The translations under genes were made by a program, and so were the position numbers. The notes under the pieces are model-generated. The model saw nothing but the letters and a program-made list of their open reading frames with translations, was not told the DNA's origin and ran no database searches. 64,000 nt of DNA from NCBI GenBank assembly GCA_032718475.1, contig JAUCBJ010005827.1, positions 1-64,000 of the forward strand, read 5' to 3'. The stretch is from Nemertoderma westbladi. Its lineage: Eukaryota; Animalia; Xenacoelomorpha. This document shows, piece after piece, positions 1 to 64,000 of this stretch (position 1 is the stretch's first letter; every line of letters starts with the position of its first letter).

Positions 1-759
1 ACACTAGAAGCCCCAGAGAAATTGACCCCCTTTAAGCACCGCAGCGGTCATTTTTGACCGCCACTTGAAATCAGAATGAAATTGGCTTGTTACACCCGCA
101 GAGATAGCATATTAGTATATATATAGCATATATTCTATACATATGTAATAATAAAATATAATATATAGAAATATATATTATATATATTATTATATATCTA
201 TAAACAGCATATATATACTATTTTTGTTATTAACAATGAATGTTATTAATTTTACGTTTTTATTAAATTTGGCCGATGAATATTATTCAAATTAAGATCT
301 AAATTGGTATCCTACCTACAAACATACTGATATTTCTATCAGATTTTATAGATAGGCGTTATACTGTATAGTGTATATAGCTATATATACCTCTATAGAG
401 TAGAATCAGTCGTTGTGACAGTCGTTGCAAATAACACGGACGTATTTTACTTGTTCAGTAATACAATTCCCACAGCGTGGATGACAACACATTAGACAAG
501 TTAAATTCGTTTTGTTGCCACAGCCCTGTGTGTGACATTGATGCCTCTTTAATGAGACTTTGGCAACACAGTCGGTCGCCACCAAACAATCAGGTGCGGT
601 GGCTGTTGCCATTGGCAACTCAGGACTACCTGATGTTCTTTGACCGATATATGACTTTGACTTCTCCCTCTCGCTACTTTCATCTCCGCTACAACTGTAT
701 TCATCACCACTTTCTTCTGGGCCTACTGGTACGCCTACCATTATCGGTGCCAGCTCCGG

Positions 760-1676
760 TGTAACAGGAAAATATGCCCCCCCGGGAAATGTGCCCGGGG
801 GGGCATATTTTCCTAGGAAAAAATGCCCCCCCGGGCAAATTTCCCTAGGAAAAAATGCCCCCCCTTAGGAAATTATGCCCCCCCTGAATTATACAATAAA
901 CAAAACTTATTACTACTAAAACTTACAAAAATTATACAAAACAATAAACAGTCACTTTACCAAATGAAGGAAAGGAGCAGGTTACAGAGGCATGCCTTTC
1001 TAACCAAAACAATAAACGATCATTTAACTAATTGAGGGAAAGGAGCAGGTTACAGAGGCGGGATTTTCTAACCAAAACAATAAACAGTCACTTTAGCAAA
1101 TCAGGGAAAGGAGCAGGTTACAGAGACGGGATTTTCTAACCAAAACAATAAACAATAACATTACCAATTGAGAGAAAGGAGCAGGTTACAGAGGCGGGAT
1201 TTTCTAACCAAAACAATAAACAATCACTTTACCAAATCAGGGAAAGGAGCAGGTTACAGACTTAAAAAAGCTTGGAGCTGCTCGGCGCCCACACAACACC
1301 CTGACACCACACACTCGCACTGCTGTTATACCAGTACTTACTACAGTAGCCTACTGACTTAGATACTTCAGTATGCTGTTCTACATCCCTTACTGCCTTA
1401 CCTGCTTACCTACCAGCAGACCGGTACCGTACTATTCTTCCAACTATTACAAGTTCTGCAGTTGGTAGATTAAAAGTGGCTACCAGCAGACCGGTATCGT
1501 ACCAGTTTTCAGACTTTTGAGGGGGGCAAATTTTCCTGAGGGGAGGCATTATTTCCTAAGGAGAAAATGCCCCCCCGGGCTAAATTTCCTAGGAAAAATT
1601 GCCCGGGGGGACATAATATCCTAGGAAATAATGCCCCGGGGGGCATATTCTAGGGGGGGCTGATTTCCTTGTGACA
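760..1676. mobile_element. Ginger1-like non-autonomous element (MITE)
   Basis: TGT...ACA termini (TGTAACAGGAAA / TTTCCTTGTGACA), 4-bp CCGG TSD at 756-759 and 1677-1680, long imperfect TIRs made of AAAATGCCCCCCCGG/CCTAGG units. TGT..ACA with CCGG TSD is characteristic of Ginger1. Confidence 0.8.
935..1262. repeat. 68-bp tandem repeat x5 inside the Ginger-like MITE
   Basis: AAAGGAGCAGGTTACAGA recurs at 971, 1039, 1107, 1175 and 1243. Confidence 0.9.
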
Positions 1677-2565
1677 CCGGTACAGGTACAGGTAGTGGTT
1701 CAGATGGGGTTTGTTGCGTGACATTCAAATCCCCACAAGTAGAAGCAGATTCGCTTGCAGGAGCAGTACTACTACCGCTGGTAGAGTCGGATGCTGATCT
1801 TGTCCGCTGACGCAATGGATAGGTTTTTCTAACGGCATCCATGGTGAAATCCTCTTACTGATACCGGTACCTAATATCTTTCACCTTTACAGTAGGTATC
1901 TGTGTCGTGTGTACCGGTACTGATCTTGTCACAAAATCACAAACCCTAGTGAAACCCCACTGCCGTAGTCTACCATTATTTTGGCCAGGTTAGTGGTGTG
2001 TAGGGCAGTACTGCAGTCCACATTGCCTGAATGAATATTATAAATTACCTATTTAAAATTACCACTCTCGAAAATATTTTAAACTACGTTACTAAAAACA
2101 ATTTATTGATTGGTGGACTATTGCTGGTATTAGGGCGGGTTGGATCCTAACGGATCAGAGCGGATCCGATCGGATAGAAACCCACAAAATATACTAAGCT
2201 ACCAAGACGAGTCTGGGATACTTACTACGGTATAGCAGACTGAGCCTACCTGCAATAAACTTAATTTCACTTACCTACCACTTCACTAATACTGTGCGTA
2301 ACACTATCTAGCCATAGCGGTCATTTTTGACCCCTATGGGGCTTTTCGGATATTTCAATTTTTTGAGAGAACGAAATGAAATTTTTTATTTTCTTTTTCA
2401 TTTTTGATTACCTAAGGATAAACCCGGAAAAGTCAAGAAATTTCATATTTATACAATACATAGCAGCAGAGATAATTCGATTTGAATTTGCAAAACGGTC
2501 AAAAATGACCGCTTGGGGCTTCTAGTGTTAAACGGTTTTCTAACCTGACCCGAGCAGTTCGGGTC

Positions 2566-3930
2566 ATGGCCTGGGTCTCTCGATTCATCAGTAACTGCAG
2601 GGTTCGTCGGCGAACCCGCAGCTCTGCCGCCACTGGGCCTCTCAGCAAAGTGGAACGAGACCGCGCCCTTGTTCAGCTGTTCTACCTGGAACAGCGAGCA
2701 ACTATGTCTAATGACATCGACCTAATCCAGGATGGCGACACCCGGGAATCCTCTCTATGGCCCTTCCGGCCATTTATCGACACAGCAACCAACCTGGTCA
2801 GTGGATGCCCTCGAACCCAAGAACAATCCCTGCCTCTGCTGCCCAAGGGTTCCCCCCTCGCTCGCCTACTCGCCTGGGACGTCCACATCGTCACAAAACA
2901 TGGTGGAGTCCCCACAATGATGTCTGAACTCAGTAAGACCGTGTGGATCGCAGGTCTGCGTTCGATCTGTAAGAAGATCACGTATGACTGCGTCCCCTGC
3001 CGCCGCTTCAACTCCCGCCACTTCTGCACCCCAGAGGGGGCGCTTCCTGACTTCCGGGTAAGGCCGGGGGTCATACCCTTCCAGTCCACCGGCTTGGACT
3101 ACGCTGGTGGTCTCAATAACAATGAAGGGGAGAAGCGCTACATCCTTCTCCTCACCTGCGCGTCTACCCGCGCACTACACCTCGAGTTGACCTCCCGGAT
3201 GGACGCCGAGGACACCCACAACGCCCTGCGTCGTTTCGCGGCCAGACGGGGTGTTCCTGAGGTGTTGTACTCAGACAACGCCGCTACCTTCAAACTACTC
3301 AGTAAAGTTCTGGCCGGAACCGAGTGGCGCTTCATTCCGGTCCACGCCCCCTGGCATGGTGGCTTCTGGGAGAGGATGGTTGGGGTAGTGAAGCTGGCGC
3401 TCAGGAAGAGTCTGGGGCGCGCTGCACTCACAGACGATGAACTGCGAACTGTGCTGGCCGAGGTTGAAGCGACAGCCAATCGTCGGCCCCTCGTACAATC
3501 CCCTGACAGCAGCACCGAACCGTTAACTCCCGCTCACTTTCTGTTCGGTGGCACTCCGCCACCTCTTGCGCCATTGGCCCTCCTCTCTCCTAAGGACTAC
3601 CCCCAATCTCTCTCTTCCTCATCCCGTCGCTCTGCTAAGGAGTTGAGGAGCAGCTGGCGCCGATCTGTGGCAGCTACCGAGGCGATCTGGAAGCACTGGA
3701 CCTCCGAGTACCTGCCCACACTTCGATCCTGGCGTAGGAAGCTGCGTCCTGCACCAAAGGTTGAGAGTGGGGCTATAGTCATCGTCGATACCCCTCTCAA
3801 GCCGCGATCGAGCTGGCCCCTTGGGAACGTCGTTCGGGTCCACCCTGGAGGACGCACAGCGGATGTCCGGGTCGATGGCCACGTGTCCTCGCGCCCCCTT
3901 GCTGGACTTGTCCCCCTCGAGGTAGACTGA
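2566..3930 (+). CDS. Bel/Pao pol C-terminus: HHCC zinc finger, DDE integrase and Pao C-terminal domain
   Basis: H..HGG..C..C; GLDYAG; LLTCASTRALHLEL; SDNAATF; APWHGGFWERMVGVVK; LTPAHFL; WxxEYLPTL; RSSWPLG. Confidence 0.92.
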   Translation: MAWVSRFISNCRVRRRTRSSAATGPLSKVERDRALVQLFYLEQRATMSNDIDLIQDGDTRESSLWPFRPFIDTATNLVSGCPRTQEQSLPLLPKGSPLARLLAWDVHIVTKHGGVPTMMSELSKTVWIAGLRSICKKITYDCVPCRRFNSRHFCTPEGALPDFRVRPGVIPFQSTGLDYAGGLNNNEGEKRYILLLTCASTRALHLELTSRMDAEDTHNALRRFAARRGVPEVLYSDNAATFKLLSKVLAGTEWRFIPVHAPWHGGFWERMVGVVKLALRKSLGRAALTDDELRTVLAEVEATANRRPLVQSPDSSTEPLTPAHFLFGGTPPPLAPLALLSPKDYPQSLSSSSRRSAKELRSSWRRSVAATEAIWKHWTSEYLPTLRSWRRKLRPAPKVESGAIVIVDTPLKPRSSWPLGNVVRVHPGGRTADVRVDGHVSSRPLAGLVPLEVD

Positions 3931-4196
3931 CTCGCGCTCTCTGCGTCTATGTACTGTTTGTTTGGACTTAAATTGTAGTTCTTTCATTGTTGTTGAGATT
4001 TCAACGCTTATATTACTCTGTCTTACTTTATTCTGAATTTATATTAGTGTATTGCATTATATTACTTTATCTTACCTATATTGACCTATATTGTCTGTAT
4101 GCACTACTTTAACATTGGTTTTCTTACTATTTGTTATTTTTGTATTTTCGGCGATTATCTATCGTCCTATTTTGAGCGATCAAACTAGGAGGGGAG

Positions 4197-4694
4197 TGTA
4201 AATAATCGCCAGGTTGTCGACCGGAATTTCTAACTTTCTGTACCCGTTTTTTGGGATCGAGACGTAATCTGCTGTCTTTACAGCACTCTGTCCAACCTCC
4301 CTCTAGCGGGAAGGTTGGCAGGCAATCTTAGGATCGAAACGTAGCTAACTGGCCACTCAGCAGTCTCCTTGGCTACCCCATCAGGACGCTTCCTGAGACG
4401 GTATTTAAGGAGCTGCTGGCCACTTTTCATCACTTCCAAGTCGACAACCTTTTCCTTGTGCAAACCCCTGCTTCAAAGTTTAGTGATTTAATTGTCTCCT
4501 CTTCTATTTCCTTATTATTCAACGAACTATTATAAATAAACTCAGTTATCGCGTTCACTCAAAATCAACTTTTTCAACCTTCACCTTACCCTTCTACCTC
4601 TACTTTGGGAGCCGTCACATAGTTGCACTCCCTTCGGCAACTGGGATTCTAAAATCGAAGACTCCCTGCATCTCTCAACGCCCAGTTCGCCACA
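4197..4694 (+). repeat. 3' LTR (498 bp)
   Basis: Starts TG directly after the PPT, ends CA where the 48-bp array resumes; TATA-like TATTTAA near 4402 and AATAAA near 4535. Confidence 0.8.
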
Positions 4695-5281
4695 ACTGGC
4701 ACCCTATTGGCTACGTACCAAGAACTCTGTATCTTTTAGTTTACTGGCACCCTATTGGCTACGTACCAAGAACTCTGTATCTTTTAGTTTACTGGCACCC
4801 TATTGGCTACGTACCAAGAACTCTGTATCTTTTAGTTTACTGGCACCCTATTGGCTACGTACCAAGAACTCTGTATCTTTTAGTTTACTGGCACCCTATT
4901 GGCTACGTACCAAGAACTCTGTATCTTTTAGTTTACTGACACCCTATTGGCTACGTACCAAGAACTCTGTATCTTTTAGTTTACTGGCACCCTATTGGCT
5001 ACGTACCAGGAACTCTATCTTTTAGTTTACTGGCACCCTATTGGCTACGTACCAAGAACTCTGTATCTTTTAGTTTACTGGCACCCTATTGGCTACGTAC
5101 CAGGAACTCTGTATCTTTTAGTTTACTGGCACCCTATTGGCTACGTACCAAGAATTCTGTATCTTTTAGTTTACTGGCACCCTATTGGCTACGTACCAAG
5201 AACTCTGTATCTTTTAGTTTACTGGCACCCTATTGGCTACGTACCAGGAACTCTGAATCTTTTACTGGCACCCTATTGGCT
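4695..5281 (-). repeat. 48-bp tandem array (about 12 copies) derived from exon 3' end plus 5' splice site
   Basis: Minus-strand unit gtacgt-AGCCAATAGGGTGCCAGTAA-actaa-AAGATACAGAGTTCTTG copies the exon end ...AGCCAATAGGGTGCCAGTAAAAGATTCAGAGTTCCTG|gtacgt. Confidence 0.95.
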
Positions 5282-5432
5282 CTCGTCCATCTACTGCTAG
5301 TTGTGTCCCTCTTCTCTACGAAATATCCGGTGACGCGCGACCCACCATTGTTATCCGGCGGTTTCCATCGCAACCCGATACTCTCCTGGGAGACGCTCAC
5401 AACTTCTGGAGTGCCTGGTGGACTTGGTGGAT
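5245..5432 (-). CDS. Ig/FN3 gene exon (FN3 N-half)
   Basis: ag|ATCCACC...TTCCTG|gtacgt; [42 protein letters not shown]...[13 protein letters not shown]. Confidence 0.9.
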
Positions 5433-8400
5433 CTAAAGAGAGAAAATATTAAAAGACTGAAAGCAACCGGCGGCGTTACATATCATCAACCAAGCACAAA
5501 CTTCGCATACACACAGTCGTCACACTATAACGCCAATCCTTATAATAATTTCTAACATACAATGCAATACAGACGAGGGAGTGGGCTGTGGTGCGTAAAA
5601 ATTAATGTACATAAATATAATATGATATGAATAATGTATCGTGTTGCTTTGATATTGTATGAACCGAAACAAATGAAAAAAAGGTACTTGAAATAAATTC
5701 TCACCTTAGAATGTAAATAACTACCTATAATTGCAAATAACTTTTTTGTACAGGAAATTAAAGATTGCCGCACCAGCGACTGTCAAACGATTTAGTATAA
5801 CCTGGAATTAATGATTAACTTACTCACCAAATTCATTTTTAGCGATAACCTTCGACCCACAAAGTGGTTCGGAAATACCGTATCTATTTTCAGCTCGAAT
5901 TCGGAATGTATAAGTGGAACCTTGGACCAGTTTGTGCACACTATGTTTGCATTTAGTGCAAAAACTACTAACCTGGAAGATAAAGGATGCAATTATTATT
6001 ATAGTAAACAGTATTAGTACACTTGTTATAGAAGTGGAAGCCGAATAGCTCTTAAAACAGGTGAACATCGCTTATTGTTAAATAATTAATAAAATAATTA
6101 GACGTAATTTTGTGTCATATTTCATAATAATTTGAATCTTGAAGACTTGAATACATCTCGCCCATATGCGATCACATATAATTACAACACTATAATTACA
6201 ATTATTAGCTATTATTTTACAATTATTTACTTATTGTGTGCCAACTATCTCTATTAGCATCTTTACTTACTTTGTGCCAACTATCTCTATTAGCCTCTTT
6301 ACTTACTTTGTGCCAACTATCTCTATTAGCCTCTTTACTTACTTTGTGCCAACTATCTCTATTAGCCTCTTTACTTACTTTGTGCCAACTATCTCTATTA
6401 GCCTCTTTACTTACTTTGTGCCAACTATCTCTATTAGCCTCTTTACTTACTTTGTGCCAACTATCTCTATTAGCCTCTTTACTTACTTTGTGCCAACTAT
6501 CTCTATTAGCCTCTTTACTTACTTTGTGCCAACTATCTCTATTAGCCTCTTTACTTACTTTGTGCCAACTATCTCTATTAGCCTCTTTACTTACTTTGTG
6601 CCAACTATCTCTATTAGCCTCTTTACTTACTTTGTGCCAACTATCTCTATTAGCCTCTTTACTTACTTTGTGCCAACTATCTATATTAGTCTCTTTACTT
6701 ACTTTGTGCCAACTATCTCTATAAGCCTCTTTACTTACTTTGTGCCAACTATCTCTATTAGCCTCTTTACTTACTTTGTGCCAACTATCTCTATTAGCCT
6801 CTTTACTTACTTTGTGCCAACTATCTCTATTAGCCTCTTTACTTACTTTGTGTCAACTATCTCTATTAGCCTCTTTACTTACTTTGTGCCAACTATCTCT
6901 ATTAGCCTCTTTACTTACTTTGTGCCAACTATCTCTATTAGCCTCTTTACTTACTTTGTGCCAACTATCTCTATTAGCCTCTTTACTTACTTTGTGCCAA
7001 CTATCTCTATTAGCCTCTTTACTTACTTTGTGCCAACTATCTCTATTAGCCTCTTTACTTACTTTGTGCCAACTATCTCTATAAGCCTCTTTACTTACTT
7101 TGTGCCAACTATCTCTATTAGCCTCTTTACTTACTTTGTGCCAACTATCTCTATTAGCCTCTTTACTTACTTTGTGCCAACTATCTCTATTAGCCTCTTG
7201 TTTCTCGATTATATAATTAGTTATTTCGGAACCCCCGTCATCCAACGGCGGCTTCCAACTCAATGTAACCGACTCGCCAGACTTCTCCACAACTTCTACG
7301 GGACCTTCAGGAGATTGCGGTTTATCTGCAATAACAATAATATTGAAGTAAAATAATGAGACCACGCAACAACCTTTGATAAATCAGAAGTAATTACAAT
7401 ATTTAAAAGTTGTAATTAAAAACTAATTAGCCAGGTCGAAAATAATGTGAAAAAGTACCAAAAAATAAAAATTCGTTTTGGTTTTGAAAGTTAGTTTATC
7501 CGTGCTTCAATGATTATAATTACATCTGATTGCTCAGTACATCAATATGAAGAAAAGTAGTAAAATTAAAAATTATAAAAATAAAATAATTAAATTAAAT
7601 TAAATTAATGACTAATAATTCACATTAGTTATTGGGCTATTTGTTCCATACTCGTATGGGAGACCCTAGGTGGGCACATTGTGGGAGGCCGAGATCCCCA
7701 CTGCAAAAAAAGTAACTAAATGGAAAACTGGAAAGTTTTGACTGGATGAGTCGAGCGAGTGTGAACTAAAGTAGTCAATAAAACTGTAACACCCACTCAC
7801 TGACCAATGCAATGTACCACTCGGTGATGTGTTCAGTGGTAACGACCCCACGGTAAAGTTGAGACGTGTGAGTCACGGTCTTTCGGCTGCTTGGTACCGC
7901 AAGCCTACAGATACTGGGCTCGTCCTTAACGTTACTGCGTGTGTCCAGAGTCATACAACCGCAGTGTAGTTCGTGTTATGTTCCATCGTAGTTTTAACGT
8001 CAGTAAGGGTGGGGATGGTTCCCAACTCCACACCGCTATTGGGGACACTTCTTGTCAATAACCAATATAATGATACGATGATCCAACGGGAGCTCACTGC
8101 TGTTCAAGCCTCTAGGGGGCGTGCGATCACTCCAAGCAGTAGTCGGTACTAGTGTGTTTTGTGCACAATCCCCCTCAAATTTTTATACTAGCTAGTTTTT
8201 GTTACTTTTTTTCTATAAAAATGTTCTAGAACATAAAATCTATTCATGTGACTTCGACCATTGATGGTTGTACAGACCCACAATCGATAGCCGACCGATT
8301 CGCCAGTATATATTCAGATCTATATAATCAACCGTATGATTCCGCTTTAGATTTCTTAAGATGGCAGATTTCCGATAAACTCGAAGGATGTGATTCAGCT

Positions 8401-11400
8401 GATTTCCCGAATATCACTCCGGATTTGGTCAGTGAAGACATAGGCTAAAAAGCTCTAAAACAGACGTAACTTTTGATTTTGATTCTGATTGCCTGATCAA
8501 TGGTCCTCCAGAATTATGTTCACATTTAAGTGTTTTGTTCAACAGTTTTCTCATTCATGGCTTTGTTCCACAGTTCTTACTGACGTGTGTCATTATTCCT
8601 TTCATAAAATATAAATTATGTGACGATTCCCTTTCCAGTAATTACAGGGCTATTGCCTTATCCTCCATTCTGATTAAGTTGTTTGAGTGGGTCATGCTGA
8701 TCTCGCAGGCTGAGTGCTTACATTTGGATGAGTTGCAATTCGGGTTCAAAAGTGGTTCCAGTACGTCCCAATGTACCTGGGCGGCTACAGAGGTTCTCGG
8801 TTTCTATTCTAGAAACGCAACTCCTGTATTTGGATGTTTTCTCGATCTATCGAAAGCCTTCGATATGGTTGTATGGTGCAAGCAATTTCTGGAACTTATT
8901 AAGAAGGGGTTTTCTCCTTTTTTCTTACGAACCCTGCTATGGATCTATAGTAATCAAACATGTTGCGTCCGCTGGAACAGCTTCCACTCCGAGTCATTTA
9001 TGTTAACGAACGGAGTTCGTCAAGGTTCAGTGGCATCTCCGATTCTGTTCTGTATTATATTGGATAAATTAATATCAAAACTGAGGTCATCTAAAGTTGG
9101 TTGTTATATTGGTTCTTTTTATTTTGGTATTTTCGGCTACGCAGAGGATCTTCTCCTTTTATGCCCTCCATAGTGGGACTACGGTTTATGGTCAAGTTAT
9201 GCGAGGAGTTCGCAACCGAACACCATCTCGTGTTTAGTAGTACAAACCCGAATCCGGATAAATCCAAATCCAAATGCATTCCTTTTGGGAGAGTGTGGTT
9301 TAAACCCACAGCGTCAGTAATGCTGAACGGGAGACCACTTCCTTGGGTCAGGGAGGCGTTGCATCTAGGAAACATGTTAGATTTCCAGAACACAATGGAG
9401 TCTGATATTATACGAAAACGGGGAAATGTATAGGAAAGCTCAATGCACTTCGGCAAGAATTCTATTTTTCTGATCCGTATGTTTTGAGTAATATTCAGCG
9501 TATTTATAGCACATCCTTCTACGGTAGTAATTTATGGAATCTTTTTTCTGCATCGTGTACTCGCATATCCACGAAGCTAAGGAAAATCAACTACTTTCGC
9601 TAAGAAAGATTTTCCTTAGCTGAGATGGTCTATTCATAGTGGGCTATTTTACTTGTGTGAGGCAGATTTGGGGTTTTTTGATAGGCGAAAAAACTAGCCT
9701 TTAAAAGTACCCTGAAATTTTGCATGTATATACTACTCGACGAGGCGCATCTTTTGGGCCGGGTCTCATATCCAGGAAAAATCTGGTTTCCATGGCAACG
9801 GACTTCAAAAAAAGTCTATGTATTTCAAGTCAATATTTATAACTCTATTTGTAGGAAAACTATAATAGATATAAACTTGGGGTTTCGCAACACAACTATA
9901 AGGTCCATAGCAGATCCGATTGAGGCTAAATAGAAAATCCAGTTACCTTGGCAACCGGGATAAACAGATGTTAAAATTTATAAAATGTTAATTTGAAGCC
10001 TAAGGGCAAGGTGTTATGACTTGGGACCAACCCCTACCCCCACTATATAACTTATTCTGCATCCGAATTACATTGTTCTATTTTTCAGTTACCATGACAA
10101 CCGCTGAAAACATATGTTTTTATTCAAAACTTATTCATTTGGACATAGACTTCACGATAAAATTTTACAAAACTGGGAATGTGTTATCTGGACCACTAGT
10201 TGGAACTTTTAGTGAAACTTAAATTATTCCAGAAATTTAGTTACCATGGTAACTGTAGTTTATTAAACTCTATATCATTCAAATCTATATTGATAACTCT
10301 ATTTGTAGCAAAACTGTAATATATATAAACTTGGGGTTTTGCAACTCATCTATAAGGTCCATATACAAACCGTTCGAGGTTAATTTGAAAATCCAGCTAC
10401 CATAGCAACAAGACTATACAGATGTTAAAATTTATAAAATGATAATTTGAAGCACAAGTTAATAGTATTATGACTTGGGACCAACACCTACCCCCACTAT
10501 ATGACTTATTCTGCATCCGAATTACATTGTTCTATTTTTCAGTTACCATGACAACCGCTGAAAACAGATGTTTTTATACAAAAATTACTCATTTGGACAT
10601 AGACTTCGCGATAAAATTTTACGAAACTGGTTATGTGTTATCTGGACCACTAGTTGGAACTTTTAGTAAAACTCAAAACATTCCAGAAATATCTAGTTAC
10701 CATGGTAACTGGAGTTTATTACAGATTATATCATTCAAGTCTATATTCATAACTCTATTTATAGAATAACCACAATAGATATAAACTTGGGGTTTCTCAA
10801 CTCAATGATAGGGACAATAGTCGAGCTTATTGAGGTTGATTAAAAAATCTAGTTACCAGGGCAACCATGCTAAACAGATGTTCAAATTTATAAAATGGTT
10901 ATTTGAAGCATAACTTTAAGGTATTACTACTTGGGACCAATCCCTACCCCCACTATATCACTAATTCCGCATCCAATTTATATTGTTCCATTTTTCAGTT
11001 TCCATGACAACCCCTACAAACAGACGTTTTAACAATTAAATCCTTAGTTTTGCACATTAACTACTCAATGAAACTGAATTGAAGTATGTGTCACCTGGAA
11101 CCACAAACCGGATCTTAATGTAAACCTCAGCAGTTCTAGAAAAGGTTTTAAAGGCATATGCCTCTTAACTCTGTAAAGCAATGTAGTGATGAGTCAAAAA
11201 GTGTTTAATTTTCCTTAGCTTCGTGGTTGCATTTCCTTTAGGAAATGCCTTTCTAGTACAGTTCATGGAATATTAATATTAGGATTATTTTCAGATTGCC
11301 TTTTACATCACATAGATATATTGTAGAAAATTTAATGCAGTTTAAACACCCCAGTATTATGTTATATTCAGGTTTTATAAGATTTTGTACCAGTTTAGTG

Positions 11401-14400
11401 CAGTCTGAAAAATCAAGCATTCGTTATTTAGCAAAATTATTTTTATATGATTGTCGTTCGCGAAGTGGGTGCAATTTACGTTCTATCACAAATCTGTGTA
11501 AAATACCTCTCATTAACTCGATCAATGTTACGCACGTTAATAAGTTGAACTACGTTCCTTTTGATGTAGCTGATAGATGGAAATTAGAATTGTGTAGGGA
11601 ATTAATTAATTGTCGTTGTAGCAATATTGATATACCTGGTTTTAATGTTGATGAGATTACTGATATCCTTAATTATATTACTACATGTTAGTTAAATATT
11701 CTTTATATTATTGCCTATAAATATTTTGTTCGATGCCGTGTCATTTACTGCGTGTTCTGTCAGTTATTCATATATAGTACAACATAGTACCGTGTACTAT
11801 GATTATTGTTCATTCATATGTACGAATCTCAATTAAATTAAATTAATATATCATTTTTGGAAACTAGTGTGTTTTGTGCACACCCCCCCCCCCCCCTCAA
11901 ATTTTTTTATACTAGCTAGTTTTTGTTACTTTTTTAAAAAAAATGTTCTAGAACAAATTGTCTATTCATTTTTTTTGTTAATTTTGATCTAGAACAAATA
12001 ATTATTGTTCTAGAACAAAATTAATTAATTAGGTATTTTTGAAGTTATTAAAGCTAGTTTTTTTTATTTTTTTTTTAATCTTCTAGAACATTTCGTCTAT
12101 TTAATTTTGTAAAACGTAATGTTCTAGAACAAATATTTTTTGTTCTAGAACATTTAAAAAAATGTTATTTTGAGGTGTTTTTTATTTGATTAGTAAGTGT
12201 TAAAAACAATTACTAACAACTACAAATTTTCATTGTAGCTAGTGATTTTTATTAAACATGTGATGCAAAGATAACATAGATTTAAAAAATTGACAAAGTT
12301 TACAAATTAGCTAGTTTTTTTGTTTTTTTTTGTTCTAGAACAAATAATATTTGTTCTAGAACAAAATTTTTATATTAAATGAATAGATAATATGCTCTAG
12401 AACATTTTTTTAAAAGGAAACAAAAACTAGCTACCGATAGTTTAAAAAATTTATACAAAGATAACATACAATATAAAAGGAAAAAGATAAACAAATTAAC
12501 TTGTTTTTTTGTATTTTTTGTTCTCTAGAGCAAAAAATATATGTTCTAGAACAAAATTTTTATATTAAATGAATAGATTATATTGTGGTGTTCGCCAGTT
12601 AATGGACATTTACAACATTATTGTTTACGTGGTTGCCGGGCAACCACCAGATATACACAGTTATCTGAGTACTGACTCACGGACAAGCAGCTTATACAAA
12701 TTAACCGTATCCTACCGGTACTGTTGTATTGTACGCCTATCTATGTGACATATGTCATCGCATTATTCAGTTATCGAATATTAATAAGAAAATATAATAT
12801 CGTTCAACTACTCACAATATTATGTTTGGGAATTAGCGTGACGCTAAAATATGTTGTAGAACATTTTTAAAAAAAAGGACTAGAGACAAACAAAAACTTG
12901 CTAGTATAAAAAATTTGAGTGGGGGTGTGCACAAAACACACTAGTACCAAAATTTTGTTCTAGAACAAATATTATTTGTTCCAGAACAAAAAAAAATAGC
13001 TAATTTGTTAATTTTTAAATTTTTTATTCTATGTTATCTTTGTAGGTAAGGCCGCGTTCACACTACCGAGTCAAAGTCAAAGTCAAAAGACAAAATGTAA
13101 ATCACAAAACATTTTTTCTAGAATCCCCTTAAAATGTATTATATTAGGCCTATATAATGTATTATTATTTATTATTGCTAGCTAACTATATTTATTTTAT
13201 TTTGACTTTGACTTTGACTTTGACTCGGTAGTGTGAACGCGGCCTAAAGTAGCGCTAGGTCCAAATCGGTATACCTTAGGTCCTGTAGCGTTAGGTCCCG
13301 TAGCTTTAGGTCCTGGCGCGTTAGGTCCTGTAGCATTAGGTCCAATAGCATATATCTGACTGTTGATTCTCTATTAATCTATTCACAATGTCCCTAACTC
13401 TCGTTTATTGTTTTGGTTTCTTTCAACTCGCCTCTGTAACCTGCTCCTTTACTAACCTGCCTGGTTTTGGAGGCAGACTGGACCTACTGACCTAATGCCA
13501 CGGACCTAACGCTACCAGGACCTAACGCCACGGACCTAATGCTACCAGGACCTAATGCCACGGACCTAACGCACCATCTCTTTGTATCACATATTTAATA
13601 AAAATCACTAGCTACAATAAAAATTTGTAGTTGTTAGTAATTGTTTTTAACACTTACTAATCAAATAAAAAATACCATAAAATAACATTTTTTTAAATGT
13701 TCTAGAACAAAAAATAGTTGTTCTAGAACATTACTTTTAAAAAAATAAATAGAAGATATCTTCAAGAACATTTTTTTAAAAAAATAAGGAAAACTAGCTT
13801 TGATAACTTCAAAAATACCTAATTAATTAATTTTGTTCTGGAACAAATTAATAAAAAAAATGAATAGATAATATGTTTTAGAACATTTAAAAAAAGTACC
13901 AAAAACTAGCTACCCGTTCCGTACTCGTTAGTAACTAACCTGTTACTGTAACGCTACCCGTTCCGTACTCGTTAGTAACTAACCTGTTACTGTAACGTTA
14001 CCCGTTCCGTACTCGTTAGTAACTAACCTGTTACTGTAACGCTACCCGTTCCGTACTCGTTAGTAACTAACCTGTTACTGTAACGCTACCCGTTCCATAC
14101 TCGTTAGTAACTAACCTGTTACTGTAACGCTACCCGTTCCGTACTCGTTAGTAACTAACCTGTTACTGTAACGCTACCCGTTCCGTACTCGTTAGTAACT
14201 AACCTGTTACTGTAACGCTACCCGTTCCGTACTCGTTAGTAACTAACCTGTTACTGTAACGCTACCCGTTCCGTACTCGTTAGTAACTAACCTGTCACTG
14301 TAACGTTACACGTTACGCCATCCGTTCCAAACTCGTTACTCAATCGCAACTCGTAGGTTCCCGAGTCGGAACGTTCACTCCGCGGAACAACCAAACTAGT

Positions 14401-17400
14401 CGAGTATTCCCTTGTATCCAAGGTAACCCGATTACTTTCAGAAGAAACGATCTCAGAGTCTTTCATCCATTCAACAGTTGGTGGCGGACTACCATCAAAT
14501 AGAACAGGAAGTCGAATTACGTCACCTTTTCTCACGATAAGATTTCGCAATCGACTGTCTATATCCAAAGATGGCCGAGCTAAATAAAGAAAAGTTGTTG
14601 AAGACATTTGCGGTTTTATCATGCAAAGTGGTTATTTTATGCCTCAATACTATATATTTTAATTAATTTGTAATTAAATGAAAAAAATGATTGTAACACT
14701 AATAAGACTGATTGACAGAAAGACCAACCTTTACTAGGTTTCGCCCGAATAGGTCTGTCTGTGAGACTGGGTTGGCTGGCCCCGACCTCGTTGATAGCGG
14801 ACACTCGGAACTCGTATTCCGCACCTTCGCTGAGTTGGTCGACCCTCGCTCGTGGATTCAGTACCGGGTCTCGCGTCACTCGTACCCATCTAATAATCCA
14901 AACAAACCTTCAATAAACTGAGTGCCAGATGCGCAATACTTAGCCGAGCTGTTCTAGGGGTCTCAACCTCGAATGATACGTTTGTTTTATCGAGAATAAC
15001 TTACGTACTTTTAAACCAGGTATTAGTGTAAAAAAAATTTGAATCAAGTAATTTTATATCATTTATATTTATTATTTTTTATATTTTTATTTATAGTTGT
15101 TTAACAGTTCTTTTAATGATAAATCTTAGTTCCTATAATAACAAACTCCACGAAAAGACAGCTTGCCAACACCCTGTTAATTAAGGTATACACAATAAGG
15201 TTGACAACAATTATTAATGATTGTATATCCTTAAGTATCATCAGTGACATAAATAGATATTTTTTTATTTTGGTCTGTGGTACAGTTAGATTTTGACGAT
15301 TGTTCCATTATTGTATTGTGTGGTCGTTTTTACAATAATTGGGCCATAAGTTTTGGATATATAATAAAAAGCCACATCAACTTGACATAATCCCCAGTGC
15401 AAGTGTCATAGTGTCTCATTTGTATAAATACTTGCCTTGGAGAAGATATATCACGTTTCTCCACAAGGTAACCTGTGATTGGTCTACCTCCATCTCTCCG
15501 TGGAGGGTCCCAGGACAAAACGACAAAGTTTTTATTAACATCCTCCACTTCTGGTGTCCCGGGTGGACTGGGGACTTCTGTAATTTAATTCATACAAATA
15601 ATTATTTACTTTGTGGATTCAATATATTCACTAAGTATAGTCAATTTCACAGTACAAACTATTCAATTAATACTAACCATGTCATATTGCTAACAATCAA
15701 ATAGAATAAATATATAACATTATTAACAATCTTATTAGTACTAAATTATCTAACATCAATAACTAACAGAACAATCTAACATTACTAACCAAACATATTC
15801 TTTGCTGTAACAGGAGTGCCTAGCAACGGCTCGTCACAGACTCCCATATCATTCTCAGAATAAACTCTAAACTCGTAATCATTATTCTCGGTTAATCGTG
15901 GAACCTGGAAAGAAGGGAATATGTAACAGTAGGACAGATAACTCCACAAATATAACCTTATATTGAATGGATATGCGGCCCAACAGCTCAATTACTATTA
16001 ACCTACCTTATATGTAGTTCTACTAGCCGTGCTAGTAACTCGAGTCCAGTCACCGTTCCGCGTTTTATCCCGTTTCTCTACGATGTAAGTTAGATCCGAG
16101 TAGCCGCCGGTGTACTTAGGGGGTTTCCATTCCAAGGTGATCGCATCCTCAGTACGGACTGGGTACTCTAAAGGTCCTTCTGGGGTTCCCGGCTTGTCTA
16201 AAAATGTTTGAGGAGAAAATATATAGCAAACAAAGAGAGGAAATATTAGAAATGTGAAAGATTAACAATTTAATGGAATAATCTTTTAGGCTCGTTAGGC
16301 CAAGGAATGCCTGTTCACCACCATGGGTGATCTTCCACAGTAAACACTTCTACTCTGTTTCCCAAAGGAATGCCTGTTCACCACCATGGGTGATCTTCCA
16401 CAGTAAACACTTCTACTCTGTTTCCCAAAGGAATGCCTGTTCACCACCATGGTTGATCTTCCACAGTAAACACTTTCACTCTGTTTCCCAAAGGAAGGCC
16501 TGTTCACCACCATGGGTGATCTTCCACAGTAAACACTTTCACTCTGTTTCCCAAAGGAATGCCTGTTCACCAACATGGGTGATCTTCCACAGTAAACCCT
16601 TCCACTCTGTTTCCTAAAGGAATGCCTGTTCACCACCATGGGTGATCTTCCACATTAAACTCTTCCACTCTGTTTCCTAAAGGAATGCCTGTTCACCACC
16701 ATGGGTGATCTTCCACATTAAACCCTTCCACTCTGTTTCCTAAAGGAATGCCTGTTCACCAACATGGGTGATCTTCCACAATAAACCCTTCCTCTCTGTT
16801 TCTTAGAGGAATGCCTGTTCACCACCATGGGTGATCTTCCACAGTAAACCCTTCCACTCTGTTTCCCAAAGGAATGCCTTCACAACCCAAAGAACTAAAT
16901 CTAAATATTAGATTTAGTTACTCAAATAGTATTCAGGTATAAGAAAACAAGCGCGAAATCGCGCAAAGGTCCGCATCTACTAACGCATTAACTGACTCCT
17001 TCAATGGCTTACTAACAATCTTACAACAAAAAAATTATGTTTATAACTCAGTGGCTCTGCCAACTGAGCCACTGGGATCGTATCAAACCCTAATACTAGA
17101 GGTGTCGCTACACGGACATAAAAATTACTAACCAAGAACAGTGACTTTAACATCCAGTTCAATGTCACCAAGTTCATTGGTGGCTTTAACTTTGTAAACG
17201 CCGCTGTCGTTTCCTGATGCGGACGTACAAACAACCGACGTCATTCCTCCAGTATCCTCTATGCGTAGACGGTCATTGGATATTAGTGATCGCGTCCCGT
17301 TGAACCACTCAATGTGCGGGGGTGGGGATCCATGGTAACTAATATCTATGTGGAATGGGTTTCCTTTCCGAACTGTAATATTTTTAATTCTAAAAGGAAA

Positions 17401-20400
17401 AACAGGAAAAGTTTAAAAAATAACGTTAAGGTAAATTTGTGTCGAATCGAATTTGTACCGGTCGAACCAGTAAATATCCGAATAAGATATCATAATATAA
17501 TTATTATGATTCAATGATGGACGTATATATACATCAAAATACATGGATGTATCACTTTGCAATAATACCTCATTTAAAAGCGACAAAGATTTACGAAATA
17601 GCTAATATTATATTTTAGAGGGATTCGTAAATTTTGAATAAATTGAAAAATCCTGCAACTTGTATTTATTTGGTTGAGTCGCGTTGATAATTAGTTAACT
17701 TACCTAGGTTGCATATCAAGAGATGGTCGTGACGCCTGCGCCATGACCAGCACTGAGTCAGTGGGGGATGAGTAGGGGCCTGTCCCGGATGCGTTCTCGG
17801 CACAAACTCGAAACAGATACTCCTCGCCACGGACCAGATCAGGTACGCGGAATCTTAAAAATAATATAGAAATATTAGAAACGCGGGTCCCAAATAATTT
17901 TAAACATCGGAGTTTATTTACTCCAGATGATTAACCAAATGCAGTTAATCGCATTAGTTTTTGCATACTCTATAGTTAATCGCCATCTCATAATGATAAT
18001 CAATGCACTTGGCTTTGAATATCTGGTTATTTGTAAACTTTTAACTTACTCAGTCTCTTTTATTGGAGTTTTATTAGATTTAATCCAATCATCGGATCCT
18101 TTCTTACAATACTCGAGATTATACCCAGTGATTCTAGAACCCCCGTCATGATACGGTTTATTCCAAGTTAGTGTTACACTATTATCTGAGACGGCAGCCG
18201 GGTAGAGGCCAGAAGGCTCGCCAGGAGGACCTGAAATTCGGATAATTAATATTTAAAAAAATATAATAGGAACTTTTAGAATTAACCAAACCCAGCAACC
18301 CACCACCATCCCAGACTCATAAGGAGCAATCACAACTCACAAGGCTCACTGTTAACAGGCTCACAACTCACAAGGCTCACTGATAACAGGCTCACAACTC
18401 ACAAGGCTCACTGTTAACAGGCTCACAACTCACAAGGCTCACTGATAACAGGCTCACAACTCACAAGGCTCACTGATAACAGGCTCACTAGGCCACTTAC
18501 CTTTAGGTTCACTTGCTGTAATGACCTCAGATGGTTTACTAGGTTTGCTTGGTCCGGCCTTATTTACGGCTATCACTCTGAATTCATACTCGGAACCGTC
18601 AATCAAATCATCCAATGTGATTTCATTTGCTGCAATTAAATTATAATCAATTAATTGTATAGTGTCTGGAAATATTATCGTGTCACGTGTAATCTGTCCG
18701 TCCCCATGTCAGTCCTCCTACCCAGACATCTGTCCGTCAATGTTTTGAAAAACTTGTCCGAAACCCAACCTGAAACGGGGTGCCTGTTGGCGCGCAACCA
18801 ACCTGATACGGGGTGTCTGTTGGCGCGCAACCATCTTGGGCTGGTTGTTTCTCGTCGTTCCACTGTGTAGCCGGTAATAGGCGAACCGCCATCGTGCGAC
18901 GGAGGTTTCCATGCCAACGCGATAAATCCCTTCCCGGTGCGCGTAGATCGAGGTACTCCTGGTGCATCTGGGGGATCTAAAAAACAACAACAACAACAAC
19001 AATGCATAGCAATCAAATAAAAGATATATCTTTCTTAGAGCGATATATCTCTCCAAAGAGATCTCTTCCGCTGAGTAAGATATATCCATTCCAAAAAGAG
19101 AGATATTTTTCTTAGAGATATCTCTTTTGTAGAGTGATATATATTTCTACATATGCTTACTAGAGAGATAAACTATGTATTGAGTTAATAAACTAAGTAT
19201 TATTTCTTAAAGAAATATGTTTCTTAGAGAGATATCTTTCTTAGAGATAGACATGTTTCTTAAAGAGAGATATCTTTTTTAGAGATATATCTTTCTTAGA
19301 CATATCTTTTTTAGAGATATATCTTTCTTAGACATATCTTTTTTAGAGATATATCTTTCTTAGACATATCTTTTTTAGAAAGATATCTTTCATAGACATA
19401 TCTTTCCAAGAGATTATCTTTCTCAGAGATATATCTTTCTTAGAGATAGACATGTTTCTTAAAGAGAGATATCTTTTTTAGAGATATATCTTTCTTAGAC
19501 ATATCTTTTTTAGAAAGATATCTTTCATAGACATATCTTTCCAAGAGAGTATCTTTCTCAGAGATATATCTTTCATCTTTCTTAGAGAGATATCTTGCTT
19601 AGACATATCTTTTCTTAGACATATCTTTTCTTAGAGACATATCTTTTCTTAGAGAGAAAACTTTCTAAGAATGATATTATGTATTTCCAGATGGATTCTC
19701 CATCCCAGGATATCTCGTATCGTTCATGATATCATACCATAAGGATTCTTTGCCACCAATGTTGCGCCATCTAGCGGTTCACCGACGCCATACATATTTT
19801 CCGCGCGAATTCTAAACTGATATTCAGTTCCTTCAACGAGATTGCGAGCGCAGTAGGAGCACCTGGAAAAAACAGTAGGAGTGGAACTCTAAGCAAATTG
19901 TCTATCAAGTTGACAGCTTTACAGACTTACTTACTAGAGTGGGGTAGTGAGATTTGAAAATAGAAGACAACGCAGAATAATTACATATCGGTAAATATGA
20001 GAACGATTTTATATTAATTACGCATTTTATATAGAATTGAGTGTAGACTCATAAATTACAACTCGTTTCCTTGAGGGTCATAAAGAAAAATATATCGATT
20101 ATTGATGTTACTATACACAAAACTATCGGAACAGATAATGCCTTTTTACCTTAATGGTAGTAAAGGCATATCCATGATAAAAAAAGAACAGGAATAGCAT
20201 TTAAAATGTTTACAAAAAGATGGCAACTTACTTGGATAGAGTAGATGTAAGAGGAGCCCAGATCCCTTCCCGCCTCCCATCCCGTCTCTCAACCACATAG
20301 GCGAGAATCTCAGAACCCCCGTTGTCCTCCGGCGGTTGCCACGACAACATAGCACTCTCGTTCGTGACGTCAGACGCGACGAGTGGGCCACTCGGAGGTC

Positions 20401-23400
20401 CTGGTTTATCTAAATAAATTGAAATAAAACCGAATGTTAAACTGTTACGGTAAGCGCCATGAACCAACTCCAGTATAAATAGTTAAATGAATTTTAGTTG
20501 AGTTGATAATGCAAATATAATAAATGATATAATTTTAATATGATGATGCTCAGAGATGGAAAAAATGAGGAAGCTCACCATCGCTATACGTACGCTTCCG
20601 ACTTCCGAAGTACCCCGACTTACCCAACACCGATACCCCGCAGTCAGCCTCCTCCGTGCCCCGACTTACCCAACACCGATAACCCGCAGTCAGCCTCCTC
20701 CGTGCCCCGACTTACCCAACACCGATACCCCGCAGTCAGCCTCCTCCGTGCCCCGACTTACCCAACACCGATGCCCCGCAGTCAGCCTCCTCCTTGCCCC
20801 GACTTACCCAACACCAATACCCCGCAGTCAGCCTCCTCCGTGCCCCGACTTACCCAACACCAATACCCCGCAGTCAGCCTCCTCCGTGCCCCGACTTACC
20901 CAACACCGATGCCCCGCAGTCAGCCTCCTCCTTGCCCCGACTTACCCAACACCAATACCCCGCAGTCAGCCTCCTCCGTGCCCCGACTTACCCAACACCA
21001 ATACCCCGCAGTCAGCCTCCTCCGTGCCCCGACTTACCCAACACCAATACCCCGCAGTCAGCCTCCTCCGTGCCCCGACTTACCCAACACCAATACCCCG
21101 CAGTCAGCCTCCTCCGTGCCCCGACTTACCCAACACCAATACCCCGCAGTTAGCCTCCTCCGTGCCCGACTTACCCAACACCGATACCCTGCAGTCAGCC
21201 TCCTCCATACCCCGACTTACCCAACACCGATACCCCGCATGTAAAAGCTTTTGCGGAATTAGCTGGTTATTTTTCCCGCAAAGTACTCTGTAGTTGGTTT
21301 AACGGACATAAAAAGCCGTTTCCTTACTGTACCGGTGTTTTAGTGGACATAAAATCCATTTCTTCTGTATGTGTACTTTAGCGGACATAACTAGCAATTT
21401 TATGTCGCAATATGCTAAAATCCTCTTGACACAGTGTAGTTACCATGACGACATCAACAGCTGATATGTCCACGTGTAACATTTCTTTGTTCTTTGTTCT
21501 CTCTTTGTTCGGTCGACCAATCAGAGCGTTTTTTGACTCTGTGTTGGAGGTTGTATACAGAAACTCATGAATTGAGTCAGTATGTGTATTTTGTCCACAG
21601 CCAGAAGACCGGCTTTGGAACCTCTGTGTTTTCAGGCTTTAGCAAAACATTAAGTAGGCTTGATCATAGAAACGTATATCTGTTATCCTACTCAAACTAA
21701 TCAATGCAAATCATATTGTCAACTGCAAACACCGCATTTTTACTGCTATTTACTGTCGGTCATTAATTATATCGGTTGATGGAATATTATTATATTTGGA
21801 TAATATCGATCAATAATCAGAAACCCCAATCTTCTTGATATACTGAAGGTTAGAGAGACCGGTTACATATAACAATTGCGACTTACATTATATTGGTTTT
21901 GGAGTGAATCTAATGCTATTTCATAGGCACTACATGAGTCGGTTGCTGTTCTCTTTATATGTGACTAAAATTAGTGAAGGTCGGCAGATCGGTGTGCAGC
22001 ATTGTGCGGTAGTGTGCAGGATTGTGACTGATAACAAAGCATCTCCTAAAGAATGCGCTTTATACGTGAATCCATAGCCGTCCCGTTGTGTCTAGTGTAA
22101 GTCATAACTCTGTTTACATATTTAGAGCGCCACGTCCTAAAGGAACTGTTAATATTTCCCGAAAGTGAATAATATTTGTCAGAAATTATATATTAACGAT
22201 CAGTCGAATAATACAGTAGGCCTACACCGCAATAAGGTCAAGCTTCCGAATCCAGTCTCCCGGGTATATCCAGCGGGTGAATGGTCGCGCATAGACTGGC
22301 TTCGGCTAATGTAGTGTATCAAATACTCGTCATAGGCTAAAGTCGATTTATAATCTAGAAGACATCCAAATTTGGCAGGTTAAACTGCTAAAGGTCTAAA
22401 AGCGCGAACACCGCAGTCAGCCTCCTCCGTGCCCGACTTACCCAACACCGATACCCTGCAGTCAGCCTCCGCCGTGCCGAACTCGTTCTCCAATAGTAAA
22501 CGATAAACCCCGCTGTCCGAGCGTTGACTCCTTGTTGTCTGGACAACCGTGGATAGACTGGACGTGTTGACACCGACCCTGTCGGTAGGTAACAGGACGC
22601 GAGTGTCCTTGGTCCAGGTCGCCTTGGGAGCGGGAGATCCCTCGATATCGCACGGAATACGGAATGTATCGCCGGCGCGCACTGTTAGGTTTCGCAGACG
22701 GGGGTCCATCTTTATTTCCGGTTTGCCTAAATCCCAAACAAAACAATTAAAATCTCAAATTTAGTCAGTAAAGTGATGTATTTTATAAACTACTACACTA
22801 CACAGTACATTAGAACACAGATATCGGCTCTTTTATGTAAAAATTAACTGTAGTTATCAATGAACGCGAAACAAGAAACAGCGAAAGTAACCCAGGAGGC
22901 TTCTCTCTCATAAATGCTCCTATAAGACGAGCCGGACTCCACACTAACTCTCAAGGTTAAACATTCGCTACAAGGTTCTATTATCGCTGGGTCGGCCCAC
23001 GTGATCTATTAATAGTATTTCTGGCACTGTTGGAAACAAATCCCCGTCACAACTAACAGGTAGATTTACAAGCAGCCAGTTCGGCGACCATCTCTAGTCC
23101 TGTATCCATAAGAAACCGAAAAAAAATTACCAATTCATTTGCGTAGAAATAAAGTTACTTTTTATTATTGGGCTTTGAGTCTTACATTTCATAGGTTTTA
23201 CGCGAATTGGGTGGGGCGTTTCGCACGGAGCCGATTCACCCGCGGCATTGACGGCCATCACACGGAACATCTGTTCCGAGCCCTCCTGGAGGTTGGGAAC
23301 GGTGAAGCTGGTGCCGTCCACTGGTTGCGGGGTAACGCGTTGCCATCGCGACGCCGTGACGTCACGTCGCTCAACGACGTAGCCCGTAATCGGTTTGCCG

Positions 23401-26017
23401 CCGTCCGAATGCGGCGGGTTCCACTCCAATGTGACCTAAAACACAAAATAAAACAATAAGTTTAATGGAAAGTTTCAGAAGATAAGAGTTTGCTTTAGTT
23501 CAATATAACAACAAAAAATATACGAACTTCGACAAAGCAACAAGTAATTAACTTATAAAACCGCAATTAAAAACAATTAATGAACCAATATAGGCCCCAG
23601 TGATGGCCAGTGGAGGGGCCAAGAAAACTCACGTGACGTTGCGCGGACTATAGTCTTACAGGAGGGGTATAGATGATGATGATGTGATTTAGATTTGATA
23701 CAATCAAGCCAACATTTCAAGTTTCATGTGAGTTTTAAGTTAAGATTAAGTCATTTTAAATTGTAATTAGGGATTATGGTTGCAAATTATTTCTGACACC
23801 TTATATGGGAACCAATTCCAGTGCGCCAAATGGAAGGCTTTTTGTAATTACTACCAGATCCATACTGTAGGCCTACAACCAGATCCATACTGTAGGCCTA
23901 CAACCAGATCCATACTGTAGGCCTACAACAACTAATTCCAGGATTTCGCAGGGATTAGAATATTGAAACTTACTGAATCCCGAGTGGAATCGATGCATTC
24001 TAGATCGCTAGGTGGCGCTGGGACATCGAATTGGTTTTTGGCTACTATCTTTGCGCCCTCTAGCGGTGCCGATGTGCCGTACTGATTCTCGGCTGAAACA
24101 CGGAATTGATATTCGTGACCTTCTAACAACTTCGGGACAGTGAAAGTTTTCCTGAGGGAGAAAAAAAAACGTTCCATAATTAAACGATCTGACATACAGT
24201 AATAAATGGTTTTTGAATAACTACAAAAATATTTGATATAAATTTTCTCTACTTATCCAACATTTGTATGGAAAACTTTTAGACTTCAAAGCAAATAAAA
24301 TTTTCTGAGCAAAAATTTGAAAGAAAAATACAAACAAAATTCTGAGAGAGTTGCAATTTCAGGGTTATAACCCTCAGTTTTCACTCAGTTCTGAACGCTA
24401 AAAACTGGAAGGTATACTTTTTGTTTTTTATAGAACAAAATGTTGAATTTCCATAGGCGCGCACCGTTCCGTTACCATAGCCACCCACTACTGCAATGCT
24501 AACGTTATTATTAAATAGTAAGTAACCTGGAACAAGTGCTAGTAACCGGCACCCAGTGGCCCTTCTTCACGTCCATTTTCTCCACTACGTAGGTGATATC
24601 TGGAGCGCCGCCATCATCGTCAGGGGCGTTCCAGCTGAGGGTGGCTGAGTCTTTGGATATATGGTCGTACCTCATTGGTCCTTCCGGGGGTGATGGTTTA
24701 TCTATATGAACAAATTATGTTATATTCAGAAAATTATACAATTTTGATATTATTTACTGTAAAATTAATTTAAGAATATTAAATAAATAAATATTAATAA
24801 GTAAAGATTTAAAGAGACTATAAAACAGACAAAAAGAGACAGATTAATTATTTCAATATATAATTCGTTATGATTTAGTCTAAATAATTAAACAACTATA
24901 AGTGAGCACTTACCCACCATAAGTGAGCACTTACCCACAGTATAAATGAGCACTTACCCACCATAAGTGAGCACTTACCCACCATAAGTGAGCACTTACC
25001 CACCATAAGTGAGCACTTACCCACAGTATAAGTGAGCACTTACCCACCATAAGTGAGCACGTACCCATCATAAGTGAGCACTTGCCCACCATAAGTGAGC
25101 ACTTACCCATCATAAGTGAGCACTTACTCACCATAAGTTAGCTCACTTAACCACAATAAGTAAGCACTTACCAACTACGGTAACGTTTGAAGTAGCCTCT
25201 GACGACCCCATCTGATTGGTTACAGTAAGCTTGTAAGGACCGCTATCAGAGCGCTTAGAGTGTTCTATAACCAATCGGGAGTTAGTATCGGATGACGTCA
25301 CTGTTACTCTGCTGTCAGCCCTAACCGACCGCCCATTAACCAGCCAATCAGCTGTGGGGGCGGGGCTGCCACGGAATGAGGCATCTACATCTATAGTTTG
25401 TCCAGCTCGTACAACCACATTCCTCAGTCTGGGATCCATAGTGATAGAGGGCAGACAGGGCGGCGCCCGGACAGTGAGTAAGTCTGTTGGCGCACTCGGG
25501 TCGCCCAGACCCTCTTCGTTCTCAGCCCGAACCCGGAACTCCAATTCTTCGCCCGGTTTCAAACCCTTCACTTCACAATGTGTCTCCGGAATCTTTATGA
25601 AAAAAATAATAAATTAAGTGTTACACTGTAAATGGATAAAAAGTTATAATTTTTTTACAGAATTATTAAGTATTAATTATTGACTTAAAGGATAAAAAAA
25701 ACAAATAAAACAAAGCGAAATATGAGTAATTAGTCTAACATTTCTTTAACCACTTAAACCCGATATTTTGAACTTTTTCTCGCCATACTGTATAGGTAAA
25801 AACCGCATTCATAATTTATTAAATTTCCATTTTATTCCCATTAATCCACTTACACTTCCCACGATGCAGGGTTCCCATTCCCCTTGGGGAGACTTCTTCT
25901 CCACTACGTAACCAGTTATCTTAGCTCCCCCGGTGTCTGTCGGTCTCTCCCAGCTCAAACTCACGGAGTTGTCTGTCACGCCATCTACCGTCGGTTTAGA
26001 TGGACTACCGGGCTTAA
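5245..26017 (-). CDS. Titin/twitchin-family Ig/FN3 muscle protein, partial (21 exons, about 1350 codons, both ends open)
   Basis: 21 exons with GT(GC)-AG ends and matching phases; FN3 motifs (PxPPxxP..LxWxPPxxDGGSxITGYxVEK..YxFRVxAEN) and I-set Ig motifs (GSPxPxxxW..DSGxYxL..N..G). Order: FN-Ig-FN-FN-Ig-FN-FN-FN-Ig-FN-FN-Ig-FN-FN(part). Confidence 0.93.
5828..5972 (-). CDS. Ig/FN3 gene exon (FN3 C-half)
   Basis: VSSFCTKC...[23 protein letters not shown]...KNEF; phase 0 to phase 1. Confidence 0.9.
6233..7198 (-). repeat. 36-bp tandem array (about 27 copies, 26 GTAAGT donors) of exon end plus 5' splice site
   Basis: Unit gtaagtaa-AGAGGCTAATAGAGATAGTTGGCACAAA reads in frame as [12 protein letters not shown]; donors at 7170, 7134 ... 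6270. Confidence 0.97.
7171..7325 (-). CDS. Ig/FN3 gene exon (FN3 N-half)
   Basis: [52 protein letters not shown]|gtaagt. Confidence 0.9.
9568..11256 (+). mobile_element. Non-autonomous Helitron-like element with subterminal inverted repeat
   Basis: 5' TC, 3' CTAG, inserted between A (9567) and T (11257) without TSD; hairpin GCATTTCC-ttta-GGAAATGC (11229-11248); 19-bp IR CCACGAAGCTAAGGAAAAT at 9569 and ending at 11226. Confidence 0.85.
9780..11130. repeat. About 454-bp tandem repeat x3, built from ~150-bp subunits
   Basis: ATGACTTGGGACCAA at 10016 and 10470, with a degenerate copy near 10925; one GTTNCCATGGNAAC-like motif about every 150 bp. Confidence 0.9.
11862..13910. repeat. AT-rich foldback / inverted-repeat complex rich in TGTTCTAGAACA palindromes
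   Basis: 11862-11960 is inverted at about 12860-12945; about 12000-12290 is inverted at about 13580-13860; a direct copy of the left end occurs at 8148-8247. Confidence 0.7.
13050..13244. mobile_element. PIF/Harbinger-type (Tourist-like) MITE, 195 bp
   Basis: Perfect TIR GGCCGCGTTCACACTACCGAGTCAAAGTCAAAGTCAAA, TAA TSD on both sides. Confidence 0.88.
13909..14310 (-). repeat. 44-bp tandem array (about 9 copies) of rearranged exon end plus 5' splice site
   Basis: Unit gttagttact-AACGAGTACGGAACGGGTAGCGT-TACAGTAACAG versus exon ...AACGAGTTTGGAACGGATGGCGT...TACAGTGACAG|gttagt. Confidence 0.93.
14292..14579 (-). CDS. Ig/FN3 gene exon (I-set Ig)
   Basis: [19 protein letters not shown]...[12 protein letters not shown]...[17 protein letters not shown]...VTVT. 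Confidence 0.92.
14729..14889 (-). CDS. Ig/FN3 gene exon (FN3 C-half)
   Basis: [41 protein letters not shown]; phase 2 to phase 1. Confidence 0.9.
15436..15577 (-). CDS. Ig/FN3 gene exon (FN3 N-half), GC donor
   Basis: [47 protein letters not shown]; CCAAG|gcaagt is needed for phase 2. Confidence 0.85.
15790..15904 (-). CDS. Ig/FN3 gene exon (FN3 C-half)
   Basis: [38 protein letters not shown]. Confidence 0.9.
16007..16197 (-). CDS. Ig/FN3 gene exon (FN3 N-half)
   Basis: [43 protein letters not shown]...[14 protein letters not shown]|gtaggt. Confidence 0.9.
16302..16880. repeat. 63-bp intronic minisatellite, about 9 copies
   Basis: AAGGAATGCCTGTTCACCACCATGGGTGATCTTCCACAGTAAAC... at 16302, 16365 and onward. 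Confidence 0.93.
17133..17389 (-). CDS. Ig/FN3 gene exon (I-set Ig)
   Basis: [31 protein letters not shown]...[26 protein letters not shown]. Confidence 0.9.
17704..17853 (-). CDS. Ig/FN3 gene exon (FN3 C-half)
   Basis: [28 protein letters not shown]...RPSLDMQPR. Confidence 0.9.
18050..18230 (-). CDS. Ig/FN3 gene exon (FN3 N-half)
   Basis: [60 protein letters not shown]. Confidence 0.9.
18330..18489 (-). repeat. 31-bp repeat x5 rich in GTGAG, starting about 12 nt downstream of a splice donor
   Basis: Plus-strand unit CTCACAAGGCTCACTG(T/A)TAACAGGCTCACAA. Confidence 0.85.
18501..18629 (-). CDS. Ig/FN3 gene exon (FN3 C-half)
   Basis: [42 protein letters not shown]. Confidence 0.9.
18803..18976 (-). 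CDS. Ig/FN3 gene exon (FN3 N-half); duplicated in-frame donor 33 nt downstream (alternative end 18770)
   Basis: [57 protein letters not shown]|gttgg, followed by a second [10 protein letters not shown]|gttgg. Confidence 0.9.
19020..19670. repeat. Degenerate AGATATATCTTTCTTAG-type low-complexity minisatellite filling an intron
   Basis: Dozens of imperfect TTCTTAGAGATATATCT / TAGACATATCTTT units. Confidence 0.8.
19738..19862 (-). CDS. Ig/FN3 gene exon (FN3 C-half)
   Basis: [41 protein letters not shown]. Confidence 0.9.
20232..20409 (-). CDS. Ig/FN3 gene exon (FN3 N-half)
   Basis: [43 protein letters not shown]...[10 protein letters not shown]. Confidence 0.9.
20613..21239 (-). repeat. 46-bp tandem array (about 14 copies) of exon end plus 5' splice site, separated from its exon by a solo LTR
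   Basis: Unit gtaagtcgggg-CACGGAGGAGGCTGACTGCGGGGTATCGGTGTTGG versus exon ...CACGGCGGAGGCTGACTGCAGGGTATCGGTGTTGG|gtaagtcggg; first partial copy at 22411-22441. Confidence 0.95.
21240..22410. mobile_element. Probable solo LTR (1171 bp)
   Basis: TGT...ACA termini, 5-bp TSD CCGCA (21235-21239 and 22411-22415), no coding capacity; removal restores one 46-bp repeat unit. Confidence 0.85.
22442..22726 (-). CDS. Ig/FN3 gene exon (I-set Ig)
   Basis: [40 protein letters not shown]...[26 protein letters not shown]. Confidence 0.92.
23186..23435 (-). CDS. Ig/FN3 gene exon (FN3)
   Basis: [25 protein letters not shown]...[22 protein letters not shown]. Confidence 0.92.
23974..24151 (-). CDS. Ig/FN3 gene exon (FN3 C-half and start of next FN3)
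   Basis: [32 protein letters not shown]...[18 protein letters not shown]|gtaagt. Confidence 0.9.
24527..24701 (-). CDS. Ig/FN3 gene exon (FN3 N-half)
   Basis: [58 protein letters not shown]. Confidence 0.88.
24897..25175 (-). repeat. 21-bp tandem array (about 13 copies) containing the 5' splice site
   Basis: Unit GGTGG|GTAAGTGCTCACTTAT begins at the donor GTTG|gtaagtgcttacttat. Confidence 0.9.
25172..25592 (-). CDS. Ig/FN3 gene exon (FN3 C-half plus Ig)
   Basis: [33 protein letters not shown]...[13 protein letters not shown]...[16 protein letters not shown]. Confidence 0.92.
25854..26017 (-). CDS. Ig/FN3 gene exon (FN3 N-half; most 5' exon found, begins in phase 1)
   Basis: [54 protein letters not shown]|gtaagt. 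Confidence 0.9.
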
Positions 26018-27013
26018 CTGAAAATGAAATAAAATTTTATCAATTATTGTTGAAGTAAAATCTAAGCCTTATTTATATTCACTATATCTAATATATGTTA
26101 TTTAGCACTCATTCGCGGTGAGCTATCGCCGCCTACTTTTCAAACCCTTTATTATTAGTAACCATTAATAAATCAAAATCAAGTACTATTATATTATGCA
26201 ACCACAAGCAACCATAACAGTTGTTGATCGGAAGTTAAATGTTAGATGTTATATAAGGCGCTAAATTTTATATGTGTTAAACTAATTATTTTTTCGACCA
26301 ATCAGAATTCAAAAGATAATAATATGTTTATAGACAAAATTCCTTCCTCGAGTGTTTAAGAGATATTATATTTTTAAATTAAATATAGATTTATTTTCCT
26401 TATAAATATTTCAATTCAACAATACTATCTATATCTGTCCCCAAGAACTTATTGTCACATATTATAACATAACCATATTCAATATGACATACATAATGTA
26501 CGATCGAACTACTTAAAATGAAGTGGCTTCCCACGAATTAATTGAATCGAATAAGTTAATAAGTATAAGTGAAAGTCCTGCTGTGTCGGAAGGCACAGGA
26601 TATGTATCTCTATTAAATGCTATAGGAAATCAATTTATAACATAAACATGTTATTGAATCTGTTCGACAAATTTAACATAGAGTATAAGGCTTCATCCGG
26701 TTGACCTGCCCGAATTTGAAAAACCCTCTAGAATCAGAGAACAAATATGGAGGGAAATTTAAAAAACTAACAACTTCCGCATTATTATCCAATTAGGAAA
26801 CTATTAAGCAATAAAAATACACAAGTCACGTCATTCCAGCTGGCTTCGGTACAACCTACAACCTACAACCTTCAACACAATATATTTTTGATTAGTTTTT
26901 TGTTCACTTTTAAACAGGATATACAGGCAATAAAACAGTAATTAATCAATCAATTTCATTTTTCATCAATAAATTCTTCGTGATTGACTTTGAATATTAT
27001 TATAATTGTAATT

Positions 27014-28131
27014 ATGGATACGAAGAATGATGAATTGGAGATCAAACTGAAAGATCTTCCTCCAGTTATACGTGCGTTGCTGACGGACGCCCGGAGATGT
27101 GCCTGGCCATTTCTTCCAAATATTTACGAGGGATACGAGAGAAGAGGTCCCATAGAAGTAAAGAAACAGTTTGACCTGAAGGTAGGTTGCTGGACTGGCT
27201 CTCGGTTTGAGTTGTTTGGATGCGGTACCCCGATCTCTAACCTAAAACATCTGAATTCGGACGGAATATATAATCCCAAACTGGTCTATTTTGGATCAAA
27301 ATCCCGAATGTAACAAATGGATTGAGATCCAAGATACGTTTCTTACTTTTCATGTTTAGTCACCATAAACTGACATATTTAAATTAAGAAAACAGTATGC
27401 TTAAATCCCGAAGAAAATTGGGTCCCGATAGTACGAATCCCGAACTCGGATATCCCAAAAAGTCTAATCTGATCCTTTTTAAACTCTAATCCAAACCAAA
27501 TGTTGGAAATAAGACCCCAGAAGAAATAAATGATCACTGGGGTTAATACCCCGCGGGATCGCTGCAATTTAGAATTATTTATTCGCAATTTTCAGGATCT
27601 CCTTTCGACGCCGAACTCAATAAACCCTGGAAAAACTCAAATCGACATCCTCCAGGAATCATTGTTCCTCGCGATGCGGAGCAAATCGTACGACCAAACC
27701 GCCGCCATACTCTTCGTGATAGATCGGTACGCGTACTGGAAGGGGGCGAGTGACGAATTACTAAAAGTCGCGCAGCGCATACAGAAACACTCCCCTAACA
27801 CTCCGATCGCACCGCAGATAGTCATCCGCAGGGCGAGAGTGCTCGTCAGTAAGGGGTCGTTGCAGTCGGCGGAACGGATTCTAGTCGCTTTAATATCCTC
27901 CGGCATGGGGTTGACTCTGTGGCAGTACCAGACCGAGTCGGATTACCGTCTCGTTAAGGCGGTCTGCATACAGATACGAGGTCAGATCCGACTGAAACTC
28001 AGTTTGTGGAGAGAAGCGGCTGAGTTTATTCTTGATTCCATCGTAATGTACCGACAACTGGCACTCATCGATAGGAAGGGGATATCCGCCTCTTTGGGAC
28101 TGCTTGTCGATATTTACACTAACATATCAAA
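27014..28131 (+). CDS. ALPK1: Alpha-protein kinase 1-like, N-terminal ADP-heptose-binding domain; exons 27014-27181 and 27596-28131, 3' exons not found
   Basis: Matches the human ALPK1 N-domain as recalled: LPPVIRALL..WPFLP, LK|DLL, AAILFVIDR, TPIAPQIVIRRAR, VCIQIRGQI..KL.LW.EAAE, DRKGISASLG; GT-AG intron in phase 0; exon 2 ends AA|gtaagt. Confidence 0.88.
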
Positions 28132-28139
28132 GTAAGTTC

Positions 28140-29905
28140 GAAAAACAAGGGAACCATGGGAACAATGAGGGAAATAGAGGACAAGGGAGCAGAGGAGCAA
28201 CTCAAGAGGCTGCTACGGCAGAACTTTAAGGGGCTGAAGGAGGCCGGGGTGGGAACATCGGTGGAGGACAAGCAGGCGCAGGAGAGCATCAGGAACTCAA
28301 TGAAATGCGAGGGGTGGCGATATACCATAGGGATGGTATGGAAGCAGCTGAAGGTGCCCCTATCAGACAATAAAAGGATGGTCTTGACGAGGCTTCGAAA
28401 ATTAAAGCAAACGCTTAGACGGAGCCCTGAAAAGAATGAATACATCCACAAAACCATCAAGAAGTACGTGGATCGAGGATGGGCCGTGGAACTACCGGTG
28501 GATGAACCAAATACTGATAGGACCTACTATTTTCCACTTCATGTGGCTCTGGACCCTAAGAAGGGCGAGTTAAGGATGGTGGTCGACGCATCTGACAAGA
28601 CAAACGGCAAGAGTTTAAATGACTACTTACTGGAAGGCCCCAATATTTACAACTCAGGGATAGAGGTCCTGTTGAGGTTTAGAAGTGGAAAACACGCCTT
28701 CACGTGTGATATAGAGGGCATATTTAACCAAGTACGAGTGAAGGAGGAGGATAGCGATAGTCAGCGCTTCCTGTGGTATAACGGCGACGAATAACCGTCA
28801 GAGATACCGATGTACAAGATGGTAGTGCAGAATATGGGGGCCAAGTCGTCCTCATTTACCACGACTACGGTTGTAAGAGATACAATGGAGGGCAGAGAGG
28901 GGGAATACAGTAAGAAGCGATCGATATGATTCGACGCGGATTCTATGTGGACGATGGGATGGGTTCTGGAAACTCAGTTGAAGAGATACTCGATGTAGGG
29001 CGCAAAGTTCGCGACATCCTGAAGGGATTAGAATTCAACCTTACAAAATTCCAGTCCAACTGTAGAGAATTTATGGAGGCCATAGAAGATAAACAACCGG
29101 AGGTGAAGATAGATAAACCTACGATGGTAAAGGAGCAGATTATGGCAGACAAAAGGATAGAATCGTAGCAGAAGGTACTAGGGATCATATGGAACCGGGA
29201 GACAGATGAGTTGGAGTATCAACTAAGTCAGGAGGGTGCCATGATCAATACTAAACGAGGCTATGTGTCATACATAGCGAGGATTTACGATCCGCTCCTG
29301 TCGATTTACGTCCCCATTGTTAGTCATGGGGAAACAAATATTGAAGATGACCGGGACGCGGAGGTCCCAGTGGAGATAAGCAAGCAATAGGAGAAATGGA
29401 CAGGGAGCCTCGAAGTAATGGGGACATATAGTATGCCACGAGTATACTTCCCGGATGGGGACATAACCGATTTAGAACTGCATATGTTTTTAGATGCATC
29501 CCTGGAAGCATATGGTGCGGCACTTTATTTGATACAGCGGAAGGGGACTCATAAGCCCAGGCTTGCGTTTAGTAAAGCGAGGTCGACGCCACCAGATTCA
29601 GCATCAGTGCCGAAACTCGAGCTAACGGCTGCGAGATTAGGAGTAAGAGCGACACCATACTTGTTGGATACGATACCAAGTATAGTAGAGACGCACTACT
29701 GGACAGATTCCATGGTAGTGTTGGGCTGGTTGTATAACAAGAAGACGCGTTTCCCCATATTTGTGGGAGGAACAGTGGAGGAACTATACTAAGACAACGG
29801 GACTAACTTCGTGGGCACGGAAAACGGGTTAGCGGAGGCCCTTGACATTCTGGAGGACGAAGATGTCAAGGCAGCGATGAGGAAACACCTAATCAGGTGG
29901 GAGAT
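28140..29905 (+). mobile_element. Degenerate Bel/Pao pol fragment (RT, RNase H, integrase remnant)
   Basis: LRMVVDAS, SLNDYLLEGPN, LLRFR, DIEGIFNQV, QRFLW, FYVDD, HMFLDAS..AYGA, PKLELTAA, YWTDS, DNGTNFVG; stops and frameshifts. Confidence 0.9.
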
Positions 29906-31379
29906 GTACGCATACCATAGTAGAAGGTAGGAAGCTAGGTAGGAAGCTACTACAAGAGTAAGAAATTGTAGCTAGTCTTCTCTGTAGACAAGTAGTGATG
30001 AATTACTTACATGGTAATTGAGTAGTAGTTAGCACGTCAGTTGAGGTTGGGGAGTTAACACAGCACTGAAGAATCAGGGGTTAGTTGTACTTTGGCGTCT
30101 GTAGTCCGCTAGTAGTTGTACTTCGGCGTCTGTAGTCCTCTAGTACTTGTACTTCGGCGTCTGTAGTCCGCTAGTAGTTGTACTTTCAAATTGTAGTTCA
30201 GCCTAACAACCTCCTGACGAGTGAATAACCTGAACATAAACTTGTAAATTCGTATAGTTGATCAGTAGGAATAGTCATTTAACCATAGTTAAATGGATTT
30301 TCCGCAATGGAGATTGTGTATCTTGATATTGCTGCTGCTGGTGACTCATTAATCCTGTTTAGCTACCTACTGTACCTATACACACAGTATAGACATTTGG
30401 TTCAGGGTAATGCATACTTACTGTATGGGAGGCATACATTTTACAAACCTTTACCTATTAAGAAAGTGCTTGTGATTGGCCCATTCTAAACCAGGCAGTC
30501 AACATTACCGTCTTTGTTTATATTATAATGTATGGGTTTGGCCAAGGCAGGAAAAATTATTACAATAATACACATCCAGCCTTTGGCTGGAATTCCGGAG
30601 TTATTATATATATGTTATATTGATTTTCTGTAAAAGTTAAATTTTTACTGCGATTTTTTCGATGTTGTCAAGTGAAAGTTGTCTTGCAACGCATGGATAG
30701 CAATTGCAATTTACCATTAGGGTCAATAATAATAAAACATAATGGTGCTATTTTTTCTTTAGAAATTAATGAGAAAAACGAATTTAAAGAATAGGAACTT
30801 ACTAATGAAGCACTAATTGGCGAGATTTGCCAGAAAGCCCCCCTTTCTAACGAAACAGCTGTCTGTATTGGAGAATTAAATTATTTAGTCCACGAAAGGG
30901 AAGAATCGTTGGTTTTAATCCCAAGTATGATTCGCTCCCCAGACAGATCACCTACAGTATCAGAGGTGGGGGTAAATGTACAAGGTACAAACAAAAATCA
31001 ACTACCAAGTGAAACAAATTGGTTTCAGATAGCCAAGGAGATTATTAAACAAGTCACTGGGGGCCCAGTCAGAGTGCAGGGACATTGAATGGAAAGTTAG
31101 ATTCCCAAGTTACGAGGAGGAGTTCTCTGATGTTTCCACTAAGATGATTCCGGAAGACGTCACTGCTGATAGACCGCTGCCCAAAGCAATTATTAAAAAG
31201 CTCCGATCCCGAAAGAAGTTCATAGAGCTTTCAGATGTGGCGACATATGAGGATACATGTGGTAGTAATGGGTCATACAACGGCAATGGCAGCTATAAAT
31301 CAGCTGGAAAGATAAAGTCACTACTAGGATCGGCATGCTGCATTGCAGCTGCATTTTTAAGAATGCTGTGCCGGTTTGT

Positions 31380-31600
31380 CAACAAAATTGCACCGCCACA
31401 ACTCCCTATCACCCATGACATTTGCTAGATCATCCGCATCTTTAAGGCCAGTGTCCTTTAAGATGCGTCTCAAGAAAGTCATGGGCTGTCCACCATGCTT
31501 ATTCACTCCATGAGGCTGCCAAAGTACAAGATTATGCACTGGCTGGTCCTCACGGCGAAAGCAATGTCCTGCAAAGCGGAGGCGGAGAAGATAAAGTCAA
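31380..31600 (-). mobile_element. RTE-clade LINE 3' fragment
   Basis: GHCFRR..PVHNLVLWQPHG...GGQPMTF..ILKDTGL..MGDRELWR. Confidence 0.7.
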
Positions 31601-32423
31601 CCGGTGGTTTGTTGTCAGCCCTGTTAACGTTATCATGTTATGCTCTTTCCAGAGGATGCACTGGGTATATTGGGTTACTACTCATCGCTATTAGAAATGG
31701 CTCCACACTACTCATTTGAGTTCCTTCAGCGTGTTGACAGGGATCATAGATTAAGAGTTGAGTCAGGATCTTCATGGAACCGTGAAATTAGAGACAGAAA
31801 GGCCGTTGATGAAGATATTCTGCCTTCGTGTCGGCACTGCGAGCATTCTCACTTGGGGCACTGTGGCTGGCCACGAGAAAAGGGACCTTATGTCACCGGA
31901 GGTCGATTTTGAGTTATTAGGCCTATCAGATGCAGAATTTTCCAGAGATTTTAACAAAAAAAACTGTGTCTCAATATCTATTTCCAAAAAAAAGTTATAG
32001 CGATTTATGTGAAGGTGAATCGGGTAGCTCTTTTCAAAATAATTTTTTTATAAAAAAAATGGAAAATATTAATAATATCATAGCAATTCTTACTATATAG
32101 CAAGGCAGCTCAATGTTATTCGGCTTTTTATACATCTTTTAACACTTTGAAACTATTAATATTGTTAATGAACTCTTTAAAAAAAAAAATTTCAAAATTT
32201 TCAAAAAAACATTTATCCAAAAAATTTTTTTTTTTTAATTTAAAATTTTTTCCAAAAAAGATAATTTTTTTTCAAAAAATTTTTTTTTTACAAAATTTAA
32301 AATTATTCGTATTTTTAATTCTTTATTGGGAATGTTGTAGATGTTTGTCCACCTTGTCCCACCCATATCGTAGAAGATGTCTAGAAAATTTCAAAACAAA
32401 CGGACAGGAATTAACAAAATGAC

Positions 32424-32700
32424 AGATGTAAGACCTACGGAGTAGGCCTTCAATAATGTTTACTAGATGTAAGATCTAGACAGAGTAGGCTTTCAATGTT
32501 TACTATATGTAAGACCTACGAAGTAGGCTTTCAATAATGTTTACTCGATGTAAGACCTACGGTGTAGGCTTTCAATAATGTTTAATAGATGTAAGACCTA
32601 CGGAGTAGGCTTTCAATAATGTTTAATAGATGTAAGACCTACGGAGTATGCTATCAATAGTGCTTACTACTTGATCTAAGATCTACGCAGTCAGGTTTCA
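32424..32700. repeat. About 40-bp tandem repeat, 6-7 copies
   Basis: AGATGTAAGACCTACGGAGTAGGCTTTCAATAATGTTTA units. Confidence 0.85.
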
Positions 32701-33726
32701 ACTACGAAACATACAAAACGTTATGGGTTTCCTGACTGCAAACAAATCTTCGTCATACACTCCATAGTCAATAACAATCTAACCGCTAAACGGTGTAATC
32801 GCATTTCTTGTCATTTCTCTATTATTACAGCTTAGACTACATTACTTTTTAACAGCCAATGACACTGCAGGTGCAGCTACACAGAGCCATAACGTTAGAA
32901 ACAACTCAGCCATAATATTATTGGTGGTTAATACGGTAAGCACACACTGAATAGAATAATAGAATACCGATAATATGAAGGTATTTATTTAAAGTTGTTA
33001 TTTACGTTCAATGTGTGGTTACATAGTTTGACTTTACAGTACCAATGTATGTACGTACCGTACCCTCTTGCTTGATATGTTTTATATAGATAATGTTTTA
33101 TATACCATGGCTAAAGAACTTCAAACATTTATTAGTCGAAATTAATCGATCCTTGGAAACACCGACGGAAAGATTCCTTGAGCTGCAGTTACTTCCAAGT
33201 GACTTCTTATAGATTTAGTAGATTTTCCATCTACTCCGTTAAATATTGATAACCTCAATGCTGACATGAACGCAGCTGGAACATTAGATAGTGACGATAT
33301 AACCACTCTGATAAACGGCTTGTGCTACGGTGTTGAAATTGGATATAGAGGTCCACAAGATTGTCAGGTGACGAGAGGGAATAATAACAGCGCCCTTGAA
33401 AACGCAATTATAGTCGACGACTTGCTTGTCAATGAAGTCAGTAACGGTTACCTATGAGGACCTTTTCGCAAACGCCCTTTGACAAGCAAAACCCAGGTGC
33501 TACAAATCGTTAACGCATTGACTCTCAGCCTCACTGAATGTAAAAAGCCGCGATTATGCATTGATTGCACCAATCATTCTAATGGGACTGTTAACAGTTT
33601 CATAACCGACAAGGATGCGACCGTTGTATATACAACTGTTGACAACATAGTGAAGGGTGTTCGTGGGAGGGGCGCACTCATCGGGAAAATGGACGTTAAA
33701 GACGCCTTTAAACCCCTACCTATACA

Positions 33727-34945
33727 GGAACTCAGGAAATACAGGAGCTCTATACAAGACTGTAATGCATTTACACTACGACCCTTCTCCAGTGATCACC
33801 GCCTTATTGTGGCCAAGGTAAGACTTAGTCTGCGTGCTAGCAGAACAACGAAATCTGCCTTGCCTGCTTGTATAGAAGTAAAAGTGTCTGAGTCTGTACT
33901 CCCAGATATTCCCATTGGTGATATCTCCTTTGCAGAAGTGAAGGCTGCTGCAAAGAGCATTAAGACCAATCGTGCCAGTGGAGTAGATGGTGTTCCCCCT
34001 GAGGTCTTTAAAATACCTGAGTGTTTAAAGCTCATCTATCCCATCATAGTAGACATGTACCGAACAACAAGAGTCCCACAAGAAATGAAAACAAATAAGT
34101 TGGTGCCAGTTCCCAAGAAAGGCAACCTAACACTCTATGGTTCTTTTCGGGGAATCTCATTGATCTAGATTGCTGCAAAGCTATACAATAGAATTATATT
34201 AAATCGCATCAGGGATCCCATTGAGAGACTGCTCCGTGGAAATCAGAATGGGTTCCGTAAAGGTCGTGGGACCATGGAGCCCATTTTGGCACTTAGAAGG
34301 ATAATTGAAGAGTTATCAAAAAAGAAAGACAGGCATCTGGCTGTTATCTTTGTTGACTTCTTCGATGCCTTTGATTCAGTCTCTCGTTCACGTAATTTCA
34401 GCATACTTTCATTATATGGGATTCCTGATGAAATTATTGCAGCAATCAGATCAGTATACGATGGTTCGACAACATTTGTGTCTACTGTTGACAGTGACAC
34501 AGAACCATTTGAAGTGTTATGGGGCGTCCTCCAGGGAGACACACTTGCACCATTCTTGTTCATAATTGTAGTTGACTATGTTCTACGCATGTCCTTAGAT
34601 GATAATGATAATGATGATGGGGTGATGATATCTCCACCTACTGGCTCCAGAAGTCGAGGAAATCCTGCCAAGTACCTAACTGATCTAGACTTTGCTGATG
34701 ACTTAGGAGTACTCTCAGAATCACTAGAGGGAGCCCAACGGCTCCTCGGCTCATTAGAACATGCTGCTTCTAGTGTTGGTCTTTTTATTAACTCCAGAAA
34801 GACCAAAATTTTGACAGTTAACTTTTAAAGTCCTCAGCAAGTCTCTGATCGGATGAGCATAAGCTCAAAAGATGGTATGCTTGAGCATGTGGATGACTCC
34901 TGTTACCTGGGATCATGGATCCGGAAGTCAGGTGAGGACCTTCGA
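33727..34945 (+). mobile_element. RTE-clade LINE fragment (EN end plus RT) inserted in the DIRS/Ngaro RT
   Basis: SSDHR, ASGVDGVPPE, VPVPKKGNL..FRGISL, QNGFRKGR, FVDF..AFDSV, GVLQGDTLAPFLF, DLDFADD, YLGSWI. Confidence 0.9.
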
Positions 34946-36232
34946 ATCCTTTTAATGCCTGCAACACATGAGTTAGCTACCGATGCCACATTAACTGCTA
35001 TAGGTGCGGTATGTGGGACCCAGTGGTTTAGCTTGGTTTTCCCAGAATGGTTACAGGCGACGGAGAATAACATTGTGTTCAAGGAACTCACAGCTGTAAT
35101 ATTAGCAATTACGGTTTGGGGGAGCCAATTTTGTGGTCAAAGGTTGTTGTTACACACAGACAATCAGACTAATATTGGAGCATTGGCCAAAGGTAGTACA
35201 TCGTGCAGGCCGCTAATGGCACTCATAAGATACATGTATTACCACTGCATGAAATATGGAATTATGGTGTACATCAACTACGTGAATACACACGACAGCC
35301 GCGCACCTGATTTACTTAGCAGGTTAAAAATAGACGTTTTCAAGGCTGAATTCTCAAACATGACCGAGAGACCAACTGATGCTCTATCGCCGTGGTCGGA
35401 AATATCGGAATTTGTCAAAGATGCATTTTTTTTATAAGAAACAATTCATTAAAACGATACAAATTATTAACGAAAGATCCGTTAGAAATGCATGTTGCTT
35501 TTTTGTTATTATCATTTTTTTATATATAAGAAACTATATATTTCATTTAAAATGATAGTATGTATGAGAATTACAAGCAATATTTCACTTTACACAGTTT
35601 TTTAATCAGCCCGGTGGATACGTGGCAAGGCATGCCCGTAGACTATGACTACTGTACTCCATTCCAAGATACTTATGTATAACAGTGTTTACATCCTGTG
35701 TTCGCGTAGCCTGTGCCCAGAAGGACTTATGAAAAGGGGTGCGTTGGCTGTAGCAATAAGGTCAGGATAAGGACAAGTACCGCTGCAGGGCTCTATATGG
35801 GCATATCAGGTTGCCAATTTTTGCAACAAGGCATTTGATGCTCGAGTGAGTTGTTTTTGTCTGCTTCAATACTATGACGAAATGGCGAGGATACATTTGC
35901 ACATCATCGCGCTTCAATCGTACTAATTCAGAGACACGCAATTAAATTAAAATTAAATTTTTTTCAATAATTATTGAAAAAAATTACTTGTTATGGATGT
36001 TCCAAATTAGCCTGATGCTTAGAATAGACTACTGTGTTTTGTCACAGTTTTATTATAACTGGAGGCCTAGATGCCTAAAGTCTGACAGTACATTTCCAGA
36101 ATAATTGTATTCTTGTAACAACACTATACATGGTTTGAAATTCCTCATAGGAATGTACAACGTTGTTCTTTCCTATAAGTGACTGAAAAAGGCCTAAATA
36201 TGATAGCCCACTCCAAAGCGAATAACTCGTCT

Positions 36233-36331
36233 ACCGCCCTGTTAGATCAGTGGTCTTAGGACACACACTCGGCTGATGATAACCGGAAGTTTGAAACCTG
36301 GGTAACGGGTTCGAGCCCCAATAGGGGCGGT
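36233..36331 (+). other. tRNA-derived sequence (SINE head or tRNA pseudogene, Asn-like)
   Basis: A-box TAGATCAGTGG, B-box GGTTCGAGCCC, complementary ends ACCGCCCT/GGGGCGGT, TCGGCTG..TAACCGGAAG resembling the tRNA-Asn anticodon arm; insertions break a canonical cloverleaf. Confidence 0.5.
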
Positions 36332-36808
36332 TGAGATTTTTCGCTATGGAGAGCATTATCATAATCTACTATAACATATATTTAATTCGCTATCACCCAC
36401 CCCACAACAATTCATTTATAATGAATTCGTACTTGACTCGACTTTAAACTGGACAGCGAATGTGGTGGTATTCCTTTGTAGGCAAATCCATATTTCAGTA
36501 CATTAAGTATACATTTCGTAAATAATTAATTTGTTAATACATTATACAGATATAAATTATGGGTGATGTACCTGAATAATAATATAGCGCAACCTTGATG
36601 CTTGCTCAATGCTTGCGCACTGGCTGCCGTAATTGTTACCAATACCATGCTAAATTTAGGTGGGATCTAAACTCACATTCGGGACTTTAGGACTTTATTG
36701 TACTTGTCATATTGTACCCGGAGTTGTTTTAAATGTGTAATGTTTGTGCACACATACAGAGATTTTGTGTCCTCAGCAATTAGAAAGCAATGTAAATTTG
36801 CTCATAGT

Positions 36809-37543
36809 TGTACTGGTGTTGATATGGTGTAGTACTGGAGTTGATATGGTGTAGTACTGGAGTTGATATGGTGTAGTACTGGAGTTGATATGGTGTAGTA
36901 CTGGAGTTGATATGGTGTAGTACTGGAGTTGATATGGTGTAGTACTGGAGTTGATATGGTGTAGTACTGGAGTTGATATGGTGTAGTACTGGAGTTGATA
37001 TGGTGTAGTACTGGAGTTGATATGGTGTAGTACTGGAGTTGATATGGTGTAGTACTGGAGTTGATATGGTGTAGTACTGGAGTTGATATGGTGTAGTACT
37101 GGAGTTGATATGGTGTAGTACTGGAGTTGATATGGTGTAGTACTGGAGTTGATATGGTGTAGTACTGGAGTTGATATGGTGTAGTACTGGAGTTGATATG
37201 GTGTAGTACTGGAGTTGATATGGTGTAGTACTGGAGTTGATATGGTGTAGTACTGGAGTTGATATGGTGTAGTACTGGAGTTGATATGGTGTAGAACTGG
37301 TGTTGATATGGTTTAGTACTGGAGTTGATATGGTGTAGTATTGGAGTTGATATGGTGTAGTACTGGAGTTGATATGGTGTAGTACTGGAGTTGATATGGT
37401 GTAGTACTGGAGTTGATATGGTGTAGTACTGGAGTTGATATGGTGTAGTACTGGAGTTGATATGGTGTAGTACTGGAGTTGATATGGTGTAGTACTGGAG
37501 TTGATATGGTGTAGTACTGGAGTTGATATGGTGTAGTACTGGT
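36809..37543. repeat. 22-bp minisatellite, about 33 near-perfect copies
   Basis: TACTGGAGTTGATATGGTGTAG repeated. Confidence 0.97.
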
Positions 37544-37609
37544 TTTGATGCCCAAATATAATTGTTTTACTGCTATTATAATAATGGAACCTAAAATTCC
37601 GATGTATAT

Positions 37610-40600
37610 ATTTTTTTTTTTTAACACTATACTTAAACATGAACTATATTATCAAATGAGCAAAAGGCGGGAAATTTAAACCATACAAGGGAATTAAATA
37701 ATATAAAATAATTAAACTGATTTTGAAATTGTTTATGATACCGGTATGAGTTACTGACTCTACTGTCCCACCCTTGTGTCGGCGTTGGCCAGCAAGATGG
37801 ACGGCGATGCTTCTGCCCCAACAAATACTGGGCGTTTCCGTGCCGATCTCGACCCTCTTATGCACATCAGGGAGGCCCCCATCAGCGCGAAGCTGAACTG
37901 CCTCCGCACCCAGCTCACGCACTCCGAGTAGCGCAGCTCGCGCCGGTCCGCCAGCTTTGAAGCGAGGTGCTTCACGAACAGCGTCGTGGAGGGAGATATT
38001 CCCCCCAACGCTGAGAATATCAGCGGGGTGAACGTGGCGTGCTCGACTTCCCGGATCCGTTCCAGATATTTGTTGCGTTTCCGGGTTTCGTGGAATAGGT
38101 GGGCTGCGTCGACGTCCATTGCGGCGTTGGTCGGGGCGAGGGGGTTGAAGACGGATACATCTATGTACGTCTTTTGATATCGATTCCCCCAGAACCCGGA
38201 GACCGACACGTCCAACCGAGCTTGTTGGTCCACGGAAGTGGACGTGCGGGAGAACTGCTTGCCGGTGATTGGCTGCAGGTGCGGCTCGATGGCAACGTTA
38301 TGAGCGACCTCGGTTAACGTTGTGGCGACGAAATCCCGGAGCTCGTTGTGCCTAATTGACGGGTAACCGCCGGTGGGACAAGACAAGATGTGGTTTGTTG
38401 AAAATCTTGTCCCACAGGCACAACGGGCTGGGAGCGACTCGGGCTGCCACCCATAACGCAGACACAATGTGTTGCGGAACTCCTCTTTAGTTAGGTGGGT
38501 ATCGTGGAGGGTTATGGGGCGTGCGTTGAGCCAGGCCGAGGCGCCAGGTTCCGCCACGAGCTCCGTCAACCTCCGTTGATTCTCAGGTAGGTCCGAACTA
38601 ACCGACTCCACCTTCTCCTTCAGTGCCGGCACGGCCCTCTCCTTGATCCGGGTGGCGATGAACTTTTGCGCCTCCCTTATAGCGACCGGTTCCACGACCT
38701 CCGTAAACGGTTCGCAGATCCACCTGGAGTTGCCGTTTTCGATTCGTAGGTCCTCGGGAGTCGGGATCGCTAGCCCGCCGTGGCGAACTGGTAGCGAGAG
38801 CAGCCCGCGCTCCTCGGGAGTGATGACGGGGCGGTTGGTCAGGCCCTGGAGGAACTGGACGACGGACTCCTCGAGCTTCTCGAAGAAATCCATGGCCCCC
38901 GGGACAACCCTTGCGATGAACCTCCATCGAGCAACTAATCCGATAGCTAGGCCGGCGTAGGCACAGTGCGGGTCGATTGCTGCGACCTCGCTGAGTTGAT
39001 GTAACTGGGCGACAAACTCGTCGACCTTCTTCCGGACGAACTCCTCCCGGTACTCGGCGTTCCCGATCACTCCACCGAGGAGATTGTTCCCAGCAGTCCC
39101 GATGGTAAAACATTCCTCAGGGAACATCCGCTTAGCTCCTCCAGCAGATCCGGCTTTACGAGCAAGTGACACTTTGTGGGGTTGTAACCGTACAGCGGCC
39201 CTCGTTCCGCCAACAGGTCCCAGAACTTACGGAGCTCTACCAATGTTCCCGCCGCATTCTAGTCATCGGCATACCACTTCTGAAGGACCTCCGACGCGTC
39301 GTCCAGCTCGCCGATCAGCGGCATCGATCCCATCGCGTACATCTACATAGCAATGGGGTCGCCCTGGGTTGATCCTTCGGCCGATAATATGAACTCCCCG
39401 CCTATGTAAAGCTTCGTTGGGAGGGAGTAACAGTTCGATACAACGGTGTGGAGAGAGGGACAGACATGGCGGATATTGTGCAGTGCTGCGGCGCGGTTCA
39501 ACGAGTTGAACGCGTTGTTCGCATCCACCTGCAGCACCGCCTCGCAGTCGTCGCTCGCAAACGTGTCATTCAGGCTGTGGATGGCGTGCTCGATACCTGC
39601 CTTCTGGCCGCAGCACATCTGGGTGGTACCGCCCACGCTCTGGAGATCCTCCGAGATACAGCTAATAATAGCCTTCCCGATGACCCTCCGCAAGACCTCT
39701 CCGACTCCTATTGGGCGGACCCCGGGACACTTATCGATAGCGACGAGACGGGCGGCTAGCAAGGATGCCAGCTCGCGCGGGTCATTCGAAGATTGGGCCA
39801 TCCTCTTCGCCGTATTTGCGATGCTGGTGCACAGGTCGACAGAAGGGTTGCGGAACCGTGTCGCGAGGTGCTTCCAGCCCTGGACATCGAGACCAGATGG
39901 CCCTCCTGCTGTTCCCCGGAAGCGCAGAAACATCGATTGGATCAACTGAGCGTCTATCCTCTCGAATATGACGCTGTGATATTCGGGAGCGTCATCAGAC
40001 TCACCGATAAGGGTGGACTCGTGGGCTGGAGCTGGAGGGGGGTGTTTGTCCAGGAGGAACTCGCGAACCGACTTGCGAACCCCATGTTTGTCGGTGATTA
40101 CCTCATCCAGGTTCAACACTTGACCCTTGGCCATCTCATCCAGCGTACGCACTGCCGCAGAAACGTTTCCCGTTAACATATGCTTACAGAAAGCCCTCTC
40201 CGCCGCGGTATTCCTGAGTTGTTTGGCCCGGGCCGAAACCTTTGGGAGGTGGGATTGTATGGCCCTGGCCTCGTTAAACAGCTCGATAATCTCGCCTGAC
40301 TTCCACGAAGAAATACGGCGTTCTAGAATTCTCCGGTGGGTCGCGGTGGTTGAAGTGCGGCTGGGCTTCTGTAGCAGCAGAGCGGGTAAGATAAATTGCG
40401 CGGTGAGCGCCGCCTCGCCAGATAGTGACCCTGCATTAAACATATTTAGCAGCCGAGTCATCTCCTGAACCACTTCGCGTCCGATCGCACCGGGGGGTAG
40501 GAGGAATAGGTTGGGGCGCCAATGTACGATCGCGTCGTGCACCTTATGGACTGATTCGGCGAACACGTCTAAATGTAAGCTGGTCCCAAACCAGGCAACA

Positions 40601-42623
40601 GCATTAGACCCGTGCCCCCTAGCGGTAGGAGGCACTGTAGTGTTTGGCGACACTGGGGGACCGGACTGAGCACCAACCGCCGAAGGTCGACCAGACTGAG
40701 CATCAGCCGATACTGGGGGACCCGACTGAGCACCAACAGACACAGGTTGACCCGACCGAGCACCATCCGACACTGGGTGACCGGACTGCGCGCCAACCGC
40801 CGCAGGTTTACCCGACTGAGCACCAACCGACACTGGGGGACCCGACTGAGCACCAACCGACACTGGGGGACCCGACTGAGCACCAACCGGCACAGGTTGA
40901 CCCGACTGAGCACCAACCGACACACGTTGACCCGACTGAGCACCAACCGACATGATGGGACCCAACTGAGCACCAACCGACACTGGGGGACCCGACTGAG
41001 CACCAACCGGCACAGGTTGACCAGACTGAGCACCAACCGACACAGGTTGACCCGACTGAGTACCACCCGACACAGGTTGACCCGACTGAGCACCAACCGA
41101 CACTGGGGGACCCGACTGAGCATCAACCGACACTCCGGGACTCGACTGACCACCAACCGATACTGGAGGACCCGAATGAGCACCAACTGACACTGGGGGA
41201 CCCGACTGAGCACTAACCGGCACTGGGGGACTGGACTGAGCACCAACAGGCACTTCGGGACCAGAATGGGCGCCAACCGACACAGGTGGACCCGACTGAG
41301 CAGCAACCGACAGAGGTTGACCCGACTGGACACCAACCGACACTGGGGAACCTGACTGAGCACCAACCGACACGGGGGGACCCGATTGAGCACCAACCGA
41401 CACAGGGGGACGCGTCTGAGCACCAACCGACACAGGTTGACCCGAATGAGCACCGATTGACACCAGGGGAACCGACGCAGCACCTACCGACACTGTGGGA
41501 CCCGACTGAGCACCAACCAACACTGGGGGACCCGACTGAGCACCAACCGACACGGGGGGACCTGACTGAGCACCAACCGACACGGGGGGACCCAATTGAG
41601 CACCAACCGACACTGGGGGACCCGACTGTGCACCAAATGACACTGGGGAATCCGACTGAGCACTAACCGACGCTGGGGGACCCGACTTAGCACCAACCGA
41701 CACTGGGGGACCCGACTGAGCACTAACCGACACTGGGAGACCCGACTGAGCACCAGCCGACACTGTGGGACATAACTGAGCACCATCCGACACTGGGGGA
41801 CCCGACTGAGCACCAACCGACACTGGGGGACCCGACGGGGCACCAACCGACACTGGGGTACCCGACTGAGCACTAACCGACACTGGGAGACCCGACTGGG
41901 CGCCAGCCGGCACTGTGGGACCTAACTGAGCACCATCCGACACTGGGGGACCCGACTGAGCACCAACCGACACTGAGGGACCCGACGGGGCACCAACCGA
42001 CACTGGGGGACCCGACTGAGCACTAACCGACACTGGGGGACCCGACTGAGCACCAACCGACACTGAGGGACCCGACTGAGCACCAACCGACACTGGGGGA
42101 CCCGACAGAGCATCAACCGACAATGGGGGATCCGACTGGCTAGGAACCGATATTAGAGGATGGGATTGGCTTACTTTGTCCCCATTTATGGTATCGTCTA
42201 AGTCTAACAGAGTGTCGTTGCCGGATATACCGAATGCGCTATCCGTTGGCTGAGAAAGGGTCCCTAGCGCAGGCATCGGCAAGGCGTCTCTAGTTGGCTG
42301 GGGTTGTGAGCAGGAAAGTTGAGAGACCGCACTGGAGGACCGCGCTACTTGTCCACCAGAGTTCGTACAGTTTCCCCACTTAGAAGGCGCGCAGTCTGTG
42401 CATTTTCTGCCCGTACGGGCGCACACGCACTTCAAACATCGGCCCGCTTTAGGGTTGCAACCGCAACAGACCACCATCGAAAGATTCAGTCGTCTCTACT
42501 ATATACTATCCTTGTCCGCGACTGTTCTTTTAAACCGCAGCACTCACAAGGGGCGGATCGCTTCCAATTATCGGCAAACTACAAAGGCTCAGTATAATCA
42601 GTACTGTGTGTACATGTATGTAT
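37610..42623 (-). mobile_element. Near full-length CRE-clade non-LTR retrotransposon (RT plus restriction-like endonuclease), inactivated
   Basis: N-terminal Cys cluster; RT GVRPIGVGEVLRR, DANNAFNSL, GSTQGDP, WYADD; CACG..HILSC..RHNELRD, RLD..YIDV..K..KY..FTPL RLE domain; two TAG stops (39343, ~39259) and a frameshift near 39140; poly(A) at 37611-37622; candidate TSD GATGTATAT at 37601 and 42624. Confidence 0.88.
40640..42135 (-). repeat. In-frame 30-bp coding minisatellite (about 50 x SVGAQSGPPV) in the CRE ORF
   Basis: CACTGGGGGACCCGACTGAGCACCAACCGA units with no frameshift or stop in the ORF frame. Confidence 0.95.
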
Positions 42624-43381
42624 GATGTATATTTAGTGACTTCCAAATCCTAGACAGCCCATTTTACTAATGGCACCAGTGAAACTGAAAATAAGGACTT
42701 GGGAAGAAATATATGAATAAGAAAAGTAGGTGTATTAAATAAATTACAGAAAAGTGTGCTCTTTGATATTGTTTGATTACATAAATTTTTGAATTACATT
42801 GCAAGTTTGTTGCCCAATAATGTTTCACTTTCTTACTTATTATATAAATAATATATATATATATATAATAGTTTAATACATATTATTCCAAAGTGAAGAC
42901 TGATGAAACTCATTGGCCATATTGATATAAATAGTATTAAATGATGGATGGCCCTACTACTAATACTGCAACATGACCAAATGCTAGAATCGTGTGGCTC
43001 TATGATTTACCACTACTACTACCAGTGGTCAGGCTAACCTCTTACTTCATGGACTTTTTGGCAGGATTATATGATGGCTTTATTATAATAATAGCTTTAT
43101 AATACCTACATTGAATTGATTGATATCAATTGCGACTTTTAGATGTTAATAGTTATTGACATATTGCACATTGAAAACACATTCATCTAATTTTATTAAT
43201 ATTTTAATATTAATTTAATTTTAATATTAGTTAACTAATATTACACTAAATTTAACCATTCCAGATCGACCGAACTACGAACAAAGGAATTTATTGTACT
43301 ATAGGCATTCTATATATAGACATTCTACACTAACAACTAACAATAATTCAAATAATTATACTTTTTAATATTGTTGTTGAT

Positions 43382-46300
43382 ATGGATCCTAAGAGTATCA
43401 AAGCCATAGTAACAGGAGGAGCTAGTGGCATTGGTAAAGCTATTTGTAATGTTGTAGTAGAAGGAGGAGGTAAAGTTTGTATTATAGATGTTGCTGAAGA
43501 TAATGGTAAAGAAGTGGCCAATGAATTAAACAAAGGGAAACCTGAACAAGTTGCGTTCTTCATCAAAGGTGACGTCACCGATTATGAAGGACTTGAAGGT
43601 AAATAATTGAATTACATAGTTACATAATTACATTATTATTGTATAATTATATAATTATCAGATGTTTGGTGAATAGGATAGAGTAGAATAGGAATTGCAT
43701 TCATTTCATTTGTCTACAAATGAAGCAGTAATAATGTACAATAATGGTGTGGGCTCTGTCACTTTAATGTCCTCGTGTTGGAGTCTCTTCTGTAATGGTA
43801 ATGTAATAACACGAAAGTATTAATTAATACAATGACGCATTTAAGAGGGGATGGCACTTGTGGCTAAAAAGGCTATTTCTTGAACAGTTGAACACAAAAA
43901 GGCCCAAAAAGTGCCGTTTTAGGACCCAAATCATTTTTAGTAAACATCATGTTCCATCAACTGATTTCATCAAGAATTGTTCGAGAAATAGACTGTTTCG
44001 TGAAAAATATACATCCTGATATAAATGGATTTAACGTTTATGGAAAAATTCAAATTTTCCCGCTATTACATTTTTATTAATTGCATTATTATTAAATACA
44101 CTTCACTTCAAGAACGCAGAAGTAGTAGATATCCGGCAACTACAGTCACAGACACCGACTTTGCGACATCGCCCTGCTCTCTAATACGCTAGCAGATGCA
44201 CAGCTTCTACTAAATAAAGCGGAGAGGGCTGCATTGGATTGCATATAAATGCTACCAAGACCGAATTCATGACCTCTAATGTTGATGGAAACTTGACAAC
44301 CATTGACAATAATCAACTAAGGAAGGTTGACGAAAGCAAAGGTTTGGGTAGCTCTATCAAAAATGGATACAATCTGGAAATCAGATCTCTCCAGGCACCT
44401 GAAGACTAAGTTCTTTTGAGCCACAGTGGAAAGTGTATTTTTATACGGGGGTGAGACCTGGACACTGACTAAAACACTTGAACAACGAATTGATGGTTGC
44501 TACACTAGACTACTAAGGGCAGCCCTAAACATCAGCTGGAGACAACACATGACAAACGCCGAGCTTTATGGTACAATACCACCTGTATCAACCACCCTCC
44601 GTGAACGCAGATTAAGATTCAGTGGGCACTGCTGGCGAAGTAAAGACGAGGTCATACCAGATCTACTTTTCTGGCAACCAACTCATGGAAAGCGTAGTCG
44701 TGGACGACCGGCCATAACATATATAGATCAACTTGAAAGGGATACTGAACTTGGGAGAAACGAAATTGCGACAACTAGGAAGAATCGGGAAGCCTGGAAG
44801 GATCTCATTTCCAATGTCCGAGTTCGCTCGACCTAGTAGTAGCAGTAGTACATTTTTATAGCTAAAAATGTAACAAATAAAACAATCATTTAGAAATTTT
44901 ATTTCATATTTTACCTTTTACTTTATTCATATTTTACTTTCTAATTAAATGTAATTTGATGATATCTCGAGAACCGATCATCGAATTTTTTTTTAAACAT
45001 TGTAATTGTTTTTTAATTGTACAGTTTGGTGAATTGCATCCAGCGATATATTATCAATATTTCGGTTGACAGGTACCGGTGAAATCAGACTTAACCAAAA
45101 AAATGTCAAGCCAATATCAATGTGCACAAACAAACAGACAAACTGACGTTTTTTTTTACAGCAATAAATCGTAACGGTCTTCTAATAAAATCGTGCTGCT
45201 GGAAGTCTTGTCAAAAAAAAGACAAGTCCTTAAGTTGTATCCCATAACTCGAGTTTGAGAAAAGTTATGAGAAAAATGCTTTCAGATTATATATTTCATT
45301 TAAGTAATTCGGAAAACAACAGAATCTACATTCTACAATTTATAAAAATAAAATGGTGCTAACCCCCCCTTGATGCGGAATAGTTCCTAATAGTGTCATC
45401 TAAAACAACGTCAAGTAGGCAGTGGAATAACTTTTAAGGATGTAGTGAAAGATAGTTTGATTGATTGTATATTCGTGGACTATGCCGATAAAAACAATTA
45501 CTACAAATAAACAACAACAAACAAAATAGCGCAATATCTTTCATTAAGTCAGAACAACAGAAAATCCATGACACCCCAGATTGGAGACCTGTATTTAGAC
45601 CGTAATAACCGCAAGCAAGCAAAGCTTGGTGTTGGTGTAGATACAAAACTAACAAACTGACAAATTGACAACAATGGTTATGAAGCCCTTGGCCTATGCA
45701 ATGCCAATATCTGCCGTGTTTCCATATCGAGAACTTCACTATGATCTCGAGAGAACATTGGTGATAGATAATCTTTAAAAGTCAGTTGTTCATGAAGAGA
45801 ACCCATAATATGGATAAAAAATTAATACTATGATGTCGTACGTATATTAGAACAACTAGCATTATTGATGCTATAAGTTGACAGCACACGATTACTGGAC
45901 TACATAAACATAAAACATTGTCAGCTCCAGCGCCAATAAAAAAAAAAAAGAAAAATACAATTCTCAGCTGCACAATGCATAAAGAAATAACAACATATAT
46001 TATACATCATAGATTTGAGTAGTTACAATTTTATTGATATAGGTTAAGTTACATATTCGATTATAGCAATAACAATGTATTTCTAAGTTTGGTAGCCTTA
46101 CTAATAAAGATAGATAGATTTTTTACTTCAGATCTGGACTGGGATGATAATAATTTGCGGTACTTAAAAACGGATGGAAATAATTGATAATACATTTTAA
46201 TAAATTCTATTCTTAGTTCTCTGTATGCGGGACAAATCAGTAAAAAATGAAGTTCATCCTCAATTTCTCCAGAGTTACAGATTCGACACAATCTCTCGGA

Positions 46301-49300
46301 AGGCTCCTGTCGCTCCCACCGGCCTACCTCCACTTGCAACCTGTGGCTTGAGCACCTCAGGTGGGCTAGCGCCAGCTTTAAGGAGGGGAAACTTTTCAGA
46401 GAGTTCAAATACAGTTCTGTACCAAACCGATCTTTAATGTAGAGTCTCCCCTTAGGTGACCCGTTTATGTTTGCCCACCAGGCCTGTACGAACTGGTCAG
46501 ATAAAATCCGTTTGACTAATCCTAAAAAACTATTTCGATCCTCAACCTCTTGTACCTCCCAAGCCCAACTCAATCCTAACCCATTTAACGTGTCTCTGAC
46601 CCTAGAGGCCCAATTCACAGTGGATCTACTTGCAGTTGCGTCTTTGTATAGTTCAAGATAAATTCGTTTACTTAAGCGATGGTTGGACAATGATAGAAGG
46701 CGAACCCAAAACTTCAGTATTATAAATTTCCTGTAAACAGCCAATGGAATTACACCTGACTCGCCGTATACCATAAAATTCGGTGTACTCGATTTCACAC
46801 CAATTATGCGTTTAAGAAAAGATAGTTGGACTCGTTCAATCTCTCTCCCTGCGTGAAAACCCCAAACTTCTGCACCGTAGTTCAAAATTGGTATTATAAG
46901 AGTTGAGAATAGTTTTATACGAAGGTCAAATGAAATGTTCAAAAAATGGCTTAAGTACTTGTATAGAGAAAACAGAGCTTTATTGGCTTTCGATGCAAGG
47001 GACTTCTGTGCGACAAAGAAGCTTCCTGAGGAAGAGAACTCAACCCCTAAATAGGTATATGACGAGACAACCTTCACAGGGCATCCCTTATATGTCCATC
47101 TGTCTAGTACTGCAGAGGTCCCACCGCGTCGGAAGATAATTATATTTGTTTTATCCAAGTTAACCTTAAGAGCCCAGTAGTCTGTATAGTGACCCAGAAT
47201 ATCAAGTGCACATTGAAGACCTTCTCTGCTATTTGCTACTAGAACAGCATCGTCCGCGTACAGGAGAAGATATAAACGGAAATAGGAAAAATCCAGACCA
47301 GGGAAACCTCCTCTTGCTAGTTCTAGTTCCAAATCATTTAAGAATAAAGCAAATAAAATAGGAGACAAACATTCTCCCTGCATAACGCCTAGCAGACAGT
47401 CAAAACTATCCGAAATCTCCCCATCCCACCGTACACTAGCCTTTACTGACTTGTACATGTCCCTAATAATATCGAATATTTTGCCCTTAAATCCAAGTGA
47501 GCTGAGTTTGATCCACAGTGCGTTGCGATCTACTGAATCGAAAGCCTTCTTGAAATCCACAAAGGCTGTGTATAATTTATTGTGACCGTGTTTTCCAGAT
47601 GTGAAATATTCAACTAGACCATGAAGAACAAAAATGTGATCAGAGGTGGAATATCCTGGACGGAAACCCGCCTGCGACTCAATAATAATACCAAGACCTT
47701 CTGACCACCATAACAAGCGTGTGTTCAATATGGTTGTAAACAGTTTACCAAGAGTACTAAGCAACGATATACCGCGGTAATTGTTTGTATCTAAGCTGCT
47801 GCCTTTCTTTTTATAAATTGGGGTGACCAATGCAGTCGTCCAAGCACGCGGGAAGTGTCCAGAATACAATACAGCATTAAAAAGAGTATGGATTGTAGGG
47901 AATAGAGCTTCCTTGGCCTCAATGAAAAACTCGGATAAGAGAAGATCTACACCGGGAGCTTTGTTGCGTTTCAATTTACTAACTGCGGAAATGAGTTCGT
48001 CTAGGGAAATTGGTTGTGACGCTTCGCCTTCAAGGATGGATCTACTGAACTGAAGATCAATTTCAGGATCGGGTTCGATGCCCATATCCTGAAAAGTGGA
48101 TGACGTGTCGATTAAACTACGAAAATGGGTCTCAAAATCCTTGAGTGTAAGTTTATTAGTACTGCCTGCAGAACTAGAATTTCCAGACGCCTTAGCTAAC
48201 AGTTTCCAGAATTTTTTAGATTCTGAACATCTCAAGGATTCCAACTTATTAGACTGATCCAGCCGGAATTGTGCCTTAGATTGACGCAATGTTCTATGAT
48301 AGATACTACGAGATTTTGATAGGATTGTAAACGATTCAGGCGATTTACTGGTACGCCAATGATTAAGGGCTCTACGAAAATCGTGCAGTCGTTCACGACA
48401 CTCGTCATTATACCAAGGTGCATCGATAGTATGCATACTGCTATTGTTGTTACCTCTAACCTTAAAATACTTAGTTGCGGTATCTGTGATGCAGTCACAC
48501 AACAGTTGGGTCGCACTTTCAATTAAGTCGGCTGAATAGATACCACCTGTCAGAGAATCCTGAATGTCCCCCAAACGCGATTGCATGTCCACTGATTCAA
48601 GGTCACTTACAAAGGCTTGTTTACGGGAGTCCTTGTTTCAATGTTTCAATGTTTATTTTTACCCTTCAAATAATAATTCAAAATAACAATAACTCAGTAT
48701 AAAATAGAAATTAACATGAATACATACTATATATGGTAAGTTCTATATAAATGGGTACTGGAGAACAGCCAAATAGCAGGGCTAGTAAACGGCTGCCCAC
48801 CAGTAGGATGGGATTATATAAAATGTAAATATATGTAACATTTGATAGAATGGATGTAGTAAGTAGTGGTTTGAAGTAATATTATACTGTAGGGTGTTGC
48901 AGATGCAGAATAGAGAGGTGAAGAAGAAGATGGCATATAGATAGATAGATAATGTAGGTAAGGTAGAGTAGAAAGTAGATAGATAATGTAGGTAAGGTAG
49001 AGTAGAAAGTAGATAGATAACAATAGGAAGGATAGGGACTATGTATTAGGAGTGCTAATTTAGCGATAGATTTATGGTAATTAGTAGGGGCAGACTGCGA
49101 TTTTTTAACATTTTTTGTTTATACTGTAGGTCTATATATATAATTGTATTTAGTAATACATAAATTTAATTTGGCGAATGACAACGAGTTATTTTAATAG
49201 ATGGAGATTTAAACAGCAAATATTTTAGTAGACGAATTTGTAATATAATTAAATTAAAGGGTTAAAGTTTAAAACATGGCCCCGTGCCTGGGTATTGTTC

Positions 49301-52300
49301 ATGTAACCTCAAAGAGAGGAAAACGTGGCCCCGCGCCCGGGTATTATACATGTAACCTCAAAGAGAGAAAAAAGAAAACGTGGCCCCGCGCCCGGGTAAT
49401 ATTCTTGTAACCTCAAAGAGAGGAAAACGTGGCCCCGCGCCCGGGTAATGTTCATGTAACCTCAAAGAGAGGAAAACGTGGCCCCGCGCCCGGGTAATAT
49501 ACATGTAACCTCAAAGAGAGGAAAACATGGCCCCGTGCCCGGGTATTGTTCATGTAACCTCAAAGAGAGGAAAACGTGGCCCCGCGCCCGGGTAATATTC
49601 TTGTAACCTCAAAGAGAGGAAAACGAAAACGTGGCCCCGCGCCCGGGTATTATACATGTAACTGCAAAGAGAGGAAAACGTGGCCCCGCGCCCGGGTATT
49701 GTTCATGTAACCTCAAAGAGAGGAAAACGTGGCCCCGCGCCCGGGTATTATACATGTAACTGCAAAGAGAGGAAAACGTGGCCCCGCGCCCGGGTATTAT
49801 ACATGTAACCTCAAAGAGAAGAAACATGGCCCCGTGCCCGGGTATTGTTCATGTAACCTCAAAGAGAGGAAAACGTAGCCCCGCGCCCGGGTATTGTTCA
49901 AGTAACCTCAAAGAGAGGAAAACGTGGCCCCGCACCCGGGTAATGTTCGTTTAACCTCAAAGAGAGGAAAACATGGCCCCGCGCCCGGGTATTATACATG
50001 TAACCTCAAAGAGAGGAAAACATGGCCCCGTGCCCGGGTATTGTTCATGTAACCTCAAAAAGAGGAAAACGTAGCCCCGCGCCCGGGTATTGTTCATGTA
50101 ACCTCAAAGAGAGGAAAACGTGGCCCCGCGCCCGGGTAGAGGCTGTCTGGCTGATGAGGGTTTGCAGTCGTTTGAGCACATTGATTGGCTACACTATTTC
50201 CTACAGCAATGTTAGACACTCCTACAACGGTAACGATACCACTGCTCTGGGACCGTTGGCTTATTCTGTTACCCGAGTTAGATCGCGTAACGCGGCGCGA
50301 TGTCGATTCTTGACGCTTTGTGTTGCGCCCCCTTGGGCAGTGGCCAAAACTAACGCCTTTTGGGTTTTTGGGTTTCCTAGAACTGGGTTTACAGTTATTG
50401 GAAAATTGAAAGTTTATATCATTAGAACAGCCGACGGAATCAGGGCAGTGAAACTCATTGATATTATCATAAGAATAACTTCTAATACTGTTAGAAGTAG
50501 AAACTGATATACTATGCGCTGGAGCTGTAGCTACACTAGTGCGATAATTGATTGCACAACTAGACACACCTACAACTGAGCTGGGTATAGGAGGCATATT
50601 GTTTCTCATACGCAGATTACTTATACACGTATCCAGACTGTCACTGCGTGCGCATTTTTTGCGCACTACTTCACTGGTTTTATTTGAAAAATAATTTTCT
50701 GTCACACTTCCGACAAAACTATTCACACCAGTCGAAATATTTGAGCTGTTTGTTTCTTCATTTACCGTTACATAATGAGGAGTACTGTCGTCATTCATCG
50801 TAACAGTGTGGGATATATCGCCATTAGCACCAGCTATATACAGACTACTCCTATTTGGTTCATCATTCACCGTAACAGAATGGGGTATATCGTTATTAGC
50901 ACCAGATATAAACTGACTACTACTGTTTGGTACATCATTCACCGTAACAGAATGGGGTATATCGTTATTAGCACCAGATATAAACTGGCTACTACTGTTT
51001 GGTACATCATTCACCGTAACAGGATGGGGTATATCGTTATTAGCACCAGATATAAACTGACTACTACTGTTTGGAACATCATTCACCGTAACAGAATGGG
51101 GTATATCGTCATTAGCACCAGCTAAATACAAACTTCTACTGATTCGTACATCGTTACTACTAATAGTAGACATATAGGTATTGGGTACAGAGCAGATCGT
51201 ATGATTTTGACTCTGAGTAATCGCTTCCACACCACCATCATCGAGGTCCATAAGCACTCCAAATTTGTTATTCAATAACATACTGTCTCGGACTGCGGGG
51301 TAGGATTTTCTTGAATTTTTATTTTGGTTCACAACGACCTGCCATCCATTCTCACCATCACCTCCGATAGATGGCGCATTAGTCTGACTCATAGTAGGGT
51401 ACCGGTATCTGGTATTGACACTGGGCGGTGGACCTGGTCGAATATTGCTTGGAAGTTCTGGTCGACCAGGGTGAAAGACTGTAGGGCAATACGCAGCGCT
51501 TGGTCGCGGTCGTGTATACTGGGTAGAAATGTAACCACCGTTACCGTAAGCATTACCGGCCGAGACTGGCTGGTCGTCTAAAGCGGATGCGGAATGTGGG
51601 TTTCCAGATCCGGTATAGGGGTTATTCCTCACAGATGAGGGTGGTGGTACTGGTCGAACTGGATGAGCGTGGTGGAACTGGTTCAGTTGGTAGGGTGGGC
51701 GGTGTTCGGGGGTAGAGGGATTCAATACAGCTGGATAATGGTACTGGCCCCGTCCGAGAATGGCCGATAAACTTATATTCGGGGATGAATAAACTTCCCA
51801 CCCGCTGATGGAGCTGCCATTCAAGAGAAGCTTGTTTCCACGGACCGCGCTACTCATACCGAGTGTGGTTGCCTCACGTGCCAGTCGGGATAGTGTGTCG
51901 CGCTGTTGGCGTAACTCCACTGGCAGATCTTCTGAGAAGCGAATCGACGAATCCTTACCAAGGCGATTTCGAGCAGCTTCTAGCACCAAATTCCACGTTT
52001 TAAGACTTAGAAACTCCACCTTAATTGGACGACTGCGTGCGTTTCGTTTCAGGAGTCCCAATCTAAATATTCGCTCAATATTAAGTGGTTGGTGAACTCC
52101 CAGTCGTCCGCTGATAAACTCACCCATCACATCCTCGAGTACCGGTACTTCATTGCTTGTGCCTTCCGGGAAACCAGCTACTATTAGACAACGGCTCGAT
52201 ATAAGTTTTTCAGTTTCAACCTGGCGTCGATGCAAGGAGTCTAACCTCCAGGAGTTGCTATGAATCGTAGCCGTGGCGTCGTTAAACAATAACTGTAATG

Positions 52301-53659
52301 TATCAACTCCCTCCTTTATCCCTGGTATCAACTGTAACAACTCGAGATAATTACCGGTAGTTGGAAGTAGAACTTGGCTGTTTTGATCCGGGCGTGAGGT
52401 TTGCGCATTGCCGAATACGAAGTTTGACCGGTCTCCAGGTGGGATGGTGTTAATGGATGGTGTTGCGGAGTCACTACTTCTTATTCGAGGACGCTTAGCG
52501 CCTCGACCTTTATTCGTGGACTGACCGTTCGGTGGACCGCCTGGCGTGTTTAGAGGCACAGTTGGGGTAGGGGTAGTCTGAATATCGGGCTCATGTTCCC
52601 CAAGCATTTTCCCAACTGCCCAAACCGATAGGCCTAAAGTAAAAAGTTGGTATCTGATTGCTGCAGTCCTGAGTACAGCAGTACTGCACAGCAGTATTTC
52701 ATTATGATGGGATAGATTAATGAGGAGAGTGGTTTAAAGTTAAAAAACACAAAGTTGTCTTTCCCTTCTAAATTGCATATGAGTACCATTCCTTCGCATT
52801 CATGATGTTTACTCCTGATAACTTAATAAGTTTTGTGGAAAAATGGCAATGTTGACTTATGTTAGCTTATAGCTAATTTTGTAATTTACACATAATTCGG
52901 GTAACCAAATTTTATTTCATGGTGTAATATGATAATTTTAGTAGACCCCAGTTTTTATTTTATAAACCAATATTAAGCTAATTTGTTTTGATTTTAGAAT
53001 CGTTTATTCGTGCAAGGCAAGAACTTGGTGGTATTAATGTTGTTTACAACAATGCTGGGATTTGTGGTGAATACAATAACAACAAGAAGCTTATAAACAT
53101 CAATGTCCTCGGTGTCATTAATGGAACCTATATTGGGTTGTCATTAATGAGTCGCACTAAAGGAGGTCAAGGTGGAGTTATCATTAACACAGCTTCATCA
53201 GCTGCACTAATGGTTGGTAATTCACAGCCGTCGTATAATGCTTCAAAATCAGCTATATTTGCTTTCACGAAATCTGTTGTTACTTTTGAAGATTTCTCTG
53301 ATCATGGTGTTCGCATCAATGCTGTTTGTCCTGGTGGAGTTGATACGCCTTTAGTGGATCAAATTATTGCAGATCCAAAAATTATAATTCCATCAGCTGC
53401 TGTCGTCGATGTAGCTAAACAGGTAACACTTGTTAAAACTCAGTTGAAGTATTTTCAGGATTCTTTGGGATTTCTTACACCTAAGGAAGTAGCAGAGACT
53501 TTTTATCAATTGACATTGGATATAAATATTTCAGCAGGAAAATCGGTGTTGGTTTGGCCAGGAAAACGTTGTTTAGTTGTTGATATGATACCTATGGTAA
53601 CAGGAAAACTGGGAGATGAGGAAGAATTTCAAGAACCAGAATTACTGAAATTAGAATAA
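43382..53659 (+). CDS. Short-chain dehydrogenase/reductase, 15-hydroxyprostaglandin dehydrogenase-like; exons 43382-43598 and 52998-53659 (292 aa)
   Basis: TGGASGIG, GDVTD, NNAGI, NTASSA, YNASK, RINAVCPGGVDT; phase-1 GT-AG intron of 9.4 kb. Confidence 0.9.
43845..45369. mobile_element. Possible Kolobok-like non-autonomous DNA element
   Basis: TTAA-GAGGGGATGGCAC ... GTGCTAACCCCCCC-TTGA: imperfect short TIR and degenerate TTAA TSD. Confidence 0.4.
44105..44850 (+). mobile_element. RTE-clade LINE, 5'-truncated 3' end
   Basis: ESVFLYGGETWTLT..IDGCYTRLLRAALNISW..RLRFSGHCWR..WQPTHG.RSRGRP; (TAG)n tail at 44834-44850. Confidence 0.88.
46061..48592 (-). CDS. LINE ORF2, reverse transcriptase and C-terminal CCHC region (endonuclease missing)
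   Basis: KAPGVD, NYRGISLLS, QAGFRPG, FVDFKKAFDSV, GVMQGECLSP, LLYADD, YTYLGV, CRICN..EDELHFLLICPAY. Confidence 0.92.
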   Translation of the reverse strand: MDMQSRLGDIQDSLTGGIYSADLIESATQLLCDCITDTATKYFKVRGNNNSSMHTIDAPWYNDECRERLHDFRRALNHWRTSKSPESFTILSKSRSIYHRTLRQSKAQFRLDQSNKLESLRCSESKKFWKLLAKASGNSSSAGSTNKLTLKDFETHFRSLIDTSSTFQDMGIEPDPEIDLQFSRSILEGEASQPISLDELISAVSKLKRNKAPGVDLLLSEFFIEAKEALFPTIHTLFNAVLYSGHFPRAWTTALVTPIYKKKGSSLDTNNYRGISLLSTLGKLFTTILNTRLLWWSEGLGIIIESQAGFRPGYSTSDHIFVLHGLVEYFTSGKHGHNKLYTAFVDFKKAFDSVDRNALWIKLSSLGFKGKIFDIIRDMYKSVKASVRWDGEISDSFDCLLGVMQGECLSPILFALFLNDLELELARGGFPGLDFSYFRLYLLLYADDAVLVANSREGLQCALDILGHYTDYWALKVNLDKTNIIIFRRGGTSAVLDRWTYKGCPVKVVSSYTYLGVEFSSSGSFFVAQKSLASKANKALFSLYKYLSHFLNISFDLRIKLFSTLIIPILNYGAEVWGFHAGREIERVQLSFLKRIIGVKSSTPNFMVYGESGVIPLAVYRKFIILKFWVRLLSLSNHRLSKRIYLELYKDATASRSTVNWASRVRDTLNGLGLSWAWEVQEVEDRNSFLGLVKRILSDQFVQAWWANINGSPKGRLYIKDRFGTELYLNSLKSFPSLKLALAHLRCSSHRLQVEVGRWERQEPSERLCRICNSGEIEDELHFLLICPAYRELRIEFIKMYYQLFPSVFKYRKLLSSQSRSEVKNLSIFISKATKLRNTLLLL
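48634..49255 (-). mobile_element. 3' end of a second LINE (Crack/L2-like) nested in the first
   Basis: Minus-strand AATAAA followed by an (ACATTGAA)n tail at 48634-48657; AT-rich 3' UTR-like sequence. Confidence 0.5.
49271..50137. repeat. 49-bp minisatellite, about 18 copies
   Basis: AAAACGTGGCCCCGCGCCCGGGTATTGTTCATGTAACCTCAAAGAGAGG units. Confidence 0.95.
50094..52607 (-). CDS. LINE ORF1 (L1-type RRM/CTD core with long low-complexity tail and 24-aa repeats)
   Basis: CLIVAGFPE, IERIFRLG, RPIKVEF, IRFSEDLP, GNKLLLNG; 4-5 copies of GANNDIPHSVTVNDVPNSSSQFIS; the last codons run into the 49-bp array. Confidence 0.8.
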   Translation of the reverse strand: MLGEHEPDIQTTPTPTVPLNTPGGPPNGQSTNKGRGAKRPRIRSSDSATPSINTIPPGDRSNFVFGNAQTSRPDQNSQVLLPTTGNYLELLQLIPGIKEGVDTLQLLFNDATATIHSNSWRLDSLHRRQVETEKLISSRCLIVAGFPEGTSNEVPVLEDVMGEFISGRLGVHQPLNIERIFRLGLLKRNARSRPIKVEFLSLKTWNLVLEAARNRLGKDSSIRFSEDLPVELRQQRDTLSRLAREATTLGMSSAVRGNKLLLNGSSISGWEVYSSPNISLSAILGRGQYHYPAVLNPSTPEHRPPYQLNQFHHAHPVRPVPPPSSVRNNPYTGSGNPHSASALDDQPVSAGNAYGNGGYISTQYTRPRPSAAYCPTVFHPGRPELPSNIRPGPPPSVNTRYRYPTMSQTNAPSIGGDGENGWQVVVNQNKNSRKSYPAVRDSMLLNNKFGVLMDLDDGGVEAITQSQNHTICSVPNTYMSTISSNDVRISRSLYLAGANDDIPHSVTVNDVPNSSSQFISGANNDIPHPVTVNDVPNSSSQFISGANNDIPHSVTVNDVPNSSSQFISGANNDIPHSVTVNDEPNRSSLYIAGANGDISHTVTMNDDSTPHYVTVNEETNSSNISTGVNSFVGSVTENYFSNKTSEVVRKKCARSDSLDTCISNLRMRNNMPPIPSSVVGVSSCAINYRTSVATAPAHSISVSTSNSIRSYSYDNINEFHCPDSVGCSNDINFQFSNNCKPSSRKPKNPKGVSFGHCPRGRNTKRQESTSRRVTRSNSGNRISQRSQSSGIVTVVGVSNIAVGNSVANQCAQTTANPHQPDSLYPGAGPRFPLFEVT

Positions 53660-55627
53660 TATTGTAGATAACCTGGTACTGTATAATAATATGGACTCAA
53701 TACAGTAATATGGTATCATCGTATTAAATAATTAATAATAGATAGATTGGAAATTTTAAATATTTAATGCAACTAGCATTTGCTTTCTGTTTATTTTGAC
53801 AAACAGAACAGAGACCTAGAGCTTAATATAGATTATTAATAGATAATAAGTAAAGTTACACATTTTTGATTGGATATTATGGTTTATTAATTTAATTCTA
53901 AACTATGAAAAATTTAAAAAATGAAATGTAAAGAGTAACAAGCAATGCCCATGCCCAGATCGCAGAATATTCAGAATATTTATGTACGACCTAAACAATG
54001 GTACAATAAATCCCAAATCTGAACTCCGCCTTATTTTTAATAAATCATCTTCCATCCACACACAACTACGCAACTACACCATGTCCTGGAATATAGTGTC
54101 GTTATTCAGGTACCTGCCCCCCCCCCTTAATTTTTTTTACAAATCTTAATGAGATTGCATTAAATTTTTAACAGAGATAGTTTCACCTCCCTCCTCCTTA
54201 GTGGGTGAGCCAGAATTTTTATTTTCGCTTTCATTCTTTAGCTACAAGCGTTTGAAAAAAGTGTCTCCGTCGATATTGCACCAGTCCCACCGCAGTTATT
54301 CTTTAAACTTTTAGTGATTTGTTGGTATTAGTGGAAAGCTGACGTGCAAGGATTCCAAATATGAAAAATATTTGAATTTGGTTGGGAAATAGCTGAGATA
54401 TTGGCATTCGAAAGCTGCATGATTTGCTTCCCCTGCAGGGCTATTTATTCTATTTAATAAATACACAATGTTCTAGAACATTTTTAGAACGTTCTCATTT
54501 TGAAGATGGTCCAACACATTGCGTACTGCGGTACAGGGCACAAAGGGGCGTAGAAGTAATGGCATTGGGTCAGAGGAGCCAGACGTACCAACCGAGGTCA
54601 TTGATGCGGCGGTAGAACCTGTGTCAGCTGATGGTTGCATATTAGTCGGACATAAAGTGTAATCTATGAGTTTTCTAGGCCCTTCAATTTGGAATAATTC
54701 CCATCACAATCTACGAACAAAAACCTCAAAGTCGTCCTCAAAAGCTTATAAAAAATATCTACTAGGTGAAAACACAATGCAAATAACTATACGATATTCT
54801 ATATACGACTCTACTCACCCTACTAATGAATTACAATGTTGTAACTCACTGTTGTAAACGTTAAACAGTGATAAAATGATGTTATTCTCAAGTTTACACC
54901 ACTTAATTTAATTATACCCTGCTTCTTAAAAATTGTGTAAACTGCAAGCAACGTGGAGCAGGGGGGGGGGGGGGGGGGGGGGGAAGATCACCTTATACCC
55001 TCCACCCTGTCCAAATTCCCACTTGCCCCACCCCCTCCCCTCTACAAACTACTATTTCATTCAGGTTCAACCAACTCTTTATCACCGGGTTGTAGCCCTT
55101 ACTAGCTCTAAGCGCTGTAAGCTGTTCTCCAGACCTTTCATCATCGTATTCGCTCATTTACGAATCACCCCAACATTCATCCCTATAATTTGCTTCAATT
55201 AAACAGTAACTGGTGTTGGTGTTCCTTTGCAACAGTGATGGTTAAACTATATATTAAAATTGATGATGATGGTAAAAATATATTCAATTTCAAGTTTACC
55301 TCATTTACTTACTGATAAAATCATTGAGAAGGACAATAAACTGTTGGTGTAGTTGGTACATAAGAAATTGATCATTGTATTTGTTTAGTAGATAAGGGGC
55401 GCCGCCCATCACCTACTATAACAGTAGGTGGTATGGTAGCGGTAGGTCATGCATGGTCCGCCACATAGATGAACTTTTAATTTATTAAAACTTGACATTA
55501 ATACAGTATAATGTATCTCATAAAACACAAACTGTAAGCCTACAATACTGCTAGTATTTAAATTTAAATATTTGAAGTAAATTTAAATATAATAACAGTA
55601 ATAATATTAATGATATATTAAAATAAA

Positions 55628-55843
55628 ATGGATCCAAGAGTATCAAAGCCATAGTAACAGGAGGAGGTAGTGGCATTGGTAAAGCTATTTGTCGTGTTGT
55701 AGTAGAAGGAGGAGGTAAAGTTTGTATTATAGATGTTTCTGAAGATAATGGTAAAGAAGTGGCCAATGAATTAAACAAAGGAAAACCTGAAAGAGTTGCG
55801 TTCTTCATTAAAGGTGACGTCTGTGACTATGATGGACTGGAAG
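55628..55843 (+). pseudogene. Tandem SDR paralog exon 1 with a 1-bp deletion in codon 3
   Basis: Near-identical to 43382-43598, but ATGGATCCAAGAGT versus ATGGATCCTAAGAGT gives TAG at codon 9; same donor GAAG|gtaa; exon 2 is not in the window. Confidence 0.8.
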
Positions 55844-58800
55844 GTAATTCACATGTTAATTTAATACTATTTAATAATAAATTTAATAATTTTTTACCGA
55901 TGTGAAGTGCATTAGATTTTGCGGGGGGGGGGGGGGGGGGGGGGGGGTATAATATATTTGTAGATTAACTATTTTGTATTGTATAGTATGCAGCAATGGC
56001 GCATAAAATAATGTGTAAAATAATAGGCCTTGAACATTTTGCAAATAGTAAGTATTGGTAACTTGGAAAATGCGTAATTTGTGTAATGGTTTGATTAAAC
56101 CCTTTGTTTCATTCGAAAATACAAACATATCAAAAGGAAGAATCCCCTTTGAGATTGCTTTAAAAGTAAACGGCTTTTATTTTTTTTGTTCACTAATCAT
56201 AGAAAATAGAGTAATTCGTTAGGCTTTTAGGGTAAATTGTAAAATTTCAAAATTATTAGCTAGGTTTGTGAGAATTCAGTTTCAGCCAAAATTTATATAT
56301 AATAAAATTTAGAGCTTTAGTACCGCGTATGTTGGATAACCGCTTAATTATTTTATCCCATCTGGAGAAACATGGCGAGATGGAACTTCTGATGTTGGGG
56401 TTTATGTGGGTCTACGGGTTCGGTTTGCAATCTGCAACGAGACTGAAGCTTAGGACGCGGCTGTGGAATCTCACAGCGAACGAGGTTAGTTGTTCTGTTG
56501 GTACTAATGTATTTGTGGAAGCAGTAAAAAATTACTGGTTGTTTGACTGCGAAACTGAACTTAATTTATTAGTTAGGTTAGTTAGGTTTAGCCAGCCATG
56601 GTGTTTTGGATCGCCAGTTGGAGGAAGGAGAGAGTGTCACAACCTGAAGGTGTAGCCAGGCGCCTGTGGATATATATATAAAATTTAAAATTAAAATTGG
56701 GCTGATTTGAGCTATATATATATTATTAGAAATATTGTTGGGTGACAGATTTATTTTTTTGAATATTTTGAATTTGAATTCAAAAATAATTTGGTGTCAT
56801 ACTGGTATTTAAATGCTGTATAATAGCTATAGATCTATATTTGTTTAAAAATTATACCGGCATCTACTGTAACTATATAATTAAATTCATAATATTTTTT
56901 ATTGTGAATTAATCACATTCGTATTTGATATTTGAGACCAAATAAAATATTTTGACAAATAATTTAATCAAAATTCGATTAAATTAGTATATATATCGCG
57001 AAATTTTGCGAGATTTTAGCCAGAAGGCAAATAAATATATATACTTACTAGAATGAGTGTCTCAGAAAAGGAGGCACAAGATGACAGCTATGAGACGGTG
57101 GCTGGACCGCCGACTGACAATAGTGTCAACATAACTGTTAACGACCATGACGATCATGATGACGCAGTGAGTGACGCTGATGTTAGTAAACAGGAGGACG
57201 AGACAGTGACTAGTGAAGAAGACCAAGGTGAGGTTATATTAATAGGATCTCCCAGTACCACTGTAAAGAAGGATTGCACTGTAGCACAAGCCAAGGTGAG
57301 TAGTAGGGAGAATAGTTTAGTGGGAGTGAGAGCCCAGAGCCCGGTCTCCAGACCTGAAGGTCTGGTGAGTGCCGTGGTTCCAAAGGCAGTGAGAATTACC
57401 TGAAGTTCCCGTAATAATCCCTCAAGTCCACCGAGTATAAGTCAGGTAAGCGAGAGAGAGCAAGACATTGCGTTAAAGAAGAAAATATCATGCATGCACG
57501 CCAGACATATAACCCGGGCAACGGATAAGGTAAGGAAGATCTTAGACAACTCTGGCAGAATTGAAAGGGAAGATTTGGTAGAACTAAGAAAGGGATACAA
57601 CTCAGCACTGTTTAAGGAGACAGAGGAGTTAGCAGTTCTAGCAAAGAAGGCAGTGGTGACCCAGTTGGGTGACATAACAACGCGGATATATGATAAGGTC
57701 CTAACAGCCTTATTGGAACACCGAACATTGTCGGAGCAATTCCGATGGGTTGGGACAGAAAATTGGTTACTATGGGGTTCGCAGGCACAGGCGTATCAGG
57801 TGAGTGATGCTGAATTTAGAAAGTTAGCAGAACTAGAAGAGATCCAAGATAAGAAGGAGCACAGATACCAAAGGGAAGTCACAAATTGGTTGATGCAGAG
57901 TGGAGTGGTTGTGCCAGGTGAGGTGCTGCCGATGACGGAGAATATCCAGCGGAGGTCACTCACTCCGCTCGAGAATGCATCCAAAAACAGCGGAGACTCG
58001 CAGGTAAGTCTTGTGCGAGGAAACGTCTTGTGTGCTAGATCCATCGTTTCTCATAACTCCGTGGAGGAAAGAAGGCGCTAATTAAATGAACAACAGGTGG
58101 AGATATTATGTGCAGCGGAGGCGAGGAAGGAAGCTGAATGGGAAGTGGAGTGCAGTCGCAGAGTTGAAGCGAAACTGCGGGAGTTAGAAGACGTACGCAA
58201 GCACAAGGAACTTGAACGCGAATGCAAAGAATGCGAACTCGAATGCAAGCAACGCGAATGCGAGGAACGCGAACATGAGGAACACAAACTTCAGTTTGAA
58301 CGCGAATGCGAGGAACGCAAACTTCAGCTCAAAAACGAGCGCAAAGAACGCAAGCTTGAATACGAACGCGACAGACGACTGCTACTTGATGAACAAGCGA
58401 AATTGAAGGCAGAAACCACTGCGAGGATGGCAAGAGAAGCAGAATAACGTAAGTTGGACCAATTCGAAAGTGCGAGCTTAGATTTAGAAAGTGAGGAGCA
58501 TACAAGGAGGGCAAATAAAATTGCTGAGCAGGGTATGCGAATGCTAGAGGAATGTGGGATGAGTATGGGTACCGAGTTGCGACGTTTATTCACTCAACAG
58601 AAGGCCGAGCGTGAGGCGAGACCTCCGGTTAAACATGAGTCACCGCCGACAAGAACTATCACAAGTACTCAGATCGCGAAACCATTTTCTGCATATCGCA
58701 CACCAGTTGGTATTAGTGCCTCGCTGATCGCACAAGATCCGCGCCATCAAGAGGGCGCTCTACGAGTGAATTATTACCGCAACTCGGACGAGTTCATAGA

Positions 58801-61068
58801 AGAAACTCCTAGTGGACGAACATCAGGTGAACCAAACCCGCGGGTTTGGAATCCGCCAATGGATCATCAACCCGGTTTGAAAGAAAACTTCTGAGTTAAA
58901 CCGGAGGAAGGGTCTTATGAAAGGAAACGTCTTAGCCAAATAGAGCCGACATCTCAGAGAAACCCAAGTCAGGAATTCATCATAAGGGAGGAGTTAAGCA
59001 CCAGTAAAGTGCAAGCTATATCCCTGCACATCCAGCCTATAACTGATATGCTTAGCATCCTACAACTGAGAGAAGCAGCCCAGCTAAGGACTAATTCTGA
59101 TCCCAGCAAACAAGAACAAGGTGAAGCCTAGCCTGGCGCACGAGTAAGAATATCAGAGGCGACAATACCACAAAGGCCTCAGGTAAGGACACCTGTTCCT
59201 ACAATCTGCAATCCTGATTTCCTGTACTTGGACGAGAGATTTATAGAAGAGGCTTGGATTAGGGCATCAGGCTGTAAACCACTGCGAGATTAGGTAAATA
59301 ATACTGACTCAAGTGAGGAAGGGGAGGATTTAAGATGTCAGAAATGCTATAACCAGAAGGAGGAAAGACTATGGTAGAGCAGGTAAGTATGAACCCTTAA
59401 GAAGGACTCGACTCAGACTCGACAACCCTGCAGAGTTGACCAACTCATTAATCCAGAATGATGCCACCCTTAGAGACATTGGGAAGTTTGCCGCCAGGCA
59501 GGGATTGCCAGCGCAACAACCTCAGAAGTTTATGGGCAACCATAAACACTGGAGGACGTTTAAGACTTATATAAATGAGCAGTAACCAACAGTACCTTTA
59601 CCCCCAATGAAAAATTCAATTACTTATTGCAAATGCTCCATCGAGAGCCAAGGACCATTGCCGACAATTTCATCAGGAATGAAAATGCATTTGAACTAAC
59701 AATGAAGACCCTTAGCAACCTCTATGGGCAACCTCTATAAAACCAAAATGGCGCAATCGATAGTAGAGGATTTGGGGAAGGGTGGAAAAATTACAACACC
59801 GTTGGAACTGTTAAACTTGGCCAATGCCATTACAAATGCCCTAGATATATTAAAAACAGTGAATCTTCCGCACTATGGTGACCACACTGAGGTTTTAAAG
59901 AGTATAATAAGACGCCTGAACTTTCGTTATTGGCAAAAATGGCGAAATTTAGAGAACAAATTGGATGTTCAAGATAAAGTGTTAACGCTCAGACATATTC
60001 ATGATATGAAAGCAACCGACGATATCGCCGAGGTGATGGCAAACTTCTCAGAAGAGAATATGAGAGAAGTAAAACCTGCTTTGGGAAGGTCTATGGTAAG
60101 TGTCAATGAAGACAGACAGTCTGTGACATTTAATACAGTAGACAAATATAACCAGAGTACCCCCGCCTTGAGATCAGACTCGCTAGTCTGGTCAGGTGAG
60201 AGGTCGGACAGGCCTAGTATAAAGCAACAGGAGTTGCCAGTTGGATTTGTGGGATGTCAGTTCTCTTAAAGGAAGTAAGGTCAGATGACCATAAGTTAGA
60301 AAATTGCAGGCGCTTCAAAGAATTGAGCTCAGAACAGAGACAGATTCAAGTGCAGACGTTAGGTACCTGTTGGGCATGTCTTGATCCAGGTCATGTAAGA
60401 TGCCAGTGCTCGAACAGTGGAAACGGATTTGTAGAGTGTGACAGATTATATCATAAACTGCTATACGACGATTTCCATACTCCCACAAATCCTTATCTAC
60501 AGGAAAACTCGGATAAAGGGAGAGGTAAGGTAAGATCTACATCTCTATACTCACATGAGTCCATAGACCATCCAGATATAGATGTCTCAAGAAGAGATTG
60601 TAAAGATCATGATGAAAACGCTTGTGACTCGGAGGAGGAGTTATGTTCTGAAAAAGACCAGTTAGAAGAACTGAGTTATTACACAGAAACAGATAGTGAT
60701 TATACCCCTGAGGATGATATCGAAGAGCGCCATTTTGGTGCTAAAAGTGGGTTTAACAGACACAGAACGTTCCTAAGTGACGTCATTGTATATACCTACA
60801 TAATAGAGGGTCAGGTAGCAAAGCGTTGTAACTTAGATACATCTCAAGTAGGTGTTGAGGAGCGGCCTAAAGAGTCATTGGAGCAGCCTAAAGGGTCATT
60901 GGAGCGGCCTAACGAGTCATTGGAGCAGCCTGAAGAGTCATTGGAGCAGCCCATAGACTTCTTAGATCAAGAGACATACGTGACCACAAGCTCTGGAAGG
61001 GTTAGTTATGACATAAAGCCACCCCTACAGATGGCTCAAGGAGCTCAAGTGTCACAGTTAGTAAGTAA

Positions 61069-63613
61069 GGGGCCGTCCAAGTATGACGTCAGCACTTTAG
61101 GGGGGGGAGGGGGGTTGGGAAAATCTGATGACGTGCTGATGAGGGGAGGGGAGGGGGTCAGCCAAAATCTGACGTCAGCATGTTCATTTATAGGTGCTAG
61201 AAGAGATATAGCAGATTAGCAGTAGAGTAAATAGCTTGCCTATTTTAATTGTTCGAAGGCCCGTAGCACGACCTTCTGTTTCAGTTACCAGTCACCATGT
61301 TTCAGTGATTAGGACGCGTGCTACTGGGGTACTGCGGTACTGGGGTTCGCCTGAAAATGAAACATTAATCCTAAGCTAATGATTGTTAGAGACTGCAGTA
61401 CCGGTACTTCTACTGGTTCATATAGGCCTATTATTAGCTTATGTTTGTTTATTATCATTCATAAACTGCTGTCGCATCAGGTACAAGTATGTAAACGATA
61501 GGCTATCCTGCTACAACTCTATAACTTCCTATATAGATAAGCTATGTAACTACAGCCAGCCCCTGTGCCCGCCCCCTCCAATGCAATATAATACCTTTAT
61601 CCTGCTGAAAAGTTTTATTATTCTTTTCCAATATTTGATAATTTATTCTTTCTTGGCATACACTTGACTAATTTAATTCGTTCTTTTTGCAGAGCTTTTT
61701 TTAATTTGTTTGTTAATTTATGATTTTATGGTTTGTTTGACTTTAAGATGCCAAAACGGCAAGCAAACTCTTTCAATGACCTCGCTGCTGCACTAAAATT
61801 AAGTGGAAAAGATGCATCAGTCGCTGTCAAGCAGGCCACTGTTGAATATACCGAACTTAAAAAACAATATCCTGTCAGAGCTGCACTAAATGAGGCTGTA
61901 CAGACCCGCATCAGTGATATCAACGCTCAAGCTAAGGCGAAACGAGCACGATTAGATGGTTTTTGGACCAATGCGGCTGCTCCTTGCCCACAGCTTCCAG
62001 TAACTCAAGTTGAGAAACCTCCAGTTGAAGAACCACCAGCCATCGAACAACATCCAGTCGTCGAACAACATCCAGTTATCGAACAACCTGAACCTCTAGT
62101 TGAAAAACTACCAGTACAAGTTTCGGAGAACCTCCAAGCCAAAGAGCCACTCCAAAACAAATTGAGTTGCAATCACAAATTTCAGTGGCCGAAGCGGAAT
62201 TGAATGTCAAGAAATTGGCGAAAGCAACTGGTGTGTTAAACATAACGAAGACCGATATTGATCAGCTTTCAAAAAAAGTAAAGACTCTGAACCAGGAGCA
62301 TAAACGCCTTGTTCAAGGAGCTAACTACAGCGCGAAGTACCGTAGTACAATTAAAGTCAAGCTGCTTGCAGCTGGTAATGTTATTCGTCCGAATAGAGCT
62401 GGAAGACCAAGAATGACGGAAGAACAACCTGGCCTTCTCCAGGCTATCATAGAATATGCAACTTTTTGGGCTTTGGCACATGAGCGGCGACGGAACGAAG
62501 TGGTAAGAAGTTGCCGCACACTGGATGATGTTTGCGAAATGCTTCAGTCTGAGGGATATCATATTAGCCGCAGCGCTGTGCATCTTCGATTCATGCCACC
62601 AAGGTCAAACACACTAGAGGGAAAACGACATGTTGAGTGCCTGCCAGTTCGCATTCGAAGACCAGAGAAAAACATGAGAAATCGACACCAAGATGGCCCT
62701 TTTTGTCGCGCCACAATCAACCAACTTGAGGAATTATCTGCAGTTTTAGGAGAAGAAGATGTGGCTTTCCTCTGTATTGACGACAAGGCTAAGGTGCCCA
62801 TAGGACTTACTGCTGCCAACAAGCAATCGCCTGTTGTAATGCACGTGGAGTATGAAATAAAGCTTCCAGACCATGATTTTGTTATAGCTCAACAGCACAA
62901 ACTGACTCCGAGTGTCTACGCTGGAATTAAAATTGCCAAAACTGACATCACGAACAAGGCAGCCGTTGGATATAATGGCCCAACTTACATTGCAGTTCGT
63001 TCTGGCAAGCACGATAGTTCTACAGCCAGTTCCCACGCAGCTGATTTTCATCGGTTATACGAGCTGCCGGATTTTGACCCCATACTTAAAAGACAAGATG
63101 GAACAAATAAACCTATTGTGATCACTACATGTGATGGTGGACCTGATGAGAACCCACGTTATGAGAAGGTGATTGCACATGCAATGGACCACTTCAAGAA
63201 ATTCAACTTGGATGCATTCTTCATTGCCACCAATGCACCAGGACTATCGGCGTATAACAGAGTTGAACGCAGGAAGGAAGGAACGCAGTTGGAAGAAGTC
63301 GAGCTACCAGTTCCAATTCTGTCTATTGAGGATAGAATCAGTCCCTGGCTGATTGAATAAATATTATAATTTTAATTAATAATTTCATATATGCATATAT
63401 TGCAATATAATTCATAATTTGATTAAAATTAATAATTGAATGATTTACAATAAATAATCTTCATAATATAATAGTTCATTACAAATTTTTTTTTTAATCT
63501 GATTTAGGGGGGGGGGGGGGGGGGGTCAACGCCTATCTGATAACATCTGATTTAGGGGAGGGGGGGGGTCAACATTTTGGGGAAAAGTGCAGACGTCATA
63601 CTTGGACGGCCCC
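61069..63613 (+). mobile_element. Zator DNA transposon (defective)
   Basis: 30-bp TIR GGGGCCGTCCAAGTATGACGTC(A/T)GCACTTT with one mismatch, TAA TSD (61066-61068 and 63614-63616), Zator-type transposase inside. Confidence 0.9.
61733..63360 (+). pseudogene. Zator transposase, frameshifted near 62190 and C-terminally deleted
   Basis: IDDKAKVPIG, LPDHDF, HKLTPSVY, GPTYIAVRSGKHDSS, DGGPDENPRY, APGLSAYNRVERR. Confidence 0.85.
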
Positions 63614-64000
63614 TAACAGACAAGAAATGACCACACTAGTAGTGGAGCCTTCGGTTTACAAATCCGTGGATTTGGATTCAAAGATTCCGTCAGTGGGATC
63701 GCAATTGTCACCAACATGCATTGAGACAGGAGACTATAACTTGTCTTCTGCCTCAAAACAAAATTAATGTCAGAAATGCAGATTCACTTCGTATGCATTC
63801 CTCATATGTAAATACTCGGAAATGCATAGGAGCGGGTTTGTGGTGAATTGCGTTTGAAAATTTGTCTGGTGGGTATCAAATAAATTTTTTTTTGCATTTG
63901 AAAGTTAAAAAATTATAATTACAGTTGAACCCAAGACAAATTCAAACGTAGAATATATATATGAGACATGTTTATAAGAGTACAGTAATTTTGAAAGTCG

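Follow-up and report, generated by a model that had tools for sequence, protein, structure and literature searches.

Six of the 21 splice donors of a titin-like gene of Nemertoderma westbladi are spanned by tandem arrays that repeat the exon-intron junction, and none of the 21 acceptors is. The gene lies in the window, by which we mean the whole stretch of 64,000 nucleotides that was analyzed. These arrays are probably six independent exon-edge ("mirage"-type) minisatellites, which arose as slippage duplications across a donor, were later amplified, and persist as the first donor closes the exon. Each places between 2 and 26 intact GT copies inside the intron, and the extra copies are likely harmless, being removed with it. 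Arrays of this kind are known from lancelets and humans; here they are unusually dense and one-sided, and likely neutral.

The gene occupies 21 exons on the minus strand, running from 26017 to 5245, as determined from stop-to-stop frames and a reading of the junctions. Spliced together, the exons give 4052 nt, or 1350 codons free of stops, with AG at every acceptor, GT at 20 donors, and GC at one. Pfam I-set and fn3 call the Ig and FN3 domains of the encoded protein, in the order FN3-Ig-FN3-FN3-Ig-FN3-FN3-FN3-Ig-FN3-FN3-Ig-FN3-FN3(part). This order contains Ig-FN3-FN3 and Ig-FN3-FN3-FN3 blocks, a super-repeat of the titin/twitchin type, and the closest solved structure is titin (E value, 3.5e-66). 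The exon set (5245..26017) is further supported by a contig from run X5, described below. In protein searches, best hits stood at 35 to 47% over most of the query. On the basis of the super-repeat and the top match, we call the gene titin-like, a name that does not imply orthology; its kinase and its ends would lie beyond the window. Indeed, the gene extends past the 21 exons. The rest of the window (26018-64000), upstream of exon 1, yielded no additional Ig/FN3 exon, so that either a very long intron holds opposite-strand genes or the gene is broken here. The GC content is 51% in exons, 30% in unique intron sequence, and 46 to 48% in three uniform arrays away from donors. Once arrays and mobile elements are collapsed, native introns measure 102 to 524 nt, for a total of 6074 nt.

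TRF returns periods of 48, 36, 44, 33, 46, and 21 at donors 5244, 7170, 14291, 18802, 22441, and 25171, respectively. A unit-by-unit listing, whose copy numbers are those of the window sequence alone, counts 12 donors at 5244, 26 and a broken 27th at 7170, 9 at 14291, 2 at 18802, and 15 in register at 22441, with 13 units at 25171. TRF and the listing thus agree with the unit lengths, the lack of relation among units, and the range of 2 to about 27 copies given in an earlier sequence-only reading of this DNA. Its count of six donors and no acceptor was confirmed. Since the six units are mutually unrelated, the arrays had six independent origins, as was also proposed there. All six units contain the donor together with exon-side bases, amounting to 27 to 37 nt in five of them and 5 nt in the other, and the intron contributes 6, 9, 9, 3, 9, and 16 nt in the order listed above. 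The earlier reading had put the exon copy at 28 to 41 nt in five units; the five exon-heavy units stand and the length is revised. Matches within arrays reach 94 to 98% in five cases, with differences from the exon that are common to the units, and edge units (first or last) deviate at 7170, 22441, and 25171.

All six arrays were read on the minus strand. The array at donor 5244 (4695..5281) has a 48-bp unit made of 6 nt of intron, 37 nt of exon end, and a 5-nt insertion, and its far end meets a long terminal repeat (LTR). At donor 7170 (6226..7199), the 36-bp unit joins 9 nt of intron to 27 nt of exon end. The 44-bp unit at donor 14291 (13909..14338) consists of 9 nt of intron and an exon end copied from a 47-nt template; relative to the exon, a 12-nt gap and five substitutions are common to all units. 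The two-copy duplication at donor 18802 (18765..18833) has a unit of 33 bp, 3 nt from the intron and 30 nt from the exon end. At donor 22441 (20613..22478), a 46-bp unit comprises 9 nt of intron and 37 nt of exon end, and a 1171-bp insertion splits the second unit. The array at donor 25171 (24898..25176) repeats a 21-bp unit with 16 nt of intron and 5 exon-like bases, with 87% matches across its units. Two of the arrays show additional sequence features. The units at 14291 (13909-14291) start with GT, carry a perfect TACTAAC made at the duplication junction, and end in CAG; their borders read AG|GT and resemble recursive-splicing points, without a U-rich tract. In the 21-bp unit at 25171 (24898-25172), the donor bases fall within a short inverted repeat, TAAGTG-AG-CACTTA, and a hairpin formed by this repeat could hide them.

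Alignment of each exon end with the next 300 intron bases gave scores of 38 to 66 at 5 of the 21 donors; the remaining 16 did not exceed 20. Exon-end alignments of the same type stayed at or below 18 at all 21 acceptors. In a junction-spanning test, whose false-positive rate on mismatched pairs is about 0.1%, a score of at least 30 was reached by 5 of the 21 donors and by none of the 21 acceptors. This test finds 25171 and misses 22441 because the next full junction copy there is 1.2 kb away. It replaced both an earlier ungapped detector, which had missed 22441 and 25171, and a crude HSP-end test, which recovered only three of the window arrays and, at other loci, flagged 2 of 278 donors and 0 of 276 acceptors. 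A weak self-match at donor 15789 was rejected (p 0.04 as one among 21).

Independent reads bear on whether the arrays exist outside this assembly. For the region 5190-6310, three DNA runs from two studies yielded contigs of 48- and 36-bp units at depths of 270 to 480, with flanks at 9 to 35. Since depth is no copy number, these unit contigs establish multi-copy presence only; the same caution applies to the 36-mer contig, whose depth is 480 in run X1 versus 274 to 306 in X2 and X3, with 48-mer depth similar. Run X1 may be the source of the window, whereas X2 and X3 differ from it at about a dozen bases and so represent another haplotype. The 33-bp duplication at 18802 is spanned without differences by a single contig in each of X1, X2, and X3. 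Thus, the arrays at 5244, 7170, and 18802 are present in DNA runs of two studies and, where checked, are not assembly artifacts, a possibility that the earlier reading had raised. An artifact would fit the dependence of the exact copy numbers on the window only. Yet the unit contigs come from two studies, one of a different haplotype, the short duplication is spanned in 3 of 3 DNA runs, and units carry variants in common, which makes an assembly error highly improbable.

The arrays could instead be functional and tune this long transcript, whether as alternative-donor ladders, as decoys for U1, or as steps of recursive splicing. The 36-mer and 33-mer are in frame, and only 7170 and 18802 are able to add in-frame residues: the 7170 array stays open for 105 codons, and a second GTTGG donor at 18769, also in frame, would add 11 residues if used. 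At 14291, the succession of GT, TACTAAC, and CAG within each unit likewise points toward splicing. Observed splicing points the other way. Contig 25 of run X5 skips introns 19 and 20, the latter exactly; it joins exon 20 to a single 36-bp unit that continues into exon-19 letters, and its loose end at 5243 continues into new coding-like sequence. The run is labeled "DNA?", and the result comes from one contig of one run, in a format that loses rare forms. We infer that this contig derives from a transcript and that splicing starts from the first donor at both of the sites that it covers, 7170 and 5244, out of six. On the question of which GT copy is used, which the earlier reading had posed, the contig thus points to the first donor at both sites, and no use of a downstream donor at 7170 or 5244 was seen in this one spliced contig. 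The proposed role as an alternative-donor ladder is not borne out, given first-donor use even for the in-frame 36-mer and stops at four of six sites. Reading past the first donor, a stop is reached after 4 codons at 5244, after 1 at 14291 (where it is the second codon), after 20 at 22441, and after 9 at 25171. Moreover, a stop has arisen in one of the 7170 units, mobile elements break arrays, and the CAG of the 14291 unit lacks a preceding U-rich tract, unlike the true acceptors of the gene. A function of this sort is therefore unlikely. The arrays can mislead annotation, because two of them lengthen the reading frame.

The reading that we favor, neutral duplication followed by survival, can be laid out in steps. 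A short junction-spanning segment would first duplicate, helped by 2 to 4 nt of microhomology; the three junctions inspected carry AA, TGG, and TCGG. The intronic copy would then drift before a changed copy amplifies into a nearly uniform array, a step recorded in the sequence at 14291, 5244, and 22441; the 12-nt gap and five substitutions at 14291 and the 5-nt insertion at 5244 occur in all units, indicating that the copy drifted before amplification. The most upstream donor would be used and the rest would be silent pseudo-sites, as seen at 5244 and 7170 and as presumed elsewhere. Finally, an equivalent duplication at an acceptor would in many cases add its copies to the mRNA, and selection would remove it, so that arrays are left at donors only. 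First-donor use makes donor copies harmless and so acts as a survival filter, and the asymmetry does not by itself call for a targeted process. This filter is not absolute, since acceptor-side arrays exist (amphioxus BflGb6). The first-donor rule also has exceptions in the human genes 6-16 and CBS, which use extra donors (PMC1557585).

Mobile elements enter or cut three of the six arrays (5244, 14291, and 22441), as expected of unconstrained DNA, and by their sequence these insertions look like later events. The far end of the 5244 array adjoins a TG...CA LTR that follows a purine tract (4197..4694, plus strand) and forms the end of a retrotransposon remnant. The remnant has an integrase region at 2509-3927 with Pfam rve, Integrase_H2C2, and DUF5641 matches; from its domain order, we take it to be of the BEL/Pao type. 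The 1171-bp insertion in the 22441 array (21240..22410, minus strand) has TG...CA ends and is flanked by a 5-bp direct repeat, TGCGG. Judging from its termini, it is likely a solo LTR; no second copy was found in the window. The far end of the 14291 array joins a truncated foldback element via a common TAGC. That element is a large palindrome (11855-13912) with smaller palindromes nested inside and one end truncated at the array, and a related end occurs at 8145-8247. A 25-base pattern of the foldback end had 0 matches in metagenome contigs. Such contacts (the LTR at 4694, the insertion at 21240-22410, and the foldback end at 13909) would be expected if insertion or excision of elements broke DNA near donors and repair copied the flanking junction. 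However, the TGCGG target duplication falls within a unit of the 22441 array, which dates that insertion after the array, and no element is found at the ends of the arrays at 7170, 18802, and 25171. Damage by mobile elements is accordingly quite unlikely as the source of the arrays.

A further question is whether donors attract duplications. Outside mobile elements, the gene contains 11 arrays with a period of at least 20, and 6 of these span a donor, compared with 1.3 expected under uniform placement (p about 5e-4, or 1e-3 with acceptor hits purged); the 6:0 ratio of donors to acceptors alone gives a p value of 0.03. All of this comes from a single gene that was picked because it is odd, so such p values set an upper limit to the strength of the evidence. 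When seeds are weighted by GC, p rises to 0.005 to 0.05 for beta values of 5 to 20. A joint fit that includes GC leaves a donor factor of 6.8 for all 11 arrays (95% interval, 1.9 to 25; p 0.004) and of 9.9 for the 9 that remain without two AT-rich arrays (2.5 to 48; p 0.002). The right-hand breakpoints fall at intron positions +3, +6, +9, +9, +9, and +16 (uniform p 0.003), and three further arrays start 12, 44, and 67 nt past a donor.

These observations would be explained if duplications themselves favored exon ends, for example at a polymerase pause, an R-loop, or a nucleosome edge tied to U1 binding, with selection adding only the asymmetry. The excess of donor-spanning arrays, the 7- to 10-fold residual once GC is fitted, the breakpoint skew, and the three additional arrays near donors all lean this way. 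On the other side, the gene was picked post hoc from a very large scan and offers only 11 arrays, and the skew fades with GC weighting, the short intron part of the units then ceasing to stand out (beta 15, p 0.12; beta 10, p 0.043). Four other donors checked in the window (two ALPK1-like and two from short-chain dehydrogenase [SDR]-like genes) start no array, and array donors match 7 to 8 of 9 consensus positions versus 5 to 8 of 9 at the others, with no clear separation. We regard donor-biased mutation as a possible but less probable reading. Rather doubtful, in turn, is the specific form in which duplications in this animal arise preferentially at the exon-to-intron transition, with a breakpoint a few nucleotides inside the intron, and one donor in four of this long gene has thereby seeded its own minisatellite. 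If true, this would reveal a splice-donor-linked mutational hot spot and explain the origin of mirages. The earlier proposal of a targeted process rather than chance thus holds as far as donor arrays exceed uniform placement (6 of 11 versus 1.3); the asymmetry does not by itself require it, since a survival filter would also produce it.

Neutral duplication plus survival thus remains the reading that we think rather more probable. It accounts for the anatomy, the RNA result, and the absence of acceptor arrays, but only incompletely for the excess relative to intron interiors. That excess would have to be assigned to short native introns, the GC-richer exon seed, and the choice of an outlier gene, which is the weakest step; against it stand the donor factor that outlives GC correction and the fact that three of the five other arrays begin less than 70 nt from a donor. 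Should the excess at donors persist across the genome relative to a matched null, the sites at which duplications arise would be guided by gene structure. As a test case, the gene offers six independent arrays that range from a two-copy seed to 27 copies, with the exon template beside each.

For comparison, we took the best 80 of 477 titin-like matches, retained 78 loci, called their boundaries automatically, and removed duplicates. At a score of at least 30, the junction-spanning test found a junction copy at 2 of the 240 donors of these loci and at none of their 214 acceptors. At a score of at least 26, the same selection from the best 80 of 477 gave four donors and one acceptor; on inspection, one donor case (locus L029) looks genuine and two resemble chance matches. 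The rate of 5 of 21 donors here far exceeds that of 2 of 240 in these loci (uniform test; best 80 of 477 matches), which counts against the neutral reading, although short-read contigs break at arrays. The donor direction agrees in other animals, with numbers too small by themselves. Decayed two-copy duplications spanning a donor were observed in titin-like genes of other animals at L006:1828, L071:677, and L029:3228 (the same site as in L037). A candidate acceptor-side array in L044 was rejected, as it lies well before the true acceptor.

The sequence-only reading knew of no description of a systematic donor-only form, a claim that does not survive comparison with the literature: amphioxus mirages and five human donor cases are reported in PMC3087553 and PMC1557585. 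Mirages are tandem repeats that span exon-intron boundaries, both 5' and 3', in amphioxus Adh3 and globin genes; PMC3087553 describes normal splicing and unstable length, calls the origin unclear, and proposes a role in intron gain. The original Adh3 report is Canestro 2002, as cited in PMC3087553 and PMC3902484, and the latter adds troponin C and PGBD5. As in these amphioxus cases (Adh3, troponin C, the globins BflGb6 and BflGb9, and PGBD5), the units described here span the boundary and multiply the splice site. Adh3 mirage units measure 10 to 72 bp and, as here, show concerted evolution in a cluster with deviant edge units (PMC3087553 and PMC3902484). The amphioxus cases reported include both donor and acceptor sides, the acceptor-side example being BflGb6 (PMC3087553), whereas here six donors and no acceptor are affected within one gene.

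The five human donor minisatellites listed in PMC1557585 are F7 IVS7 (37 bp), 6-16, CBS IVS13, LMNB2, and PDGF. Their first unit spans the boundary and identical pseudo-donors follow, as in our gene. F7, LMNB2, and PDGF use the first donor only, and experiments on F7 show that the upstream-most donor is chosen; 6-16 and CBS use later donors as well. In these descriptions, the human genes carry one array each. In F7, most of the unit comes from the intron (33 nt, with 4 nt of exon), as in the array at 25171 and unlike the five exon-heavy units. The Rogers model of intron gain at AG/GT proto-splice sites (PMC2891723) likewise involves a tandem duplication that includes a splice site, and the units at 14291 and 18802 hold AG|GT. 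That model duplicates exon-internal sequence to create a new intron, whereas the arrays described here copy a donor into the intron that it already bounds. No new intron bounded by a duplicated site was found in the gene; all copies lie in existing introns, and the open frame needs no new exon. The accessible text of PMC10078293 held nothing specific to donor-spanning minisatellites, and we found no genome-wide count of donor- versus acceptor-spanning minisatellites in the literature covered, which included few subscription papers and no supplements.

The window contains 25 unrelated arrays with a period of at least 20. Within the gene, a 31-bp array of five copies (18330..18488, minus strand) starts 12 nt past donor 18500, which lies outside it, and has GTGAG motifs inside; its match to the exon end is not significant (p 0.46). 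Four more donor-free intron arrays occur on the same strand between 15051 and 23929: 23849-23929, 19203-19670, 16302-16879, and 15051-15094, at distances of 44, 67, 253, and 341 nt from a donor, respectively. The 63-, 31-, and 25-bp intron arrays were considered as old mirages and rejected, their matches to exons not being significant (p 0.09 to 0.81).

Upstream of the titin-like exons, an ALPK1-like gene is represented by two exons (27029-28132, plus strand) that encode the N-terminal domain, with an E value of 2.7e-39 to the solved ALPK1 domain. Later exons of this gene were not found in the window, and a retrotransposon remnant comes after 27029-28132. No support was obtained for a 41-bp array (32424) or a 31-bp array (30082) as donor arrays of the ALPK1-like gene. 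Further along, two first exons resembling 15-hydroxyprostaglandin dehydrogenase, of the SDR family, are 93% alike (43382-53656 and 55628-55847, plus strand). The first of these genes has a 9.4-kb intron full of LINE elements; near 53422, the gene may also contain an in-frame GT-AG micro-intron of 36 nt. Retroelement frames at 39346-42495 and 50097-52733 (both on the minus strand) hold in-frame arrays of their own (30 bp by 50 and 72 bp by 5), in which the reading frame is kept.
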